Assembly (NCBI GenBank): GCA_963751705.1
Contig: CAVVVN010000003.1
Span: 855,446 to 919,445, forward strand
Source of the DNA: an uncultured Bacteroidales bacterium
GTDB taxonomy: Bacteria; Bacteroidota; Bacteroidia; Bacteroidales; GCA-2748055
Reading direction: 5' to 3'
DNA: 64,000 bases
Shown here: positions 1 to 64,000 of the stretch, piece by piece
Numbering within the stretch: position 1 is the stretch's first letter
Layout of the letters: every line of letters starts with the position of its first letter
The notes under the pieces: generated by a model
What the model saw: the letters and a program-made list of their open reading frames with translations, nothing else
Database searches by the model: none
What the model was told of the DNA's origin: nothing
Translations under genes and position numbers: made by a program

Positions 1-874
1 AGCCCTTCATCTGCCTGGCAGCGATCTCATGTCCCGGAAATGCGGGAAGCCCGGGGTAGTTCACTTGCTTTATCCGGGGGTGAACCTCCAGGAAATGGGC
101 GAGTTCCATGGCGTTTTCGTTGATCCGTTCCACTCTCAGGTGAATGGTTTTAAGGCTGCGCTCCAGCAGGTAGAGGGTCATGGCATTCAGAGAACCCCCG
201 AAATTTAAACCGGTCTGGTAGATCTCCTTCATAAGCTCCGCTTTGCCAGTTACCGCTCCGGCCAGGATGTCGCTGTGTCCGCCCATATACTTGGTGGCAC
301 TGTGAACCACCAGATCGATGCCCAGAAGGGCAGGTTGCTGGTTGACCGGGGAGGCAAAGGTATTATCGATCACGGATATGATGCCCCTCTTTTTTGACAT
401 TTCCGCCACAGCCTGTATATCCGTGATACTGAGCAGGGGATTGGAAGGGGTTTCGATATAGACCAGGGTAGTGTTCTCCCTGATACAGGATTCCAGGTCG
501 TCGGCGGACTGGCTGGATGCCACGGTGCATGCAATCCCAAAGCGTTCGAATTCCCTCTCCAGGAAGTGGGAGGTGCCCCCGTAGAGCCCTTTCTGAAAGA
601 CCGCATGATCGCCTTTTCCCAGGAAGGTGAAGAGCAGAGTGCTGATGGCTGCCATTCCTGAACTGAACACCAGGGCACTTTCGGTATTCTCCAGGGAGGC
701 AATCTTTCCAGCTACCGCCTTCTCGTTGGGGGTGTTCAGGTAGCGGGGATAGATGGTATCCGGCTGGTCTATATATTCGAAAGAAGTGGAGGTATAGATG
801 GGGGAGTTGATCCCTTTCTCCACCTGATCATGAATGGTGCCGGCGTGGACACATCTTGTGGGAAATCTATCCAT
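1..874 (-). CDS. Cys/Met-metabolism PLP-dependent enzyme (cystathionine lyase/synthase family); 3' end lies beyond the window
   Basis: Absent from the ORF track because there is no stop in the window. My minus-strand translation from the ATG (complement of 872-874) reads MDRFPTRCVHAGT...SATKYMGGHSDILAG (PLP-lysine motif)...YPGLPAFPGHEIAARQMKG, with no stop down to position 1. The ATG overlaps the TAG of the upstream gene (ATGGATAG). Confidence 0.8.
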   Translation of the reverse strand, partial: MDRFPTRCVHAGTIHDQVEKGINSPIYTSTSFEYIDQPDTIYPRYLNTPNEKAVAGKIASLENTESALVFSSGMAAISTLLFTFLGKGDHAVFQKGLYGGTSHFLEREFERFGIACTVASSQSADDLESCIRENTTLVYIETPSNPLLSITDIQAVAEMSKKRGIISVIDNTFASPVNQQPALLGIDLVVHSATKYMGGHSDILAGAVTGKAELMKEIYQTGLNFGGSLNAMTLYLLERSLKTIHLRVERINENAMELAHFLEVHPRIKQVNYPGLPAFPGHEIAARQMKG

Positions 875-2777
875 GGAGCAGTTTTTTCATGGCCTCCAGG
901 TTCCGAGGATTTATTATTTTTTTGGATTCAGGAGTGTAAAGGTATTCGAACAGCTCTTTGTAATGCTCCTCCACCTTGGGGCGTATCACCTTGTAGGTGG
1001 GATTCATAAGCTTGTTCTCCACGGTAAATCCTTCAGCCAGGATCCCCATATTGGCAGGAATCCAGCGCTGGGGAAAAAGATCCCCGTATTTCCCGTCCTT
1101 GCGGTACTCCCGGATTTCATTGTCCACCAGGCTTAGGCAGGCCTTTATCCCTTCCTCCGAATCAGCAGTAAGCCCCTTTCCTTTCAGGTATCTTAGCAGG
1201 GCTTCCCTGCTGGGATGGACCAGTGCCGTTGTATAAGGGTTCTGATTGTTGTGGAGCAAGGCCTGGCTGACATATTCAGACTGATCCGTAAAGGATTCCT
1301 CGATTCCCTCAGGACTGAATTTCTCTCCGTCATCGGCAATCAGCAGACTCTTGTAGCGGCCCAGAACATAGAGGAAGCCATCCGGATCCATGTATCCCAT
1401 ATCCCCGGTATAGAGCCAGCCGTCCCTGATGGTTTCGGCAGTGGCCTCTTCGTTTTTCCAGTAGCCCTTCATGACGTTTTCGCCCCGCACCACAATCTCG
1501 CCCTTTTCGCCCAGGGGCACTTCCACGCCGTCATCATTGCATATTTTCACTTCCATGTTTTCCGGGATCCTGCCCGATGAGCCCATTTTGTAGCCATCCA
1601 CGCTGTTGGCACTGATGATCGGACTGGCCTCGGTAAGTCCGTATCCCTGGTACATGGGGATCCCCAGTGCGTAATAGAATCGTTGCAGTTCAATATCCAG
1701 GAGGGCTCCTCCGCCCACAAAGAACTTCATATTGCCTCCCAGCCCTTCCCGTACCTTTTTAAAGACCACGGCATCAAAGAGTGCATAGAGTGGTTTGAGC
1801 AGGGCTTTCAAGCCCCGTCCCTTGTCCCAGGCAATCCCGTTGTACCTGTAGGCAATTTTCATACCGGCCTGGAAGAGTTTCCAGGTGAATTTCCCCTTGG
1901 CCCGCACCCCACTTTCAATGTTGTTCCGGAAATTCTTGGCAATAGTGGGAACGGAGAACATCAGGTCCGGTTTAATCTCTTTGATATTTTTCCCAATATT
2001 TTTGGTGGTTTCTATGGCATTTTTGCCCATCTCCAGGGAGTACATGCTGGCGCCCACGGCCATGACGGTAAAAATCCCACCTGTGTGCGTGAAACTATGG
2101 TCCCAGGGCAGGAAGAGGAAGAGCCGGAAGTCAGAAGGTACGCTGATTACAGTCAGGGCCTGCTCCGTATTGGAGGCATAGTTGTTCTGGCTCAGCATGA
2201 TTCCCTTTGGATCAGCGGTGGTCCCCGAGGTGTAACAAATATTGGCCACATCATCCCCGCTGATGGAGTCGAAAAGTTTATTTAAGGAGTCCCGGTCCTT
2301 TTCCAGGAGTTTTTTTCCTTCTTCCATAATATCACCCATGTAGACTTCATCTTTCCCGTACTTCTCTTTGGGATCCATCAGGATGATCTTTTCCAGGAGA
2401 GGAAGCTCTTTTTTGATGGCCTCAATTTTCCGGGCCTGGCTGCTGGAGACCACTACCATTCTGGATTCAGAGTGTTTGATCCGGAAGCTCAGGTCGGCAG
2501 GTTCGTTGAGCTGGATGGAGATGGGTACATTGATGGCACCCAGGTAGAACATTCCCATCTCGGCCACCACCCACCAGGTTCGTCCCTCGGCCAGCAGGGT
2601 CAGGCGGTCACCCTTTTCGATCCCCATGCTTTTCAACCCGGCCGCAAACTGGTGGACCTGCTCACGCAACTCTCCATAGGTGGTGGGCTGATACTTTCCG
2701 TCACGCTTCTCCCACATATAAGGGCTTTGGGTATACTTATCCACATTTTCTTCGAAAAACTGTACCAGTGATTTCAT
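867..2777 (-). CDS. Long-chain acyl-CoA synthetase (AMP-forming ligase family)
   Basis: 636-aa ORF with the AMP-binding signature YTSGTTADPKG and TGDMGYMDPDGFLYVLGRYK. Length is typical of FadD-like ligases. Confidence 0.85.
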   Translation of the reverse strand: MKSLVQFFEENVDKYTQSPYMWEKRDGKYQPTTYGELREQVHQFAAGLKSMGIEKGDRLTLLAEGRTWWVVAEMGMFYLGAINVPISIQLNEPADLSFRIKHSESRMVVVSSSQARKIEAIKKELPLLEKIILMDPKEKYGKDEVYMGDIMEEGKKLLEKDRDSLNKLFDSISGDDVANICYTSGTTADPKGIMLSQNNYASNTEQALTVISVPSDFRLFLFLPWDHSFTHTGGIFTVMAVGASMYSLEMGKNAIETTKNIGKNIKEIKPDLMFSVPTIAKNFRNNIESGVRAKGKFTWKLFQAGMKIAYRYNGIAWDKGRGLKALLKPLYALFDAVVFKKVREGLGGNMKFFVGGGALLDIELQRFYYALGIPMYQGYGLTEASPIISANSVDGYKMGSSGRIPENMEVKICNDDGVEVPLGEKGEIVVRGENVMKGYWKNEEATAETIRDGWLYTGDMGYMDPDGFLYVLGRYKSLLIADDGEKFSPEGIEESFTDQSEYVSQALLHNNQNPYTTALVHPSREALLRYLKGKGLTADSEEGIKACLSLVDNEIREYRKDGKYGDLFPQRWIPANMGILAEGFTVENKLMNPTYKVIRPKVEEHYKELFEYLYTPESKKIINPRNLEAMKKLLHG

Positions 2778-2882
2778 ATATTTAAGTTTTGAAAAGCAAA
2801 GTATGAAAATAGTTAAAATTGCCGGATATGAGAAGGCATTCTACTGAAAGAAACCTTTCTTATGCGGAGTAAAGATCATCGT

Positions 2883-3338
2883 ATGAAAGCATCAGGTATC
2901 TCTGTTTTTCTCCTCTTTGTCTGCTTTTGTATCTCCTGTGGGATCCATGTGGGCGACCCGCTTACAGCCTCCGCTCCGGTAATTGTCTATAAGACCAAAA
3001 TGGACTACCGGGACCGGGTATCGGTGCAGCTGTCCGCAGACAAAAGGACCATCACAGCCTATCCGGCCCCCTCAGATGTGCCTTTTCAAAAACCCCTTGA
3101 ACTGGCAGAAGGATATCTGCTCAAACGTATGGTGGGGGATGCCTATTTATCCCTGACCATAGAGGAGTATGCAGGGAGCTCACGCAGATATTCCGCTGAG
3201 GACTTGCTGGAACTGGTGGTAGATATGGATCCTTACCTGGAAATTTTTGACTGCAGCGGATGCTGCGGCGGAGATACTGCCTCCCTCAATGATCTGATCA
3301 GAAAGAATAAGCTGTCCAGATGCAAAACACTTCGATAG
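2883..3338 (+). CDS. Hypothetical lipoprotein
   Basis: The ORF track starts at 2862; the internal ATG at 2883 gives MKASGISVFLLFVCFCISCG (signal peptide plus lipobox Cys). I recognise no family. Confidence 0.5.
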   Translation: MKASGISVFLLFVCFCISCGIHVGDPLTASAPVIVYKTKMDYRDRVSVQLSADKRTITAYPAPSDVPFQKPLELAEGYLLKRMVGDAYLSLTIEEYAGSSRRYSAEDLLELVVDMDPYLEIFDCSGCCGGDTASLNDLIRKNKLSRCKTLR

Positions 3339-3341
3339 CGT

Positions 3342-4598
3342 CTACAATTCAATAATTTGCTCCCGGTCGGGACCCACGGATACAAATTTTACCGGGACCT
3401 GGAGTTCCTTTTCCAGGAAAGTGATGTAGTCCTTTAATTCGCCGGGGAACTGTTCCTTGGAACGAACGCCGGTCAGATCGGTAAGCCATCCGGGCATTTC
3501 TGTGAATACCGGTTTGACTTCTACATTCAGATCGTAGGGCATCTGATCTGTCAGTTCTCCATTCACTGAATAGGCCGTTACTATCCGGATCACCTCGAAA
3601 CTGTCCAGTACATCTGTCTTGGTCATGATCAACTGGGTCACCCCGTTCAGCATCAGGCTGTATTTTAATGCTACCAGGTCCAGCCACCCGCATCTGCGCG
3701 GCCTTCCGGTAGTGGCTCCGTATTCTTTCCCGATATCCCTTAGCTTTTCCCCCACTTCGTCCAGCAGTTCAGAGGGGAAGGGACCGCTTCCTACCCGGGT
3801 GCAATAGGCTTTGAATATGCCATATACCTCTCCAATGGCGGAAGGAGCTACTCCCATACCCGTACAGGCACCTGCGCAAATGGTGTTTGAGGATGTGACG
3901 AAAGGGTAGGAGCCAAAGTCAATATCCAACAAGGTTCCCTGGGCGCCTTCAGCCAGGATACTCTTTCCCTCTTCCATGAGACGGAATAACTCATATTCCG
4001 TGTCCACCCGCTTGAATTTACGGATCACCTCAATGGCCTCGAAGAATTTTTCTTCTTCCTCCAGGGTATATTCATAATCGTACAGTTTCAGCAATTGCAT
4101 ATGCTTCGCTTTCAGCGTTTCATATTTTTCCCTGAAATTGAGGTCGATATCCCCCACGCGCAGGCCGTTGCGACCGGTTTTGTCCATGTAGGTAGGGCCG
4201 ATTCCCTTTAGCGTGGATCCAATCTTTGATTTTCCCTTGGCTGCCTCGGAAGCTGCATCCAGAATCCGGTGGGTCGGTAGGATCAGGTGGGCCCTTTTGG
4301 AGATCCAGAGATTCTTGGTCAGATCGATGTTCATGGCCTCCACTGTTTCAATTTCACGCCTGAAAATATTGGGATCCAGCACCACCCCGTTGGCGATTAT
4401 ATTCAGTTTATCTTCCCTGAAGATCCCGGAAGGAATGTTGTGAAGGACATGCTTGATGTTGTTGAATTCCAGGGTGTGTCCTGCATTCGGTCCACCCTGG
4501 AACCGGGTAATCACGTCATAGCGGGGAGTTAAGACATCCACTACTTTACCTTTTCCTTCATCTCCCCACTGGAGACCTAAGAGCACGTCAACTTTCAT
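3342..4598 (-). CDS. purA: Adenylosuccinate synthetase
   Basis: 418 aa. N-terminal P-loop LQWGDEGKGK, plus GIGPTY and GTTGRPRRCGW motifs. Confidence 0.95.
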   Translation of the reverse strand: MKVDVLLGLQWGDEGKGKVVDVLTPRYDVITRFQGGPNAGHTLEFNNIKHVLHNIPSGIFREDKLNIIANGVVLDPNIFRREIETVEAMNIDLTKNLWISKRAHLILPTHRILDAASEAAKGKSKIGSTLKGIGPTYMDKTGRNGLRVGDIDLNFREKYETLKAKHMQLLKLYDYEYTLEEEEKFFEAIEVIRKFKRVDTEYELFRLMEEGKSILAEGAQGTLLDIDFGSYPFVTSSNTICAGACTGMGVAPSAIGEVYGIFKAYCTRVGSGPFPSELLDEVGEKLRDIGKEYGATTGRPRRCGWLDLVALKYSLMLNGVTQLIMTKTDVLDSFEVIRIVTAYSVNGELTDQMPYDLNVEVKPVFTEMPGWLTDLTGVRSKEQFPGELKDYITFLEKELQVPVKFVSVGPDREQIIEL

Positions 4599-4678
4599 AA
4601 ATATTAAGATTTTTTTTGCACAAGACTGAAAGGGTTGCTGGTATTAAATCCGGATAAAATTAAGAAAAAAACCGCTAC

Positions 4679-5134
4679 CTATTTATTCCCGTCCTGGCCA
4701 AACTTGCTCCTTCCATAGATATAAAGGGAGTGGTGACTGGGTGTAAAGTTATTAAGTTCGCAGGCCGTCTTGATGATCTCCTCAATTCTGGGGTCACAAA
4801 ACTCGATCACATTGCCAGAGTCCATGTCGATCAGGTGATCGTGCTGCATGCAGCGATATGCCTTCTCAAACTGGGCAATATTCTTACCGAACTGGTGCTT
4901 CACAACCAGACTGCAATCCAGCAGCAATTCAATGGTATTGTAGAGTGTAGCCCTGCTAACCCGGTAGTTTTTGTTCTTCATAAAGATATAGAGCGACTCT
5001 ATATCAAAGTGCCCATCCCGGGAATAAATCTCATCCAGAATAGCATAACGTTCGGGTGTCTTCCGGTGCCCTTTTCTCTCCAGGTAATCTGTGAAGATTT
5101 GTTTTACCGTATCTTTGGTCTCCTCTTGCACCAT
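4679..5134 (-). CDS. Fur-family metal-responsive transcriptional regulator
   Basis: 151 aa. Winged-helix N-terminal half followed by a [18 protein letters not shown] metal-site region typical of Fur/PerR/Zur proteins. Confidence 0.8.
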
Positions 5135-5204
5135 ACTTAGTCTAAGTAAAAATTACTTCGCAATATAATAATAATTTTAATTTAGAACAGATAAAGGGGG
5201 AATT

Positions 5205-7424
5205 TTACTCCGTCACATCAACCCGATGGACCGAATCCACTCCGCGAAGTTTCATCAGATTAAGGATCAGGTTGTTAAGATCTTTTTTATTGTGCACGTA
5301 GAGGTCAATGGTACCGTTGAAAATTCCATCGTGACCATGCAGATTGATGGTCCTCATGCTGATGTTTAACTCTTTGGTGATGGTATTGGTGATGGAGTTG
5401 TATACTCCAAAACGATCCCAGCCGTTCAGCTGGATCCGGGCCAGGTAGGAGAGTACCTTGTGCTGGGTCCACTTGGCGGCCACCAGCTTATCCCCCTGGC
5501 TGGACATGATTTTAACTGCCGTATTGCAGTCGGTCCGGTGAACCAGCACGGTGCCATCATCCTGCCTTACCGCCACCACTTCGTCGCCTGGAATCGGATT
5601 GCAGCATTTGGCCAGTTGGTAGGGGCTCTCCTCGGTACCAACACTTTCTCTCAGTATCATAGTGCCCCTGGAATCAAACTCCTCTTTATTCTCGATTTTT
5701 TTCTGAGACCGGCCCACCGACAGGTCCCATACCCTCACCCATTTATTCTTTGTATTCTTACTGAGAACCTCCTTCAGATCCTCCAGGGTAATCATTCCAC
5801 TTCCTATTTTGGAGTAGAGTTCATCCTTATGGGTGGAGTCATAGGCCGGTACCAGTTTCTTAAGGATTCTTGAACTGGGAGTCAGATTCAGCTCTTTCAG
5901 CTTTTCTATCAGAAGCTGTTTTCCTACCTCGGTCCGGTTCTTGGTCTCAGCCTTCAGGGCATTCTTGATGGCTGTTTTGGCTTTGACCGTGCTGACAAAC
6001 TGATACCATTCCATGGTGGGCTTCTGCACCTCTGAGGAAAGAATCTCCACCTGGTCGCCACTGCTTAAAATATGGCTCAGGGGAACCAGTTTGTGGTTGA
6101 CTTTGGCTCCGATTGCCTTGTTCCCGATCTCCGTATGAATCTCATAGGCAAAATCAAGTGCAGTCGAATCTGTTGGAAGAGTGATGATGTGACCCTTGGG
6201 AGTAAAAACCATAATCTCCGAGGAGAAGAGGTTCAGTTTAAAATCGTCCAGAAACTCCAGGGCATCTCCTGAGGGGGTTTCCAGGGTTTCCCTGATTCGC
6301 TTGATCCATTTATCCAGCTCCGACTCCGGGGAGGTTTTATCCTTGTATTTCCAATGTGCTGCAAAGCCCCTTTCAGCAATCTCATTCATCCGCCTGGAAC
6401 GGATCTGCACTTCCATCCATTTTCCGTTTGGGCCCATGACGGTCGTATGCAGGGCTTCGTATCCATTGGCCTTGGGAGTGGATACCCAGTCGCGGATCCG
6501 CTCCGGTTTGGGCGCATAGATATCCGTAATAATGGAATAGACGTTCCAGCATTGCGTTTTTTCAGGCACATCCGGTTTGGGTTCGAATACGATGCGAATG
6601 GCAAACAGGTCATAGATCTCTTCGAAGGCTACATTTTTCTGGTGCATTTTCTGCCAGATGGAGTAAATGGATTTGGGCCGTCCCGAAATGTCGAACTCAA
6701 ATCCATTTTTCACCAGGGCATCCATAATGGGCAGGGAGAAATGATTGATCACATGCAAACGCCTCTCTTCCGTTAATTTGATCTTTTCCGATAATTCATT
6801 ATAGACTTCGGGATAGCGGTATTTCAGGCTCAGATCTTCAAGTTCCGATTTCACCGTATACAGACCTAATCGGTGTGCCAGGGGAGCATACAGATAGATG
6901 GTTTCGCCGGCTATTTTAATTTGTTTGTTTCTTGGAAGAGAGCCCAGGGTGCGCATATTGTGCAGACGATCCGCCAGTTTTATAAAGATTACCCTGACAT
7001 CATCGGAAAGGGTGAGCAGCATTTTCCGGAAGTTTTCCGCCTGCAGGGAATTGGATTCCTTGTCAAATACGCCCGAGATCTTGGTGAGGCCGTCAACGAT
7101 AGAGGCGATCTTTTTTCCAAAAGCATTCTCGATGTCCTCAATGCTTATATCCGTATCTTCCACCACATCGTGCAGGATGGCACATACCGTACTGGTCACT
7201 CCCAGCCCAATTTCCTGGCTGACAATAAGAGCAACCTCCAGGGGGTGAATAATATAAGGCTCTCCCGATTTTCTGAGTGTTCCCTTATGTGCCTCATAAG
7301 CCATCTTAAAGGCTTTCCGGATTAGCTTCTCATCCTTGGGCGATTTGCAATAGGAACAGTTTTGAATCAAGCGTTCAAGCAGCTTATTAATCTTATCCTC
7401 GTCTGTTAATACCTTTTCCTCCAT
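5205..7424 (-). CDS. Bifunctional (p)ppGpp synthetase/hydrolase (RelA/SpoT family)
   Basis: 739 aa. HD hydrolase motif HPLEVA...HDVVEDT, synthetase region YSIWQKM...DLFAIRIV, then TGS and ACT-like C-terminal parts. Confidence 0.95.
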   Translation of the reverse strand: MEEKVLTDEDKINKLLERLIQNCSYCKSPKDEKLIRKAFKMAYEAHKGTLRKSGEPYIIHPLEVALIVSQEIGLGVTSTVCAILHDVVEDTDISIEDIENAFGKKIASIVDGLTKISGVFDKESNSLQAENFRKMLLTLSDDVRVIFIKLADRLHNMRTLGSLPRNKQIKIAGETIYLYAPLAHRLGLYTVKSELEDLSLKYRYPEVYNELSEKIKLTEERRLHVINHFSLPIMDALVKNGFEFDISGRPKSIYSIWQKMHQKNVAFEEIYDLFAIRIVFEPKPDVPEKTQCWNVYSIITDIYAPKPERIRDWVSTPKANGYEALHTTVMGPNGKWMEVQIRSRRMNEIAERGFAAHWKYKDKTSPESELDKWIKRIRETLETPSGDALEFLDDFKLNLFSSEIMVFTPKGHIITLPTDSTALDFAYEIHTEIGNKAIGAKVNHKLVPLSHILSSGDQVEILSSEVQKPTMEWYQFVSTVKAKTAIKNALKAETKNRTEVGKQLLIEKLKELNLTPSSRILKKLVPAYDSTHKDELYSKIGSGMITLEDLKEVLSKNTKNKWVRVWDLSVGRSQKKIENKEEFDSRGTMILRESVGTEESPYQLAKCCNPIPGDEVVAVRQDDGTVLVHRTDCNTAVKIMSSQGDKLVAAKWTQHKVLSYLARIQLNGWDRFGVYNSITNTITKELNISMRTINLHGHDGIFNGTIDLYVHNKKDLNNLILNLMKLRGVDSVHRVDVTE

Positions 7425-7507
7425 ATAAGCTCTGCGTCCTTTTGGACGTGAATCACAAAATTAGTGATTTAAGGTAAAGAGTATGACAATGTGGAATTTT
7501 TTTTGGA

Positions 7508-9028
7508 TCAGGGATACAAAACGGTCACATTCCCGGTGTAGGTTTTAAACAATCCGGTGTAGTCAGTATACTGGACATAGTAGACATAGACGCCTTCATT
7601 TACAAAGTCTCCCCCCTTGGAACGTCCGTCCCATCCTTTCCCCGGGTCTTTTGTTTCAAACATCTTCCGGCCACCCCGGTCCATTACCATCAGAACGTAT
7701 TCCCGGGGAGCAAAGTCCATCTGCGGCTTAAATTCAAAATTCATATCATTGCTTCCCGGGGTGAAAGCGCTGGGTAACTGCATATGAGTTTCCACCGTTG
7801 CTTCCGTTATATTGGAGTAACTTATCGCTTCTTCGCCCAGCGCACCGGGATTACTCACTGCGCGTACCCTGTAATGCACCTCGCCGGGCTGAAAGCCATT
7901 CACAACTGACTGGATTGGTTCCTGCCACTGGGTACTCAGCGGTCCCATGGTCTCCAGATCCACAAAGTCCCCGCTTCCGTTTCTTCGCTGGATGACATAG
8001 GCTGCAAGCCCTGCTTCAAAAGTCTCGTAAGGGGTCCAGCTCAGGGTGATCATCTGGTTTTGTATCTCATTTACCAGCAGGATGTTGTTCCCGGGATTGG
8101 ACTGGGAAAGTACCAGGGGGGTGGAACATTCATTGGGGAGAAAAACAGACTCCACGATGTACTGGTAACTGATGGTCGATGTTGAAAACTCATCCTGGAA
8201 AAGCTGGGTGGATTCGCTTATGTTCCAGAGGTTTTCCACCTCTATATAGGGGGTGTTAGGATTACTTCTCCTGGATATCCTGAAACTTTTAACCGGACCG
8301 TCAATATCTGCCGTAAACTGGAGTTCCACTGTTGCCTCATCCAACACTGTAACATGATCTATAATCAGGGAAGTGGGAGCTTGCGGATGCAAAGTGGCTA
8401 CCGTTTCCAGGGCAGAGAGCGAGGATATCCCGGTGGGGGCATGAATGGTTTCAATGTAATAGCTGTAGGTGGCATTCCCCACTACATTCTCATGAATAAA
8501 GGTATTAGTGCCGGCCTGGACGAAATCCAACAGTTGCATGGGTTCATTTGATCTGCCACCGTAAATATTGTATCCGGCAATTTCTCCTTCCCAACCCTCG
8601 TAGCTGGTCCACGTAAGTGTATTGGAATGCGTACAAAGATCAAACTCTACGTAGAGGTCCACAGCTCTGTGCACATTATCGCTGAAAATACTCCTGATCG
8701 AATCATTGGTTTCAGCGGTAACTGCATAAGCCAGGTTGTGCAGCTCACTGTTCATGTGTTTAAATTCCAGGATATTGGAAGAGAATTCCAGGAGTTGAGA
8801 GAAGCTCATGTCAGGATTTCTTCTCCACAACTGATAGAAGGCGATCCCGGTATCGGTACTGGGCTCCCACCTGATGAGGACTCCATTGTCGGAGTGGTCT
8901 ACCGTTACTACGATCAGATCCGGAATATCGGGCAGATCCTGAGCTGACGTCCGGAGAGGATATAAAAAGAGGAGCACTACAAGTAGTGCCGGAAACAGGA
9001 TCTCCGGATATGCTTTTACTCTCCTCAT
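7508..9028 (-). CDS. Secreted FN3-repeat protein with a T9SS type B (gliding-motility-associated) C-terminal sorting domain
   Basis: Signal peptide (LLVVLLFLYPLRTSAQD). The C-terminus, FTPGSNDMNFEF...VMDRGGRKMFE...GWDGRSKGG...GVYVYYV, matches the CHU_C/type B sorting-domain pattern. Confidence 0.7.
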   Translation of the reverse strand: MRRVKAYPEILFPALLVVLLFLYPLRTSAQDLPDIPDLIVVTVDHSDNGVLIRWEPSTDTGIAFYQLWRRNPDMSFSQLLEFSSNILEFKHMNSELHNLAYAVTAETNDSIRSIFSDNVHRAVDLYVEFDLCTHSNTLTWTSYEGWEGEIAGYNIYGGRSNEPMQLLDFVQAGTNTFIHENVVGNATYSYYIETIHAPTGISSLSALETVATLHPQAPTSLIIDHVTVLDEATVELQFTADIDGPVKSFRISRRSNPNTPYIEVENLWNISESTQLFQDEFSTSTISYQYIVESVFLPNECSTPLVLSQSNPGNNILLVNEIQNQMITLSWTPYETFEAGLAAYVIQRRNGSGDFVDLETMGPLSTQWQEPIQSVVNGFQPGEVHYRVRAVSNPGALGEEAISYSNITEATVETHMQLPSAFTPGSNDMNFEFKPQMDFAPREYVLMVMDRGGRKMFETKDPGKGWDGRSKGGDFVNEGVYVYYVQYTDYTGLFKTYTGNVTVLYP

Positions 9029-9131
9029 TTCTAAAATAAACGTATTTCCCGGCTTTATGTTTTGTGATTGCCCTACACAAAGATAATAGTTATAAATAGA
9101 GCATACCCTATGGTTCTGTAGGGTAAAATGT

Positions 9132-9139
9132 TAATTTTG
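9132..9139 (+). promoter_or_regulatory. Bacteroidota-type -7 promoter box (TAnnTTTG)
   Basis: TAATTTTG lies 7 nt upstream of the ClC ATG at 9147. Confidence 0.3.
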
Positions 9140-9146
9140 TCACTCT

Positions 9147-10919
9147 ATGGCCGAAAAGGGGCTTTTGCATAGGGTTAATCGTTTTAAGATCAGGTATTTA
9201 TCTGGACACAGGTTTCTCTATGTTCTCGCTGCTGTTGTGGGGCTGGCTGTGGGGCTGGCCGCGGTCGTTATCAAAAACCTGGTTCATTTCATTCATGAAG
9301 CATTGCAGCATGGATTTCAGGGCGATAACAGCAAGTATTACATCTTCTTAATTCCCATTGTGGGAATCACGCTCACCGTACTTTTTATAAAGTACATCAA
9401 CAAGCATCCGGTGGGGCACGGGATTCCCAGTGTTCTCTTCGCCATTTCAAAGAACAACGGCATCATCCGGTCTCACAATCTCTATTCCAGCATTATTACC
9501 AGTGCACTGACTGTCGGGTTTGGCGGATCTGTGGGATTGGAAGGGCCTACAGTGGCTACAGGAGGAGCTGTAGGTTCAAATATTGGCCGGGCCCTTAAAC
9601 TGAATTATAAAGAGGTCACGCTGCTGATTTCCTGTGCCTGTGCCGGGGCCCTTTCGGCCATCTTCAAAGCTCCCATTGCCGGAATTGTCTTCGCCCTGGA
9701 GGTTATTATGCTGGATCTCACCATGTGGGCCGTGATTCCCCTGCTGATTGCTTCGGCCACCGCTGCTCTTACCTCCTATCTTTTTTTGGGTCAGAATGTG
9801 CTCTACTCTTTCCAGCTTACGGATCCCTTTTTAATGGGCGAAATCCACTACTACCTGCTGCTTGGAATTCTTACCGGATTGCTTTCCGTCTATTTTACAA
9901 AGAGTTATATACGAATCTCCGGATTATTTGAGAAAATCAAGAGTCCCTGGAAGAGATTGTTTCTGGGCGGCGGGATCCTCGGTTTGATTATCCTGATCTT
10001 TCCACCCCTCTACGGGGAGGGTTACGACATAGTGAATCTTGAGCTGAGGGGAGAATATTTTCATCTCTTTGAAAACAGTTTTTTTGAAGGGTGGCAACAT
10101 AGTTTTGCGCTCCTTGCGGTCTTTATGCTGCTTATCATCGGTTTAAAGGTGATAGCTACCACCGTCACCTTTTCGGCCGGTGGCATCGGAGGTGTTTTTG
10201 CACCAACCCTCTTTATGGGTGCCAATACGGGCCTGCTCTTCGGACTGGTCCTGAATCAGTTGGGGATTGAGGTATCAGTGAGCAATATGGCGCTGGTTGG
10301 GATGGCCGGAATGATTGCAGGTGTGGTTCATGCTCCGCTGACGGCCATTTTTCTGATCGCTGAAATTACAGGGGGTTATGAACTCTTTTTTCCGCTGATG
10401 CTTGCGGCCACCATCTCCTTTGGCACTACCCGCTATTTTGTAAAGAACTCTGTATATACAGTCCAGCTGGCCAAGCGCGGGGAGTTGATGACCCATCACA
10501 AGGACCGCAACATATTGCTGATGATGAAGGTGTCGACCTTGCTGGAAACCAACTTTAAAACGGTCCGTGAAGAAGATACACTCAGAGACCTGGTGGATGT
10601 GATTACCACCTCCAGCAGGAACATATACCCGGTAGTGGATGAAAAGAACAATATGAAAGGCCTGGTAAAACTGGATGATATCAGGCACATCATGTTCAAC
10701 CAGGAGATGTATGACAATATCCTCGTCCGCGATTTAATGCATACCCCTGAGTGGACCATCGAAAGTACAGATCAGATGGAGGAGGTGGCCAGGCAGTTTT
10801 CTGAAAGTGGCCGCTATAATCTTCCAGTTCTGCAGAACGGGAAATATCTTGGATTTGTCTCCCGGGCCAGGGTTTTCTCCTCCTACCGGGAAATGCTGAA
10901 GCACTTTTCGGAGGAATAG
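9147..10919 (+). CDS. ClC-family chloride channel/antiporter with C-terminal CBS pair
   Basis: 590 aa. Selectivity-filter-like motifs GSVGLEGP and GGIGGVFAP, multiple TM helices, and a CBS-like tail. Confidence 0.9.
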   Translation: MAEKGLLHRVNRFKIRYLSGHRFLYVLAAVVGLAVGLAAVVIKNLVHFIHEALQHGFQGDNSKYYIFLIPIVGITLTVLFIKYINKHPVGHGIPSVLFAISKNNGIIRSHNLYSSIITSALTVGFGGSVGLEGPTVATGGAVGSNIGRALKLNYKEVTLLISCACAGALSAIFKAPIAGIVFALEVIMLDLTMWAVIPLLIASATAALTSYLFLGQNVLYSFQLTDPFLMGEIHYYLLLGILTGLLSVYFTKSYIRISGLFEKIKSPWKRLFLGGGILGLIILIFPPLYGEGYDIVNLELRGEYFHLFENSFFEGWQHSFALLAVFMLLIIGLKVIATTVTFSAGGIGGVFAPTLFMGANTGLLFGLVLNQLGIEVSVSNMALVGMAGMIAGVVHAPLTAIFLIAEITGGYELFFPLMLAATISFGTTRYFVKNSVYTVQLAKRGELMTHHKDRNILLMMKVSTLLETNFKTVREEDTLRDLVDVITTSSRNIYPVVDEKNNMKGLVKLDDIRHIMFNQEMYDNILVRDLMHTPEWTIESTDQMEEVARQFSESGRYNLPVLQNGKYLGFVSRARVFSSYREMLKHFSEE

Positions 10920-11057
10920 CTTCCTTAAGCGGGTTTAAGGCCCGGTACACCTGAATAAAAACTCCTTCCTGGCATATCTTCCTGGAATTGGATTTTAAAA
11001 ACATTCTAAATACCAGCCAGCCGGGGTTTTCAACAGACTGCCAAGGGATTATTTACT

Positions 11058-11065
11058 TATGTTTG
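11058..11065 (+). promoter_or_regulatory. Candidate -7 promoter box (TAnnTTTG) for aprB
   Basis: TATGTTTG lies 24 nt upstream of the aprB ATG at 11090, within a 170-nt non-coding leader. Confidence 0.3.
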
Positions 11066-11089
11066 TGCTGATCACCAAGCAAGCAGACT

Positions 11090-11503
11090 ATGCCGAGTTT
11101 TGTAATAAGCGAGAAGTGCGATGGGTGCAAGGCCCAGGATCGTACCGCCTGCCAGTATATCTGTCCCAATGACCTGATGGTACTGGATAAAGAGACCAAT
11201 AAAGCCTATAACAGGGCCGTGGATATGTGCTGGGAGTGTTACTCCTGTGTGAAAATTTGTCCCACCCAGGCCATTGAGGTCAGGGGCTATGCCGATTTTA
11301 TGCCTCTGGGAGGGGTGGTTCAGCCTCTGAGAAGTTCCGACTCCATCATGTGGGCAGTCAGGTTCCGGAACAAGGTGGTAAAACGCTTCAAGTTTCCCAT
11401 CCGGACCACTGCCGAAGGATCCATTGATCCGGATGCCGGTTTTAGCACCGGAACAGAGGACCTGAAATCACCGGTACTGAGAACTGAACCCGATTCCCTC
11501 TAA
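11090..11503 (+). CDS. aprB: Adenylylsulfate (APS) reductase beta subunit
   Basis: 137 aa starting MPSFVISEKCDGCKAQDRTACQYICPNDLM. The second cluster motif is CWECYSCVKICP, followed by an AprB-type C-terminal tail. Confidence 0.9.
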   Translation: MPSFVISEKCDGCKAQDRTACQYICPNDLMVLDKETNKAYNRAVDMCWECYSCVKICPTQAIEVRGYADFMPLGGVVQPLRSSDSIMWAVRFRNKVVKRFKFPIRTTAEGSIDPDAGFSTGTEDLKSPVLRTEPDSL

Positions 11504-11519
11504 TAAAAATTCCTGAGCA

Positions 11520-13397
11520 ATGAATGCAGATAGAATGGAAACTGTAGTGGTGGAGACCGACCTCCTGATCCTGGGTGGTGGCATGGCGGCCTGTGGGGCA
11601 GCCTATGAAGCCTCCTATTGGGCAAAAAGACATAAACAACGTGTGACCCTGGTGGATAAAGCGGCCATGGAACGCAGCGGAGCTGTTGCTATGGGACTTT
11701 CGGCCATCAATCTTTACCTGGGGGTGAGCAAGGGGAATAATACCGTGGATGAGTATGTTAATTATGTGAAGAATGATTTGATGGGAATTGCCCGGAAGGA
11801 CCTGGTAGCCAATATTGCGCGTCACGTGGACTCCTCCGTTCACCTCTTTGAGAAGTGGGGCCTGCCCATCTGGAAGGATGAGGAGGGCAACTATGTGAAT
11901 GAAGGCAGATGGCAGATCATGATTCATGGGGAATCCTACAAGAATATTGTATCTGAAGCGGCCAAAAGTGCCCTGAAGGAACTTGGAGAGGACGGGACCT
12001 ACTATGAACGCATTTTTATCACAGAACCCCTTATGTTCAATGATCGTTGTGTGGGTGCGGTGGGATTCAGTGTCAGGGACAATCTATTTTATGTGTTCAA
12101 AGCCAAAGCAGTACTGGATGTGATGGGCGGTGCTGTGCATGTTTTCAGGCCCCGCTCGGTGGGTGAGGGACTGGGAAGGTCCTGGTATCCTCCCTTTAAC
12201 AGCGGAGCCAGTACCTATTTCACCCTGAAAGCCGGTGCTGAAATGACTTGCCAGGAGGTTCGCTTTGTCCCGGTCCGGTTTAAGGATGCCTACGGACCCG
12301 TAGGTGCATGGTTCCTGTTATTTAAGGCCAAGGCTACCAATGGCAAAGGGGAAGATTATATGGAGACCCGGGCAGCGGAACTTGAAAACTGGGCCCCTTA
12401 CGGGACCTCCAAGCCCACCCCGGCGAATCTGCGCAATTACCTGATGCTGCTTGAACTGGAAGAGGGGAATGGCCCTATCTATATGCGAACCGATGAAGCC
12501 ATTCAAAAGCTTGTGGCGGAGATCCCGGATGAGAAGGAGGCAAAACGAAAAATGAAGGAATTGGAATCTGAAGCCTGGGAAGACTTTCTGGACATGACCG
12601 TGAGCCAGGCACTGAGCTGGGCCTCTCATAATGTCATGCCCGAACAAACTCCTTCAGAGATATCTGCCTGCGAACCCTACTTCATCAGCTCCCATTCAGG
12701 CGCCTCCGGTGCCTGGGTGAGCGGTCCTAAGGACCTGGCTCCGGACGAACACCACTGGGGATATGATAATATGACCTCTGTGAAAGGGCTCTTTGCTGCC
12801 GGGGATGCATCCGGAGCTTCTTCGCACAAGTTCTCTTCCGGATCATTTACCGAGGGGCGGATTGCAGGCAAAGCCGCCATAGCTTTTTGTTTGGATCATC
12901 CCGAACCCTTTGAGATTGGCGAAGATCAGATTGCCGTATTAAAAGAGAAGGTCCTGCAACCCTTGAAGATCTTCGAAGAACACAGCGGATACACCAACGA
13001 TGAGGATGTCAATCCCCACTATATCAAACCCAGAATGTTTATGTTTCGCCTCCAAAAGCTTATGGATGAATATGCAGGAGGGGCTTCGGTTGGCTTTAAA
13101 ACTTCAGAAGCGCTGCTGACCAAGGGGCTGGAGTATTTGCAGTTTATGAAAGAGGATGCAGAGAAGCTGGCGGCAGGGGATCTGAACGAGCTCATGCGCT
13201 GCTGGGAAAATATTCACAGAATGTGGCAGGCCGAATCTCATATACGCACCGTACTTTTCAGGGAGGAGACACGCTGGCCAGGTTACTATTTCCGTACAGA
13301 TCATCCAAAGATGAAAGAAGACTGGGAAGCCTTTGCCAATTGCCGCTGGGATCCCGAAACGGGCGAATGGGAGATGATTAAACGTGCCATACTTTAA
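11520..13397 (+). CDS. aprA: Adenylylsulfate (APS) reductase alpha subunit (FAD flavoprotein)
   Basis: 625 aa. VETDLLILGGGMAACGAAYEASYWAK...ERSGAVAMGLSAINLYLG closely follows the AprA N-terminal consensus. It lies directly downstream of aprB. Confidence 0.9.
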   Translation: MNADRMETVVVETDLLILGGGMAACGAAYEASYWAKRHKQRVTLVDKAAMERSGAVAMGLSAINLYLGVSKGNNTVDEYVNYVKNDLMGIARKDLVANIARHVDSSVHLFEKWGLPIWKDEEGNYVNEGRWQIMIHGESYKNIVSEAAKSALKELGEDGTYYERIFITEPLMFNDRCVGAVGFSVRDNLFYVFKAKAVLDVMGGAVHVFRPRSVGEGLGRSWYPPFNSGASTYFTLKAGAEMTCQEVRFVPVRFKDAYGPVGAWFLLFKAKATNGKGEDYMETRAAELENWAPYGTSKPTPANLRNYLMLLELEEGNGPIYMRTDEAIQKLVAEIPDEKEAKRKMKELESEAWEDFLDMTVSQALSWASHNVMPEQTPSEISACEPYFISSHSGASGAWVSGPKDLAPDEHHWGYDNMTSVKGLFAAGDASGASSHKFSSGSFTEGRIAGKAAIAFCLDHPEPFEIGEDQIAVLKEKVLQPLKIFEEHSGYTNDEDVNPHYIKPRMFMFRLQKLMDEYAGGASVGFKTSEALLTKGLEYLQFMKEDAEKLAAGDLNELMRCWENIHRMWQAESHIRTVLFREETRWPGYYFRTDHPKMKEDWEAFANCRWDPETGEWEMIKRAIL

Positions 13398-13409
13398 ACG
13401 AAGTTTATC

Positions 13410-14630
13410 TTGGACTTTCCGACACTGATCATAGGGGGAGGGATAAGTGGAATTACTGCAGCAGTTGAGCTTGCCGAGGCAGGAAAGCAGGTAGTATTAA
13501 TAGAAAAAAAGAACTACCTGGGGGGCAACGTCAGCCAGTTTAATAACTACTTTCCCAAACTCTGCCCGCCCAGCTGTGGCCTGGAGATCAATTTCCGCCG
13601 TATACGTTCCAATCCGCGGATCACCTACTATACCGGTGCTACTCTGAAGAGTATCTGCGGAAGCAAGGGAGATTTCACGGTCAACATTGAGCTGAAGCCC
13701 AGGTTGATCAACAACCATTGCACCGCCTGCGGGAAATGTGCGGAAGTGTGCCCGGTGGAGCGGCCCGAAAAACTGGGAAGAAGTCCCGGGGAGAAGGCCG
13801 CATATATCCATCATGGGCTGGCCTTTCCCATGAAATATACCATTGATCCGGAGGTCTGTAGGGGGGAGGAATGCGGGAAATGCCTGGAGGTATGTAATTA
13901 TTCGGCCATCCAGTTGGATGCCTCTTCCGCAGAGGTGAGTATCCAGGCTGGAAAGATTATCATAGCCACCGGATGGATGCTTTATGATGCCTCCAAGATT
14001 GAAAACTACCACTATCAGGAGGAAGCGGATGTGCTTACGAACCAGGAGTTTGAACATATGCTGGCGGCCTGCACCAGGGAGCACCGGGAGCTGACCAGGC
14101 CATCGGATGGGAAAGTGCCAACCCGCATAGCCTTTGTCCAGTGTGCAGGCTCCAGAGATATAAACCACCTTCCTTACTGTTCTGCTGTTTGCTGTTCTGC
14201 GTCGCTGAAACATGCCCTGACTCTGGAGGCTGAGTATCCGGATATGTTTAGTGAAATCTTTTATATCGACATGAGACTTTCAGGCAGGAATGAAAAACTG
14301 CTGACGAAGGCAGAAGCAAAAGAACGAATAACGCTCACCAAGGGAAAGGTGGGTCGAATTATATCTTCAGAAAGCGGCGAAGGGCTAGTCCTGGAGCTTG
14401 AGGACATAGGCCGGGCAAGGAAACGACAGGAAAGCTTTGATCTGGTGGTACTGGCCATGGGATTAATTCCTGCTCCGCTTGCAAGCGGGCTGGAGCTGAA
14501 TGAGTATGGATTCTGTCTGCCTGAACAGCCTTCGGGAATGATTCCTGCTGCCTGCTGTAAACGTCCCATGGATGTTTCATCATCTGTAAAAGACGCCACT
14601 GCCGCGGCATTAAAAGCGATGAAGAAATGA
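13410..14630 (+). CDS. qmoA: Quinone-interacting membrane-bound oxidoreductase subunit A (HdrA-like flavoprotein)
   Basis: TTG start. FAD fold IIGGGISGITAA and two ferredoxin-type motifs (CTACGKCAEVCP; CGKCLEVC). Position after aprA. Confidence 0.85.
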   Translation: MDFPTLIIGGGISGITAAVELAEAGKQVVLIEKKNYLGGNVSQFNNYFPKLCPPSCGLEINFRRIRSNPRITYYTGATLKSICGSKGDFTVNIELKPRLINNHCTACGKCAEVCPVERPEKLGRSPGEKAAYIHHGLAFPMKYTIDPEVCRGEECGKCLEVCNYSAIQLDASSAEVSIQAGKIIIATGWMLYDASKIENYHYQEEADVLTNQEFEHMLAACTREHRELTRPSDGKVPTRIAFVQCAGSRDINHLPYCSAVCCSASLKHALTLEAEYPDMFSEIFYIDMRLSGRNEKLLTKAEAKERITLTKGKVGRIISSESGEGLVLELEDIGRARKRQESFDLVVLAMGLIPAPLASGLELNEYGFCLPEQPSGMIPAACCKRPMDVSSSVKDATAAALKAMKK

Positions 14631-16741
14631 TGGAGGGGGGTAAAAGAAATATGGCTCTGGCGCTATGTACCGGGTGCAGCATCGGAGAAAGCCTGGATGT
14701 GGATAAGCTGTTTGAAACGGCCCTTGAGCACTGCCAGGGGCTAAGCTGCCTGAAGCATCATTCCCTCTGCTCGGAAGCGGGCCTGGAAGAACTGAACAGG
14801 CTGATCCGGGAGAAAGGGATTGACCGTCTGGCCGTGGCAGCCTGTTCACCCAGGGTGAAGAGTGCCGAATTCGGGCTGGATGGGGTACACACCGAACGGA
14901 TCAATCTGCGGGAGCAGGTAGCCTGGGTGATGGAGCCGGGGCAGGAGGATACTCAAATGTGTGCTGAGGACCAGACGCGGATGATTCTGGCCAAGCTGGG
15001 GACCATCAATGAAATCACTCCCTATATTCCGGAAACTGTCTCTTCTGACATCCTGGTTGTGGGGGGCGGGATTGCAGGACTAACTTCTGCACTGGAGGGT
15101 GCCCGGGCAGGGTTCCGGGTTCATCTGGTGGAGCAAACGGGGCGTCTGGGCGGATATGCCGGAAGGCTCTATAAACTCCTGCCTGAGCGTGAAGAGGCCG
15201 CCACCCTGAAAGAGCCCGATATCCATCTGCTGGTGAAAGAACTCGAGGAGCACCCCGGGGTGGAGATTTACCTGGATACAAGGATTCAGGCCATCTCCGG
15301 CGAACCGGGAAATTTTCATGTATCCCTGGATCATTCAAAGGTTCCTGAATTGAAGGCAGGAGCCATTGTCACGGCCACCGGGTGGAAACCTTATAACACG
15401 GAGAAGCTAAGCTACCTGGCTTATGGATCGCCACGGGTTAAAACCCTGGAGGAATTTGAACTCTTTGTGCAGGAGGAACAGATTCCTGACCGCGTCCTCT
15501 TCATCCTGTGTGCCGGATCGAGGGATGAGCAGCATCTGGCTTACTGCTCCTCCTATTGTTGCGGGGCAGCTTTGAAACAGGCTCTTTATGTGAGGGAGCT
15601 TAACCCCGGGGCCGAGGTCTATATTATTTACCGGGATATCCGGACCATGGGTTTTCAGGAGGAATTCTACAAGATGGTTCAGGCGGATGATGCCATCTTT
15701 ATGACCCAGGGAAAAATCGATACTGTCTCTGAGCGGGGAGACGGGATGGAAGTGACTCTTAGCGAATCGTTGCTGGATGAACGGGTGACCATCAGATCCG
15801 ATATGGTCGTGCTGGCAACGGGCATGGTTCCAAATACCACCGCCGATCTGCAGCTTCAATACCGGCTTGGAAAGGGCCTGCCGGAAATTGAATACGATTT
15901 TTCAGACTCCCATTTTATCTGCTTTCCCTATGAAAGCAGGCGGACCGGGATTTATGCGGCGGGCACGGTCAGGGCTCCCATGGATATGGAGATGAGCAGG
16001 GAAGATGGAAGGGGAGCCATGATGAAGGCCATCCAGGTCATTGAATGCGTTAAACGGGGCGAAGCGGTGCATCCGCGGTCAGGGGATCTTACCTGGCCGG
16101 AACTGTATATGGAACGCTGTACCGATTGCAAGCGTTGCACCGAGGAGTGTCCCTTCGGGAGCTATGATGAAACCGAAAAGGGGACTCCCCTGGCCAATCC
16201 GGCACGTTGCCGGAGATGTGGGATATGTGTGGGATCGTGCCCGGAACGGGTGATTGGTTTCGCAGACTTTAATATTAACAGTGTATCGGCCATGATCAAG
16301 GCCGTATCCATGCCCGATGAGTTTGAGGAAAAGCCCAGGATTCTGGTATTTGTCTGTGAAAATGATGCCTACCCGGCACTGGATGCTGCCGGGATCCACC
16401 ACCTTAACTATAGTCCATTTGTGAGGATCATCCCGGTGCGATGTCTGGGCTCCATCAACAAGGTATGGATCTCCGATGCACTTTCGCATGGCTACGATGG
16501 TATCCTGCAGATTGGATGCAAACCCGGCGATGATTACCAGTGCCACTTTATTCATGGCAGTGAACTGACAGAACAGAGGGGGGAGAATCTACAGGAAACC
16601 CTGGAGACCATGATGCTTGAACCAGAGCGGATCCAGACCAAATTCGTGGAGATCACCGAGCATTTTAAGATAGGGGAGATCATTAACGATTACGTGGAGG
16701 AGATCGAGCTGATGGGTCCGAATCCCTTTAAAAGCATGTAG
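14627..16741 (+). CDS. qmoB: Qmo subunit B (HdrA-like with C-terminal MvhD/FlpD-like domain)
   Basis: 704 aa with a 4-nt overlap onto qmoA. Contains VVGGGIAGLTSA, CTDCKRCTEECP and CRRCGICVGSCP, plus a tail (VFVCENDAYPALD...VRCLGS...) typical of the MvhD-like domain. Confidence 0.85.
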   Translation: MMEGGKRNMALALCTGCSIGESLDVDKLFETALEHCQGLSCLKHHSLCSEAGLEELNRLIREKGIDRLAVAACSPRVKSAEFGLDGVHTERINLREQVAWVMEPGQEDTQMCAEDQTRMILAKLGTINEITPYIPETVSSDILVVGGGIAGLTSALEGARAGFRVHLVEQTGRLGGYAGRLYKLLPEREEAATLKEPDIHLLVKELEEHPGVEIYLDTRIQAISGEPGNFHVSLDHSKVPELKAGAIVTATGWKPYNTEKLSYLAYGSPRVKTLEEFELFVQEEQIPDRVLFILCAGSRDEQHLAYCSSYCCGAALKQALYVRELNPGAEVYIIYRDIRTMGFQEEFYKMVQADDAIFMTQGKIDTVSERGDGMEVTLSESLLDERVTIRSDMVVLATGMVPNTTADLQLQYRLGKGLPEIEYDFSDSHFICFPYESRRTGIYAAGTVRAPMDMEMSREDGRGAMMKAIQVIECVKRGEAVHPRSGDLTWPELYMERCTDCKRCTEECPFGSYDETEKGTPLANPARCRRCGICVGSCPERVIGFADFNINSVSAMIKAVSMPDEFEEKPRILVFVCENDAYPALDAAGIHHLNYSPFVRIIPVRCLGSINKVWISDALSHGYDGILQIGCKPGDDYQCHFIHGSELTEQRGENLQETLETMMLEPERIQTKFVEITEHFKIGEIINDYVEEIELMGPNPFKSM

Positions 16742-16761
16742 ATCAAAGCAGTCAACAGAAT

Positions 16762-17862
16762 ATGAAAGAGGCTTCCATCATACAACCGGACCTGGCGTTC
16801 AAGAGGGAGCTCAGCTGTTTGAGCGGTTCCCAGCTGAATCAGTGTATGCAATGCGGGAACTGTTCAGCCGTCTGTTCGCTGGCGCCGGAAGAAAGACCCT
16901 TTCCCCGGAAGGAGATGATCTGGGCTGGTTGGGGCCTGAAAGATAAATTGATCGGAAACGTGGATATATGGCTCTGCTATCAGTGCGGGGACTGCAGTTC
17001 CTCCTGTCCGCGGGATGTGAAACCAGCCGATGTGATTTCGGCCATCCGTCAGCGTAGCTATGTTCACTATGCCCGGCCCCGGTTCCTGGGCAAGCTGGTA
17101 AACGAGCCGCTCTGGCTTCCTGCTGCCATTGCCATTCCTGTGTTGGTGATTTCTCTGATACTTATGCTGGCCGGAACTTTCAGGATTCCCGAAGGGGCGG
17201 TGGATTATTCGGCCTTCTTTCCACACGCTTTGCTGAATGGAACCTTTTCGGGCATCACCCTCTTTTTTTATCTCCTGGCATCCTTTAGTATTGGAAGATT
17301 CTGGAAGGACATGAAACGCCAGACTCCTCCGGGCGATTCAGCCAGGATTAAGCTACCGGTTTTCAAGGTGCTGGGGGAGGTATTCTCCCATGCTTCGTTC
17401 TCCGGCTGTAAAGCCAGGAAGCTGGGAAAGCTTGCCCATATGCTGCTTTTTTTCGGATTTACCCTCTTGATCCTGGTCACCCTCTATGCCATTTTTGCCA
17501 CCCTGAGCCACAACTACCCGCTTCCCTTTAGCAATCCATTCAAAATCATGGGGAATGCAGCTTCACTGATGATTTATACCGGCTTGGGCATCATGGTAGG
17601 GCAGAGGCTGTTTAACCGGAAAGTGTTTGGCAAAAGCGGGTACGCAGATTGGCTCCTGCTTGTGGCCATCGGCCTGCTGACTCTGTCAGGAACTCTTGTG
17701 GAGGCTGCCCGTTTTGGCAACTGGGCCTGGGCCTACCACCTTTACTTTTTCCACCTGGTGGCGGTCTGGTTTGTGATTATGTATCTTCCATTTACCAAGC
17801 TGGGGCATATCGCCTATCGAAGCGCAGCTTTACTCTATGCGCGCTCCATCCATCGAAAGTAG
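16762..17862 (+). CDS. qmoC: Qmo subunit C (HdrC-like Fe-S domain fused to HdrE-like membrane domain)
   Basis: 366 aa. CMQCGNCSAVC and CYQCGDCSSSCP motifs are followed by about 5-6 hydrophobic helices. Confidence 0.85.
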   Translation: MKEASIIQPDLAFKRELSCLSGSQLNQCMQCGNCSAVCSLAPEERPFPRKEMIWAGWGLKDKLIGNVDIWLCYQCGDCSSSCPRDVKPADVISAIRQRSYVHYARPRFLGKLVNEPLWLPAAIAIPVLVISLILMLAGTFRIPEGAVDYSAFFPHALLNGTFSGITLFFYLLASFSIGRFWKDMKRQTPPGDSARIKLPVFKVLGEVFSHASFSGCKARKLGKLAHMLLFFGFTLLILVTLYAIFATLSHNYPLPFSNPFKIMGNAASLMIYTGLGIMVGQRLFNRKVFGKSGYADWLLLVAIGLLTLSGTLVEAARFGNWAWAYHLYFFHLVAVWFVIMYLPFTKLGHIAYRSAALLYARSIHRK

Positions 17863-19524
17863 TTACTTAAAACTATTCAATACAGATCGCACGGAACCAT
17901 GCAGGAGCAGGAGCCTTTTTGATTCTTCCATAGTTAAGCCCAGCTCCTCGCTGATCATTCGGGACCCTCTTTCAACCAGCTTGGCATTGGTCAGCTGCAT
18001 ATCCACCATCTTATTGCCTTTCACCCGTCCCAGCTTGATCATGGTAGAGGTGGTGATCATGTTGAGGATCAGTTTTTGCGCTGTACCCGATTTCATTCGG
18101 GTGCTTCCGGTAACAAATTCCGGACCCACCAGCGCTTCCAGGGGAATATCCACAGCTTCGGCCAGTTTGCTGCGGGGATTGTTGGTAATGCAGGCGGTCA
18201 ACAGCCCATGTTTCTTCCCATCCTCAACGGCTCCAATCACATAGGGCGTTCTTCCTGATGCTGCGATCCCAACCACCACATCATTTTCCCCGGGCTTGAA
18301 TTGAGCCAGGTCACGCCAGGCACCATCCCTGTCATCCTCGGCCGACTCCACCGCTTTCCTGATTGCCTGGTCGCCGCCTGCTATAATGCCTATCACAATA
18401 TCATAGGGAACTCCAAAAGTGGGCGGAATTTCTGAAGCATCCACAATACCCAGCCGGCCACTGGTGCCCGCCCCCACGTAGAAAAGCCGTCCCCCCTTCA
18501 TGAGTCTTGGAACAATGCCATCCACCAGTTTCTCAATTTCAGGGATGATCTTAAACACAGCCTTGTGTACGGTACTGTCCTCCTGGTTGATATTTTCCAA
18601 TAACTTCCTGGTGCTCATTTGATCCAGGTTATCATAGCGGGAGGTGGATTCGGTCAGTGAGACGGAAGCAGACTGCTCCGGGCTATGTACCTCTTTGTGA
18701 TAAGTGATCAGTCCATCAATGGGCGAGGGGATGATCTGGCTGATTTTGATCTGATGCTTCTTCATCACCTCTTCCAGAATCTCTTTAAAGTGGAAGGCTA
18801 CCGATCCTGCGAAACCAATTTCCAGAGTCCTGTATTCGCTGTATTTACTGATGTTTTTCTTAAAAAAATCATCAAAGGCATCGGAGACAAGATCCCGTAT
18901 CTCGGCGTGTTCTATATATTTTGCAGCTATCCGGCTTAAGGACCCCAGGTATCTGCTGGGTTGTGGCTGGTTATATACATTTTCCAGGATCAGGTCCATG
19001 GTGAGTCCCTCTTCCCGGATGATGGCTTCCCTCAGCTGATCGCTCAGGTTTCTCTTATGCAGGGCATTTACCAGCCGCTTTCCAATATCCGCTCCGCCCC
19101 CTTCATCACCCAGAGAGTAGCCCATGGCCGGGACCTTTTCAGAGATCTTACCTTCCTTATATATTCCAGTATTGGAGCCTGTCCCCAGGATGCAGGCAAT
19201 GCCGCTTCTGTCCTGGAACAGAGCACGTGCCACACCCAGGAGATCATCCTGCACCTGGATAGCGGGGTGCACTCCGATCCGTTTTTGAAGCGATCTTCGG
19301 ATAATCTCCTTCCTCTTTTCATTGGTAACACCCGATCCATAGAAGTAGATCTCTGAGATATTTTGTTCATCACTCTCAAAGTCCAGGCTCCATAGCTCCT
19401 CAACAATCTCTTTTTCACTGGAATGGTAAGGATTAATGCCCCGGGTGGACAGGCTACGGATCTTATCTCCGCTTATCAGTCTCCAATCGGTTTTTGTGGA
19501 GCCGCTATCTGCTATCAATATCAT
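17863..19524 (-). CDS. murQ: Fusion protein: BadF/BcrA-type sugar kinase (MurNAc/GlcNAc kinase-like) at the N-terminus, N-acetylmuramic acid 6-phosphate etherase (SIS domain) at the C-terminus
   Basis: The ORF track starts at 19593; the probable start is the ATG at 19524 (MILIADSGSTKTDWRL, a kinase N-terminus). The C-terminal half carries the MurQ signature GRLFYVGAGTSGRLGIVDASEIPPTFG. Confidence 0.8.
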   Translation of the reverse strand: MILIADSGSTKTDWRLISGDKIRSLSTRGINPYHSSEKEIVEELWSLDFESDEQNISEIYFYGSGVTNEKRKEIIRRSLQKRIGVHPAIQVQDDLLGVARALFQDRSGIACILGTGSNTGIYKEGKISEKVPAMGYSLGDEGGGADIGKRLVNALHKRNLSDQLREAIIREEGLTMDLILENVYNQPQPSRYLGSLSRIAAKYIEHAEIRDLVSDAFDDFFKKNISKYSEYRTLEIGFAGSVAFHFKEILEEVMKKHQIKISQIIPSPIDGLITYHKEVHSPEQSASVSLTESTSRYDNLDQMSTRKLLENINQEDSTVHKAVFKIIPEIEKLVDGIVPRLMKGGRLFYVGAGTSGRLGIVDASEIPPTFGVPYDIVIGIIAGGDQAIRKAVESAEDDRDGAWRDLAQFKPGENDVVVGIAASGRTPYVIGAVEDGKKHGLLTACITNNPRSKLAEAVDIPLEALVGPEFVTGSTRMKSGTAQKLILNMITTSTMIKLGRVKGNKMVDMQLTNAKLVERGSRMISEELGLTMEESKRLLLLHGSVRSVLNSFK

Positions 19525-19625
19525 GATATAGTAATATGAATGATGTATGACAAATTTCCAGATTATATTTGTAAATTGCAAAATAAACCTCATCCGGACC
19601 TCTGAAACTCTTCAAAAGATCTAGT

Positions 19626-21140
19626 ATGTTACCTGCTAAAATTCAGCGGCTTATACTTTTTTTCAGCTTTTGTGGATTCTTCATGCAGACGCTCCTGGCC
19701 CAGCCGCCCAAAAGGGAATTCAGAGGCGTATGGGTGGCCACGGTAGCCAACATCGATTGGCCCTCTGAAGCAGGCCTCACCACCCATGAACAGCAGGAAG
19801 AGATCCTGCGCCTTATAGACAGGCACAAGAAAAACGGGATCAATGCTATTATCCTTCAAGTACGGCCCACGGCTGATGCTCTCTATTTTTCTGAACTGGA
19901 ACCCTGGTCGGAATTTCTTACTGGAGAGCAGGGGAAGGCACCCGATCCTTTTTACGATCCGCTGGAGTTTTGGATCCGGGAAGCCCACAGGCAGGGTATG
20001 GAACTGCATGCCTGGTTCAATCCCTACCGGATCAACCTGGATACGGCCGAATCTCTGAGCGAAGCCCATATGATACACCAGCATCCCGAATGGGTATTCT
20101 CCTATGCAGGGAGATCCTATTTTTCGCCGGCCAATCCCGCTGTATGGAACTTTGTCACAGAAGTGGTGGTGGATGTGGTCCGCAGATATGATGTGGATGC
20201 CATCCACTTTGACGATTACTTCTATCCCTACAAAGTTGAAGGACTGGAATTCCCTGACAGCCTGGATTTTGTCACCTGGGGAGGCTTGTATTATCCGGAC
20301 CGTCTGGAAGCCTGGAGAAGGCATAACGTAGACACCATTATTTCCATGCTGGGTGCGGCCATCAAGGCGGAGAAACCATGGGTGAAATTCGGGATCAGTC
20401 CCTTCGGGGTTTGGCGAAACCGCTCTGAGGATGAACGGGGTTCTGAAACTACTGCGGGGACCTCCAATTATGACGGACTCTATGCGGATGTCCTGCACTG
20501 GCAGGAAGAAGGATGGATTGATTACCTGATGCCTCAACTATACTGGCGGGAGGATCATCCCGCGGTAGGCTTCTCCACCCTGGCTTACTGGTGGAACGAT
20601 TTTAGCTTTGGCAGGCACCTGTATGTGGGACTGGCACCCTACCGGCTGGACAGGAAATCTAAACATCCGCAATGGCGAAAGGAGAAGTATCTTCTCAGAC
20701 AGATAGATTTGATCCGGGAATTGGAGGGGCTGGACGGTTTCGGCTATTTCAGCAGCAAACATTTTTTCCGGAAAGAACTGGCAAAACTGAATAAAACCCT
20801 GCAAAAAAAGTATTGTCGCACTCCTGCCCTGGTTCCTGAAATGCCCTGGATCGATGCATCGGCTCCCGGGAAGCCCGGAGGCTTAAGGCAGGAAGGTCAG
20901 ACACTGGTCTGGGAGGGGGCAGAGTTTGCGGATGAGATGGACCGCAGCAGGTTTTTTGGGATATACCGATATAAACCGGGGGAGAATACCCTGATCAAAC
21001 GTGCAGGGAACCTGGTGCAGCTGACTGGCGAATCCCGGTATACTTTTGAGAAAGGAATTCCGGCAGGGATCTACCGCGTATCAGGAATTGACCGGCTCAA
21101 TAACGAGAGTCAGCTGAGCGATCCCCTGGTGGTGGAATAA
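19626..21140 (+). CDS. Secreted glycoside-hydrolase-like family 10 (GHL10/DUF187) protein
   Basis: Signal peptide, then REFRGVWVATVANIDWPS and HAWFNPYR, which are typical of the GHL10 TIM-barrel family. Confidence 0.75.
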   Translation: MLPAKIQRLILFFSFCGFFMQTLLAQPPKREFRGVWVATVANIDWPSEAGLTTHEQQEEILRLIDRHKKNGINAIILQVRPTADALYFSELEPWSEFLTGEQGKAPDPFYDPLEFWIREAHRQGMELHAWFNPYRINLDTAESLSEAHMIHQHPEWVFSYAGRSYFSPANPAVWNFVTEVVVDVVRRYDVDAIHFDDYFYPYKVEGLEFPDSLDFVTWGGLYYPDRLEAWRRHNVDTIISMLGAAIKAEKPWVKFGISPFGVWRNRSEDERGSETTAGTSNYDGLYADVLHWQEEGWIDYLMPQLYWREDHPAVGFSTLAYWWNDFSFGRHLYVGLAPYRLDRKSKHPQWRKEKYLLRQIDLIRELEGLDGFGYFSSKHFFRKELAKLNKTLQKKYCRTPALVPEMPWIDASAPGKPGGLRQEGQTLVWEGAEFADEMDRSRFFGIYRYKPGENTLIKRAGNLVQLTGESRYTFEKGIPAGIYRVSGIDRLNNESQLSDPLVVE

Positions 21141-21162
21141 TCATGCAAATAAATTTTTAGGG

Positions 21163-21891
21163 ATGGACGATATTTTCAGGAACATCGGGAATAAACTTAC
21201 TCTAAGCCAGCGTATTGAACGAACGCTTGAGAGTGCCATCAGAGAGAAGAAACTTCCGCTTGGTTCGAAATTGCCCACGGAGCGGGAAATGTGTGAATCC
21301 TTTGGAGTCAGCCGTACTGCATTGAGGGAAGCATTACGACGTTTGAGTGCCCGCGGATTGATCAACATACAGAAAGGAAGCGGGATGCACGTCAGTGAAA
21401 TACACATTGAGGACGCCATTGACACGCTCCATCTTTACTATGATCTGAAATTTGATAAAAACCTGATCTCCCAGATCATCGAGGTCAGGTATGTGTTTGA
21501 ACCGGAAATTGCACGGCTTGCAGCCTTGAACAGAACCCCCGGCGACCTGGAGGCATTGAACAGGAATCTGAGCGAGTTCGAACAGGGTGATCCCGACAAT
21601 ACCCAGCAGGAAGCCGATCTGGATAACCACTTTCACCTGACCATCACCAAGGCCACCCTGAATCCTATTGTGCAGATTAGCATGGAGCCCATCTACTCCC
21701 TGCTCCCCCGAATGAGAAACTATATTTACGGGAATATTGACGGGGAGAAGGCCTTTACCCTGAAAGCGCACCGGGCCCTGGTGGATGCCATCACGATGCA
21801 GGACGGCCTGCGGGCTTATGAGCTTATGAAAGAACACCTGGAACGAACCCGGGAGATCTACCATAGCCATATGAATCCGGAGATTCCCTGA
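21163..21891 (+). CDS. GntR-family transcriptional regulator (FadR/FCD subfamily)
   Basis: 242 aa. N-terminal wHTH (LPTEREMCESFGVSRTALREALRRL) and an FCD-like helical C-terminal domain. Confidence 0.85.
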   Translation: MDDIFRNIGNKLTLSQRIERTLESAIREKKLPLGSKLPTEREMCESFGVSRTALREALRRLSARGLINIQKGSGMHVSEIHIEDAIDTLHLYYDLKFDKNLISQIIEVRYVFEPEIARLAALNRTPGDLEALNRNLSEFEQGDPDNTQQEADLDNHFHLTITKATLNPIVQISMEPIYSLLPRMRNYIYGNIDGEKAFTLKAHRALVDAITMQDGLRAYELMKEHLERTREIYHSHMNPEIP

Positions 21892-22080
21892 GCCCTAAAA
21901 ACATTTTCTTACTTGCCTTGTTATTCTCTACTTAGCGGAAGAGATGAGTAAAAAACTGTGCAGGGAAAGTGACGTTCTGGAAAAAAAGATACAGGATAGA
22001 AAGATGAAGTATCTTTGTAAAAGATGTAATAAACAATCTCCCAAAGAAAAATGGTGTTGCAAACCAAAGAAAATAAAGCG

Positions 22081-22767
22081 ATGATATTGGCCGCCGGACT
22101 TGGTTCCCGGCTGAAACCACTCACCGATCATAAACCCAAGGCCCTGCTGGAGTGGGAGGGAAGGCCTCTGCTGGAACACCTTATCCTGAAGTTGAAGTCG
22201 GCCGGGTTTACTTCCATTGTCATCAATGTTCATCATTATGCCGCTATGATCATGGAGTATGTGAAGCAGCAGAAAAGCTTTGGAATAGAGATCGCGTTTT
22301 CCCATGAAAAGGATGAGTTGCTTGATACCGGTGGCGGAATCTCCTATGCTTCCTGGTTTTTTGGAGATGAGCCTTTCCTGGTATATAATGTGGATATACG
22401 TAGCAATATTGATCTTCGGGCCATGTACGAGGATCATCTGGCCAGTGGAGCAATAGCTACCCTGGCGGTAAAGGAGCGTGTTACCACGCGCAGCCTTTTG
22501 ATGAATGAAGACGCTTACCTGAAAGGGTGGCGCGACAACCGGACCGGGGAGACCATCCTGGCAGGGACAGACGAAGACGGACTTATTCCAATCGCATTCA
22601 GTGCAATTCATATTATGAACCCCGGGATTTTCAAATTCTTTCCCAAAGAAAAACGTTTTCCACTGATGCCATTTTATCTGGAGCTGGCTAAAACAGAACC
22701 GGTCCGTTTGTACCGGCATGATCGTGATACCTGGGTCGATATGGGGAAAATGGAATCCTATACCTGA
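22081..22767 (+). CDS. Sugar-1-phosphate nucleotidyltransferase (MurU-like)
   Basis: The ORF track starts at 22051; the ATG at 22081 gives MILAAGLGSRLKPLTDHKPKALL (NTP-transferase G-loop). About 228 aa, collinear with MurNAc-1-P uridylyltransferases. Confidence 0.75.
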   Translation: MILAAGLGSRLKPLTDHKPKALLEWEGRPLLEHLILKLKSAGFTSIVINVHHYAAMIMEYVKQQKSFGIEIAFSHEKDELLDTGGGISYASWFFGDEPFLVYNVDIRSNIDLRAMYEDHLASGAIATLAVKERVTTRSLLMNEDAYLKGWRDNRTGETILAGTDEDGLIPIAFSAIHIMNPGIFKFFPKEKRFPLMPFYLELAKTEPVRLYRHDRDTWVDMGKMESYT

Positions 22768-22781
22768 TATTTTTCAACAGC

Positions 22782-23501
22782 ATGGAATTAGACGAGAAGT
22801 TAGAGGCGCAAATCGCGCAGTGGAACGAAGAATTAAAGGATAAGAGTCCGGTGGGAGTCATTGGATTCTTTCTGCAGCATTTCGGGGAGCATATCGTACT
22901 CTCCACCAGTCTTGGACTGGAGGATCAGGTTCTGACCGAGATGGTCCTTCGCCAGAAGAAAGACACGGAGGTTTTTACTTTGGACACCGGGAGACTATTT
23001 CCGGAAACCTACGATTTGATTGCCCGGACCAATAAGCACTTTGGGATTCGGATGAAGACCTATTTTCCGGAAGCAGCCAGGGTGGAGCAGATGGTGGCAG
23101 AGAACGGGATTAATCTGTTTTACGATAGTGTGGAGAAGAGAAAATTGTGCTGCTCCATCCGGAAAGTGGCCCAACTGCCCAGGGCTTTCAAAAACAAGGA
23201 AGCCTGGATCTGCGGATTGCGGAAGGACCAGTCGGTCTCCAGGTTCTTTAATAAGCTGGTGGAATGGGATGCGGCCAACGGACTGGTAAAGATCAATCCT
23301 TTGATCAACTGGACCGAAAAGGAGGTATGGGAGTATATTAAAAAGCACAATATCCCTTATAACCTATTGCATGACAGGGGATTTCCCAGTATAGGCTGTG
23401 AGCCCTGTACCCGGGCCATAGAACCTGGAGAGGATATTCGTTCCGGCCGCTGGTGGTGGGAAAATGAGCTGCACAAGGAGTGCGGCCTGCATAAAAAATA
23501 G
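22782..23501 (+). CDS. cysH: Assimilatory APS/PAPS reductase (thioredoxin-dependent; carries Fe-S type Cys motifs)
   Basis: 239 aa with the C-terminal ECGLH motif, plus CC (KLCCSIRK) and CxxC (GCEPCTR) motifs. Confidence 0.9.
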   Translation: MELDEKLEAQIAQWNEELKDKSPVGVIGFFLQHFGEHIVLSTSLGLEDQVLTEMVLRQKKDTEVFTLDTGRLFPETYDLIARTNKHFGIRMKTYFPEAARVEQMVAENGINLFYDSVEKRKLCCSIRKVAQLPRAFKNKEAWICGLRKDQSVSRFFNKLVEWDAANGLVKINPLINWTEKEVWEYIKKHNIPYNLLHDRGFPSIGCEPCTRAIEPGEDIRSGRWWWENELHKECGLHKK

Positions 23502-23506
23502 GGGGA

Positions 23507-24688
23507 TTACTGGTGGATGACACCGGAACCCAGCAGTTCAGCTCCGTCGTACCAGGCTGCAAATTGTCCGGCCGCTACGCCCCGCTGAGGCTCCTTAAAG
23601 GTGATGTAAAGGCCCGATTCTTTTTGAACCAGAGTAGCCTCCTGCAGCTCCTGCCGGTAGCGGATTCGTACCAGATAGTCACGGCTTTCACCCTTTTGCA
23701 TCTCCAGATCCTTTCGGATCCAATGGATTTCTCCGGGAATAATTTTTAATCCGCGTCGATAAAGACCCGGGTGCAGTTGGCCCTGTCCCACGTAGATACG
23801 GTTGGTCTTCACATCCGTGGCAATCACAAAAAGAGGTTCAGTTTTTCCACCCACATTCAGTCCTTTACGCTGTCCCACAGTAAAAAAATGGGCCCCCTGG
23901 TGTTTTCCGGTCCATTTCCCGTCCTCTTTGGCATAGGTCCATGGAGAGCAGAGGGCTTCCAGATCTGACGGGTCTTGTTTTTCAGAGCCGTATTGAGACA
24001 GATCGGAAGGGATTTCAAAAATATTTCCTTCCCGGGCCTTTAATTTCTGTTGCAGAAAAACCGGAAGATGAACCTTCCCCACGAAACAGATTCCCTGTGA
24101 ATCTTTCTTTCCGGCAGAGGCAAGGCCCTGCTTCTTTGCAATCTCTCTGACCTTTGGCTTTTTCAGATGTCCGATGGGAAACAGGGTTTTGGAAAGCTGT
24201 TCCTGGGAGAGCTGGCATAGAAAATAACTCTGGTCCTTATTGGGATCATCCCCGGCCAGCAGGTGATGAATTTCTTTCCCCTTGATCCTGCTGCTTTCTT
24301 TTTTGCAATAATGGCCTGTGGCCACAAAATCCGGTTTGTATACTTCCGCTGCCTCCAGGAAAGCATCAAACTTGATTTCCCGGTTACAGAGTACGTCCGG
24401 ATTGGGGGTTCGGCCTTTCTGGTATTCAGAGAACATGTAGTCGATCACCCGCTCCCGGTAAGGTTTGCTGAGATCCACCACATGGAAAGGGATCTCCAGT
24501 TTTTTAGCCACCAGTTCGGCAAAGACCACCTCTTCATCCCAGGGACAGTCCGCGTCTAAAACCCCTGTTTTATCATGCCAGTTGATCATAAAGAGCCCGA
24601 TAACTTCGTAACCCTCTTCCTTCAGCAGGTAGGCTGCTACACTGGAATCTACTCCTCCCGATAATCCGACTACAACTCGTTTTGCCAC
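23507..24688 (-). CDS. mnmA: tRNA 2-thiouridine(34) synthase
   Basis: The PP-loop [12 protein letters not shown] begins right after the GTG at 24688. The 72 codons upstream in the track ORF (to 24904) overlap the divergent helicase gene and look non-coding. A TAnnTTTG box lies 16 nt upstream of the GTG. Confidence 0.9.
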
Positions 24689-24704
24689 TGGGTCTATTTT
24701 GGCA

Positions 24705-24712
24705 CAAAAATA
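24705..24712 (-). promoter_or_regulatory. Candidate -7 promoter box for mnmA (TATTTTTG on the minus strand)
   Basis: Plus-strand CAAAAATA at 24705-24712 lies in the 60-nt divergent intergenic spacer. Confidence 0.3.
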
Positions 24713-24748
24713 TGAAATTCTAAACAATCCAATCTCTATCTTTACATA

Positions 24749-27700
24749 ATGCCCCCCCTGAACATATATAAAGCATCGGCCGGTTCCGGAAAAACCTTTG
24801 CCCTTACCATGGAGTATCTGAAACTGCTCTTCGGGCAGGAGAAGATCCACCGGCATATCCTTGCGGTTACCTTTACCAATAAGGCTGCTGGCGAAATGAA
24901 ACACCGGATCCTGGATAGTCTGTATGCACTGTCCCGCTACAGGGAGGGGGAGAAAAAGGAAGAAATGGATCTCCTGAGGGAGGCCACAGGCCTGGACGCA
25001 AAAACAATCCGGCGCAAATCTGAAAGCCTTTTAAAGGAAATCCTGAACGACTATTCCGGTTTTTCCGTGGGGACCATCGATAAGTTTTTCCAGAGCGTGA
25101 TACGGGCATTTACCCGGGAGATCGGGATCCAGCCCGCTTATAATCTGGAACTGGACCATGGCCGGGTACTGTCACTGGCTGTGGATCGCATGTTCCAGGA
25201 GCTGGGCAACAGGAAGGACCTGCAGGAATGGCTTATTCGTTTTGCCGAAGAACGGATGGAGAGTGCCGCTTCATGGAATTTTAAAAATGAGATCATTACC
25301 CTGGGAAATCAACTGTTTTTGGAAGCTTTCCAGTCTCTGTTCGAGCATCAGGACATCGAGGTCCTGAACAAGGAGAACCTGGATCTCTACCTGGCTGATA
25401 TTCGCAGCCTGGAAGAGGAAGGTAAAAAGCAGATTCAGGATCTTGGGGCACAGGCCATGCATAGAATTCAAGGGGCAGGCCTGAAACCTGAAAATTTTTC
25501 CGGGGGAGGCAGCAGTTCCATAGCGCTTTTATTCCAGCAGGCAGCCGGGGGAGATAAGCCAAACTTTACTGATAAACGCTTGCAGGGGATGTCTGATCCG
25601 GAGCGCTGGCTAAATAAGAATGACGGAGCAGAGAAACATCACCTGGTGGTCCATGAACTGATGCCGCTTTTAAAAAAACTCTACCAGCATTGGGTGCTTT
25701 TGAATACGGTGGAGGCCGTTCGTTCCTACTTTTTCACCCTGGGCATATTGGCCGATATCTGGTCTTATGTTAGAGAATATACCTTGGAAAGGAATCTGTT
25801 TCTGATTGCTGATTCAAGTCGTTTCCTAAAGGGTATTATAGGGGGGAGCCAGGTGCCCTTTATTTACGAGCGTACCGGTAGCCGGTATCACCATATTATG
25901 CTGGATGAATTCCAGGATACTTCCTTGTTTCAGTATGAGAATTTCAGGCCGCTGCTGGACAATTCACTGGCTTCAGGAAACAAGAACCTGGTGGTGGGCG
26001 ATGTGAAACAGTCCATCTACCGCTGGAGAAACTCAGACTGGAAAATTCTGGCAAGCGACCTGGAAGAGGACTTCAGGCACCAGGATCTTCGAATAGAGAA
26101 ACTGGACAAGAATTACCGTAGCTCCGAAAATATTGTACGCTTCAATAACTCCCTGTTTCAACTGGCTTCTGCTTTACTGGGTGATGAGATTTCCATGGAG
26201 TTGAGCAGCTCAGTAATCAGCAGGGAGGAGGCCCAAGGGGAAGAGGAGCGTTTTCGCTTAGCCTATGACGATGTGGTACAGAATATACCTGAACATCTCC
26301 TGGGAACCGGCGGACGAGTGCAAATGTTTTTGTTTGAGAACCAGGAAGTGGAGTTTAAGGAGGAGGTGCTAAAAGCCCTGCCAGAGTGGTTGGAGCAGCT
26401 GCAGGACACCGGAATTGAACCGGGTCAGATAGCCATCCTGGTGCGAAGCAGCAGGCAGGGCGCCAGGGTTGCTTCCAGCTTGCTGGAATATGCCAGGAAG
26501 AGCGGTAAGGGCGGGAAATTCCGGCTGATTTCCAATGATTCCCTGTTGCTGGTGCAGAATACCTCGGTCTCCTTCCTTGTAGCCCTGCTTCGTCATACCC
26601 TTCAACCCGAACATGTGGTCAACAATGCCCTGCTTAAACAATTATATACCCTATTACAGGACGAAACTACCGATGAGAGCGGGGATCGTTTTTTGCACCA
26701 CCTGGATCCGGAGAAACTTTTCCCTCCAGTTTTTTCGGAACAAAAAGAAGGCTTGAAACTCCTGCCTCTTTACGAGTTAAGTGAAACCCTGGTGGAGATT
26801 TTTAAGCTGGGAGAGAGGCCTGAGGACATGCCCTATATTCAAGCTTTCCAAGAACTTATTATGGATCTGCAAAGGAGGGAAGCCATGGGAGTGGCTGATT
26901 TTCTGGACTACTGGGAACAGAACGGGGGTCAGAAGAGTGTGGCTGTTTCGGAAGCCTCCAATGCCATTCGAATCATGACCATACATAAAGCAAAGGGATT
27001 GGAGTTTCAGGCAGTCATTGTTCCTTTCTGTGACTGGTCACTAACCCCGGACTCCAGATTTACAAATATACTCTGGTGCCATACCGGCGGTACCGGACTA
27101 GACCGGATCCCGGTAGTCCCGGTAAAATACAAGAAGGAGCTGATTCATTCCAATTTTGCCCCTGATTATTACAGGGAACGAATGAAATCTTATATGGATA
27201 ACCTGAATCTCCTTTATGTGGCCTGTACCCGGGCAAAGGAACAATTAATTCTAGGGCTTCCCCTTGGCAAGGGCAAGGGCATGAATCAGGTGAACGATTT
27301 ACTGGAAGCGGTATTGGATAAGCAGCCCGTAAAAGAACCAAATACCCCACCCCTAAAAACTTTCCTCCGGGAGAGACATCTGGACTACGGTGAAAGCTGC
27401 CCTTCAGATTCAAAGGAGGAGATAGCCGATCCCTGGGAGTTTACAGACTACCCGGTAAACCTCAGGAGCCGTTCCCTGAGGATTCGTTTGAGAAACGACC
27501 AGTATTTTTTGGATGAGGCGGGCTTGTTCAGTACGGAAAGGAGTTATGGAAATATGATGCACGAGCTTTTTTCCGGATTGAAGCATCTGGAAGATCTCCC
27601 CTTAGTGATGGATCACTACGTGCAGTCGGGACTGGTTCCCCGAAGCGAAAGAGACTCGCTGGAAGAACTGATCCGCTCAAAACTAAATCAGCCCCTGGTC

Positions 27701-27964
27701 TCCGAGTGGTTTTCAGGAAGTAGCAGGGTGATGAATGAACGGGCCATCCTTTGCGGCGATTCCAGGGTACTTCGTCCGGACAGGGTTATGATCGGTGCCG
27801 GGAAAGTTACCGTGGTGGATTTTAAATTTGGAGAACAGCAAAAACCCGCATATCACGGACAGGTCAGATCTTACATGGAACAACTGAAGCGAATGGGCCA
27901 CCAGCAGGTAGAGGGCTATCTCTGGTATGTGATGTTGGATCATAGCGTAAAGGTTGAGCTATGA
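24749..27964 (+). CDS. AddA/RecB-like UvrD-family helicase with C-terminal PD-(D/E)XK nuclease
   Basis: 1071 aa. Walker [12 protein letters not shown], motif [10 protein letters not shown], and a C-terminal RecB-type nuclease motif RPDRV...VTVVDFKFG. Confidence 0.8.
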
Positions 27965-28908
27965 CTTATCCCTGGGGCACAGATCGAAGATTTAATGCAT
28001 ACAGCGACTATTTTCGCCGGAAATACGGGGAGCGTGTTCAGAAGATTAGCATAAATGCTGGATTCACCTGTCCGAACCGGGATGGGAAGGTGGGACGCGG
28101 AGGTTGCACTTTTTGTGATAACCGGGCATTTAATCCTTCCTATGAGGATGTCCACACTTCTGTGACCGAACAGATAAAGAAAGGCATGGAGTTTCATAAA
28201 AAGCGATACCGCAGGGCCAAAAACTATCTGGCCTATTTCCAGGCTTTCAGCAACACCTATGCGGACCTGGAACATTTGCAAACGCTTTACGAGGAAGCGC
28301 TTTCAGTGCCCGGGGTAATGGGCATTGTCGTGGGAACACGGCCTGATTGTGTGGACCGGGAGACTCTGGACTATTTTGCGGAGCTTTCAAATCGCTGTCA
28401 CCTGGTGCTGGAATATGGGATTGAATCCCTGTCAAATTCCACCCTGGACCGGGTGAACCGGGGGCATGATGTTGAAAAGAGCCGATGGGCCGTTGAAGAA
28501 ACAGCCCGAAGGGGGATACACGTGGGGGGACATTTGATACTGGGACTTCCGGGAGAGCAGCGAAGCGATTATCTGGATACGGCCCGGCAACTGGCCTGCT
28601 GGCCCCTGGATTCGGTCAAGTTTCATCAATTGCAGTTGATCAGGGGGACTGCCATGGCCAGGGAGTATGAAAATAAACCGGAGGATTTCCCCTCCTTTAC
28701 TCTGGAGGAATACCTGGAGCTGATGATGGAGATAGTTGAGCTACTCCCGCCGCGTCTGGTAATTGAGCGCGTAGCCGGCGAAGTTACACCGGGGATGGGC
28801 CTCCGCGAGGGCTGGGGCCTGCGTTATGACGGGGTGTTAAAGGCTTTCGAGAAGCTTTTGGAAGAGAATGATAGCTGGCAGGGAAAGAAATTTATAGAAA
28901 GGAAATGA
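27961..28908 (+). CDS. Radical SAM protein, TIGR01212 (YhcC/YtqA) family
   Basis: 315 aa. FTCPNRDGKVGRGGCTFCDN is the family's characteristic cluster motif. ATGA overlaps occur at both ends (27961-27964 and 28905-28908). Confidence 0.85.
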   Translation: MTYPWGTDRRFNAYSDYFRRKYGERVQKISINAGFTCPNRDGKVGRGGCTFCDNRAFNPSYEDVHTSVTEQIKKGMEFHKKRYRRAKNYLAYFQAFSNTYADLEHLQTLYEEALSVPGVMGIVVGTRPDCVDRETLDYFAELSNRCHLVLEYGIESLSNSTLDRVNRGHDVEKSRWAVEETARRGIHVGGHLILGLPGEQRSDYLDTARQLACWPLDSVKFHQLQLIRGTAMAREYENKPEDFPSFTLEEYLELMMEIVELLPPRLVIERVAGEVTPGMGLREGWGLRYDGVLKAFEKLLEENDSWQGKKFIERK

Positions 28909-31775
28909 CCGAGGCAATCCTAAAACAACTGGCAGATTATATGCTGCGAACTGCCCGGGAAGGAGAGGACGATCTGCTGGTCATCCTTCCCAATCGCAGG
29001 GCAGGTCTTTTCCTTCAGCGCTACCTGTCGGAGTCCACGTCTTCCAGTATGTGGATGCCGCGGGTAAGCGGGATTGGAGACTTTATTGAGTCGGAGAGTA
29101 AGCTCCGCCTGAGTGATCCGGTGGAACTTCAGTTTCGATTATATGACATTTATTCAGCCATGGTGGAAGAGCCGGAGTCCCCGGACCAGTTTTTACTATG
29201 GGGCGAAATGATGATTCGGGATTTTGATGAATTGGATAAGTACCTGGTCGATGCAGAGCAATTATTTCGGAATATCCGGGACCTGAAGGCCCTGGAGGAA
29301 CCCCTGGCCGGTCTGGAGCCCGAACAAATCGAGTTTATCCGGCAGTTCTGGGAAGGGTTTTATGATGGGGATATGACTCCGGAAAAGCAGAAGTTTCTGC
29401 AAACCTGGGAGTTGCTGCCACGGCTCTACAATAAGCTGCAGGAAGAACTCAGGTCCTCGAAAGAGGGCTACCAGGGGATGCAGTACCGGGATCTGGCCGA
29501 AAGAATTCTGAAGGGGGAACATACTTTTGCGGGAAAGGGACGCATCCTGGTGGCAGGATTTAATGCCTTAAACCATTGTGAGAAGGTGATTTTTTCGAGA
29601 CTTCTGGAACATGGGGCCTCTTTTTTCTGGGATTACGATCAGCGTTATCTGGAAGATGAGGCTGATGAAGCGGGACGTTTCTTACGGGAGAATATAAAAC
29701 GCTTCCCGGAAGCTGAAAAGCTGGAAGATTTCCGGGGACTTAACCGGGAAAAGCAAATCCGGATATTTGAATTGCCTACGGATGTCCTTCAGTCCAAAAC
29801 TGTGTACCACCTTCTGAAAGACGAGGATCCGGCTCTGCTGAGCTCAAACACTGATACGGCACTGGTCCTTTGTGATGAGGAATTGCTCCTGCCGGTCCTG
29901 ATGTCCCTGCCCAATGGGGTGGAGGAGGTGAATATAACCATGGGTTATCCCATGAAGAATACCCCGGCATTCTCCTTCCTGGACAGCCTGTTGCGTTTGC
30001 ATTCTCATACGAGGAAAAAGGCAGACGGAAGTGCCCGTTTCTACCACAGGGATGTGAACAATATCTTGCAGCATCCCTATTTCAGGAAGATGTATGGGGA
30101 AGCCTCCTTGGAGATCAGTCAGCAGATACTCACCGGGAACATGCATATGATCGACAAAGAGTTCTTTCATGGAGAGGTGGAGGAAATGATCTTCAGGCCC
30201 CTGGAGGATGCGGCCGCACTTCTGGCTTACCTTCGCAGGATCTTTCTGCATCTCCTGGAGCTGATTGCCGTGCGGGCTTACCAAAACGAAAACATACTTG
30301 ACCGGGAATTTTGTTTCCAGCTTCTAAAACAGTTGAACAAGCTTGAAAGGCTGAGTGAAGGGCGAAGCGAGATAAGCTTCCAGTTAATGGAACGTTTGCT
30401 TAGGCGGTCCCTGCAAAACCTGCGGATCCCCTTCGAAGGGGAACCCCTTGCAGGCATGCAGATCATGGGCATTCTGGAGACCCGCCTGCTTGATTTTAAA
30501 CATGTGATTCTGCTATCCATGAATGAGGAAGTAATGCCCGCGCAACAGGCAGCTTCCAGCCATATCCCCTATTCTCTGCGTCTGGCGTTCAGCCTGCCCT
30601 CCAGGGAAGAAAAGGACGCCATTTATGCCTATTATTTCTATCGTTTGCTGCAACGCGCAGGGCGGATTGATATTCTCTTTAACGGCAGCACAGAAGGAGT
30701 TTCCACCGGCGAGATGAGCCGCTACGCCAGGCAGCTGCTTTTCGAGAAGGGCCTGGAAGTTATCCGTCCGGGATTAAGTGTTCAGGCTCGGGAGATTAGC
30801 CCGATTGTGGTTGAACACGGGAGGGAAGTCGTCGAAAAACTCGCCCAATTCCTCCGGGGAGGTGAGAAGGACGCTTATCTTTCCCCCTCGGCAATAAACA
30901 CCTATATCGATTGCTCTCTGAAGTATTATTTCCGCTATATCGCCGGCCTTGGCGAAACTGATGAAATATCAGAGGACATTGATGCCAGCGGTTTCGGGAC
31001 TGTCGTTCACGACAGCCTGAATGAGCTCTACCTGGAGCTTGCCGGGAAGAATGAGGGATTCATTAACAAGGACGCACTTCAGGAGCTGCTGCGAAGTGGC
31101 AGGTACGAAATCAAATTGAAGGAAAAGTTTATCAAGCACCACTACAGGGGAAGAAAAAAGGAAAGCATAGAAGGAAGGAATATTTTGATCTTTAGTGTGA
31201 TGCTTCGGTATATGAAGCAGGTGCTGGTAAAGGATCTCTCCTTTGCTCCTTTCGAGCTGGTTTCCGCAGAGGAAACCTACAGAAGAGTCCTGGATATTCA
31301 GTCGGGAAGTGAGTCCATTGAACTCCGTCTCGGCGGTAAGATTGACCGGATTGACCGGGTCAGGGGACAGTTCCGGGTCATTGATTACAAGACAGGCCGA
31401 ACCGATCAAAAATTCCGGGATATGGATAGCCTCTTTGATGGGGAGTATGGCAGCAGGAACGGGGCGGCCATGCAAACCCTCTTTTATGCCTGGCTGGTGG
31501 GAGAACGCTATCCGCTGGAACCCTTGATGCCCGGGCTCTATACGATGAAAGGGCTTTTCGAGGAGCAGTTTGATCCTGCCCTGATCATAACAAGCCTTAA
31601 GAAAGAAGGAAGGGTCAGCTCATTTGCCCCTCTGGAAGAGACCTTTCTAAGCCTGTTAAAAGAAGTTTTGCAGAAGCTCTACGATCCGGAAGTGCCCTTC
31701 TTACAAAGAGTTTTTGATAAAAAATGCAGCTACTGCGATTTTGCCTCCCTGTGTCAGCGCGTCAGCAGGGAGTGA
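28905..31775 (+). CDS. AddB-like PD-(D/E)XK nuclease subunit with Fe-S cysteines
   Basis: 956 aa. No Walker A near the N-terminus (ILPNRRAG). Nuclease motif IDRIDRV...VIDYKTG, one Cys at YIDCSLKYYF, and a terminal CSYCDFASLC that matches the AddB iron-staple pattern. Confidence 0.7.
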   Translation: MTEAILKQLADYMLRTAREGEDDLLVILPNRRAGLFLQRYLSESTSSSMWMPRVSGIGDFIESESKLRLSDPVELQFRLYDIYSAMVEEPESPDQFLLWGEMMIRDFDELDKYLVDAEQLFRNIRDLKALEEPLAGLEPEQIEFIRQFWEGFYDGDMTPEKQKFLQTWELLPRLYNKLQEELRSSKEGYQGMQYRDLAERILKGEHTFAGKGRILVAGFNALNHCEKVIFSRLLEHGASFFWDYDQRYLEDEADEAGRFLRENIKRFPEAEKLEDFRGLNREKQIRIFELPTDVLQSKTVYHLLKDEDPALLSSNTDTALVLCDEELLLPVLMSLPNGVEEVNITMGYPMKNTPAFSFLDSLLRLHSHTRKKADGSARFYHRDVNNILQHPYFRKMYGEASLEISQQILTGNMHMIDKEFFHGEVEEMIFRPLEDAAALLAYLRRIFLHLLELIAVRAYQNENILDREFCFQLLKQLNKLERLSEGRSEISFQLMERLLRRSLQNLRIPFEGEPLAGMQIMGILETRLLDFKHVILLSMNEEVMPAQQAASSHIPYSLRLAFSLPSREEKDAIYAYYFYRLLQRAGRIDILFNGSTEGVSTGEMSRYARQLLFEKGLEVIRPGLSVQAREISPIVVEHGREVVEKLAQFLRGGEKDAYLSPSAINTYIDCSLKYYFRYIAGLGETDEISEDIDASGFGTVVHDSLNELYLELAGKNEGFINKDALQELLRSGRYEIKLKEKFIKHHYRGRKKESIEGRNILIFSVMLRYMKQVLVKDLSFAPFELVSAEETYRRVLDIQSGSESIELRLGGKIDRIDRVRGQFRVIDYKTGRTDQKFRDMDSLFDGEYGSRNGAAMQTLFYAWLVGERYPLEPLMPGLYTMKGLFEEQFDPALIITSLKKEGRVSSFAPLEETFLSLLKEVLQKLYDPEVPFLQRVFDKKCSYCDFASLCQRVSRE

Positions 31776-31798
31776 GTTCGGATATCGACCGCATGGAA

Positions 31799-32485
31799 TC
31801 ACTGCTTTTCTCCCTTCAGCAGATCCGGTCTGAGTTTGCGGGTTCGTTCCATGGACTGTTCATGTTTCCATTGTTCGATCCTGGCAGCATGACCGGAAAG
31901 CAGTATTTCAGGCACTTTCCACCCTTTGTATTCGGCGGGTCTGGTATAAACAGGTGGAGCCAGCAGGCCATCCTGAAAGGAGTCGCTCAGTGCCGAGGTC
32001 TCATCGGATATGGCGCCTGGAAGAAGCCGGACAACACTATCGATAATTACTGCAGCCGCAAGCTCACCTCCGGTTAACACATAATCCCCGATGGAGAGCT
32101 CCAAACTTATCAGGTGATCCCGGATTCGCTGATCAATCCCTTTGTAGTGCCCACAGAGGATGATTAAATTCTCAGCCAGGGCCAGGCGATTGGCTATAGG
32201 TTGATTGAAGCTCTTCCCGTCGGGGGAAGTATATATGATCTCATCGTATTCCCGTTCGGAAGTGAGCTGCGTGATGGCCCGGTGGATGGGTTCAATGGAC
32301 ATGACCATGCCGGCTTCCCCCCCAAAAGCATAATCATCCACCTTCCGATGCTTATCCAGCGAGAAATCCCTCAGATCATGAATATGGATCTCAACAAGCG
32401 CTTTCTCCCGGGCTCTCTTAACAATGGAATGATTGAGCGGACCTTCCAGTAAAGGAGGTAAAACCGTTATAATATCGATGCGCAT
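31799..32485 (-). CDS. trmD: tRNA (guanine37-N1)-methyltransferase
   Basis: [17 protein letters not shown]... from the ATG at 32485 (the track ORF begins 6 codons upstream at a GTG). SPOUT-knot region [13 protein letters not shown]. Confidence 0.9.
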
Positions 32486-32594
32486 TCTGCTTTGCTTTTC
32501 CACGAAGATAGGACAGTTTTTTTCTCAAAAAGAGCCCATTTAATGAAAAATCACTAATTTGTAGGATCGGCGACCTACTAATCCTCTACCTGTC

Positions 32595-34685
32595 ATGAAA
32601 AATTCTGAGCTAAATGATCCTCTTCAGGAGCACATAAACAAAGAGAAAGATTTAGAAAGCAAACATCCAGAATCTTCCACCGAGGAGAGTAAAGAAGGCA
32701 CTGAAGATCAAACTGATCTGCCAGTAAGCTCCGGTAAAGCTGTTTCTGCTGTGACAGAACCTGAAACAGATGAATCCACCACCCCGGAGTCCAAAGCCGC
32801 CCAACCTCTATCTGAAGCATCCGCGGAAAAGAAAGTTAAGTCTCCTTCGGCCAGGAGTAAATCCCATAAAGACACCCTGATTGATGATAGTGAGGAGGAG
32901 CAGAAAAATGCCTCCTATGATGATCTGGATAATGACCAGCCTGAAGATAATGAGGAACAGGTGAATTATGGTCTGCTTAGCAAGGAAGATCTGGTAAAAC
33001 TGCTCAGAGAAAAGCTGGATAACCCGGGTAAAGGAAATATCCGAAAAGAGGTGGAGGAAATCAAACAGGTCTTCTATGAAAAAGTAGATGCGGTCCTGGA
33101 AGAAAAGAAGAAAAATTTTCTGGACGAGGGTGGAACCCTGGAAGATTTTAAACCTGCTGAGGAACCTGTGGAGACGGACATGAAAGAGTTGTTGTATAAA
33201 TACAAGGGACTGAAAGCAGAATTTACCCGGCAGCTGGAAAAAACCAAAAAGGAAAATCTCCAGAAAAAGCAGGAGGTTCTGGAAGGATTCAGGATACTTA
33301 TGGAGGGTCAGGAGAGTTTTGAAATAACCTTCAGAAAGTTTAAAGATCTGCAGAAACAATGGTTTGCAGCTGGAGTTGTGCCTCATCAGAACCTGAAAGA
33401 CCTGTGGGATTCTTACAATTACTTTGTGGACAAATTCAATGATTATGTAAGAATGAACAGGGACTTGAGAGCCCTGGACCTCAAGAAAAACCTGGAACTC
33501 AAGGTCCAGCTTTGTGAGCGAACCGAAGAGCTGGATAAGGAGCCCAACGTTGTTCAGGCATTTAAAGTTCTGCAAAAATATCACACCCGCTGGAGAGAGA
33601 TTGGCCCGGTCCCCCGTGAAGACAGGGATGAAATCTGGGAGCGCTTTAAGCAGGCCACCTCTGTAATCAATAAAAAACATCAGGAATATCACTCCAGGTT
33701 AAAAGATTCCTTGCACGAGAATCTGGAGAAAAAGGTCAGCCTGTGTGAGCGGGTGGAACAAATTGCTGCTACGGTGTATGAAACTCATGGGGCCTGGGTG
33801 GATAAAACCAACCAGGTGCTTGAGATTCAGAAGACATGGAAGACCATTGGCTATGCCCCTAAGAAAGATAACAATGCGATTTATTCCAGGTTCCGGAAAG
33901 CTTGTGATGTATTTTTTGGGAACAAGGCCAAGTTTTATGCTGCAGCCTATGAGGATCAAAAAGATAACCTCCAACTCAAACTGGAAATAGCCGAAAAAGC
34001 CGAAACACTGAGCAAGAGTCAGGAATGGAAGGAGACAACCAATGAGCTTATACAGCTGCAGAAACGATGGAAGGAGATTGGGCCGGTTCCCAGAAGGGAT
34101 TCGGATAAATTGTGGAAAAGGTTCAGGGCTGCTTGCGATACATTTTTTGAAAATAAGTCAAAGTATTTTGAAGATATTGACTCTACCTTTGAAGATAATC
34201 TGAAAGCCAGGGAGGAGATTATTGCAGAAATGGATGCTTACCAGGTGGTTGAGAAGCGTAAAGAGAATCTGGAGGCACTGCATGATTTTCAAACAAGATT
34301 TAACGCTATAGGCTATGTGCCTTCGGGAAAGAAGGAGTGGATCAAGGACCAGTTCAGACTGGCTCAGGACAGACTGCTTGAGAAAATCGGCATGGACGAA
34401 TCGCAACGGAGCCTATTCCGGTTTCGATACCGGATCGAGAGTATGTCCAGGGCTCCAAGAGCTGAAATGAAGTTGAATTTTGAGCGGGATAAACTGGTGA
34501 ACAAGCTGCAGCAGCTTCGCAATGACATGAGTGTTTGGGAGAATAATATTGGCTTCTTTAAGCAGTCTGACAGCTCGGAAGAGACCATCCAGGGATTCCA
34601 GGAAAAAATTGACCTGGCACATGAGCGAATCGAAGTTTTTGAGGAGAAAATCCGTATCCTGGATGATATGGAAAATGAAAATTAA
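32595..34685 (+). CDS. DUF349 repeat protein with an acidic low-complexity N-terminus
   Basis: 696 aa. Repeated units W(K/R)EIGPVPRE/RD...(I/L)W(E/K)RF(K/R)xA, characteristic of DUF349. Confidence 0.75.
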   Translation: MKNSELNDPLQEHINKEKDLESKHPESSTEESKEGTEDQTDLPVSSGKAVSAVTEPETDESTTPESKAAQPLSEASAEKKVKSPSARSKSHKDTLIDDSEEEQKNASYDDLDNDQPEDNEEQVNYGLLSKEDLVKLLREKLDNPGKGNIRKEVEEIKQVFYEKVDAVLEEKKKNFLDEGGTLEDFKPAEEPVETDMKELLYKYKGLKAEFTRQLEKTKKENLQKKQEVLEGFRILMEGQESFEITFRKFKDLQKQWFAAGVVPHQNLKDLWDSYNYFVDKFNDYVRMNRDLRALDLKKNLELKVQLCERTEELDKEPNVVQAFKVLQKYHTRWREIGPVPREDRDEIWERFKQATSVINKKHQEYHSRLKDSLHENLEKKVSLCERVEQIAATVYETHGAWVDKTNQVLEIQKTWKTIGYAPKKDNNAIYSRFRKACDVFFGNKAKFYAAAYEDQKDNLQLKLEIAEKAETLSKSQEWKETTNELIQLQKRWKEIGPVPRRDSDKLWKRFRAACDTFFENKSKYFEDIDSTFEDNLKAREEIIAEMDAYQVVEKRKENLEALHDFQTRFNAIGYVPSGKKEWIKDQFRLAQDRLLEKIGMDESQRSLFRFRYRIESMSRAPRAEMKLNFERDKLVNKLQQLRNDMSVWENNIGFFKQSDSSEETIQGFQEKIDLAHERIEVFEEKIRILDDMENEN

Positions 34686-34710
34686 ATCTTTACTTTTAAC
34701 CCGAATTTAA

Positions 34711-36333
<1,623 letters not shown>

Positions 36334-36414
36334 CTTCTGCTGCCCCGTATTTTGCAATTCACCGAAATCTGGTGGATTTTCACTGAATTTATATTGATAT
36401 ACAGGCTAAACCAT

Positions 36415-36422
36415 TACTTTTG
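36415..36422 (+). promoter_or_regulatory. Candidate -7 promoter box (TAnnTTTG) for yidC
   Basis: TACTTTTG lies 22 nt upstream of the ATG at 36445. Confidence 0.3.
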
Positions 36423-36444
36423 TGCCTGAATATAAAAGCAGAAA

Positions 36445-38346
36445 ATGGACAGAAATACAATTATAGGTTTGGGTATTATTGGACTCCTTCTTGTGGGCTA
36501 TAGTATCTTTACCAAACCCCAGCGTGAAGCTCAGATGGCTGAACGCAGCAGACTCGATTCCATCGCCCGGGTAGAGCAGGTCAGAGCTATGGAAGCTGCC
36601 CGTCAGGCTCAGGCTCAGTTGCCTGCTGGAGATTCTGGAACCATTGCTCCTGGTGATTCTGTATCCATGGAGAGTTTATCCGGGGAGCTGGGAGATTTTG
36701 CAAATGCAGCCACCGGAACCGAAAAGAAGGTGGTACTTGAAAACAATAATGTGAAACTGGCCTTCTCGACTCTCGGGGGGCGGCCTTATACGGTTCAGCT
36801 GAAGAAGTATCAGACCTTCGATTCATTGCCACTTTACCTCTTTGATGGTGATTCCACAATTTTTGCACTTCAGTTCTTTGCTGACAACCGGAGAATCAAT
36901 ACCGGAGAGCTCTACTTCCAGCCAGTGATGGAGAAACTTACCAGTGAGGAGGGCCGTTCATACCAGCAGCTTACCATGAGCATGGATATTTCTGAAACGG
37001 CATCCATATCCTATATATACAGGCTGTTTGACGATGATTACATGCTCGATTTTGATATGCGTCTGCAAGGGCTGGATCAGTATCGGACCGACCAGATGGA
37101 GTTTAATTTCGATTTTTATGCGCCTTCACAGGAGAAGGGCTACCAGAACGAGGCCATGTATACCACGCTTTATTATAAGTTTAAAGGCGGAGATGTGGAG
37201 AGCTTTAAATCACGTTCTAAAAAGGAGCTGGAAGAGGTTACTGAAACCACCCGTATCAATTGGATTGCTTTCAGTCACCAGTTCTTCTCCACCATACTGA
37301 TAGCCGATGAGCATTTTGATGGGGCCTATATGATGCAGGAGCGGTTTAATGATCCGGGAAAATATGTACGTCGTTATTCTGCCTCCATTGATATGCCCTA
37401 CGACCGTACCGGTGACCAGCTTATCGGGATGCAACTCTATCTGGGACCCAACAAATTCAAATCGCTGAAGAGCTATGGTGATCTGGGCCTGGAGAATGTG
37501 GTTACGGTTGGAGGCTCCATGATACGCTGGATCAATGCCTTTGTGGTCATTCCAATCTTTGACTGGTTAAGTAAGTATTTTGTCAATTTCGGGATCATCA
37601 TATTGCTGCTGACCCTGATCATCAAAGTAGCCCTTTTCCCGCTTACCTACCGTTCGTTTAAGTCGCAGGCAGTGATGAGGCTTTTAAAGCCGCAGGTGGA
37701 TGAGATTGGCGAGCGTTATCCCAAGAAGGAAGATGCCATGAAGAAGCAGCAGGCGACCATGGATCTTTATAAGAAGGCTGGAGCCAATCCCATGGGAGGC
37801 TGTCTCCCCATGTTACTGCAGTTCCCGATCCTCTATGCCATGTTCAGGTTCTTTCCTACCTCCATTGAGCTCAGGCAGGAGGGATTTTTATGGGCACACG
37901 ACCTCTCCACCTATGATTCAATTCTCGACCTCCCCTGGAATATCCCCATGTACGGGGATCACGTTAGTCTCTTCACCCTGCTTATGACCGTGACCACCAT
38001 GCTCTCCATGAAATGGAACAACCAGGTTTCGGCTGGAAGCAGCCAGATGCCGGGTATGAAGACCATGATGTACATTATGCCGGTGATGTTTATGTTCATC
38101 CTGAACAACTTCTCGGCCGGTCTGACCTATTATTATTTCCTGGCCAATGTGATTACACTGGCACAAAACCTGATCTTTAAGAGGTTTATTGATGAAGATA
38201 AGATATTGAAGAAGATTGCCTCCAAGCAGAACAAACCGGCTAAAAAATCAAAGTTTGCACAGCGGCTGGAGGCTATTCAGAAGCAGCAGCAGCAACAGAA
38301 GTCTCTGGGCGGAAGAAAGCCACAACCCAAGAAGAAGAGCCGCTGA
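36445..38346 (+). CDS. yidC: Membrane protein insertase YidC
   Basis: 633 aa. N-terminal TM helix, large periplasmic domain, conserved core (GCLPMLLQFPILYAMF) and a Lys/Gln-rich tail. Confidence 0.9.
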   Translation: MDRNTIIGLGIIGLLLVGYSIFTKPQREAQMAERSRLDSIARVEQVRAMEAARQAQAQLPAGDSGTIAPGDSVSMESLSGELGDFANAATGTEKKVVLENNNVKLAFSTLGGRPYTVQLKKYQTFDSLPLYLFDGDSTIFALQFFADNRRINTGELYFQPVMEKLTSEEGRSYQQLTMSMDISETASISYIYRLFDDDYMLDFDMRLQGLDQYRTDQMEFNFDFYAPSQEKGYQNEAMYTTLYYKFKGGDVESFKSRSKKELEEVTETTRINWIAFSHQFFSTILIADEHFDGAYMMQERFNDPGKYVRRYSASIDMPYDRTGDQLIGMQLYLGPNKFKSLKSYGDLGLENVVTVGGSMIRWINAFVVIPIFDWLSKYFVNFGIIILLLTLIIKVALFPLTYRSFKSQAVMRLLKPQVDEIGERYPKKEDAMKKQQATMDLYKKAGANPMGGCLPMLLQFPILYAMFRFFPTSIELRQEGFLWAHDLSTYDSILDLPWNIPMYGDHVSLFTLLMTVTTMLSMKWNNQVSAGSSQMPGMKTMMYIMPVMFMFILNNFSAGLTYYYFLANVITLAQNLIFKRFIDEDKILKKIASKQNKPAKKSKFAQRLEAIQKQQQQQKSLGGRKPQPKKKSR

Positions 38347-38356
38347 AAGGAAAAGA

Positions 38357-38851
38357 TTATTGTAGCAGAATATTTCGAATGGCAGCCATTTTAAGGGCGG
38401 TAACAGCTGCTTCATCCCCTTTGTTTCCGAGTTTACCTCCTGCCCGGTCAAGGGCCTGCTGCTGATTCTCGGTGGTTAAAACACCGAAAATAAAAGGAAT
38501 ATCGTAATCCAGGTTCAGTTCGGTAATCCCTTTGGTGACCCCCTGGCATATATAGTCAAAATGACTGGTATCCCCACGGATCACGCAACCCAGGCAAATG
38601 ACGGCATGAGGTGAAAACTGTTCAGCAACAATCCTGGCTCCATAAGGCAGTTCAAAGGAGCCGGGGACAGCCAGGGTACTGATATTCTCCTCTCTGACCC
38701 CGTGTTTTTTCAAGGTCATCAGGGTACCTTCCAGCAGAGCTCCCGTTATCTTTTCGTTCCATTCGGAGACCACAATGCCAAACTTCATGAAAGATCCATC
38801 AGGGATGCTGGCCGGATCATGATTCGATAGGTTTTTCAGGCTGGAGGACAT
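38357..38851 (-). CDS. ribH: 6,7-dimethyl-8-ribityllumazine synthase
   Basis: 164 aa. [13 protein letters not shown]...VPGSFELP...[13 protein letters not shown]. Confidence 0.9.
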
Positions 38852-38877
38852 GATGATTCTGCTTGGATAAGAATCTT

Positions 38878-39573
38878 TTACAGGGACATTTTGGATTCCA
38901 CCCTTCCAACATATTTTTTAATCTCGTTCCCTTCAGGGGTTTCCGGGTAGTTAAATTCAATGACCCTATAGGTACTCAGAGCCTCCTCCAGCTTGCCGAG
39001 TTCTTCGTAAACAATGCCCAGCTTCTTCAGTATTATGGGGGTAGAGAAATTATTTTCGTATTTGTCAATCCCGCTTTTATAGGCAGAGATGGCCTTTTCC
39101 AGTTCGCCCAACTCTACATATGCATCTCCCAGGGTACTGTATTTAGCGGCACCCACCAGCAAATCATCCGTTTTAAATTTATTCAGAAGCTCAATGGCTG
39201 CATCATGATCGCCCAGCTGGTGATAACATACACCAGCATAATACCTTGAAATTTTGGCAGATTTGCTGAACCCGTAATCGTCCATTACATTCAGAAATCC
39301 CGGGTAGGTTCCATAGCCGTTTAAAGCAAGATTAAAGGAGTCCATTTCAAAAAAACGCTCTGCATAGTACATGTCAGCGGCAGCTTCCTCGTTGAGAGGC
39401 TTCAGATAATACCTGTTTCCGCCTATGATGACCAGTAATATAACAATCAGTCCACCCAGGAGATAGGTGAGGGTTTTTTGATTATCTTCTATGAATTGTT
39501 CGGAACGAGTTAGTGCTTGTTCAATGCCTTCCAGATTCTTATCGGTTTGCTTCACATTTTTTTTCTTCGCCAT
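38878..39573 (-). CDS. Membrane-anchored tetratricopeptide-repeat protein
   Basis: The probable start is the ATG at 39573 (MAKKKNVKQ). It has one TM helix ([15 protein letters not shown]) followed by TPR-like repeats. The track ORF extends 26 codons further upstream. Confidence 0.7.
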
Positions 39574-39681
39574 CACTCTAATTTTGGTGGAATTCAAAAA
39601 CTTCCGCAAAAGTAATCCTTTTTTAGAAAAATGCCCTTTGTGGCGCCACAAAAATTAGCATTTTTATCTGGGTCCGGCTGA

Positions 39682-40437
39682 CTAAGTGTCCAGGCTTCCA
39701 AATACCTTTTTTAAGAGGGGGGTGATTCTTGCAGAGACATTTTCTCTGATTTTCTTTTCTTCATCCTGAACCTTCATAAACATTCCATCCAGGGCTTTAT
39801 TGGTGAGGTAGCCGTCAAGATCAGTATTTACCGGGGAGACATTGGCCAGTCTCCCGGCTACGGAATTGGCAAACAGATTCCATTTACCTGTAAGAGCTTC
39901 CCAGGAGTCTTTTGCGGAAACTCCGCCCAGGATATCCTTTTCGGTAGATTGGCTGATTTTCGGTTTATACAGCGTGTATAGATCTGCACGTGTAGTGTTA
40001 ATAAGGTACTGAGTGGCGGCATTGTCCGTGCCCCTGAGGATGCCGAAGGCATCATTGATGGTCATCTGTTTGATGCTATTGATAAAAATTGGAGCCACTT
40101 CCCTGGCGGCATCTTCAGCTGCCCGGTTAATACTGAGGATAACATCTTCTACCAATTTGTCTCCCCCCGGAATTTTGGAGAGATTATCAATAATAATTGA
40201 GGCCTCTTCCGGAAGCAGTATCTTAACCAGTTCATCCCCGTAATACCCATTCACAGATGAAAGAATGGAAGAAGCATTTTTTGAACCTGTGATCAGGGCC
40301 TCCTTAAGACCTTCTGAAACTTCAGTCGCAGACAGCGGAGTGTCGGCGGCGACAGTTTCAATCAGTGAGCTTAGTTCTGCACATCCGCTAAATAGAATCA
40401 ACGATAGTGAAATAATTAGTAATTGTCTTTTTATCAA
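39682..40437 (-). CDS. DUF4197-like lipoprotein
   Basis: The track ORF runs to 40533 but would then overlap recF. The TTG at 40437 gives MIKRQLLIISLSLILFSGC (lipobox). The body (LSATEVSEGLKEAL...LLPEEA) resembles DUF4197. The start is uncertain. Confidence 0.55.
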   Translation of the reverse strand: MIKRQLLIISLSLILFSGCAELSSLIETVAADTPLSATEVSEGLKEALITGSKNASSILSSVNGYYGDELVKILLPEEASIIIDNLSKIPGGDKLVEDVILSINRAAEDAAREVAPIFINSIKQMTINDAFGILRGTDNAATQYLINTTRADLYTLYKPKISQSTEKDILGGVSAKDSWEALTGKWNLFANSVAGRLANVSPVNTDLDGYLTNKALDGMFMKVQDEEKKIRENVSARITPLLKKVFGSLDT

Positions 40438-40517
40438 TGTCTTAGGTTTTAAAAGTGTGTATTTAAAGATAAGTGAAAATTTCCAAAATGCTACAGGGAA
40501 AATTAGTAATTTTGCAT

Positions 40518-41630
40518 ATGCATCTGAAGACACTTTCCCTGGTCAATTTTAAGAATTATGAACAGTTGGATATTCCGCTTTCAGCGAAAATCAACTGTTT
40601 TGTGGGGGAGAACGGAGTGGGAAAGACCAACCTGCTGGATGCCATCCATTACCTTTCCCTTTGCAAAAGCAATCTGAATCCGGTGGATAGTCAGAATGTG
40701 AGATACGAAGAGGAGTTTCTGGTCATTCAGGGTGTCTTTGAAAGATTGGGTAAAGAGGAGAAAATTTATTGTGGAATACGAAAGCAGAAAAAGAAGCAAT
40801 TCAAACGCAATCAAAAGGAGTACAGTAAACTCTCTGAGCATATCGGGCTGATCCCTCTGGTCATGATCTCACCGGCTGATGCTTTGCTGATCAACGGGGG
40901 GAGCGAGGAGCGAAGGAAGTTCATGAACGGTGTGATCGCTCAGTATAGCAGGGTATATCTGGAGAACCTGATTCAATACAACAGGGCATTGACCCAGCGT
41001 AATCGTTTGCTTAAAAACTTTGCTCTTGCACGGAAGTTTGATCCGGAGAGCCTGGAAGTATGGGATGAGCAGCTGATTCGCTACGGAGAACCTATCTTTG
41101 AGGAGCGTTCACGTTTTGTAAATGAGCTCTTGCCTGTTTTCAACTTGTTCCATTCACATATTTCCGGGATGCGTGAGCAGGTCAGTCTCAGTTACCAGGC
41201 ACCACTGAAGGAAAGGAATTTCAAGGAGGGTCTGCGGGCTTCCCTTGAAAAGGACCGCTATCTCCAGTACACTACATTTGGCTTGCACAAGGATGACCTT
41301 GGAATGGAGCTGGGGGGGTATAGCTTAAAAAAAAGTGGTTCGCAGGGTCAGCAAAAAACCTTCCTGGTTGCTCTGAAACTGGCAGAATTTGAGTTCATCC
41401 GGAAACGGATGGAGATCCCGCCCATACTTTTACTGGATGATATTTTTGATAAATTTGATGCTGGAAGGGTGAAACAGATCATCAGCCTGGTGGCGGAAAA
41501 CCAGTTCGGGCAGATTTTTATTACCGATACCAATGAGCAACGATTGCAGGGAATCCTGCAGGAGATTCCTGCCGACCACAAGGTGTTCAGGATCAATTCA
41601 GAAGCCAGCTTAGAAGAAATGCCCACATAA
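40518..41630 (+). CDS. recF: DNA replication/repair protein RecF
   Basis: MHLKTLSLVNFKNY... from the ATG at 40518. Walker A GENGVGKTNLLDA, signature SGSQGQQKT, Walker B LLLDDIF. Confidence 0.9.
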   Translation: MHLKTLSLVNFKNYEQLDIPLSAKINCFVGENGVGKTNLLDAIHYLSLCKSNLNPVDSQNVRYEEEFLVIQGVFERLGKEEKIYCGIRKQKKKQFKRNQKEYSKLSEHIGLIPLVMISPADALLINGGSEERRKFMNGVIAQYSRVYLENLIQYNRALTQRNRLLKNFALARKFDPESLEVWDEQLIRYGEPIFEERSRFVNELLPVFNLFHSHISGMREQVSLSYQAPLKERNFKEGLRASLEKDRYLQYTTFGLHKDDLGMELGGYSLKKSGSQGQQKTFLVALKLAEFEFIRKRMEIPPILLLDDIFDKFDAGRVKQIISLVAENQFGQIFITDTNEQRLQGILQEIPADHKVFRINSEASLEEMPT

Positions 41631-41631
41631 A

Positions 41632-41922
41632 ATGCAGAGAAAAGAGGTCAGGAAAATCGATACGCTACTTCAGCAATTTGTTAAGGCCAACCGTCTGGAA
41701 AAGGGTTTGGCAGAATACAGGCTGATGAAGTCATGGAAAGATCTGCTTGGTATTTCTGTAGCCAAAAAGACCAAATCTATTCGGATACATAACCGCAAGC
41801 TCTATGTCACTCTTCACTCCTCTGTGGTTCGAAATGAGCTCAGCCTGATCAAAGAATCCCTGATCCCCAAACTCAATGAAGCTGCGGGGATGGATGTGAT
41901 AGATGATGTGGTACTCAGATAA
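41632..41922 (+). CDS. DUF721 domain protein (recF-associated)
   Basis: 96 aa. Conserved position immediately after recF, and sequence of the DUF721 type (LYVTLHSSVVRNEL). Confidence 0.7.
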   Translation: MQRKEVRKIDTLLQQFVKANRLEKGLAEYRLMKSWKDLLGISVAKKTKSIRIHNRKLYVTLHSSVVRNELSLIKESLIPKLNEAAGMDVIDDVVLR

Positions 41923-42342
41923 TCAGAAGCGCTGCAGGCCCGAGAAGAAAAACGAAGACTCCACTTGCGCATTCTCATCCGAATCTGATCCATGTACCGC
42001 ATTTTCCTGCATGCTTTTTGCATACTTCTTTCTAATGGTGCCCTCTTCTGCTTTCTCTGGATCGGTGGCACCAATTAGCTTGCGGTAATCTTCCACGGCA
42101 TTTTCTTTCTTCAGAACAGCAACCACAATCGGACCGGAGGTCATGAATTCGACCAGGTCGTTGTAGAAGGGCCGCTCCTTGTGTACTTCGTAAAAACGTT
42201 GTGCCTCCCCCTTGGTGAGCCAGAGCATACGCATGGCTGAGATCTTGAAGCCTTTTTCATGGATCATGTTCAGAATAGGCCCGATGTGGCCGTTGGCTAC
42301 GGCAAATGGTTTGATAATGGTAAAGGTGATGTTTCCAGACAT
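41923..42342 (-). CDS. ndk: Nucleoside-diphosphate kinase
   Basis: [15 protein letters not shown]... from the ATG at 42342, with the active-site region NAVHGSDS. Confidence 0.9.
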
Positions 42343-42444
42343 AAAATTTTCAGTTTTAATAATGCATATTAACAAATAATATTGGGCTTTGTTAAGCCAC
42401 CTTCAATATTTTTTAACTTTGATCCCTTAAACAGCGATGGAACT

Positions 42445-43464
42445 ATGGTAGAGGAAGGAACAGCAAGAACAATACGAACCTGGATTGAGTCGTCCAGCAG
42501 GGTGGCGGTACTTACCCACACAAACCCCGATGGCGATGCAATTGGCTCAAGTCTGGCCCTTGCTCTGGCTCTGAGGAAGATGGGGAAGGATACACAGGTT
42601 GTGATTCCCGATGGCTTACCTGATTTTCTTCGTTGGCTTCCCGGAATTGAACTTGCCACCACTTTTGCCTATAAGCGGGACAAGGCCATTGAGATTATTG
42701 AAGGAGCCGATCTGATCTTCTGTCTTGATTTCAACGACCCAAAGCGTTTGAATGGGGTAGCAGAATTTCTTCAAAAATCAAAAGCGAAGAAAGTGCTGAT
42801 TGACCACCACCAGGAACCCATGGAGTTTACTGATATTGCCATATCAGAGACCGAGAGGGGATCTGTCGGGGAAATGATATATCTCTTCCTAAAAAATGTT
42901 CTGCAAAGTGAGTTGTTGGACAAAGAGATTGCCACCTGCCTGTATGTGGCCATCATGACCGATACAGGAAATTTCAACTATGCGAGCAGCTATCCGGAGA
43001 TTTTTCATATTGTTGGCGATCTTTTGAATTACGATATTGAAAAGGACCGGATTTATTCCAATGTGTATGATGCCTTTTCCGAGGATCGAATGCGCCTGCA
43101 GGGATATTGCATGCTTGAAAAGATGGTCGTGTTTCCGGAGTATCATACCGCCTATATCAGCCTGACCGATGAAGAGTTAATGAGGTTTAATCACCGGAAG
43201 GGCGATACCGAAGGATTTGTAAATATTCCTTTTTCCGTAAAGGGTGTGAAATTTACGGCGCTTTTTGTGGAAAAGAAGGACCGGATAAAAATTTCGTTCC
43301 GTTCGCGCGGAAGCTTCCCGGTGAACCTGGTGGCATCGGAACACTATCATGGAGGAGGGCATATCAATGCCGCCGGAGGGGATTCTTTTCTGAGTATGAA
43401 GGAGACTCTGGCTGGATTTGAATCTCTGTTGCCCGGATATGCTAAGAGGCTTAAAGATGAATAA
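42445..43464 (+). CDS. DHH/DHHA1 phosphoesterase (NrnA-like oligoribonuclease/pAp phosphatase)
   Basis: THTNPDGDAIGS, MTDTGNF and GGGHINAAGG motifs. The probable start is the ATG at 42445. Confidence 0.8.
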   Translation: MVEEGTARTIRTWIESSSRVAVLTHTNPDGDAIGSSLALALALRKMGKDTQVVIPDGLPDFLRWLPGIELATTFAYKRDKAIEIIEGADLIFCLDFNDPKRLNGVAEFLQKSKAKKVLIDHHQEPMEFTDIAISETERGSVGEMIYLFLKNVLQSELLDKEIATCLYVAIMTDTGNFNYASSYPEIFHIVGDLLNYDIEKDRIYSNVYDAFSEDRMRLQGYCMLEKMVVFPEYHTAYISLTDEELMRFNHRKGDTEGFVNIPFSVKGVKFTALFVEKKDRIKISFRSRGSFPVNLVASEHYHGGGHINAAGGDSFLSMKETLAGFESLLPGYAKRLKDE

Positions 43465-43984
43465 GAAGTTTTATTACCTGTTTCTTACTTTTTCTTCTCT
43501 TCTATTGAATGCTTGCGACCCCCCGGTCCAGGAGCAAGAGGAGAGCGGGAGTAGCCAGGTGTCGGAACAATTCATCCGGGTCAACCAGTATATGCAGCAA
43601 CGGCACCAGGATCAAATTTCGGCCTTTCTGGAGCGGGTGGGCTGGAAGGCCGAAGTCACCCCTTCGGGTTTATGGATCGTACGGGAAAAACCCGGTTCGG
43701 GGAGGCGTATCGTGGAGAATAGCAGGGTTAGCTACATCTTTGAATCCACGCTGTTGGATGGCACACCTTGTTACCGGGCAAGCGTGGAGAATCCCAAAGT
43801 GATTACCATTGGAAAAGGTGGAGTTGAGTCGGGTGTTGAACAGGGTTTGCAGTTTTTATCCGAAGGCGCGGAGGCCATATTCCTGATCCCCCCCCATCTG
43901 GGGCACGGAAATTTCGGGGATAGGGAGAAGATTCCGGGTAATTCGGTACTGATTTATAAAGTACAGGTTCTGAAGGTGGACTAA
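43457..43984 (+). CDS. FKBP-type peptidyl-prolyl cis-trans isomerase (secreted/lipoprotein)
   Basis: MNKKFYYLFLTFSSLLLNAC from the ATG at 43457, which overlaps the previous stop by 8 nt. The C-terminal FKBP fold reads IPPHLGHGNFGD...IPGNSVLIYKVQVL. Confidence 0.8.
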   Translation: MNKKFYYLFLTFSSLLLNACDPPVQEQEESGSSQVSEQFIRVNQYMQQRHQDQISAFLERVGWKAEVTPSGLWIVREKPGSGRRIVENSRVSYIFESTLLDGTPCYRASVENPKVITIGKGGVESGVEQGLQFLSEGAEAIFLIPPHLGHGNFGDREKIPGNSVLIYKVQVLKVD

Positions 43985-44076
43985 GGTTCATATATTATAT
44001 TAATTTTGCACAATATTTTATATACAGTGGGGTTTTGAAGAGGAATGGAACCGCTGTTTGAAGAGAAGGAAATAAC

Positions 44077-45072
44077 ATGAAGATTATTAACAGAATATAT
44101 CCCTACTTGATTTTGATTGCGGGCCTGGCTATGCTGGTTTCCTGCACAGAAGAAAACACGGATCAGGATGCTTTGGCCCAGGAACAACGTTTTTTCGAGA
44201 TCTACATGGGAGCAAACTATCCCGGTGCTGTGCCCCAGCCCAGCGGTCTCTATTATATTGAGAATAAAGAAGGTACGGGCGATATGCCTGGTGATAGCTC
44301 CTGGGTTCTGATTAATCATGTGGCCTATACTCTTCCCGATGAAGCAGTATTTGACACTTACATCGAACGGGTGGCCATAGATCACCTCATGGAGGATACA
44401 ATGGCCATGTATGGACCCTACAAGATGAGAAACGGGGTTCTGAATGAAGGGTTTACCGAAGGTTTGACCATGATGAAGGAAGGAGGAGAAGCCACTTTCC
44501 TCTTTACCAGCGAGCTGGGATATGGTTCCACAAATGCGGGCAATGTGGGCGCCTACCGATCCTTGAAATATGAAGTAATACTGCTGGAGGTACTTGGTGA
44601 TGATATTGAGGCCTATGAAGCGACGAAAATTCTGGCCTACACGGATACCATATTTGGAATTGATGCCATATTCGACGAAACAACGGAGGCGACTATGTAT
44701 TATGTGGTGGATTCTGTAACAGAAGGTGCGCCTGTTGCCATCGATTCAACCATCCAGGTAGCCTATAAAGGGTATCTTACCGATGGAAGGGTATTTGATG
44801 AATCCCCTGAGGATAATTACTATCAGTTTAAAGTAGGGGATTATGAAGCAGAAACCAGTCCCATCGTTGGATGGCACCTGGGTTTGGAAAAATTTAAAAA
44901 AGGAGAGAAAGGACGCCTGATAATTCCCCATACCCTTGCCTATGGGGAATTAGGAAAATTTACCAGTCAGGGAAATGTGTCTATTCCTGCCTATGAGATA
45001 CTGGTATTTGAGGTGGAGGTGATCAGTGTGGATCCGGATGAAGAGGAGGAGGACCCAGGCGAGGAACTTTAA
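44077..45072 (+). CDS. FKBP-type peptidyl-prolyl isomerase, two-domain lipoprotein
   Basis: Lipobox LAMLVSC. FKBP-like segments (FTSELGYGS; IIPHTLAYGELG...IPAYEILVFEVEVI) and an acidic tail. Confidence 0.75.
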   Translation: MKIINRIYPYLILIAGLAMLVSCTEENTDQDALAQEQRFFEIYMGANYPGAVPQPSGLYYIENKEGTGDMPGDSSWVLINHVAYTLPDEAVFDTYIERVAIDHLMEDTMAMYGPYKMRNGVLNEGFTEGLTMMKEGGEATFLFTSELGYGSTNAGNVGAYRSLKYEVILLEVLGDDIEAYEATKILAYTDTIFGIDAIFDETTEATMYYVVDSVTEGAPVAIDSTIQVAYKGYLTDGRVFDESPEDNYYQFKVGDYEAETSPIVGWHLGLEKFKKGEKGRLIIPHTLAYGELGKFTSQGNVSIPAYEILVFEVEVISVDPDEEEEDPGEEL

Positions 45073-45075
45073 TTT

Positions 45076-45780
45076 TCACCTACCTATAAGAAACAGAACC
45101 GGTCTTTTATGAAGGGCTGGTTTTTTCTTTTTCCATGCCCCTGCGCTTTTCGTAACTATAAACTCGGATTCCAGAGTAATATCGGCCGCAATACAGAGCT
45201 TGGTGGAAGGAATACAGGTTTCCAGAATATCCAAGAGTAGAGCGTCATTGCGATAGGGTGCTTCAATAAATAACTGGGTCTCACCTGAACGAACAGCCTT
45301 CTGCTCTATCTCCCGGATCTTTTTGATCCGCTCAGGTCGTTTTACAGGCAGGTAGCCATGAAAACAGAAACTTTGCCCGTTTAATCCGGAGGCCATCAAT
45401 GCCAGCAGGATCGAGGAGGGTCCCGTTAAAGGAACCACCCTGATCCCCTTCTCGTGAGCTACACGGACCACTTCTGCCCCGGGATCTGCAACACCGGGAA
45501 CCCCTGCGTCAGAGATGATGGCTGCATCCATCCCTTTGTCCACCTGATCCAGAAATGAAGGAATCTCCTCCGGCGGGGTATGTTCGTTCAACTCAATAAA
45601 GCTCAGGGAATCAATCTCTATCTCCCTGTTCAGACTCTTCAAATACCGCCTGGAATTTCTCAGGTTCTCCACAATAAACAGCTTGATATGGTTCACCCTC
45701 TCCTTTATTCCTTCCGGAATGGTTTCGGCAGTATCTGGATTTCCCAGGGTGTTCGGTACCAGGTAGAGGACTCCTTTCAT
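45076..45780 (-). CDS. SAM-dependent methyltransferase of the tetrapyrrole-methylase fold (RsmI-like)
   Basis: MKGVLYLVPNTLGN from the ATG at 45780, with ISDAGVPGVADPG and PGPSSILLAL motifs. Confidence 0.75.
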   Translation of the reverse strand: MKGVLYLVPNTLGNPDTAETIPEGIKERVNHIKLFIVENLRNSRRYLKSLNREIEIDSLSFIELNEHTPPEEIPSFLDQVDKGMDAAIISDAGVPGVADPGAEVVRVAHEKGIRVVPLTGPSSILLALMASGLNGQSFCFHGYLPVKRPERIKKIREIEQKAVRSGETQLFIEAPYRNDALLLDILETCIPSTKLCIAADITLESEFIVTKSAGAWKKKKPALHKRPVLFLIGR

Positions 45781-45851
45781 GGGCTGTGTAAAGAATGAAT
45801 TAATAAAAATAGTTATAACTTCGTGAATAGCGTAATGCAACAAGATACCAT

Positions 45852-46613
45852 TTGAAAATTACTTTTCTTGGTACCGGTACTTCTCAGGGTGTTCCGGTAA
45901 TTGGATGCAGATGTGCAGGCTGCATGTCTGAAGATGAACGTGACAAACGGCTGAGGTCCTCCATACTCCTGGAGCAGGGTGAACAGGTGCTGGTGATCGA
46001 TACCGGACCGGACTTCAGGCAACAGATGCTGCGGGCAGGAGTTTCTAAACTGGATGCGGTTCTGTTTACACACGAGCACCGGGACCACATTGCAGGACTG
46101 GATGACATTCGTGCCTTTAATTTCATCCAGAAGAGCCCCATGGATGTGTTTGCGGAAGAGCGGGTAAGGCGGGCGCTAATTAGTGGGTTTCCCTATGTTT
46201 TTGCTGAAAAGAAATACCCCGGGATTCCCCAGGTGATCATGCATCCTATGTCAAACACTCCATTTCAAGTGGGAGAACTTAAGATCATTCCCATCCGGAT
46301 GATGCACTACCGCCTGCCCGTGCTGGGTTTTCGAGTGGGTGATTTTGCTTACCTGACGGATGGTAACTATATATCTGAAGCAGAAAAAGAGAAGTTATTT
46401 GGGGTTAAATATTTGGTGGTAAATGCCTTAAGAAGGGAACCCCATATCTCGCACTTCACCCTTTCCGAAGCTGTGAACCTGATTGAAGAGTTAAGTCCCC
46501 GCATGGCCTATCTCACCCATATTTCCCATCAGATGGGTCCCCATTCAGAACTTGAAAAAGAACTTTCACCACAGATACGGCCCGCCTACGATGGCCTGGT
46601 GCTGGAGGTATAA
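45852..46613 (+). CDS. MBL-fold metallo-hydrolase (PhnP-like)
   Basis: TTG start. KITFLGTGTSQGVP and the THEHRDH metal motif. Confidence 0.8.
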   Translation: MKITFLGTGTSQGVPVIGCRCAGCMSEDERDKRLRSSILLEQGEQVLVIDTGPDFRQQMLRAGVSKLDAVLFTHEHRDHIAGLDDIRAFNFIQKSPMDVFAEERVRRALISGFPYVFAEKKYPGIPQVIMHPMSNTPFQVGELKIIPIRMMHYRLPVLGFRVGDFAYLTDGNYISEAEKEKLFGVKYLVVNALRREPHISHFTLSEAVNLIEELSPRMAYLTHISHQMGPHSELEKELSPQIRPAYDGLVLEV

Positions 46614-47803
46614 TCTCTTACCTGCTCCATCTCCTTTCCTGAACTGATAAATAAAACAGCAGTAAGAATACTGAAAACCAAAAAGATGATTCCTGCCAGG
46701 CTTAGGGCCTGCGGCAGGGAATACAGGTCCTTGACCCAACCCAGAAGTGGTCCGGTTAGGGCAAAAAGAAGGCGGATAATAAAATTTCTCACGGATAGCA
46801 CAGTGGCCCTGATATGGGAGGCTGTGATCCGGTTAATGTAGTCTTTTAAAACCGGGGTGGCATAGCCCCTGATCAGGTAGAAGAGATAGAGGACCACCAG
46901 GCCAATGGGGAGATGGAACCTGCTCAGGGCCAGGTAGCCCAAAGGGAGAAGCAGGGAGATAAGTAGAATGGATCCTTTTTGTCCCACTCTTTTTTCAAGT
47001 CTGTGTGCCGTGTAGGAGGTGATAGCCACCGTCAGGTTCAGGGTGGTCCAGAGAATCCCGAACCAGGCAATATCGATTTTTGTATATTCAAAAAAGGGCT
47101 GGGCAAACCAGGCCATAGTCAGGGTAGCGGTTCCGGTTATGGCGCTGAAAAGGATGTTGCGTCTAAGTGGACGATCCGTAAAGAGGGCAAACCTGGCAAT
47201 ATGCAGGATCTCGCCAATCCCGGCCTTTATCAGGGGGATTTTGCGCGTGGGCTCCACCAGGGTAATGGCCGCAGGCAAGGCGATGAAAGCCACAAAAATC
47301 TGTGCAAAATAGGGGGTTCGGATCGTTATTCCGGCCAGCAAACCTCCAATAATCCCAGCCAGGGCTTCAGCGACGTTCCCCAGGGCGGTAATCCTGCCCT
47401 CAAAGCGGGTATATTTTTTCTCCTCGCCTCTGTCCAGCAGCGAATCATAAAGCATGGCCGAGTCGGCTCCCGAAATGCAGCTCTGCCCGATTCCCAGGAT
47501 AATCTCGGCAATAAGAAAACCTAAAAAACCATAGCTCAGACTGTAGGTGGTAAACCCAAAGACCCCAAAGACTGCACCGATTATCAGTGTTTTCTTCCTG
47601 CCAATGACATCGGCCAGGTAACCTGAAGGCACCTCCAGGACCACAATAGCAATGGAGTAAACAGCCTGCAGGATCATGATATCCTTCATGGAAAGACCAT
47701 TGCTTTCGTAAAAAGGAACCACGATGGGCATGTAGAGCATGAACCATTTGGCGGTCTTGATCAGGTAGAGCCGGATGATGTTTGGATGGAGTGATTTAGG
47801 CAA
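46586..47803 (-). CDS. MFS transporter
   Basis: 405 aa with about 12 predicted hydrophobic helices and DVIGRKK between TM2 and TM3. A 28-nt convergent overlap with the MBL gene. Confidence 0.8.
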   Translation of the reverse strand: MPKSLHPNIIRLYLIKTAKWFMLYMPIVVPFYESNGLSMKDIMILQAVYSIAIVVLEVPSGYLADVIGRKKTLIIGAVFGVFGFTTYSLSYGFLGFLIAEIILGIGQSCISGADSAMLYDSLLDRGEEKKYTRFEGRITALGNVAEALAGIIGGLLAGITIRTPYFAQIFVAFIALPAAITLVEPTRKIPLIKAGIGEILHIARFALFTDRPLRRNILFSAITGTATLTMAWFAQPFFEYTKIDIAWFGILWTTLNLTVAITSYTAHRLEKRVGQKGSILLISLLLPLGYLALSRFHLPIGLVVLYLFYLIRGYATPVLKDYINRITASHIRATVLSVRNFIIRLLFALTGPLLGWVKDLYSLPQALSLAGIIFLVFSILTAVLFISSGKEMEQVRDYTSSTRPS

Positions 47804-47890
47804 GAAAGCTGGTTTTGAAGTAAAACTATAAAAAGAGAAGCGATCGCCCAGAGATGTTTTAGAAAATATTTAATGAAATGGCTTTGTAGC

Positions 47891-47898
47891 TATCTTTG
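47891..47898 (+). promoter_or_regulatory. Candidate -7 promoter box (TAnnTTTG)
   Basis: TATCTTTG lies 17 nt upstream of the ATG at 47916. Confidence 0.3.
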
Positions 47899-47915
47899 GA
47901 TACAAACAACGGAAT

Positions 47916-49730
47916 ATGGGCATGACAGTTATTGAAAAGATCCTTGCAGCACACACTAACATGGATCAGGTGCGTCCCGGCGACATCGTGGATGTGGTGA
48001 TAGATGCACGGGTAGCCCGTGATTTTGGAGGCGCAAATGTGGTCAAGCACCTGGAAGATAATGATTTGACCATAGATGATCCTGCTTCAACCTTTTTCAC
48101 CTTTGACTGTAATCCCACGGGATCAGATCAGAAATATGCAGCGAATCAGCATAAGTGCAGACAGTATGCTCAGAAAGCGGGAATCAGGGTCTATGACATT
48201 GATAAGGGTATCGGGACCCATATCCTCATGGAGGAGGGACTATGCTATCCGGGTTCCACAGCGGTTTCAACCGACTCCCATGCCAATATCCTGGGGGCAA
48301 TTGGAGCATTTGGACAGGGGATGGGCGATAAAGATATTGCCGTGGCCTGGCACAAAGGGTCCACCTGGTTCAAGGTGCCGGCAAGCGTTAAAATTATACT
48401 GGAGGGCTCCCTGGATCCCTCTCTTACTGCCAAAGATGTGGTTCTGAACCTCCTGGATAAATTCGGGGCCAGTACCCTGCTGGGCTATGCCATAGAAATG
48501 GAGGGGGAAGCAGCGGAAAAACTAAGCTTGGATCAGCGCATCACCATTGCCTCCATGGCCACGGAGATGGGGGCCATAATCATTCTCTTCCAACCAAATA
48601 CAGAGGTGATCCGCTATTGTGAATCAAGGTCAAGAAGGAAAGTGGAACCCGTGCTGGCTGATGCGGATGCCCATTATGAAGAGGTCTTTCACGTGGATGT
48701 ATCCAGGTTTACTTCCCGGATCTCCCTTCCCGGGAAACCGCATGATACCTCTGAACTTCCCACTGAGAAGGTTTGGATTGATTCGGCCTTTATAGGAAGC
48801 TGTACCAATGGAAGAATGGAAGACATGAGAGCTGCCGCTGCGGTTTTGAAGGGAAGAAGAGTGTCAGAAGGAGTGGTTCTGAAGATTGTTCCTGCCACAG
48901 ACAGGGTCTGGCAGGCCTGCCTGGAAGAGGGATTGCTCGAGATTTTTAAAGAAGCCGGGGCCCTGGTCTCCAATGCAGGATGTGCCGGATGTGCCGCCGG
49001 GCAGGTGGGGCAGAACGGACCAGGCGAGATTACCATAAGTACCGGGAACCGGAACTTTCCCGGGAAACAGGGGCAGGGAGAAGTATACCTGGCTTCGCCC
49101 TCTGTAGTGGCTGCATCCGCCATTGCAGGGTACATTAGCACCTTTGAAGCTCTTCCGGAGCATCCTGAAACAAGGCAATACAAGCCAGGCACGGAAAACC
49201 GGTCCGGAATGAAAAAGGAGAAAAACACTTCCGGCTCCATCCCTCGTCCCAATGAAATTGAAGGACGGGCATGGGTTATCCCCACGGATAATATTGATAC
49301 CGATATGATCTTTCACAACCGGCATCTCTCCATTACCGAAATTGACGAGATGGGTCAGTATACTTTTGGGAACCTGGAGGGATACGAGGACTTTGCGAAA
49401 AAAGTGAAACCGGGCGATATTGTGGTTGCCGGTAAAAACTTCGGATCGGGAAGTTCCAGGCAACAGGCAGTTGACTGTTTTATCTCACTGGGTATTCAGT
49501 GCGTGCTGGCGGAATCATTTGGAGCGATTTACGAAAGAAATGCCATCAACGCTGCTTTCCCCATTGTAAGTTCTGACCGTATTGCATCTCTGGAAATTGA
49601 AGAGGGAGAGAAGATCAGCCTGAATTTCGAAACAGGTGCCATTCGTAATGTAACCAAGAATATCCTGCTTGAGTCAGCTCCATTTTCAGAAGTGCAGATG
49701 GAGATATACCAGAATAACGGACTGTTTTAA
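47916..49730 (+). CDS. Aconitase-superfamily hydro-lyase, fused large and small subunits (LeuC-LeuD/HacA-HacB type), paralog 1
   Basis: 604 aa. Large-subunit part has cluster cysteines (GSCTNGR; AGCAGCAAG). A roughly 40-aa linker leads to the small-subunit part (NIDTDMI...GKNFGSGSSRQQA). Confidence 0.8.
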   Translation: MGMTVIEKILAAHTNMDQVRPGDIVDVVIDARVARDFGGANVVKHLEDNDLTIDDPASTFFTFDCNPTGSDQKYAANQHKCRQYAQKAGIRVYDIDKGIGTHILMEEGLCYPGSTAVSTDSHANILGAIGAFGQGMGDKDIAVAWHKGSTWFKVPASVKIILEGSLDPSLTAKDVVLNLLDKFGASTLLGYAIEMEGEAAEKLSLDQRITIASMATEMGAIIILFQPNTEVIRYCESRSRRKVEPVLADADAHYEEVFHVDVSRFTSRISLPGKPHDTSELPTEKVWIDSAFIGSCTNGRMEDMRAAAAVLKGRRVSEGVVLKIVPATDRVWQACLEEGLLEIFKEAGALVSNAGCAGCAAGQVGQNGPGEITISTGNRNFPGKQGQGEVYLASPSVVAASAIAGYISTFEALPEHPETRQYKPGTENRSGMKKEKNTSGSIPRPNEIEGRAWVIPTDNIDTDMIFHNRHLSITEIDEMGQYTFGNLEGYEDFAKKVKPGDIVVAGKNFGSGSSRQQAVDCFISLGIQCVLAESFGAIYERNAINAAFPIVSSDRIASLEIEEGEKISLNFETGAIRNVTKNILLESAPFSEVQMEIYQNNGLF

Positions 49731-49740
49731 AAAAAAAATT

Positions 49741-50775
49741 ATGAGACTGATCATTCCAGAAGGGTATAAATCCCTTATTACTTTGAAGGAGACTGAAAAA
49801 ATTCTCCAGATGTTAAAAGACCATTTTGAAGCGGGACTCTCAGCCGATTTCAGGTTGCGCAGGGTTACCGCACCGCTCTTTGTGCTGAAAGGCACAGGCT
49901 TGAATGATGATCTGCACGGTTATGAAAAACCGGTGGTGTTCCCCATTAAGGATATGCGTGGTCAGGAGGCAGAAGTGGTTCAGTCGCTGGCTAAATGGAA
50001 GCGGATGATGCTGCGGGATTATGACATCGCTGTGGGATACGGAATTTATACGGATATGAATGCGCTCAGGCCCGATGAAGAGCTGGATAATCTTCATTCC
50101 CTGTATGTGGACCAGTGGGACTGGGAGAGGGCCATTCACACGGAAGACCGGACCCTGGATACTCTGAAGGACGCTGTGCAAAAGGTATGGCAGAATATTA
50201 AGCGGACCGAGTTTTTTATACATACTTTTTATGCCAACCTGGAACCGGTCCTTCCGGAAGAGATCACTTTTATACATTCGGAGCAATTGTATGAGATGTA
50301 TCCTGATCTGACGCCCAGGGAGAGGGAAAACAAAATTGCCGAAAAGCACGGAGCTGTATTTATTATTGGAATCGGCCATGACCTGCCGGATGGAAAACCC
50401 CATGATCTGCGGGCCCCGGACTATGATGACTGGAGCACAGAAACGGTGGATGGCTACCGGGGATTGAATGGAGATATTATTGTCTGGAACGAGATCCTGG
50501 AGTGTGCAGTAGAACTTACCTCCATGGGGATCCGGGTAAATAAGTCCGAACTGATGACCCAGCTGGAACTCACAAAAAAGCTGGAAGATGCTGAGCTACT
50601 CTTTCACAGGCGATTGTTAAACGATGAACTTCCCTCCTCTATCGGTGGTGGAATCGGCCAGTCACGGACGGCGATGCAACTGCTGCGGAAAGCCCATATC
50701 GGGGAGGTGCAATCGGCCATCTGGCCCGGCGAAATGGTGGACCATTGCAGCCGCTCCGGCATCAAACTGGTATAG
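49741..50775 (+). CDS. asnA: Aspartate--ammonia ligase (asparagine synthetase A)
   Basis: MRLIIPEGYKS from the ATG at 49741. The C-terminal SSIGGGIGQSRTAMQLLRKAHIGEVQ matches the AsnA signature. Confidence 0.9.
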   Translation: MRLIIPEGYKSLITLKETEKILQMLKDHFEAGLSADFRLRRVTAPLFVLKGTGLNDDLHGYEKPVVFPIKDMRGQEAEVVQSLAKWKRMMLRDYDIAVGYGIYTDMNALRPDEELDNLHSLYVDQWDWERAIHTEDRTLDTLKDAVQKVWQNIKRTEFFIHTFYANLEPVLPEEITFIHSEQLYEMYPDLTPRERENKIAEKHGAVFIIGIGHDLPDGKPHDLRAPDYDDWSTETVDGYRGLNGDIIVWNEILECAVELTSMGIRVNKSELMTQLELTKKLEDAELLFHRRLLNDELPSSIGGGIGQSRTAMQLLRKAHIGEVQSAIWPGEMVDHCSRSGIKLV

Positions 50776-50821
50776 GATAAAGCACGCGTAACTTTTACAG
50801 ATAAACCTTAACTTCCCACCC

Positions 50822-52597
50822 ATGCCTTCTACCTTTGTTGAGAAGATTTTTAAGGCACCGGCCGGTTCCATTGTATTTCACCGCCCGGACCTGATCCTGA
50901 CCCACGATAATACCGGTAGCATCCGGCAGACCTTTGAGAAGATGGGAGGTCAGGAACTGCGCGATCCGGATCGGCTCGTGGTGGTACTGGATCACAATGC
51001 GCCACCCACCAGTGCCGCTCTGGCCAACAGTTATCAGGCTATACGTGACTTTGTAACACAACAGGGTGTGGAAAAATTCCACGATGTTGGCAGCGGGATC
51101 TGCCACCAGATCATGGCCCGTTATGCAAAGCCGGGTATGGTGATCGTGGGGAGTGACAGCCACACCTGTACTTCCGGGGCCTTTAATGCCATGGCAGCGG
51201 GCATTGACCGCACAGAAGCTGCCGGATTATGGTTGCGGGGGGAGACCTGGTTCCGGGTACCAGAATCTTTGAAAATAACCCTTGGCGGCAGGCTGAAACA
51301 GGGAGTTTACGCCAAGGATCTGAGCCTTTGGATCATTGGGATCCTGGGATCTGCCGGAGCCAATTACATGTCCATTGAGTTCCACGGGGATGGAGTGCAG
51401 AGCCTGAATATCTCCGACCGGATGACCCTGGCTAACCTGGCATCCGAAATGGGAGCCAAGAATGCGGTATTTCCGGCCGACCAGGTTTTGCTAAATTATC
51501 TTGGAGAAAAGCCCAACGGGGTATGGGCCGATGAAGGAGCTGTTTACGAACGGGAGATCGCCATTGACCTTGGGGAGGTCTATCCTCTGGTAGCCGCCCC
51601 TCATCATGTGGATAATGTGATGGGCCTGGCCGAAGTGGCAGGGATGGACATCCACCAGGGATTGATTGGGACCTGTACCAATGGCAGAATCGAGGATTTA
51701 CGTGAGGCAGCAGTCATTCTTAAGAATCAAAAGGTAAAGGCTGGGGTACAGCTGCTGATCATTCCTGCTTCCAGAGAAATCTATCTGCAGGCCATTGAAG
51801 AGGGTCTGGTTAAAATTTTTCTGGAGGCCGGAGCAAATGTGCTGAGCTCCTCCTGCGGGCCCTGCCTGGGAACAGGGCAGGGGATCCCGGCAGATCATAT
51901 GCGGATAATTTCCTCAGCCAACCGGAATTTCCTGGGCAGAATGGGGAACAAGAATGCCGAAATTTACCTGGCTTCACCGGCTGCCGTCGCCCTCAGTGCC
52001 ATACACGGGAAGATTTCTGATCCCCGTAAACCCAACCAGGGGGCTGAAAAATTTCCATTCCGGAAGCAGCAATCTGGAAGTGTAAGCATAGAGGAAGGTG
52101 AGAGGCGGCGACAAAACGGAGTATGGGCTTACGGGGATGTGGACAATCTGAATACCGACCAGATGTTTGCCGGCAACCTGACCTACGAGGTACAAAGTTC
52201 TGATCCAGAGGCTATAATTCCTCACCTATTTAAGGGTTTTGATTCCTGCTTTGCCGAGGAACTCCAGAAAGGGGATATCATTCTGGGTGGAGATAATTTT
52301 GGCTGCGGTAGCTCCAGGGAACATCCCGCGGTGGGTCTGGCCCATAAAGGGGTAAAAGCTGTGATAGTTAAATCTGTGAACCGCATTTTTTACCGCTCTG
52401 CGGTAAATCAGGGACTGGCTCTTATCGTATTGCCCAAAGCGGTGGCCGCTTACCGGAAGGGCGACCCTGTTGGTATAGATTTTGCCGCAGGAACCGTAAG
52501 TGTAGGAAAGCAGGAGTTTCATTTTGAACCGCTTCCGGAAAAACTGCTGGCGATATTAGAGATGAAAGGGCTGGTAAACTGGATCAGAAACCAGTAG
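50822..52597 (+). CDS. Aconitase-superfamily hydro-lyase, fused large and small subunits, paralog 2
   Basis: 591 aa. GTCTNGR and SSSCGPCLG cluster motifs, a linker, then the small-subunit part (NLNTDQMF...GDNFGCGSSREHP). Confidence 0.8.
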   Translation: MPSTFVEKIFKAPAGSIVFHRPDLILTHDNTGSIRQTFEKMGGQELRDPDRLVVVLDHNAPPTSAALANSYQAIRDFVTQQGVEKFHDVGSGICHQIMARYAKPGMVIVGSDSHTCTSGAFNAMAAGIDRTEAAGLWLRGETWFRVPESLKITLGGRLKQGVYAKDLSLWIIGILGSAGANYMSIEFHGDGVQSLNISDRMTLANLASEMGAKNAVFPADQVLLNYLGEKPNGVWADEGAVYEREIAIDLGEVYPLVAAPHHVDNVMGLAEVAGMDIHQGLIGTCTNGRIEDLREAAVILKNQKVKAGVQLLIIPASREIYLQAIEEGLVKIFLEAGANVLSSSCGPCLGTGQGIPADHMRIISSANRNFLGRMGNKNAEIYLASPAAVALSAIHGKISDPRKPNQGAEKFPFRKQQSGSVSIEEGERRRQNGVWAYGDVDNLNTDQMFAGNLTYEVQSSDPEAIIPHLFKGFDSCFAEELQKGDIILGGDNFGCGSSREHPAVGLAHKGVKAVIVKSVNRIFYRSAVNQGLALIVLPKAVAAYRKGDPVGIDFAAGTVSVGKQEFHFEPLPEKLLAILEMKGLVNWIRNQ

Positions 52598-52608
52598 GAC
52601 TGCTACCT

Positions 52609-52636
52609 GGATCCCTTCCAAAAAGGATTCTTTTTT
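52609..52636 (+). terminator. Rho-independent terminator-like hairpin plus T6
   Basis: GGATCCCTT-ccaaa-AAGGATTC followed by TTTTTT, 12 nt after the stop at 52597. Confidence 0.5.
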
Positions 52637-52637
52637 A

Positions 52638-52645
52638 TATCTTTG
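52638..52645 (+). promoter_or_regulatory. Candidate -7 promoter box (TAnnTTTG) for tRNA-Arg
   Basis: TATCTTTG lies 60 nt upstream of the tRNA 5' end. Confidence 0.3.
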
Positions 52646-52679
52646 CATCCGAAAAACAGGGTTACTCGAAGCAAAGTAT

Positions 52680-52703
52680 CTCGTGAGCTCGTTTCTTCGC
52701 AAC
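52680..52703. repeat. Left arm of the interrupted inverted repeat bracketing tRNA-Arg
   Basis: CTCGTGAGCTC (52680-52690) and CGCAAC (52698-52703) are exact reverse complements of 52833-52843 and 52825-52830. Confidence 0.7.
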
Positions 52704-52705
52704 TC

Positions 52706-52779
52706 GGTTCCGTAGCTCAGTTGGACAGAGCAACAGCCTTCTAAGCTGTGGGTCGCGCGTTCGAATCGCGCCGGAATCA
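52706..52779 (+). tRNA. tRNA-Arg (anticodon TCT)
   Basis: 74-nt cloverleaf. Acceptor GGTTCCG/CGGAATC, D arm GCTC..GAGC, anticodon stem ACAGC/GCTGT with loop CTTCTAA, variable GGGTC, T arm GCGCG-TTCGAAT-CGCGC, discriminator A. No encoded CCA. Confidence 0.9.
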
Positions 52780-52789
52780 CATAAAACAG

Positions 52790-52814
52790 AAAAGCCTCCA
52801 TTTCGGGGGCTTTT
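52790..52814 (+). terminator. Terminator-like hairpin after the tRNA
   Basis: AAAAGCCTCC-atttc-GGGGGCTTTT (one G-T pair), 11 nt after the tRNA 3' end. Confidence 0.5.
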
Positions 52815-52824
52815 CAATTTTAGC

Positions 52825-52843
52825 GTTGCGATGAGCTCACGAG
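52825..52843. repeat. Right arm of the inverted repeat bracketing tRNA-Arg
   Basis: GTTGCG-at-GAGCTCACGAG; see the left arm. Confidence 0.7.
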
Positions 52844-53202
52844 GGACGAAGTCCTGAGTAATCATAAAACGACAAAAGATTCCAGGCCTTCTACATACAC
52901 ACCCCAATAAATCAAAAAAAATAGGACCTCATTTTTTTTCATATCCGTTTCGATCATCTCTCAGCTATCAGTAAACAGGCGATACTCAAATCATTCAAAC
53001 AGGAGTTGCCCCTAATTAGAAGGCCTTGAAATTTATAATTTTATATTGTAAATTATGATTGATAAACAAACCGGAAATGAGGCGATTTGACAAACGCTAT
53101 CCGATGAGCCATCAGTTTTTTGGTTGAAGATGCTCTCTTTTTGCTCAGTAAAGTATTGACTGGGATTCAAAACATTCAAGAAACAATATCAATGGATTCA
53201 TT

Positions 53203-54201
53203 ATGAAAAAGCTTCTGGTTTTAATGGCGATGTCGGCATTTATGTGCAGCACTCTTGGTGCCCAAAACTTGCATCGGGTCAATAACAATACCGATTTCGA
53301 TGCTGATTTTTCCACCCTTCAGGCCGCTGTCACTGCTGCCTCAGATAATGATACCATTTATGTGGAAGGTTCAGCAATAAATTATGAGGGAGCCACGATT
53401 GACAAACCATTGACCATTGTGGGCCCGGGGTTCTTTTTAAGTGAGAACCCGGAAACCCAGGCAAATAATACCAGTGCGACCTTTGATTCCGAAATAACAT
53501 TTACCAGCGGTTCGGAAGGAAGTACCATTATGGGGTGCGATTTTTTATTCGCTAATCTGACCATAAGCGTTAGTGATATCTCTGTAATTAGAAACTATTT
53601 ATATCAAATAGAGTTTACTGGCACCAGCAATAATATTGTAGTAATACAAAACTATGTTTACGCCAACATTAATGCAGGGACCGGGGATATTATGAATTCA
53701 ATCATATCCAATAATATTATTAGAGGTGCGATATATGCACAAAGTACGAGCGGACCATTGATTGTATCGAACAATGTATGCTGGACAACAAACTGGGCTT
53801 ATCCAATTGACTGCCATAATGCAAGCATCCAGAATAATATTATAAGCTATGAATTTTCCACCATCAACCTGAATACAGGCAATACCATCTCCTACAATAT
53901 CCTGGCTGAAGATGGCACTGATGCCAACGGGAACCAGTATAATGTCGATATGGATATGGTATTTGCCGATTTTGACGGAAGCTTACTTCTGAGTACTGAT
54001 GGCAAGTGGGAACTGATGGCAGGTTCCCCTGCACTTGCTGGCGGAAGTGGTGGGGTGGATTGTGGTGCTTTTGGGGGATCGACTCCCTATATTCTATCTG
54101 GCGTGCCCAACCTGCCTCATATTTATGAAGCTGATGTCCCGGCATCTGCCACTTCTGAATCCGGACTTCAGGTGAGTATCAAGGTAAAGAGCGGAGAATA
54201 A
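53203..54201 (+). CDS. Secreted right-handed beta-helix repeat protein (function unknown)
   Basis: Signal peptide MKKLLVLMAMSAFMCSTLGAQ. Periodic NN(I/V)I motifs (IISNNIIRG, IVSNNVCW, IQNNIISY) are typical of parallel beta-helix proteins. Confidence 0.6.
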   Translation: MKKLLVLMAMSAFMCSTLGAQNLHRVNNNTDFDADFSTLQAAVTAASDNDTIYVEGSAINYEGATIDKPLTIVGPGFFLSENPETQANNTSATFDSEITFTSGSEGSTIMGCDFLFANLTISVSDISVIRNYLYQIEFTGTSNNIVVIQNYVYANINAGTGDIMNSIISNNIIRGAIYAQSTSGPLIVSNNVCWTTNWAYPIDCHNASIQNNIISYEFSTINLNTGNTISYNILAEDGTDANGNQYNVDMDMVFADFDGSLLLSTDGKWELMAGSPALAGGSGGVDCGAFGGSTPYILSGVPNLPHIYEADVPASATSESGLQVSIKVKSGE

Positions 54202-54222
54202 ACTGCGTAAAATAAATCAAAG

Positions 54223-55224
54223 ATGAGAAAGGCAACAATCTTATTCATAGCGTTATTTGTTCCGCTGCTTTTTTATGCCCAGGATATTGATTATGCGGAA
54301 TATTTTATTGATTCCGACCCGGGTTTCGGCACAGCCACGCCCATAGCGGTTTCTGCGACAGGAAGCGATATTTACCTGGATTTCAATGCAGATATTGCTG
54401 CCCTTCAGCCAGGGATCCATTACCTGGTAATCAGGGCCCGGGATGATCAGGGACAATGGAGTCAGGGATCAAATACTGTTTTTTATCTTGTTAGGTCCCC
54501 GGATGTCAGTGAGAGCAATATTAATCAGGCCGAATATTTTATCGATACAGATCCGGGTTTTGGAGAGGGTGTCTCCATTCCGGTCCCAACTCCCGGAAAC
54601 GATCTGACACTCGATCTTAGCCCCGGGCTTGAGAGCCTGGATCAGGGCATCCACTACATTCACTTCAGAGCACGAGATGTTTCAGGGAGATGGGGTTCGG
54701 TCGTAAATAGGGTATTCTTAATCGCAGAACTGCCCTCCTCAACCGAATCAGAGATTCAGCAAGTTGAATACTTTATTGATAACGATCCTGGTTTTGGTCT
54801 GGGCACCCAGGTAAGCCTGCCATCAGCCGGAAACGATATGACCATCAATTTCTCTGTTTCCTTAAGCGGATTGTCCGATGGGGACCATGTCCTCTATATA
54901 AGGGCTAAAAATGCCCTGAATAAGTGGGGAATGATCTATGCAGAAAGCTTTTCATATACCCTCGTTGGAATAGGAGAGGAGGAAATGACTTCTCTCTATA
55001 GAATTTATCCAAATCCTACCAGTGGCCACCTGCAGATCGAACTAAGCGATCAGCTCCCAAAGGGGTTCAGGATTAAGCTAATGGATCTGAATGGCAAACC
55101 GGTTTATGAAGGCGAATGCCATAACAATCTGTGTGAATTAAACCTTGAACTTCCAGCAGGAATGTACTTGCTAAATATTGAAACCTCAGAGCGCAGTATT
55201 TCACATAAAATAATTCTGGAATAG
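54223..55224 (+). CDS. T9SS cargo protein with three tandem ~70-aa repeats and a type A (Por) C-terminal sorting domain
   Basis: Signal peptide, then three copies of (A/V)EYFID(S/T/N)DPGFG...G(N/S)D(I/L/M)...G(I/D)H(Y/V)...(I/F)RA(R/K)(D/N). The C-terminus, YPNPTSGHLQIEL...GMYLLNIET...HKIILE, fits the Por_Secre_tail pattern. Confidence 0.75.
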   Translation: MRKATILFIALFVPLLFYAQDIDYAEYFIDSDPGFGTATPIAVSATGSDIYLDFNADIAALQPGIHYLVIRARDDQGQWSQGSNTVFYLVRSPDVSESNINQAEYFIDTDPGFGEGVSIPVPTPGNDLTLDLSPGLESLDQGIHYIHFRARDVSGRWGSVVNRVFLIAELPSSTESEIQQVEYFIDNDPGFGLGTQVSLPSAGNDMTINFSVSLSGLSDGDHVLYIRAKNALNKWGMIYAESFSYTLVGIGEEEMTSLYRIYPNPTSGHLQIELSDQLPKGFRIKLMDLNGKPVYEGECHNNLCELNLELPAGMYLLNIETSERSISHKIILE

Positions 55225-55253
55225 AGATTTATTTTCGCAATAATACTTTAAGT

Positions 55254-55528
55254 TCATTCATCCAGAGGAGGAATAACTCCCATCTGCTGGAGCATCCCGA
55301 GATTATCCATGCTTGCCCAGAGCTCTGCGATCTTTCCATTTTCAATACGGAACACCTCGATACCCTTGACAACGACCGACTTATTCGTGGCCGGGATTCC
55401 CATAAAAGCGCCCTTGTGTGTACAGTTTGCTGTCCAGACTTTTACGACCTTAGCTCCTTCTGCCCCATGATAGTAATAGAAGGAATAAGCCGCAACAGTG
55501 CAAGCAGTGCAAATACGTTCTTTTTCAT
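55254..55528 (-). pseudogene. Truncated, frameshifted SnoaL-like ester cyclase remnant
   Basis: A signal-peptide ORF (MKKNVFALLALL...) stops after 28 codons. Another frame then reads THKGAFMGIPATNKSVVVKGIEVFRIENGKIAELWASMDNLGMLQQMGVIPP, the C-terminal third of SnoaL-like cyclases. Total length is 275 nt, not a multiple of 3. Confidence 0.6.
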
Positions 55529-55570
55529 GATTACCAGGTTTTTAAGTAAACTGATTAGGTTCCTGTCTAA

Positions 55571-55591
55571 ACAAAAAGCCCCTTGGGCTTT
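55571..55591 (-). terminator. Terminator-like hairpin (minus strand)
   Basis: On the minus strand, AAAGCCC-aag-GGGCTTT is followed by TTTGTTT. It lies at the 3' end of the decayed PD40 gene. Confidence 0.4.
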
Positions 55592-55599
55592 GTCGAATG

Positions 55600-57083
55600 A
55601 AAAGACGACTATCTCCAGTCGGCATTTCGCATTGGAAAAAGCCTTTCTGTTCCGTCAGGTCCATACCAATGATTTTGGACCTACATTACTGGATCAAAAA
55701 TATATTTGCGCCATTGGGGGAGAACCTGGGATGTCATTGGTTCCTTTTGTTTTCCGTGGAAAGATCTGTAAGATCACTGAAGCAATATCAATGGAATATG
55801 TGAATCCAGTTGCCTGTTGGTTCCGGAGGAAAATCCGGATACATCTCTGGTAAACCTTTTCCCATCATTGAAAAGGAGGGAGCTTCAATAATTCCAGCCA
55901 GGTTATTACCAGAACACCGGATTGGTCCATCGGAATTCATGAGGTATATTTCGAGTCATTGGGTCAATACCTACGGTCAGAGCTACAATCAGGTTTCCAT
56001 CCGGGGAGTAATCCATATCCCTGAAGTGTCTGTTGGCTGGGGCAGTGGTGATAACTCCCTCAACGGTACCATCATGCTGAATATAGGAGAGTCTGTCATA
56101 ATTTCCATATAATGATCTGTTCTCCAGCGGGTGACCATGCCAGACCTCTTCCTGGATTATTGTAGCCGGTGATTGGTCTCTTTGGATATTTTCATTTGAT
56201 TGGTTCCATCCCTGTTCATGGTAAAAATATGCGGCTCCAGGTTATAGTGAGCTACATAGGCTACCTTGTTGCGAAGAGGACTTAATCTGGGTTGCCAGTC
56301 GTCAGAGTAATTGACGGTCAGTTGCACCAGTATGAGTCTCAAGACTGTCGCTGGAAAAGATTTCATAATCTCCTTCAGCGGTCATCCTGGTGAACATGAA
56401 ACTCATTATCAGGCAGAGGCATGGTCCTGAAAGTAAGTAATTCACTTTTCACGGAAGCATAGGGATCGGAGGCTGTTACCTGCCAGTAATAGACTGTATT
56501 AAAGCTCAGGTTCTCCACGGTAAGCATGCGTGTCGGTGAGTCCTGTAGAACAGCTGTGCGTTTTCGTGATTGGATTCGTAAAGTTCCACATCAAACAGTG
56601 AGGCTATCCTCCGGATTGGCATCATGTTACGGTCCAGCTGAGGGTTAGATTAACCGCTTGATTAATGCTCTCCGTTAGCAGGTGAAAAAGAACCGCTGAA
56701 AACTCAGGAGGATCGTTATATTCACTGCTTCGCTCCATAAGGACCACCACTGTTGTGGTTTTGTCCTTGCTGCACGGAAACTGAAACTGATTCAGAAACA
56801 TATCCGTTTTTCTTGGCAATCAGGTTGTAATCTCCTACTTCAATGGTCTTAAAAATGAAATAGCCAGCACTATCACTGGCAACTGAAACGCTGGGTGGAT
56901 TGGTGGTCAGAACTGCTCCGCTTAGATTTATTTCGGAAGTAAAATCCATAACGGTTCCATCCAGGATACCTATGGCATTGATATCCAGTTTATCTTCATT
57001 GCAGCCCCTGAAGGAATAGAGCACAATAGAGCAGATGTAAACAGAATCAGGATTGCGGATAGCAATTTATTGAAACGTTGCAT
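55600..57083 (-). pseudogene. Multiply frameshifted lipoprotein gene (carboxypeptidase-regulatory-like domain, FN3-like domain, TolB/PD40 beta-propeller repeats)
   Basis: Signal peptide MQRFNKLLSAILILFTSALL is out of frame with ...YSFRGCNEDKLDINAIGILDGTV...GDYNLIAKKNGY. Other frames carry LTVENLSFNTVYYWQVTASD (FN3-like) and PD40-type segments (SPLRNKVAYV...IFTMNRDGTNQ; MDYSPDGNLI; EIYLMNSDG; PSFSNDGKRF). The 3' boundary is approximate. Confidence 0.6.
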
Positions 57084-57107
57084 AGTCAGTATATAACATG
57101 AATACTC

Positions 57108-57133
57108 CGCTTCCCGCTTATTGCCGGGAAGCG
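57108..57133. terminator. Perfect 9-bp hairpin between the curlin pseudogene and the lipoprotein pseudogene
   Basis: CGCTTCCCG-cttattgc-CGGGAAGCG. No clear U-tract on the minus strand. Confidence 0.35.
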
Positions 57134-57142
57134 TTCACTTAT

Positions 57143-57741
57143 TTATAAATGTTGCCCTGGCTGATGGTAATCTTCATACCCAAGCGAGCCGGACTGGTTC
57201 ACCTTGTATCCGATTCCATCCCTGGTTTCTGTCTGGTATAGTTCGTGGTTATTTCCGGTCTGCTTTAATTGAAAATCAAGGAAATCTGCCTCCAGGTACT
57301 GTTCAATAAAATTTCCATCTCCATTCTGGATCACTGTGTTAATGATATGATCGCCATTATGGATCCCTGAAAAACTGTTATCATTTCCTATTTGAACAAT
57401 ATCTGTGGCATTTTGCATGCCTGTCTGACCAAGTTTGGAAATATTATCGTTCCCATCCTGGTAGACTTTTACCAGATTCGGGTCTGTTTTTCGAATACTG
57501 CTGAATAAAGGCCTGGTTCATATCACCCATCTGTTGCAAGGTGATCCTGTTCAGATCTGACAGTTCCAGCTCCTGTTTCAGGGGCTGGTTCTCAATCGAG
57601 ATCGGATCAATATCTCCAGCCTCAATGGTATTTAGGAATGTCAGGCAGTCCTAGGATCCTGGGCGAAAGCCGTCTATGAAGCATCAATAACAAACAACAG
57701 GCACATACCACTCTTACGGCACATTTGATTCTGTATCCCAT
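57143..57741 (-). pseudogene. Frameshifted second curlin-repeat gene (CsgB/CsgA paralog)
   Basis: The start MGYRIKCAVRVVCACCLLLML hits a stop after 39 codons. Other frames give ...AFAQDP, ITLQQMGDMNQAFIQQYSKN, then VKVYQDGNDNISKLGQTGMQNATDIVQIGNDNSFSGIHNGDHIINTVIQNGDGNFIEQ (curlin-type Q/N-G-N repeats). At least 3 frame changes. Confidence 0.65.
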
Positions 57742-57754
57742 AATTGGTTTTTTA

Positions 57755-57789
57755 ATACCCTCCGGTGAATGCGCGCACCGGAGAGGTAT
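57755..57789 (-). terminator. Strong intercistronic hairpin between the two curlin genes
   Basis: ATACCCTCCGGTG-aatgcgcg-CACCGGAGaGGTAT (13-bp stem with one bulge). Confidence 0.4.
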
Positions 57790-57857
57790 TTTAAACAATA
57801 GTTCTATTTATCGAAAGCAATTACATCTGCCTTGTATTGCTCTTAATAGAGTATCAA

Positions 57858-58820
57858 TTAGTAACTAAACGGCAAGCCGGTAGTAGCAGGATCACTCACC
57901 CCGTTAGCTCTCTGAAGAACATTGCTTTTATTCCTGTCACCCATTTGTACGATATCGCTAAAATTATCCCCGCCAATTTGAACTTCCTGGGAGAAATTAC
58001 CCATACCTCTCTGATAGACATTGGCATCATTAGGCATGGCCCTGACTGTATAATACTGCAGCTGGTAGGCCTCGTTGTTTCCTCCACGTTGTTCAATAAA
58101 AGCCTGGTTGACATCAATTCCACGATGACCCATCACAGATCCTACGTCATTGATCTGAACCTGTAAAGCCACGCTACCCCTGCGGGAATTCTGAATGATA
58201 AAAGCATCATTCTGATACCCCACCTGGTCCTGCTGAGCCCTACTGAATTCATCCACCCGGGGACCTTGACGGATTCGTGCATCACTGATATAAGCATGTC
58301 CATCATAAAACTTGGAGGTACCCTGGTATTGATTGGCAATACCACGATCCCCAAGCTGGTTTATTCTTGCATTGTTCCATAAACCTTCCTGTCCCACATC
58401 TGCTGAATTCCCATTTCCATTCTGATCAACATCAGCATTCAGCTTTCCACCGAGAGGGAAAGCGCGGGAGAGGACAATAACTTGATCCACTTTCGCACTG
58501 TTCCTGTTTCCATTTTGGAAGATGTCAGAGGTGTTTTCATCGTATAATTTGGTATAGAGATTCTCCTGACTTACGTTCACTGAATTTCCATTTCCAAACT
58601 GATTGACCTCAGAATTGTTAATACCTGCACCCTCCTGGGAGACAAAGCTCATAGCATTTCGGTCTCCATCGGTGTAGACATTAGAGTAGTTGAGATCTCC
58701 TTCCTGGGTCACTTTAACATAGCTGCCGTTCCCATACTGTTGGATAAGACTCTCATTATTCTGAGCAAATAAAAAGCAAACAGGTAGAAGCAAAGTCAAA
58801 ATAAAAATTGTTTTTTTCAT
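57858..58820 (-). CDS. Curlin-repeat functional-amyloid subunit (CsgA-like), intact
   Basis: 320 aa. Signal peptide MKKTIFILTLLLPVCFLFAQ, then at least 10 imperfect curlin repeats, for example SLIQQYGNGSYVKVTQEG, SEVNQFGNGNSVNVSQ, SDIFQNGNRNSAKVDQ, ADVDQNGNGNSADVGQ, NQAFIEQRGGNNEAYQLQ. Confidence 0.85.
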   Translation of the reverse strand: MKKTIFILTLLLPVCFLFAQNNESLIQQYGNGSYVKVTQEGDLNYSNVYTDGDRNAMSFVSQEGAGINNSEVNQFGNGNSVNVSQENLYTKLYDENTSDIFQNGNRNSAKVDQVIVLSRAFPLGGKLNADVDQNGNGNSADVGQEGLWNNARINQLGDRGIANQYQGTSKFYDGHAYISDARIRQGPRVDEFSRAQQDQVGYQNDAFIIQNSRRGSVALQVQINDVGSVMGHRGIDVNQAFIEQRGGNNEAYQLQYYTVRAMPNDANVYQRGMGNFSQEVQIGGDNFSDIVQMGDRNKSNVLQRANGVSDPATTGLPFSY

Positions 58821-58844
58821 AACTTCTGATTTTGATTAGTAAAT

Positions 58845-58869
58845 GATTATTTAAGATTTGCGCATTAAT
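58845..58869. repeat. Intergenic motif copy A (GATTATTTAAGATTTGCGCATTAAT)
   Basis: The first 19 nt are identical to copy B. It lies between the barrel-gene stop (58870) and the curlin start (58820). Confidence 0.7.
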
Positions 58870-59358
58870 TTATTTTCCTAGATAAAAGTTGATTCCAAGT
58901 TTTATGGTCCACCAAAAGTCGTTGTATTTACCGTTGGCCATCTGATCCACATAATCATCAAACATCCAGTAATACCCGGCACTTAGATCAATCCCGGTTT
59001 TCTCCGATCGGCATAAATTCCCAACCGATGGTGGCATTAGCAAAGCCGTTGTTGCTCCATTCATTCCAGGCCTGTTCCTCCCAGGGTGCAGGGCCCAGAT
59101 TAAACAGAAAGCCTCCTCCGGCTTCTACATAAGGGGTGCTCTTAAAGTCGTTAAGAAGCCTGTATCTAAAATTCAAACGAGAATACTGGACAACCGTGCT
59201 GTAATAATCCTGTGTAGCCAGCTGTCCTGCTCCTAATCCAAGATCAAAGGAAAAGCGGGAATTCTGTAAAAATCCGATGGTGAGTTCTCCCATAGGACCC
59301 ATGGTTCCACCGGGGATAGTCCCCATCGTAAATCATGGTGCCTCCCAATAATCCCAGT
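58870..59358 (-). pseudogene. Frameshifted outer-membrane beta-barrel (OMP_b-brl-like) coding region downstream of, or fused to, csgG
   Basis: Two overlapping track ORFs (58870-59064 and 58988-59326) join as ...FSFDLGLGAGQ...YVEAGGGFLFNLG...NATIGWEFMPIGE|KTGIDLSAGYYWMF...WWTIKLGINFYLGK, with alternating aromatic and hydrophobic strands. I found no signal peptide of its own. A third frame upstream reads YRSGFKLGLLGGTMIYDG. Confidence 0.5.
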
Positions 59359-60274
59359 TTAAACCCGGAGCGATAAGGGGAGTGATTGAAAACCAAGATA
59401 GTCGGTCTGTCTGCATTTTCCTCTTTTTCTTCCAGATAAGTCCTGATGGCCGCTGGTATTCAGGTCATCTACATCTTTCACCTCCCAGAGGTCATCCAGC
59501 ATCCCTTCAATAATCAGGGCATGGACAGCTTTATCAATGGCTTCCTGAACAGCAATACCGGAAGGTTCATTAAAGGTGAAACCCACTTCTGCTTCCAGTA
59601 GCTTTTTCAAAGAAACATACCGGAATATACCGGCATCCACTTTTGGGACAGGATGGTTTTGGAGGTATGGACGGTTTTTAAAATACGTACCGTTGGAGGT
59701 GGAAATGGCTCTCAGGTAGATGGAAACACGGTCTTCGCGATATTCAGCCGGATCCACCGGCCCCGAAATAGCGCAGTCCTGCGCCCCCCGTCAGAACATT
59801 GGTTTCATAAGAAATAATTCCTCCTTCAAGAATGATACCTGCAAATAGCAAAGGAGGCAGAAGTTGATTCTGATCCTGGTCCTGATCCTGGGCCGTGTAA
59901 TTGGCCCTGCTGGATCGGATGATTTTTCTTTCATTTAGCAGATTACTAAGACCTTCTCTTTCAATGGGAATAAACCATCCAGATTCCTCAAGAGATTCAA
60001 GCAAAATGGAAGTGGCACCCTGGGTGACTGCAGTGGACCAGTTGGCTCCGATATCCGAAGGTTTATATTGCCCGGTCTGGTCACGAAACTTATATACCGC
60101 CACAACCACCGGCTCTTTGGGTTCAGGCAGAAGCTGCATATCTTCGTAAGCACTTGGAATTGGCTCCAAGCCTTGCTTCAGAGGTCTTCATGGGCTGCTT
60201 CATCATGGGAGCACATGCAAACTGCAAAAGCAGTGCGCCATAGAAAGAGATAGGTATGTAAGGTCTTTCTTCAT
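59359..60274 (-). pseudogene. csgG: Curli secretion channel gene csgG, at least 5 frameshifts
   Basis: The N-terminal half (59744-60169) reads ...VAVYKFRDQTGQYKP...STAVTQGATSILLESLEESGWFIPIEREGLSNLLNERKIIR...GGAGLRYFGAGGS. The C-terminal half (59359-59757) reads EYREDRVSIYLRAISTSNG...VDAGIFRYVSLKKLLEAEVGFTFNEP...LWEVKD. Both are collinear with E. coli CsgG. The lipoprotein signal peptide (60170-60274) is split over three frames. Confidence 0.85.
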
Positions 60275-60688
60275 CTAATAATAGGGTACAATAATAGTGG
60301 TTTCACTTCCGGTGATATATATCAATAATCCGGACCTGCATCCCTTCCGAAATAGGGGAGATATCTATTTCGTAGGAACCAAATTTGTAATATCCTTCGG
60401 TAAGACCCGTCTTCTCCGAACTGATTCCGGTAAAATTCCTGGGTGATCGCATTAAGCACCTGGCGATTAATATCTTCCTGGAGGCCTGCCAGGGGATCTT
60501 CTTCAGCCAGGAGATCACTCCTCTTCCGTATAAATATTCTGCGCCTGTGCCTGCCCGAGAAGCCAGTTATAATTGTAGGGATTACCTCCAAAGGCCGGAT
60601 TGATAGGCTGATAGACAAAATCCTGGGCCAGGGTGGTGACCTGAAAACCTGCAAATAAGAATGTGATGGCAATCAAAAGCTTTTTCAT
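60275..60688 (-). pseudogene. csgF: Curli assembly gene csgF, at least 3 frameshifts
   Basis: MKKLLIAITFLFAGFQVTTLAQDFVYQPINPAFGGNPYNYNWLLGQAQAQN then a stop (compare E. coli [26 protein letters not shown]). Other frames continue DPLAGLQEDINRQVLNAITQEF..., GYYKFGSYEIDISPISEGMQVRIIDI and ITGSETTIIVPYY. The TAG abuts the csgG ATG (TAGATG). Confidence 0.8.
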
Positions 60689-60694
60689 GCTTGT

Positions 60695-60720
60695 GACTAT
60701 TTAATGTTTGCGCTTAAAAT
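60695..60720. repeat. Intergenic motif copy C (GACTATTTAATGTTTGCGCTTAAAAT)
   Basis: 23 of 26 nt identical to copy B. It lies between the csgE stop and the csgF ATG, 6 nt from the ATG. Confidence 0.7.
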
Positions 60721-60746
60721 ATATTCAAAACGAATCATCAGATCCG

Positions 60747-61160
60747 TTAAAAAATTCCTGTACCAGATTGATCTGCACTCTGTAATTGTGCCTGTATCTC
60801 CTGGTAATTCAATAAATACTGGCTTGCCAGACTCACCGTATATTCAGATAACATCTCTATCATCTCCTGATTGGGCCTGATAAATTGCTTCAGGAATTCA
60901 AATTCGTCAATAAATACGTGTTATCTGCGTACCAATGCCCGGCATGGGCATTTCTTTAATGGTGATAGAGAAATCCGTAATACTGTGTTGGATTGCTCCA
61001 GTTACTATAAAAATTCATCATAAAAATCCCTGCCAACCTTGGTGATGGTTTCATCAAAAATCATCTCTCCAATCTCAAGATCCAGAGGATCTAGGGCCAG
61101 TTGAGTCTGTTGGGAGTGGTTTGGTTTTGAGCGTATCTCTTCCAGCATCAGTCTGAGCAT
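60747..61160 (-). pseudogene. csgE: Curli specificity/chaperone gene csgE, at least 3 frameshifts; N-terminal signal region not recovered
   Basis: Frames join as ...EMIFDETITKVGRDFYDEF|YSNWSNPTQ..|SITIKEMPMPGIGTQIT|VFIDEFEFLKQFIRPNQ...QSADQSGTGIF, collinear with E. coli CsgE (TVSSIGHDFYRAFSDKW...[21 protein letters not shown]...). Confidence 0.7.
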
Positions 61161-61546
61161 TTAGGGTAGCTAATAAATGACACACTGATTATCAACACTA
61201 TAGACGTATAAGCCAAATTTCATCACTTTTAAAGTAATACTTGACAATGTCGGTCCATTTACATTGTAATTCAGCATTACTAAAGTTATGGAGGTACCTG
61301 CTATTCGCCCAAAAATATGCAATAGGATGTTATCATTTCTTTGATGAAACGGGGTTCTATGCTCCACGAAATGCCTAAAATAGTTGAAAAAGAGCTGGGA
61401 ATAGCGCTTTATCAGGGCAATACAGCAGTATTTCATACATGACGAATCATGTAAAATTTAAGGATGAAATGCAACAAAAATGACGCGATAAACACTAAAA
61501 AAATGTAAACGTTTCAAAAAAGTATCGTATAATTATAATGGTAAAA

Positions 61547-61572
61547 GATTATTTAAGATTTGCGCTTAAAAT
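61547..61572. repeat. Intergenic motif copy B (GATTATTTAAGATTTGCGCTTAAAAT)
   Basis: It lies in the AT-rich spacer between the peptidase gene hairpin and the upstream end of the curli locus. Confidence 0.7.
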
Positions 61573-61583
61573 CTCATTTACCT

Positions 61584-61610
61584 GGGGGCTCCACACCGGA
61601 GCCCCTTTTT
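61584..61610. terminator. GC-rich hairpin flanked by A5/T5, possibly a bidirectional terminator
   Basis: GGGGCTCC-acacc-GGAGCCCC followed by TTTTT on the plus strand. It lies 30 nt beyond the stop of the minus-strand peptidase gene. Confidence 0.45.
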
Positions 61611-61639
61611 GATTATCAGCTACTTAGGATGGGTTTCTA

Positions 61640-63505
61640 TTATTTTTTCAGTACAGGCAGTCTCAAGTGTGAAAGTGTCTCACCTGATCGAAAAATGCGG
61701 TGTGTCGCCTTTATAAATGCCTCTTCATCACACTCATAGATGTTGGTAAAAGTCTGTGGATTCCTGTCAAACAGTGGGAACCAGCTACTTTGTATCTGTA
61801 TCATAATACGGTGTCCCTCTTTGAAGGTGTGGTTCAGATCCGGAAGAGTGAATTTAACCCTGCTGACTTCTCCGGGTTCAAAGGGCTCCGGGTAAGAGAA
61901 GCTGTTTCGGTATTTTCCCCGGAAGATATCCCCCCTGACCAGCATCTGGTACCCTCCGACCTCGATATCACGCGGTTTAAGTCCATGCTGACCTTCCGTG
62001 TCCGGAAAAAGATCGATCAACTTGACCACCCAGTCGGCATCGGTACCCGTGGTGGAGACAAATAGCTCCACCTCTATGGGACCTGCAACAGTAAGTTCTT
62101 CCTGCAGCACTTCCCCCTTGTACACCAGCACATCTGGACGTGTCGCGGCAAAGCGCTGGTCCTCTGAGAGGTACTGCCCATTGTAAAAGGATCGTGCACT
62201 TAGGAAGGGAGCTGTATAGGGCACCGGTTTATCCGGGTCACTGATATACTCATCAAAGGAATCCTCTGGATTCTCAGGTTTGCTCCAGGAAAGTGTCCCT
62301 TCCTCATCCAACCAGATCTCCTTAAGCTCCATATTTTCTGGCGGCCAGGTACTGTAGGACCTCCACTGGTCACTACCTGTTTCGAAAACCCAGGCCTCCG
62401 GGAGTTCCAGAGATCCTTCTCCTTTCAGGTAGTAGCTGAAAAAGGGGTATTCAATCTCATGCTGGTAGAAGTATTTATCTTCCTCTTTGAAGGGGATCAA
62501 ACTTGGATCGTTGTACTCAGGAGCGCTCCAGCCTCCATGGGTCCAGGGACCCATTACCAGCATATTACTTGCGGCTGAATTATTCTTTTCTATGGTCTTA
62601 TAGGTATGGAGTGCTCCGGAAAGATCTTCTCCATCGTACCATCCTCCAACTGTCAAAACTGCAGGAGAAATATCTTTCAGATGTGGCAGGGTACTCCTTT
62701 CCTGCCAGAATTCATCATAATCGGGGTGTGCAGTGAACTGGTTCCAGAAATCAATGCTTCCCTGAAGGTATTTTTCGTTGGCATTTTTTACGGGTCCCAG
62801 CTCCAGGAAAAAATGATAGGCATCCCCGGAATTGTATTTCGGCCTGGATCCCCTCCGGGTGGTGGGCTCGGGTCGCTCTTTTCCGAATACCTGGAAGAAA
62901 TTAAAGCTCAGAGGCAGAGTAAGTGCCCCGTTGTGATGCATATCGTCCCATAAGAACCAGTCTGAGATGGGCGCCTGCGGACTGGTGCAAACCATGGCGG
63001 GATGGGCATTTATTGATCCCATAACCGTATAAAACCCCGGATAGGAAACCCCATACATTCCAACTTTCCCGTTGTTATTGTCAATATTGTTAATCAGCCA
63101 CTCCACGGTGTCCCAGGTATCTGTAGTTTCATCCACATCATTTTTATCCCGGTAAACGCCCAGGACAGGACGCATATCCAAAAATACTCCTTCAGACATG
63201 AACTTACCTCTTACATCCTGGAATACAAAGATATACTTGTCTTTTTCCAGCCTATCGTTGGACGATAATTTGCCGCGCATTCTGTCCCCGTATGGACCGA
63301 TGGAGTAGGGGGTTCTCTGCATCAAAATGGGATAGGGCTCTGAGTTATCTTTTGGGGTATAGACAATGGTATATAGCCTTATGCCATCCCTCATTTCAAT
63401 CCGATATTCGGATTTCTCATAGTTCTCTTTTACAAAATTGTCCTGTCCTGAAAGCGGCAGAAAAACCATAAGAAAAAGAATCCCTAGAATAGTGTTCCTG
63501 GTCAT
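61640..63505 (-). CDS. CocE/NonD-family serine hydrolase (S15 Xaa-Pro dipeptidyl-peptidase-like), secreted
   Basis: The probable start is the ATG at 63505 (MTRNTILGILFLMVFLPLSGQ). YPILMQRTPYS and the nucleophile elbow GMYGVSYPGFY are present, with a C-terminal beta-sandwich typical of the family. Confidence 0.85.
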   Translation of the reverse strand: MTRNTILGILFLMVFLPLSGQDNFVKENYEKSEYRIEMRDGIRLYTIVYTPKDNSEPYPILMQRTPYSIGPYGDRMRGKLSSNDRLEKDKYIFVFQDVRGKFMSEGVFLDMRPVLGVYRDKNDVDETTDTWDTVEWLINNIDNNNGKVGMYGVSYPGFYTVMGSINAHPAMVCTSPQAPISDWFLWDDMHHNGALTLPLSFNFFQVFGKERPEPTTRRGSRPKYNSGDAYHFFLELGPVKNANEKYLQGSIDFWNQFTAHPDYDEFWQERSTLPHLKDISPAVLTVGGWYDGEDLSGALHTYKTIEKNNSAASNMLVMGPWTHGGWSAPEYNDPSLIPFKEEDKYFYQHEIEYPFFSYYLKGEGSLELPEAWVFETGSDQWRSYSTWPPENMELKEIWLDEEGTLSWSKPENPEDSFDEYISDPDKPVPYTAPFLSARSFYNGQYLSEDQRFAATRPDVLVYKGEVLQEELTVAGPIEVELFVSTTGTDADWVVKLIDLFPDTEGQHGLKPRDIEVGGYQMLVRGDIFRGKYRNSFSYPEPFEPGEVSRVKFTLPDLNHTFKEGHRIMIQIQSSWFPLFDRNPQTFTNIYECDEEAFIKATHRIFRSGETLSHLRLPVLKK

Positions 63506-63558
63506 GATTCCTGGTACTTTATTTAGAAATCCAAGATATAGAATTCCTCCATTATATT

Positions 63559-63855
63559 TCAGCTTTTCTCCAGCAGTGCCAGGGCGATATATTCCCACTC
63601 TTCCTCCGGGGAAAGCTCCGGGACACTTCTCCCGGCATTCTGGTACCAGTAGCTTGCGTTTCCCAGGTCACCTTCCACCCTGTGTAGGTAAGCGTGTACC
63701 CAGGATCCATCTGATGAAGGATCATTCTGTGCAATCCTGTGGGCATTTGTCCAGTCACCTGCCGACTCCAGGAGCAGTGCCTGTATAAGGGGAGGGATAT
63801 CCTCCGGAAAGGAGCCAGCCTCTTTCCAGCTCAAAAGTTGTTCAAAAGGGATCAT
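63559..63855 (-). CDS. Small conserved hypothetical protein
   Basis: 98-aa ORF with good coding appearance. The motif WVHAYLHRVEGDLGNASYWYQNAG recalls a widespread uncharacterised family whose name I cannot supply. Its 3' end overlaps the upstream portion of the track ORF for the peptidase, but not the ATG at 63505. Confidence 0.5.
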   Translation of the reverse strand: MIPFEQLLSWKEAGSFPEDIPPLIQALLLESAGDWTNAHRIAQNDPSSDGSWVHAYLHRVEGDLGNASYWYQNAGRSVPELSPEEEWEYIALALLEKS

Positions 63856-63881
63856 TTATCCAGTTTTTATCATATAAAGTT

Positions 63882-63920
63882 AAAAAAAGGCTGTCTCAAA
63901 TACCCAAAGAGACAGCCTTT
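63882..63920 (-). terminator. Rho-independent terminator (minus strand)
   Basis: Perfect 12-bp stem AAAGGCTGTCTC/GAGACAGCCTTT, followed on the minus strand by T7. It lies 33 nt after the stop of the partial gene at the window edge. Confidence 0.7.
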
Positions 63921-63952
63921 ATCATCAGCGAGGAGGAAATGACCCTGGTGAA

Positions 63953-64000
63953 CTACAGGGAATAGGGATCTCTGTACTGGTAATGCAACAGGGCGCTTGC
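63953..64000 (-). CDS. 3' end of an unidentified minus-strand gene that enters from beyond the window
   Basis: The open frame ...ASALLHYQYRDPYSL ends at a TAG (complement of 63953-63955) and is followed by the terminator. It is too short to identify. Confidence 0.3.
   Translation of the reverse strand, partial: ASALLHYQYRDPYSL

Follow-up and report, generated by a model that had tools for sequence, protein, structure and literature searches.

What role could an aprBA-qmoABC module play in a bacterial lineage that is reported to be without dissimilatory sulfite reductase? This question is raised by a 64,000-nucleotide stretch of DNA (hereafter the window) from an uncultured member of the Bacteroidales, in which five co-directional open reading frames (ORFs; 11090-17862, plus strand) follow one another in the order aprB-aprA-qmoA-qmoB-qmoC with spacers of 16, 12, -4 and 20 nt. 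They form a real and intact operon encoding an APS reductase and a quinone-linked electron-transfer complex (Table 1). Both the gene identities and the spacers given in the original prediction were upheld, the former by family models and conserved residues and the latter by the ORF coordinates. AprB, AprA and QmoC all score above the cut-offs of their NCBIfam equivalog models.

Table 1. Features of the apr-qmo locus and its surroundings, in window coordinates
Feature	Position	Strand	Length (aa)	Basis
ClC+CBS gene, upstream flank	9147-10919	+		
Candidate Bacteroidota -7 promoter box, TAtgTTTG	11058..11065	+		Sequence; 25 nt upstream of aprB ATG
aprB, iron-sulfur (beta) subunit of dissimilatory APS reductase	11090..11503	+	137	TIGR02060, PF12139
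aprA, FAD-containing catalytic (alpha) subunit of dissimilatory APS reductase	11520..13397	+	625	TIGR02061
qmoA, HdrA-like flavoprotein with ferredoxin insert, TTG start	13410..14630	+	406	HdrA2 model match
qmoB, HdrA-like flavoprotein, two [4Fe-4S] motifs and C-terminal MvhD/FlpD domain	14627..16741	+	704	HdrA2, PF02662
qmoC, membrane subunit, HdrC-like di-cluster domain then haem-b membrane domain	16762..17862	+	366	NF038018
MurQ fusion gene, downstream flank	17863-19593	-		
Assimilatory thioredoxin-dependent APS reductase (CysH type), outside operon	22782..23501	+	239	NF002537, TIGR02055

AprB matches TIGR02060 with 198.9 bits (cut-off 135.65), besides the APS-reductase_C family PF12139. 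Its cysteines 10, 13, 21, 25, 47, 50, 53 and 57 are 100% conserved (76 sequences), a single CxxCxxCxxxC motif starts at residue 47, and Trp48, whose role has been described (PMC2211403), is present. AprA scores 858.8 bits against TIGR02061 (cut-off 641.75), and its residues 2-619 align with A. fulgidus AprA (1JNR) at 770 bits. When active-site and APS-binding residues listed in the published literature were checked in this alignment, AprA was found to keep the equivalents of Leu70, Asn74, Tyr95, Glu141, Trp234, Arg265, Val273, Gly274, Leu278, Arg317, Asp361, His398 and His446. The original prediction had named missing catalytic residues of AprA as something that would refute it; since all of those listed are kept, the module looks functional. 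An assimilatory enzyme of the type of 8A8O, an AprA-like PAPS reductase from Methanothermococcus thermolithotrophicus, was rejected: it belongs to the fold family of the window AprA but matches it at only 311 bits, and the window AprA scores above the cut-off of the aprA equivalog model and is accompanied by AprB and Qmo proteins.

Conservation of cysteines and histidines in AprB and the Qmo proteins was judged over 56-76 sequences. QmoA, for which a public annotation places a gene at identical coordinates, matches residues 142-558 of the HdrA2 model (306.7 bits) and carries GGGISG at residue 9, one CxxCxxCxxxC at 104 and conserved cysteines at 52, 56, 104-114, 150-162, 245, 257, 261 and 262. 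The description of QmoB as HdrA-like with an MvhD-like C-terminus was borne out by its matches to HdrA2 (368.5 bits) and to PF02662 (residues 572-697, 132.7 bits); it has CxxCxxCxxxC at 498 and 528, its cysteines 577, 606, 631 and 639 are 100% conserved, and its PDB matches are HdrA and MvhD chains. QmoC covers positions 1-360 of the 360 in NF038018 (346.6 bits, cut-off 300) and, as had been predicted, combines two CxxCxxCxxxC motifs (28 and 72) with a membrane domain, here seen as four hydrophobic segments (119-137, 227-245, 298-316 and 322-347), with conserved His210, 226, 331 and 349.

The position 11058, originally given as the start of the module, is not a CDS start but the first base of TAtgTTTG; aprB begins at 11090. 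A host-type TAnnTTTG box does precede aprB, and it is the sole plus-strand match within the 170-nt ClC-aprB spacer, where no sigma-70-type promoter was found; however, the motif is statistically weak, being barely enriched across the window (46 matches versus 36 +/- 5 expected). The operon as a whole looks like an expressed one. Its placement between a ClC gene and a MurNAc catabolic gene was confirmed, and the Bacteroidota host is supported by an adjoining CHU_C/T9SS protein gene and by flanks that share 70-93% identity with contigs of Bacteroidales MAGs.

The original prediction, which is partly supported overall, fared less well on the origin of the module: it had implied that such genes are rare in Bacteroidota and, from GC contents of 52-60% against 43-48% in the flanks, had hinted at a foreign source. 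We found aprBA in 32 GTDB species-level Bacteroidales/Bacteroidia genomes, with qmo genes following wherever the contig is long enough (at least qmoA in 28 of the 32), and 30 Bacteroidales loci together with the window form one clade of the AprA tree with bootstrap 100. The computed GC contrast is much smaller than predicted (0.520 in the module, 0.474 in the rest of the window and 0.491 in the first 32 kb minus the module) and the excess is located at codon position 2, so that it reflects amino-acid content; GC3 and synonymous usage are inside the host range, and codon usage is no different from that of the window remainder (log-likelihood p = 0.41). No transposase or integrase genes were found near the module and no repeats flanking it. 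These analyses show that a signal of horizontal transfer is absent.

The comparison with related genomes that had been proposed revealed the same neighbourhood (RelA-T9SS-ClC, module, MurQ) in 9 GTDB species genomes and, with ClC as anchor, in 35 metagenome contigs, the site being occupied in 36 such contigs with ClC identities as low as 71%; in L126 the module lies about 6 kb downstream. Over the nine species AprA identity tracks ClC identity (rho 0.88, p 0.002). Against L085, dS is 0.16-0.31 for the module genes and 0.35 for the flanking ClC; against L086 ClC has 0.83 and qmoC 2.08, with the other four module genes at 0.57-0.89. Values of dN/dS range from 0.013 to 0.18 over the module genes (0.013-0.05 for AprA). 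Clean empty sites with synteny kept occur in L120 and L123, more distant relatives (ClC <=63% identical) also have no module at the ClC-MurQ site, and L121 retains only qmoC fragments, a deletion scar that indicates loss and not gain. In the sub-lineage of the window the operon has a constant position, with ClC on one side and the MurQ cluster on the other, under purifying selection and with occasional loss, and the comparisons of sequence establish it as a long-standing, vertically inherited chromosomal trait in a large clade of uncultured Bacteroidales. Taking gene identity and evolutionary history together, we are nearly certain of this part of the account.

A late insertion between ClC and MurQ of an island recently acquired from a sulfate-reducing or sulfur-oxidising donor would fit the higher GC of the module and its absence from the empty sites and from the more distant relatives, and at a deeper level other phyla must either have been the source of the apr-qmo genes of the Bacteroidales clade or have had them in common with it. 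Nevertheless, a recent event is largely refuted by the host-like codon usage, the similar dS of module and ClC, the identity that follows the flanks and the recurrent synteny. The L121 remnant and the lack of mobile-element genes and repeats also argue against it, as does the distance to the closest non-Bacteroidales AprA sequences, which are only about 70% identical (67-71%; Acidobacteriota, Kapabacteria and Peptococcaceae) in a comparison whose tree left out Chlorobi and proteobacterial sulfur oxidisers; we consider it very improbable. Still more improbable is a decaying or functionless remnant, or an error of assembly or binning by which DNA of a sulfate reducer became attached to a Bacteroidales contig. 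The window is indeed MAG-derived, its host lineage seems to be without the remainder of the canonical pathway and some relatives have lost the module, but all five ORFs are full-length and have low dN/dS, and none has lost a cofactor or active-site residue. The junctions to Bacteroidota housekeeping genes are, moreover, the same in dozens of separate assemblies, among them contigs of 0.56-0.97 Mb and a 4.6-Mb chromosome from the wider clade.

In agreement with the original prediction, neither sat nor dsr nor mobile-element genes lie near the module; sat is linked to it in 0 of 32 Bacteroidales loci, while it adjoins apr-qmo in 25 non-Bacteroidales loci. The first reading had missed a CysH-type gene 5 kb downstream, whose product matches NF002537 (273 bits, cut-off 154) and TIGR02055 (256.5 bits, cut-off 235.3), carries CC, CEPC and ECGLH motifs and has as its best PDB match the P. 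aeruginosa APS reductase 2GOY (193 bits, versus about 100 bits for PAPS reductases). Group A and L024 likewise have this gene close to the module, and it also occurs in module-less relatives. Because a separate assimilatory APS reductase is encoded, AprBA is not needed for biosynthetic sulfite.

With regard to sulfite reduction, Bacteroidia are absent from 950 dsrAB genomes (Table S1, Diao et al. 2023). Among seven UBA10428 Bacteroidales MAGs from Zodletone, four have sat, aprAB and qmoABC, none has dsrAB, dsrC or dsrKMJOP, and only one of the four has asr genes (Table S2, mBio 2022, PMC9040765); Zod_Metabat.943 (L023), which falls in the AprA clade of the window, combines sat, aprAB and qmoABC with two asr genes. 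Both this paper and a Bothnian Sea preprint (bioRxiv 10.1101/553131) have already recorded 'Apr without Dsr' for Bacteroidales; the two sources tabulate the genes with no analysis of their role. Judging by these surveys of other Bacteroidales MAGs, MAGs being incomplete, the host probably lacks Dsr.

The window module agrees with the AprBA-QmoABC of sulfate reducers (Desulfovibrio spp.; A. fulgidus AprBA 1JNR/2FJA) in its five proteins and in their order, and shares with that system the AprA active site, AprB Trp48 and the eight cysteines, the QmoC equivalog match and the QmoB MvhD domain. It differs in having no adjacent sat and in a host class reported to be without DsrAB, DsrC and DsrMKJOP, the host being a T9SS-bearing and presumably polymer-degrading heterotroph. 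Chlorobaculum tepidum, which belongs to the same GTDB phylum (Bacteroidota, class Chlorobia), likewise has sulfate-reducer-type AprBA and a complete QmoABC including QmoC. Its Sat-AprBA-QmoABC is reportedly tied to sulfite oxidation by genetic evidence from Rodriguez and co-workers in 2011, and we took it as the working model for the direction of the window module, although Chlorobi are outside our AprA tree. In Chlorobi, however, apr-qmo sits with sat and the sulfite comes from reverse-type Dsr in phototrophic sulfur oxidation, whereas in the window sat is not linked, and the host is not expected to have Dsr and is not phototrophic.

Our best reading, which we regard as somewhat probable, is that of a menaquinone-coupled APS/sulfite oxidoreductase whose host probably has no Dsr. 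AprBA, with FAD and two [4Fe-4S] clusters, would interconvert APS and sulfite plus AMP, and QmoABC, in which two HdrA-like flavoproteins are joined by a di-haem-b membrane subunit, would connect this transfer of two electrons with the menaquinone pool. Sulfite and AMP may, for some of the time at least, be converted to APS with two electrons passing to menaquinone, after which a putative unlinked ATP sulfurylase would turn APS and PPi into ATP and sulfate; possible sources of the sulfite are the turnover of thiosulfate or polysulfide and the breakdown of organosulfonates. The sequence itself carries no indicator of direction, and sat-aprBA-qmoABC is not diagnostic of it and also occurs in sulfur oxidisers. 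Since surveys of related genomes report Bacteroidia to be without DsrAB, DsrC and DsrMKJOP, and since a gene for an assimilatory APS reductase lies nearby, we slightly favour the oxidative direction over sulfate reduction, at about an even chance of being correct.

Conversely, an unlinked Sat (or CysDN) could make APS for reduction by AprBA-QmoABC, with electrons from menaquinol and a low-potential donor (confurcation), and a non-Dsr enzyme such as AsrABC or an assimilatory-type or cytochrome sulfite reductase could take the sulfite. If so, these Bacteroidales would have a Dsr-independent sulfate/APS respiration or electron sink. The nearest AprA lineages are regarded as sulfate/sulfite reducers or have reductive-type Dsr, a full QmoABC with the QmoC typical of sulfate reducers matches their arrangement, and, according to record titles, most of the relatives belong to MAG sets from sediments, cold seeps, sulfidic springs and the like. 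On the other hand, sulfate activation costs ATP, biosynthetic sulfite is already supplied, and cytoplasmic Asr is not known to conserve energy. APS reduction by menaquinol alone is also thermodynamically unfavourable (-75 versus -60 mV, plus membrane potential; Ramos 2012) and would need a partner. The Zodletone data point both ways: the asr genes of Zod_Metabat.943 suit a reductive use, and its authors count Bacteroidota among lineages with sulfate-reduction capacity (PMC9040765), but three of the four apr-positive UBA10428 MAGs have neither asr nor dsr. Bacteroidia are also absent among the 950 dsrAB genomes. We think reductive use possible, if rather doubtful.

The UBA10428 and Bothnian Sea MAGs are Bacteroidales with aprAB (and qmoABC and sat) and no dsr genes, as is probable for the host of the window, but they constitute a 'group B' in which the operon stands in another chromosomal context, with a SiaC-family gene downstream and, unlike in the window, small PF05635/PF13366 ORFs inserted; relative to the window their AprA is about 82-84% identical and their Qmo proteins 54-60%.

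On every sequence criterion tested, the products of this operon belong to the AprBA and QmoABC families, with both complexes completely encoded. The five gene identities given in the original prediction were borne out by equivalog models, HdrA-like matches and the PF02662 domain of QmoB: AprB, AprA and QmoC (three of the five proteins) exceeded the NCBIfam equivalog cut-offs, and the HdrA2 scores of QmoA and QmoB did not reach the HdrA cut-offs, as is to be expected of Qmo proteins, with no QmoA- or QmoB-specific model among the matches listed for either protein. The PDB matches of QmoB were HdrA and MvhD chains. The predicted spacers from aprB to qmoC (16, 12, -4 and 20 nt) agreed exactly with the ORF listing, and the ClC and MurQ-type genes were located on either side of the module, as proposed. 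In the 22 Bacteroidales loci that extend as far as qmoC, the order qmoA-qmoB-qmoC after aprBA is kept throughout. One coordinate had to be corrected, since position 11058, taken as the module start, opens a TAtgTTTG box that lies 25 nt 5' of the aprB ATG, and is not the coding start. This box fits the Bacteroidota -7 element, a motif barely over-represented in the window (46 matches versus 36 ± 5 expected), and a scan for sigma-70 promoters and terminators gave no match above the shuffle expectation.

Coordinates of the module, its neighbours and other features of the window, and of small ORFs inserted in the operons of related Bacteroidales loci (numbered on those loci)
Feature	Position	Strand	Remarks
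ClC channel with CBS domains	9147-10919		flank of module
aprB	11090-11503	+	137 aa; TIGR02060 198.9 bits (cut-off 135.65), PF12139 (APS-reductase C-terminal segment)
aprA	11520-13397	+	625 aa; TIGR02061 858.8 bits (cut-off 641.75)
qmoA	13410-14630	+	406 aa, TTG start; HdrA2 model 306.7 bits
qmoB	14627-16741	+	704 aa; HdrA2 model 368.5 bits; PF02662 (MvhD/FlpD) residues 572-697
qmoC	16762-17862	+	366 aa; NF038018 346.6 bits (cut-off 300), full-length match
MurQ kinase-etherase fusion	17863-19593	-	N-terminal BadF/GlcNAc-kinase-like domain; convergent with qmoC, abutting
GHL10 hydrolase	19626-21140	+
GntR/NanR-like regulator	21163-21891	+
MurU	22051-22767	+	MurU-like nucleotidyltransferase
CysH-type assimilatory thioredoxin-dependent APS reductase	22782-23501	+	TIGR02055 256.5 bits (cut-off 235.3); CC, CxxC, ECGLH motifs
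Aconitase-family paralogue	47916-49730	+	604 aa
asnA	49669-50775
Aconitase-family paralogue	50822-52597	+	591 aa
tRNA-Arg(TCT)	52706-52780
T9SS-tailed protein	54223-55224
CarboxypepD_reg fragment	56722-57024
Curlin-repeat protein	57858-58820	-
csgG, two overlapping ORFs	59359-59757 and 59744-60169	-
Inserted ORF, locus L010	3766-4134
Inserted ORFs, locus L031	2285-2641 and 6161-6517
Inserted ORF, locus L009	13234-13662
Inserted ORF, locus L005	9555-9923
Inserted ORF, locus L015	11945-12304

The concern that catalytic residues might be missing proved groundless. AprA aligned with A. fulgidus 1JNR over residues 2-619 (770 bits) and is identical to it at Leu70, Asn74, Tyr95, Glu141, Trp234, Arg265, Val273, Gly274, Leu278, Arg317, Asp361, His398 and His446, residues that account for flavin positioning, sulfate/phosphate contacts and the adenine clamp (Meyer and Kuever, PMC2211403). 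The eight cluster cysteines of AprB (two [4Fe-4S] sets) are invariant in 76 sequences, and Trp48, the electron relay (Trp-B48), is present. In QmoA and QmoB, the cysteines of HdrA and ferredoxin type are conserved, and so are the four of the MvhD domain. Conservation in QmoC extends to both CxxCxxCxxxC motifs and, in the membrane domain, to His210, His226, His331 and His349, which are probably the haem-b ligands. Against close relatives, dN/dS is 0.013-0.18 across all five genes. Because the catalytic residues are all present, the operon looks functional, and AprBA of the module is a candidate catalyst of the reaction APS <-> sulfite + AMP.

The original prediction implied that the module is unusual in Bacteroidota, but its orthologues are common and vertically inherited. 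A protein search returned at least 120 clusters at 84-100% identity, several of which carry the NCBI name adenylyl-sulfate reductase and come from Bacteroidales, Bacteroidetes or Bacteroidota MAGs. Among the best 80 loci (one genome per GTDB species), 32 Bacteroidales/Bacteroidia species had aprA at 76-92% identity, followed by a tier at 67-71% identity from Acidobacteriota, Kapabacteria, Ignavibacteria, Gemmatimonadota, Bacillota and others. A neighbour-joining tree of the 78 full-length AprA among these 80 loci, the window and one archaeal reference placed the AprA of 30 Bacteroidales loci and the window in one clade with 100% bootstrap; as it leaves out Chlorobi, Desulfobacterota and proteobacterial sulfur oxidisers, this tree does not settle the donor lineage or the reducer/oxidiser affiliation. 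Nine species (L001-L004, L006, L018, L028, L030 and L032) share the neighbourhood of the window, which runs RelA/SpoT, T9SS CHU_C protein, ClC, aprBA-qmoABC, MurQ/GHL10/GntR/MurU/CysH. Module identity follows flank identity (AprA versus ClC, rho 0.88, p 0.002; QmoC versus ClC, rho 0.89), and the module genes and ClC have similar dS values.

In an empty-site test with ClC as anchor in metagenome contigs, the module lay directly downstream of ClC in 35 contigs whose ClC is at least 75% identical; with contig L126 (ClC 71%), where aprB lies about 6 kb downstream of ClC, the occupied contigs number 36 and reach down to 71% ClC identity. At 63% ClC identity or less, the module was absent from the site in 30 of 30 contigs. 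Two contigs have a clean empty site: in L120 (ClC 74%; 11773-11813) a 39-nt spacer separates ClC from MurQ-GntR-MurU-CysH, and L123 (9921-10029) has the arrangement of L030 without the module, with a 107-nt spacer. A third contig, L121 (5747-6153), retains two qmoC fragments (residues 37-58 and ~259-374), which are a deletion scar. Most simply read, the sub-lineage of the window had the module from its ancestor, with occasional loss.

Another group of Bacteroidales, including L023 (Zod_Metabat.943, GTDB family UBA10428), carries the operon in a different chromosomal context, with small PF05635 (23S-rRNA-intervening-sequence protein) and PF13366 (PD-(D/E)XK) ORFs between operon genes, at positions among aprB, aprA, qmoA, qmoB and qmoC that vary by genome. 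In ten loci, a SiaC-family gene (PF09345) follows downstream as a conserved neighbour that is read from the other strand. Across the 32 Bacteroidales loci the neighbours of the module include MscS, sulfotransferase, CNNM, NamZ, FolB, SiaC-family proteins, LytTR regulators and peptidases, with no clue to sulfur energy metabolism among them.

A foreign origin had been hinted at from a GC contrast counted by hand, but the real difference is much weaker: GC is 0.520 in the module versus 0.474 in the rest of the window (0.491 in the first 32 kb minus the module), an excess of 3-4.6 points by 1-kb profile and per-gene analysis. The excess is explained by codon position 2 (0.424 versus 0.362, p 0.0002), which reflects amino-acid content, as expected for Fe-S flavoproteins rich in Cys, Gly and Ala, and the GC contrast was thereby rejected as a signal of horizontal transfer. 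GC3 (0.593 versus 0.541; host gene range 0.42-0.65) and synonymous codon usage (log-likelihood under the window background -1.074 versus -1.098 for other genes, p 0.41) are host-like. The predicted lack of flanking mobile-element genes held, with no integrase or transposase domains in 10 kb on either side. Around the module we found only short, chance-level repeat matches and no tRNA boundary, the sole tRNA of the window lying at 52.7 kb. No mobile-element scar emerged from the repeat search or from the junction alignment with the empty-site contig L120, in which the sole shared element is a hairpin-like CTTAAGCGGG after the ClC stop. There is thus no evidence of recent transfer, and by its sequence the module would not qualify as a recent genomic island.

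Neither sat nor dsr genes had been seen beside the module, and this proved true of the entire 64-kb window, from which the Sat motifs RNPxHxxH and GRDHAG and the genes dsrAB, dsrC and dsrMKJOP are absent. The same Sat motifs adjoin aprBA in 25 non-Bacteroidales loci; the 32 Bacteroidales loci have none within ±10 kb. The context of the relatives was scanned over ±10 kb, and for Dsr absence and Sat presence in the host the source is published work on related MAGs. In the tabulation of 950 genomes by Diao et al. (2023), Bacteroidota dsrAB are confined to Chlorobia and Kapabacteria, with no Bacteroidia. Table S2 of the Zodletone study (mBio 2022, PMC9040765) lists sat, aprAB and qmoABC in four of seven UBA10428 MAGs, and for these four apr-positive MAGs it lists asr in one and dsrAB, dsrC and dsrKMJOP in none. 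Since sat is also tabulated there for apr-less UBA10428 MAGs, the presence of Sat would not settle the direction of the pathway. The Sat proteins compared are 50-86% identical among themselves. With sat unlinked and Dsr reportedly absent, the module does not constitute the canonical sulfate-reduction pathway.

The original prediction had overlooked a CysH-type gene 5 kb downstream of the module, whose product has P. aeruginosa APS reductase 2GOY as its best PDB match. It starts 14 nt after the MurU-like gene, and the MurU-CysH pair adjoins the site whether a relative has the module or not (L004, L032, L024, L120, L121 and L123). Two APS reductases with no relation to each other are thus encoded in 12.4 kb of the window. 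As an assimilatory APS reductase is encoded, the cell presumably makes APS, so that an ATP sulfurylase would have to exist elsewhere, and biosynthetic sulfite does not require AprBA.

AprBA interconverts APS and sulfite + AMP reversibly via an FAD-N5 sulfite adduct, with two AprB clusters and Trp-B48 as the electron path (PMC2211403). QmoA binds AprBA and the haem-b subunit QmoC connects to menaquinone (Ramos et al. 2012). According to Thiel et al., sat-aprBA-qmoABC is not diagnostic of direction. In the sulfite-oxidising direction, AprBA-QmoABC would pass electrons to the quinone pool and ATP would be yielded at ATP sulfurylase. We give this direction an even chance, slightly more likely than reduction, because the host is reportedly without Dsr, often without Asr, and has its own assimilatory APS reductase. 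By analogy, the operon may resemble that of Chlorobaculum, a reducer-type module used for sulfite oxidation, and one Bacteroidales water-column genome has been counted as a sulfite oxidiser "via reversal of AprAB+QmoABC" (PMC9040765). Reductive use, in which APS reduction would feed a non-Dsr sulfite reductase, is a serious rival whose probability we place appreciably short of even: the neighbours in the AprA tree are reducer-type lineages and asr occurs in one related MAG. For APS reduction (-60 mV), Ramos et al. (2012) noted that menaquinol (-75 mV) alone cannot provide the drive against the membrane potential, and invoked confurcation with a low-potential donor.

Whichever direction applies, Dsr-independent dissimilatory sulfur metabolism on a sulfate-reducer-type AprBA-QmoABC, in a widespread clade of uncultured sediment Bacteroidales, is a tentative reading that we rate just below an even chance. 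It could take the form of anaerobic oxidation of sulfite (or of thiosulfate- or sulfonate-derived sulfite) to sulfate, with electrons going to menaquinone and ATP formed via ATP sulfurylase, or of sulfate reduction by a Dsr-free route. Members of this clade usually count as fermenters that degrade polymers.

The module itself is textbook, and the interest lies in its chromosomal host and in the physiology of Dsr-less, apr-positive Bacteroidales. aprA is in wide use for detecting both sulfate reducers and sulfur oxidisers. Since a large Bacteroidales clade carries reducer-type aprBA-qmoABC and is reportedly Dsr-less, aprA reads and calls of "sulfate-reduction potential" in sediments can be attributed wrongly. 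An active operon would mean that heterotrophs engage in sulfite-level sulfur cycling, which current models ignore, and if the Dsr-independent reading is true, abundant heterotrophs would be unrecognised players in cryptic sulfur cycling. For the window the outcome is mostly corrective, as the module is neither a foreign island nor rare and is already in public annotation and tables. The presence of apr in Bacteroidales is recorded, without analysis, in public annotation and in the tables or text of at least two papers; four texts naming Bacteroidetes and apr (PMC8470020, PMC8674449, PMC6704655 and PMC10504309) make no mention of Bacteroidales apr.

Among the loci of relatives, eight Kapabacteria/Ignavibacteria-like ones (L034, L035, L044, L046, L053, L055, L057 and L077) have sat upstream and, at ~13-14 kb in each, qmoC after aprA, with no qmoAB between. 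Several bear the record title "Hyphomicrobiales" but group with Kapabacteria in the AprA tree, which makes the taxonomic label doubtful.

The genes from MurQ to MurU form a peptidoglycan-recycling cluster adjoining the module, and in related loci a NamZ or an APH/RapZ_C (AmgK-like) gene stands in place of genes of this cluster. Elsewhere the window carries housekeeping genes (PurA, Fur, RelA, MnmA, UvrD-like, TrmD, PyrG, YidC, RibH, RecF, aconitase-family, AsnA and others). On either side of asnA lies an aconitase-family paralogue that combines a large domain with a swivel domain. The proteins encoded at 50822-52597 and 53203-54201 have no entry in the contig index, probably owing to differently called starts. 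Following tRNA-Arg(TCT), the region 53000-61600 has lower GC (0.39-0.47) and few long ORFs; its lone CarboxypepD_reg fragment suggests a degraded outer-membrane receptor gene, and either a frameshift or a fault in the assembly could explain the split of csgG.

Follow-up and report, generated by a model that had tools for sequence, protein, structure and literature searches.

The apparent destruction of a curli gene cluster around an intact curlin gene in an uncultured Bacteroidales bacterium is most likely not biology; comparison with related sequences suggests, with a probability of roughly 0.8, a consensus-error patch of ~6 kb in a long-read assembly. The cluster lies in a stretch of 64,000 nucleotides (the window, whose coordinates are used throughout), and it is an ordinary Bacteroidales, Bacteroidota-type curli (type VIII secretion) operon encoded on the minus strand. 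The ~65 frame-breaking indels written between positions 61471 and 55600 would most likely be absent from the DNA of the organism.

The cluster spans 61.4–55.3 kb in the order csgE, csgF, csgG, a 320-aa curlin, a second curlin-repeat gene, a TolB-like propeller gene and a SnoaL gene. The features of the locus are as follows.

61547..61567, minus strand: 21-nt motif, copy 1, upstream of csgE
60747..61223, minus strand: csgE; start likely at MKFGF, which opens a hydrophobic leader (judged by eye)
60695..60715, minus strand: 21-nt motif, copy 2, ending 7 nt before the csgF ATG
60275..60688, minus strand: csgF, broken by 3 private single-base insertions; Pfam CsgF
58870..60274, minus strand: csgG, coding for 464 aa in relatives; 10 private insertions and 1 deletion disrupt it; Pfam CsgG
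58845..58865, minus strand: 21-nt motif, copy 3, ending 24 nt before the curlin ATG
57858..58820, minus strand: major curlin (CsgA-like), 320 aa, intact; Pfam Curlin_rpt, E=6.7e-21
57760..57783, minus strand: GC-rich, terminator- or attenuator-like hairpin between the two curlin genes (listed on the plus strand; being palindromic, its stem can form on the minus strand too)
57143..57741, minus strand: second curlin-repeat gene, a CsgB-like candidate, 198 aa in relatives; 5 private insertions and TAC>TAG at 57676-57674
55609..57083, minus strand: propeller gene (CarboxypepD_reg plus TolB/PD40-like beta-propeller) that encodes 501 aa in relatives; matched by Pfam and NCBIfam both as the fragment and in L001
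55254..55528, minus strand: remnant of a SnoaL-like gene; a 220-bp stretch flanked by two GCAGAAG repeats is deleted within it at 55463
55600..61471, minus strand: patch of assembly-private indels (pairwise and four-way alignments with L001, L002 and L008)

The gene identities and collinear curli architecture proposed in the initial annotation are borne out by the open reading frames and by Pfam. Every peptide quoted there is contained in the minus-strand ORF fragments, which were also annotated as genes in the source deposit, and the fragments match CsgE (E=8e-4), CsgF (6.9e-16), CsgG (2.1e-38 and 3.4e-13) and Curlin_rpt (6.7e-21). The hallmarks of a Csg cluster are thus present: CsgE (PF10627) and CsgF (PF10614) are encoded next to csgG, both csgG fragments match the outer-membrane lipoprotein channel family (PF03783), and the subunits are built of curlin repeats (PF07012) behind a leader judged by eye. 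The intact homologues in L001, a related genome with 92% nucleotide identity to the window, score far better for CsgE (E=3e-19) and CsgF (E=4e-35). By analogy with the E. coli system, the subunits would cross the inner membrane through Sec, exit via a CsgG channel that has CsgE as its cap and CsgF attached, and polymerise into amyloid fibres at the cell surface.

CsgG of this group is organized as a candidate lipoprotein leader with a conserved Cys20 (invariant across 30 homologues), a CsgG domain and a C-terminal eight-stranded OmpA/NspA-like barrel. Residues 9–267 of the L001 protein align with E. coli CsgG over its full length (E=2e-62). The barrel is encoded at ~58870-59385; AlphaFold2 places eight strands in residues 302–462 at pLDDT 84–94, and Foldseek matches for the L001 protein include NspA, OmpA and OmpW besides CsgG. 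What had been described as an adjoining barrel ORF is therefore not a gene of its own, being the C-terminal domain of the 464-aa CsgG, fused in all relatives.

The 320-aa curlin is undisrupted, as had been reported together with at least 10 repeats; its ORF encodes ~15 Q-x-G-x-x-N motifs at ~11-residue spacing, following an N-terminal hydrophobic leader, MKKTIFILTLLLPVCFLFAQ, recognized by eye and not by a predictor. Its relatives are 94–99% identical, and its sequence match in the PDB is 8c50, a curlin-repeat protein. The L001 homologue of the second curlin gene is positive for Pfam Curlin_rpt and NCBIfam CsgA/CsgB, and the protein is a candidate nucleator. The conserved 21-nt motif, AAGCGCAAATCTTAAATAATC, occurs three times in the window against 0 copies expected by chance, and occupies the same three sites in L001 and in the distant L003-L005. 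The T at 58854 is best regarded as a natural polymorphism and not an insertion, because it falls within motif copy 3 and has the same state in L003. The hairpin between the curlin genes is kept in L001 and L011, and the propeller gene adjoins the second curlin gene downstream in L001, L003-L005, L008, L012 and L013.

As written, the curlin is the only unbroken minus-strand frame of the cluster. The initial annotation placed the broken stretch at 57143-61160, with 2–5 frame changes per gene; the genes there are indeed frame-broken, but the damage extends from 61471 to 55463, also hitting the 501-aa CarboxypepD_reg/TolB-like gene and the SnoaL gene, and the breaks are more numerous. csgE carries 6 private insertions counted from MKFGF and 9 on the extended ORF, which as called in relatives would reach 61376; csgF carries 3, csgG 10 plus a deletion, the second curlin gene 5 plus the TAG codon, and the propeller gene 12 private insertions (57030-56110) followed by ~17 deletions (55963-55620). 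Outside this stretch the window is tiled by long, plain ORFs, so the damage is local.

Comparison with relatives demonstrates how superficial the lesions are. With conserved synteny, following a peptidase S15 gene, the cluster is intact in L001, L002, L008, L012, L013 and the distant L003-L005, with all components open in L001, L003-L005, L008 and L012. All 44 insertion and ~21 deletion events are private to the window's assembly, and none of its lesions was found in alignments with L001, L002, L008, L012 and L013. The closest sequence, L011, differs by 24 mismatches in 1745 bp (98.6% identity) and carries 0 of the 7 window indels that it covers; its second curlin gene is intact and lacks the TAG codon. 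Removing the private lesions restores conserved proteins: the repaired translations have 0 internal stops and are 87% (CsgE), 92% (CsgF) and 97.4% (CsgG) identical to those of L001.

The disrupted genes bear no detectable mark of relaxed selection, as judged by pN/pS for csgF, csgG, the 5′ part of the propeller gene and, against L011, the second curlin gene. On the window branch, csgF has a pN/pS of 0.06, csgG of 0.07 and the 5′ part of the propeller gene of 0.08, similar to the values on the intact L001 and L008 branches. The second curlin gene differs from L011 by nine synonymous and two non-synonymous changes (pN/pS 0.06). For the intact curlin, pN/pS against L011 is 0.12. The sole raised window-branch value, 0.33, belongs to the last 400 bp of the propeller gene; the final 360 bp of the patch, with 7–18% private substitutions plus deletions and the same pN/pS of 0.33, fit noise on top of real divergence.

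The spectrum of the lesions is similarly hard to reconcile with decay. From 61471 to 56110 there are 44 insertion events, 38 of them single bases, against 3 deletions. The last 0.5 kb of the patch holds 21 deletions and 0 insertions (Fisher P=1e-14 versus the preceding part), with ~21 deletions of 1–73 bp and raised private substitutions between 55963 and 55600. Among the 38 single-base insertions, no more than 9 repeat the base beside them. In bacterial pseudogenes the insertion-to-deletion ratio is 0.76–0.94, and indels usually accrue at a tenth of the substitution rate (PMC6054270). Against that ratio, 44:3 has P ~1e-11 to 1e-13. When every private non-synonymous change is taken to postdate inactivation, neutral divergence is bounded at 0.011 neutral substitutions per site, and the 1:10 rate (PMC6054270) then predicts at most 3.7 indels where 32 are observed (P=1e-19). 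Known mutational decay cannot account for either this indel spectrum or this ratio of indels to substitutions. Three lesions look natural: the TAC>TAG change at 57676 and two deletions flanked by repeats, one of 220 bp (GCAGAAG) and one of 14 bp (TGGAC).

The same kind of lesion occurs in unrelated conserved genes of a comparable assembly. L001, a sister MAG, belongs to the MFD-LR catalogue, which is Nanopore-only and was built with Flye followed by a single Medaka round (PMC12313526); it carries five private single-base insertions, three of which do not duplicate a neighbour, that split two aconitase-family genes and asnA, all intact in the window and in L003. The window's source contig, at 1,951,532 bp and from an uncultured lineage, is probably a long-read assembly as well. 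Such a patch could have been bridged by one or two reads overlapping around the curlin, and a low-quality read end may lie at 55.6-56.0 kb. If the patch was bridged in this way, no selective retention can be read from the intact curlin.

Besides the natural-looking lesions, two observations sit less comfortably with consensus error. Lesions that are nearly all insertions, and not of the homopolymer kind, depart from the textbook picture of Nanopore error and count against this explanation. The indels fall in both genes and spacers, yet the region around the curlin is clean, and these 1.0–1.3 kb are the sole feature that sequencing error does not fully explain. Under a uniform error model, zero indels in the curlin ORF has P=9e-5; the clean stretch of 1008 bp has P=2.6e-3, or P=1.4e-4 at 1323 bp if two intergenic T-duplications are natural. 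A clean stretch longer than uniform error allows means that the error explanation needs uneven read support.

The initial annotation had offered three explanations: very recent inactivation, a new role or export route for the curlin, or error confined to the locus. The third is favored, and the loss of CsgG, CsgE and CsgF with retention of the curlin, or its rerouting, finds no support in lesions that are private, unaccompanied by relaxed selection and non-mutational in spectrum. A real and very recent loss of csgE, csgF, csgG, the second curlin and the propeller through a burst of indels, with the curlin frame kept by selection for a new role or export route, is unlikely. It would account for a curlin spared of indels (P ~1e-4) and evolving at pN/pS 0.12 relative to L011, and for the one nonsense substitution and the repeat-flanked deletions, as natural deletions often are. 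Moreover, in L009, a related metagenome contig, the peptidase gene is joined directly to the curlin, a junction which indicates that natural loss of csgEFG may occur in the group. However, such a burst would call for an otherwise unknown local process whose output is nearly all non-templated +1 insertions, arising no more slowly than substitutions, and the same process would have to yield deletions alone in the adjoining 0.5 kb. No "dead" gene shows detectable relaxation of selection, and 0 lesions are common to L011, a relative at 1.4% divergence. The features expected of a cluster of pseudogenes, namely relaxed selection, an indel spectrum and ratio typical of mutation, and lesions shared with the closest relatives, were not found.

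An artefact of another kind, either two co-occurring strains collapsed into one consensus or data corrupted in handling or in silico, is more doubtful still. A structural variant, the 220-bp deletion at 55463, marks the exact end of the patch; to its right the window is 98.3% identical to L001, and this is where a mixture of strains would be expected to cause trouble. In addition, the inserted single bases avoid copying a neighbour (9/38 against 44% expected under random insertion, P=0.008), which is odd for any chemistry. In a strain mixture, inserted bases that are alternative alleles of adjacent SNPs should give mostly synonymous changes; only 15/33 are synonymous, approximately the chance level by a rough estimate made without simulation. 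Corruption of the data has no direct evidence in its favor. That the genes function as written, through many programmed frameshifts or RNA editing, deserves almost no credence: the conserved underlying coding sequence, and nothing else, speaks for it, while the ~40 sites have neither a common motif nor a slippery sequence, the same proteins are read from uninterrupted frames in close relatives, and all other genes of the window are plain ORFs.

Consensus error thus being preferred, its nearest counterparts are the errors in Nanopore-only MAGs of the MFD-LR catalogue (PMC12313526), where private single-base insertions split conserved genes, as in L001. The window differs in its density of errors, ~0.9% in the 6-kb patch against ~0.1% (for a source platform that we infer), and in events that are almost all insertions with a deletion-rich tail. 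Pseudogenes of a Burkholderia symbiont (PMC6054270) resemble the window in having several frameshifts per gene in neighbouring genes. There, deletions outnumber insertions, indels are ~10x rarer than substitutions and non-synonymous changes accumulate; the window, by contrast, has 44:3 insertions to deletions, indels no rarer than neutral substitutions, and pN/pS of 0.06–0.08.

As a curli system, the cluster shares with csgBAC-csgDEFG of E. coli and Salmonella homologues of CsgE, CsgF and CsgG (PF10627, PF10614, PF03783) and two curlin-repeat proteins (PF07012). It differs in being a single, co-directional cluster in the order E-F-G-A-B without csgC and csgD, in the extra C-terminal eight-stranded OmpA/NspA-like barrel of its CsgG, and in a 320-aa curlin with ~15 motifs in place of five repeats. 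The TolB-like propeller gene is a conserved downstream partner in clusters of the window's type, and the 21-nt motif precedes csgE, csgF and the curlin. The Bacteroidetes curli systems described by Dueholm et al. 2012 (PMC3521004) likewise have neither csgC nor csgD, and their CsgA/B homologues differ in number and size. Long CsgG proteins of 450–500 aa are also found in Fulvivirga, Pontibacter and Marinifilum. In the Bacteroidetes survey csg genes were seldom disrupted (PMC3521004), whereas the frames are broken in the window's assembly; relative to the systems surveyed, the window adds one from an uncultured Bacteroidales lineage known only from metagenomes.

The feature is a Bacteroidota curli operon, a known kind of system, and it adds one uncultured Bacteroidales lineage to the curli systems known from Bacteroidota. 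Fragmentation of the minus strand into short ORFs is limited to ~61.4–55.3 kb; elsewhere in the 64-kb window long ORFs lie end to end. The peptides quoted in the initial annotation are present on these minus-strand ORF fragments, and Pfam searches of the fragments returned CsgE, CsgF, CsgG (in two pieces) and Curlin_rpt, matching the gene identities proposed there. The curlin described as intact is indeed so: located at 57858–58820 and 320 residues long, it is the sole open gene of the damaged stretch. Frame breaks in the csg genes are likewise present, in greater number than the 2–5 per gene first counted. The adjoining barrel ORF, listed as a separate gene, is part of csgG, and the damage, placed at 57143–61160, runs from 61471 to 55463 and takes in two more genes, one for a CarboxypepD_reg/TolB-like propeller and one of SnoaL type. 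Neither csgC nor csgD was found at the locus; both are likewise absent from Bacteroidetes curli systems (PMC3521004).

By analogy with E. coli, curlin subunits would be exported by Sec and would then pass through a pore of CsgG, with CsgE as its gate and CsgF attached, to polymerise outside the cell; the 198-aa second curlin-repeat protein is, on the same analogy, a candidate nucleator. The csgE ORF of relatives (203–223 aa) opens ~50 codons 5′ of a clear hydrophobic leader (MKFGFTS...LNAQ), at the following positions:

Window 61224–61376, minus strand; related contig L001, 7467–7616: csgE 5′ extension, within the ORF called in relatives.

The true start of csgE is probably the leader methionine, giving ~156 aa, and the raised csgE pN/pS of 0.32 fits a 5′ extension that is partly non-coding.

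A protein search with the curlin returned 31 relatives, whose contigs carry this cluster with unchanged synteny, behind a peptidase S15 gene, and with every gene intact (CsgE ~206 aa, CsgF 136, CsgG 464, curlin 320, second curlin-repeat protein 198, propeller 501). The intact cluster was seen in contigs L001, L002, L008, L012 and L013, and in the more distant L003–L005. L001 is a 486-kb contig of the uncultured Bacteroidales MAG MFD03551.bin.2.12, with 92% DNA identity to the window. The closest relative, L011, is a short-read contig (run ERR11523668) with 24 mismatches in 1745 bp (98.6% identity); it spans the curlin and second curlin genes, both of which are intact. A search for a closer relative covering csgG gave none above 97.4% amino-acid identity.

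Lesions were called by aligning the window to L001, L002 and L008, and all events are private to the window. Between 61471 and 56110 there are 44 insertion events (38 single-base) and 3 deletions; between 55963 and 55600 there are ~21 deletions of 1–73 bp and no insertions, with private substitutions reaching 7–18% in this tail. L011 lacks seven of the seven indels in its span, as well as the TAG codon present at 57676 in the window. The damaged patch measures ~5.9 kb, and its end point is a structural variant, a 220-bp deletion at 55463 within the SnoaL gene.

Private insertions and deletions by gene of the curli cluster
csgE: 6–9 insertions, 0 deletions
csgF: 3 insertions, 0 deletions
csgG: 10 insertions, 1 deletion
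curlin: 0 insertions, 0 deletions
second curlin: 5 insertions, 1 deletion (at the stop codon)
propeller gene: 12 insertions, ~17 deletions (in the tail)

Three independent tests, of selection, amount and spectrum, speak against evolutionary decay of the locus. Once the private insertions are deleted, csgE, csgF and csgG read without an internal stop, and the restored CsgG is 97.4% identical to that of L001. Along the window's branch alone, pN/pS comes to 0.06 (csgF), 0.07 (csgG) and 0.08 (propeller gene, 5′ part), much as on the branches of L001 and L008, where these genes are intact; the second curlin gene differs from that of L011 by 9 synonymous and 2 non-synonymous changes (pN/pS 0.06). 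If, at the most generous, all 28 private non-synonymous changes are taken to post-date inactivation, there would have been 0.011 neutral substitutions per site, from which ~3.7 indels are expected at the usual 1:10 indel-to-substitution rate (PMC6054270), as against 32 observed in the 3.4 kb examined (P=1e-19). Bacterial pseudogenes and mutation-accumulation lines show 0.76–0.94 insertions per deletion (PMC6054270), whereas the ratio in the window is 44:3 in one zone (P ~1e-11 to 1e-13) and 0:21 in the next (Fisher P=1e-14). A neighbouring base is duplicated in only 9 of the 38 single-base insertions, below the number expected of random insertion, which excludes both replication slippage and homopolymer miscounting.

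The lesions are thus superficial, private and non-mutational in spectrum, which indicates a technical origin, and they are unaccompanied by relaxed selection. The state reported initially, a curlin retained after destruction of its export machinery, is most probably an assembly artefact. A fault in long-read consensus would fit several observations, among them that the patch stops at a structural variant next to a block of 98.3% identity. Two protein records, a curlin 100% identical to that of the window (P0034) and the window's own 112-aa csgG fragment (P0037), lie on a 1,951,532-bp contig in which the gene fragments have already been called as genes; a contig of this size from an uncultured lineage would imply long-read assembly. 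The sister MAG, L001, belongs to a catalogue built from Nanopore reads only, using Flye and one Medaka round (PMC12313526), and is a mirror image of the window: of its five private single-base insertions, three differ from both neighbouring bases, and together the five split three genes that the window and L003 have intact:

L001 16566–20963; window 48.7–51.6 kb: two aconitase-family genes and asnA, with private single-base insertions in L001.

These splits indicate that housekeeping genes of a deposited MAG have been hit by consensus errors. One possible picture of the patch is a weak bridge of one or two reads, overlapping mid-patch, with a poor read end at 55.6–56.0 kb. The last 360 bp of the patch, with a pN/pS of 0.33, looks like noise over real divergence.

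An assembly artefact does not by itself explain the indel-free curlin, for which uneven read support could be the cause. Under uniform error, a curlin ORF without an indel has P=9e-5. Each of the apparent insertions flanking it (58854 and 57846) duplicates a T within a spacer; that at 58854 is the ancestral state seen in L003, and the nearest error-like events lie at 59007 and 57684. The resulting clean stretch of 1323 bp exceeds the uniform-error prediction (P=1.4e-4) and extends 187 and 174 nt beyond the two ends of the ORF; exact coincidence of the clean stretch with the curlin ORF is thereby ruled out, and the look of ORF-precise protection is weakened, while the significance of the gap is unchanged. 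Three lesions look natural: the TAG codon, and the 220-bp deletion and a 14-bp deletion, both between short direct repeats. Together with the indel-free curlin, they leave a small share of the probability to genuine inactivation in the very recent past, with selection acting on the curlin, an unlikely course of events given that the lesions are private, the indels in excess, the spectrum unlike that of bacterial pseudogenes and selection not relaxed.

Were the lesions real, ~65 small indels would have accumulated in 6 kb within <1.4% divergence from an intact relative through a localised, insertion-prone mutational process, selection would have held only the curlin open, and the curlin would have to do without CsgG, CsgE and CsgF by way of another export route or role, a combination we consider very improbable. 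Real frameshifts would mean that a secreted amyloid subunit was kept after loss of its channel, against the dependence of curlin on CsgG, CsgE and CsgF, and would indicate an unknown mutational process too; a second case, of separate origin, would then be the metagenome contig L009, in which csgEFG is apparently deleted beside a retained curlin. Artefacts of another kind, strain-mixture consensus or data corruption, merit similarly little credence. In a strain mixture an inserted base would be the alternative allele of an adjacent SNP, and only 15 of 33 such bases could be synonymous, a proportion judged, without simulation, to be about that of chance, which lends the mixture no support. With an assembly artefact as the preferred reading, the locus illustrates that local private-indel patches in long-read MAGs can mimic selective gene retention. 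Three cheap tests can expose such patches without reads: whether any close relative shares the lesions, what dN/dS the "repaired" genes show on the branch concerned, and what the indel spectrum and the indel-to-substitution ratio look like.

Rearrangement and exchange were also observed at or beside the locus. In L009 (JGI Ga0209345_10118986; 1.7 kb), the interior of peptidase S15 is fused at 470–600 to the curlin 5′ end, joining window positions 62578 and 58818 through ~13–16 nt of shared sequence, GAAAAAAACAATT, and taking out csgE, csgF, csgG and the curlin ATG; the contig is either a natural microhomology-mediated deletion variant or chimeric. The damaged patch adjoins a block at 52898–55463, whose left edge is the 220-bp SnoaL-gene deletion. 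The block holds two 332–333-aa ORFs, and a Por_Secre_tail (T9SS-sorted) protein is among their L001 counterparts. Identity to L001 is 98.3% within the block, as against ~92–93% in the flanks and ~92% elsewhere between the two lineages, and the block is missing from the more distant L003. It looks like a recently exchanged accessory segment. Across window 57250–59250 (csgG end, curlin and second curlin gene), window-private substitutions are 3–4x fewer than in neighbouring genes and branch lengths are unlike those of the flanks, a pattern suggestive of lineages having recently exchanged the fibre-subunit genes by recombination.

The operon shows two little-studied features, a conserved 21-nt motif and a CsgG–OmpA-like barrel fusion. 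The motif, AAGCGCAAATCTTAAATAATC, occurs in three copies in the window, with 0 expected by chance:

Window 61547–61567, minus strand: 21-nt motif, 5′ of csgE
Window 60695–60715, minus strand: 21-nt motif, 7 nt before the csgF ATG
Window 58845–58865, minus strand: 21-nt motif, 24 nt before the curlin ATG
L001 7284–7299, 8122–8137 and 9959–9973: motif copies
L003 7282–7297, 8118–8133 and 9958–9973: motif copies

Among the loci fetched, the motif is confined to csg positions, with 3/3 copies in L001, L003 and L005; shorter contigs have some of the three. The motif had no match in Rfam, a scan of 55–62 kb returned no credible RNA family, and sigma-70 promoter matches were no commoner than in shuffled sequence. 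The motif may be a locus-specific regulatory or translation-initiation element.

CsgG residues 9–267 cover the whole of E. coli CsgG (E=2e-62), and the remaining ~190 residues are predicted to form eight strands (pLDDT 84–94):

Window 58870–59385, minus strand; P0039 (a CsgG with barrel), residues ~300–464: C-terminal 8-stranded OmpA/NspA-like outer-membrane barrel, from predicted structure.

In Foldseek searches the C-terminal part matched NspA, OmpA, OmpW and OmpX, and the N-terminal part matched CsgG structures. A protein search with the barrel fragment returned only itself and one short ENA fragment, and no experimental work on the CsgG C-terminal barrel came up in one literature search. 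CsgG proteins of ~450–500 aa bearing this extension are found throughout Bacteroidota, for instance in Fulvivirga, Pontibacter and Marinifilum, and several long Bacteroidota homologues are annotated with PF13505. The CsgG of this clade differs from that of E. coli, which aligns in its entirety to the N-terminal part, in bearing an extra predicted barrel.
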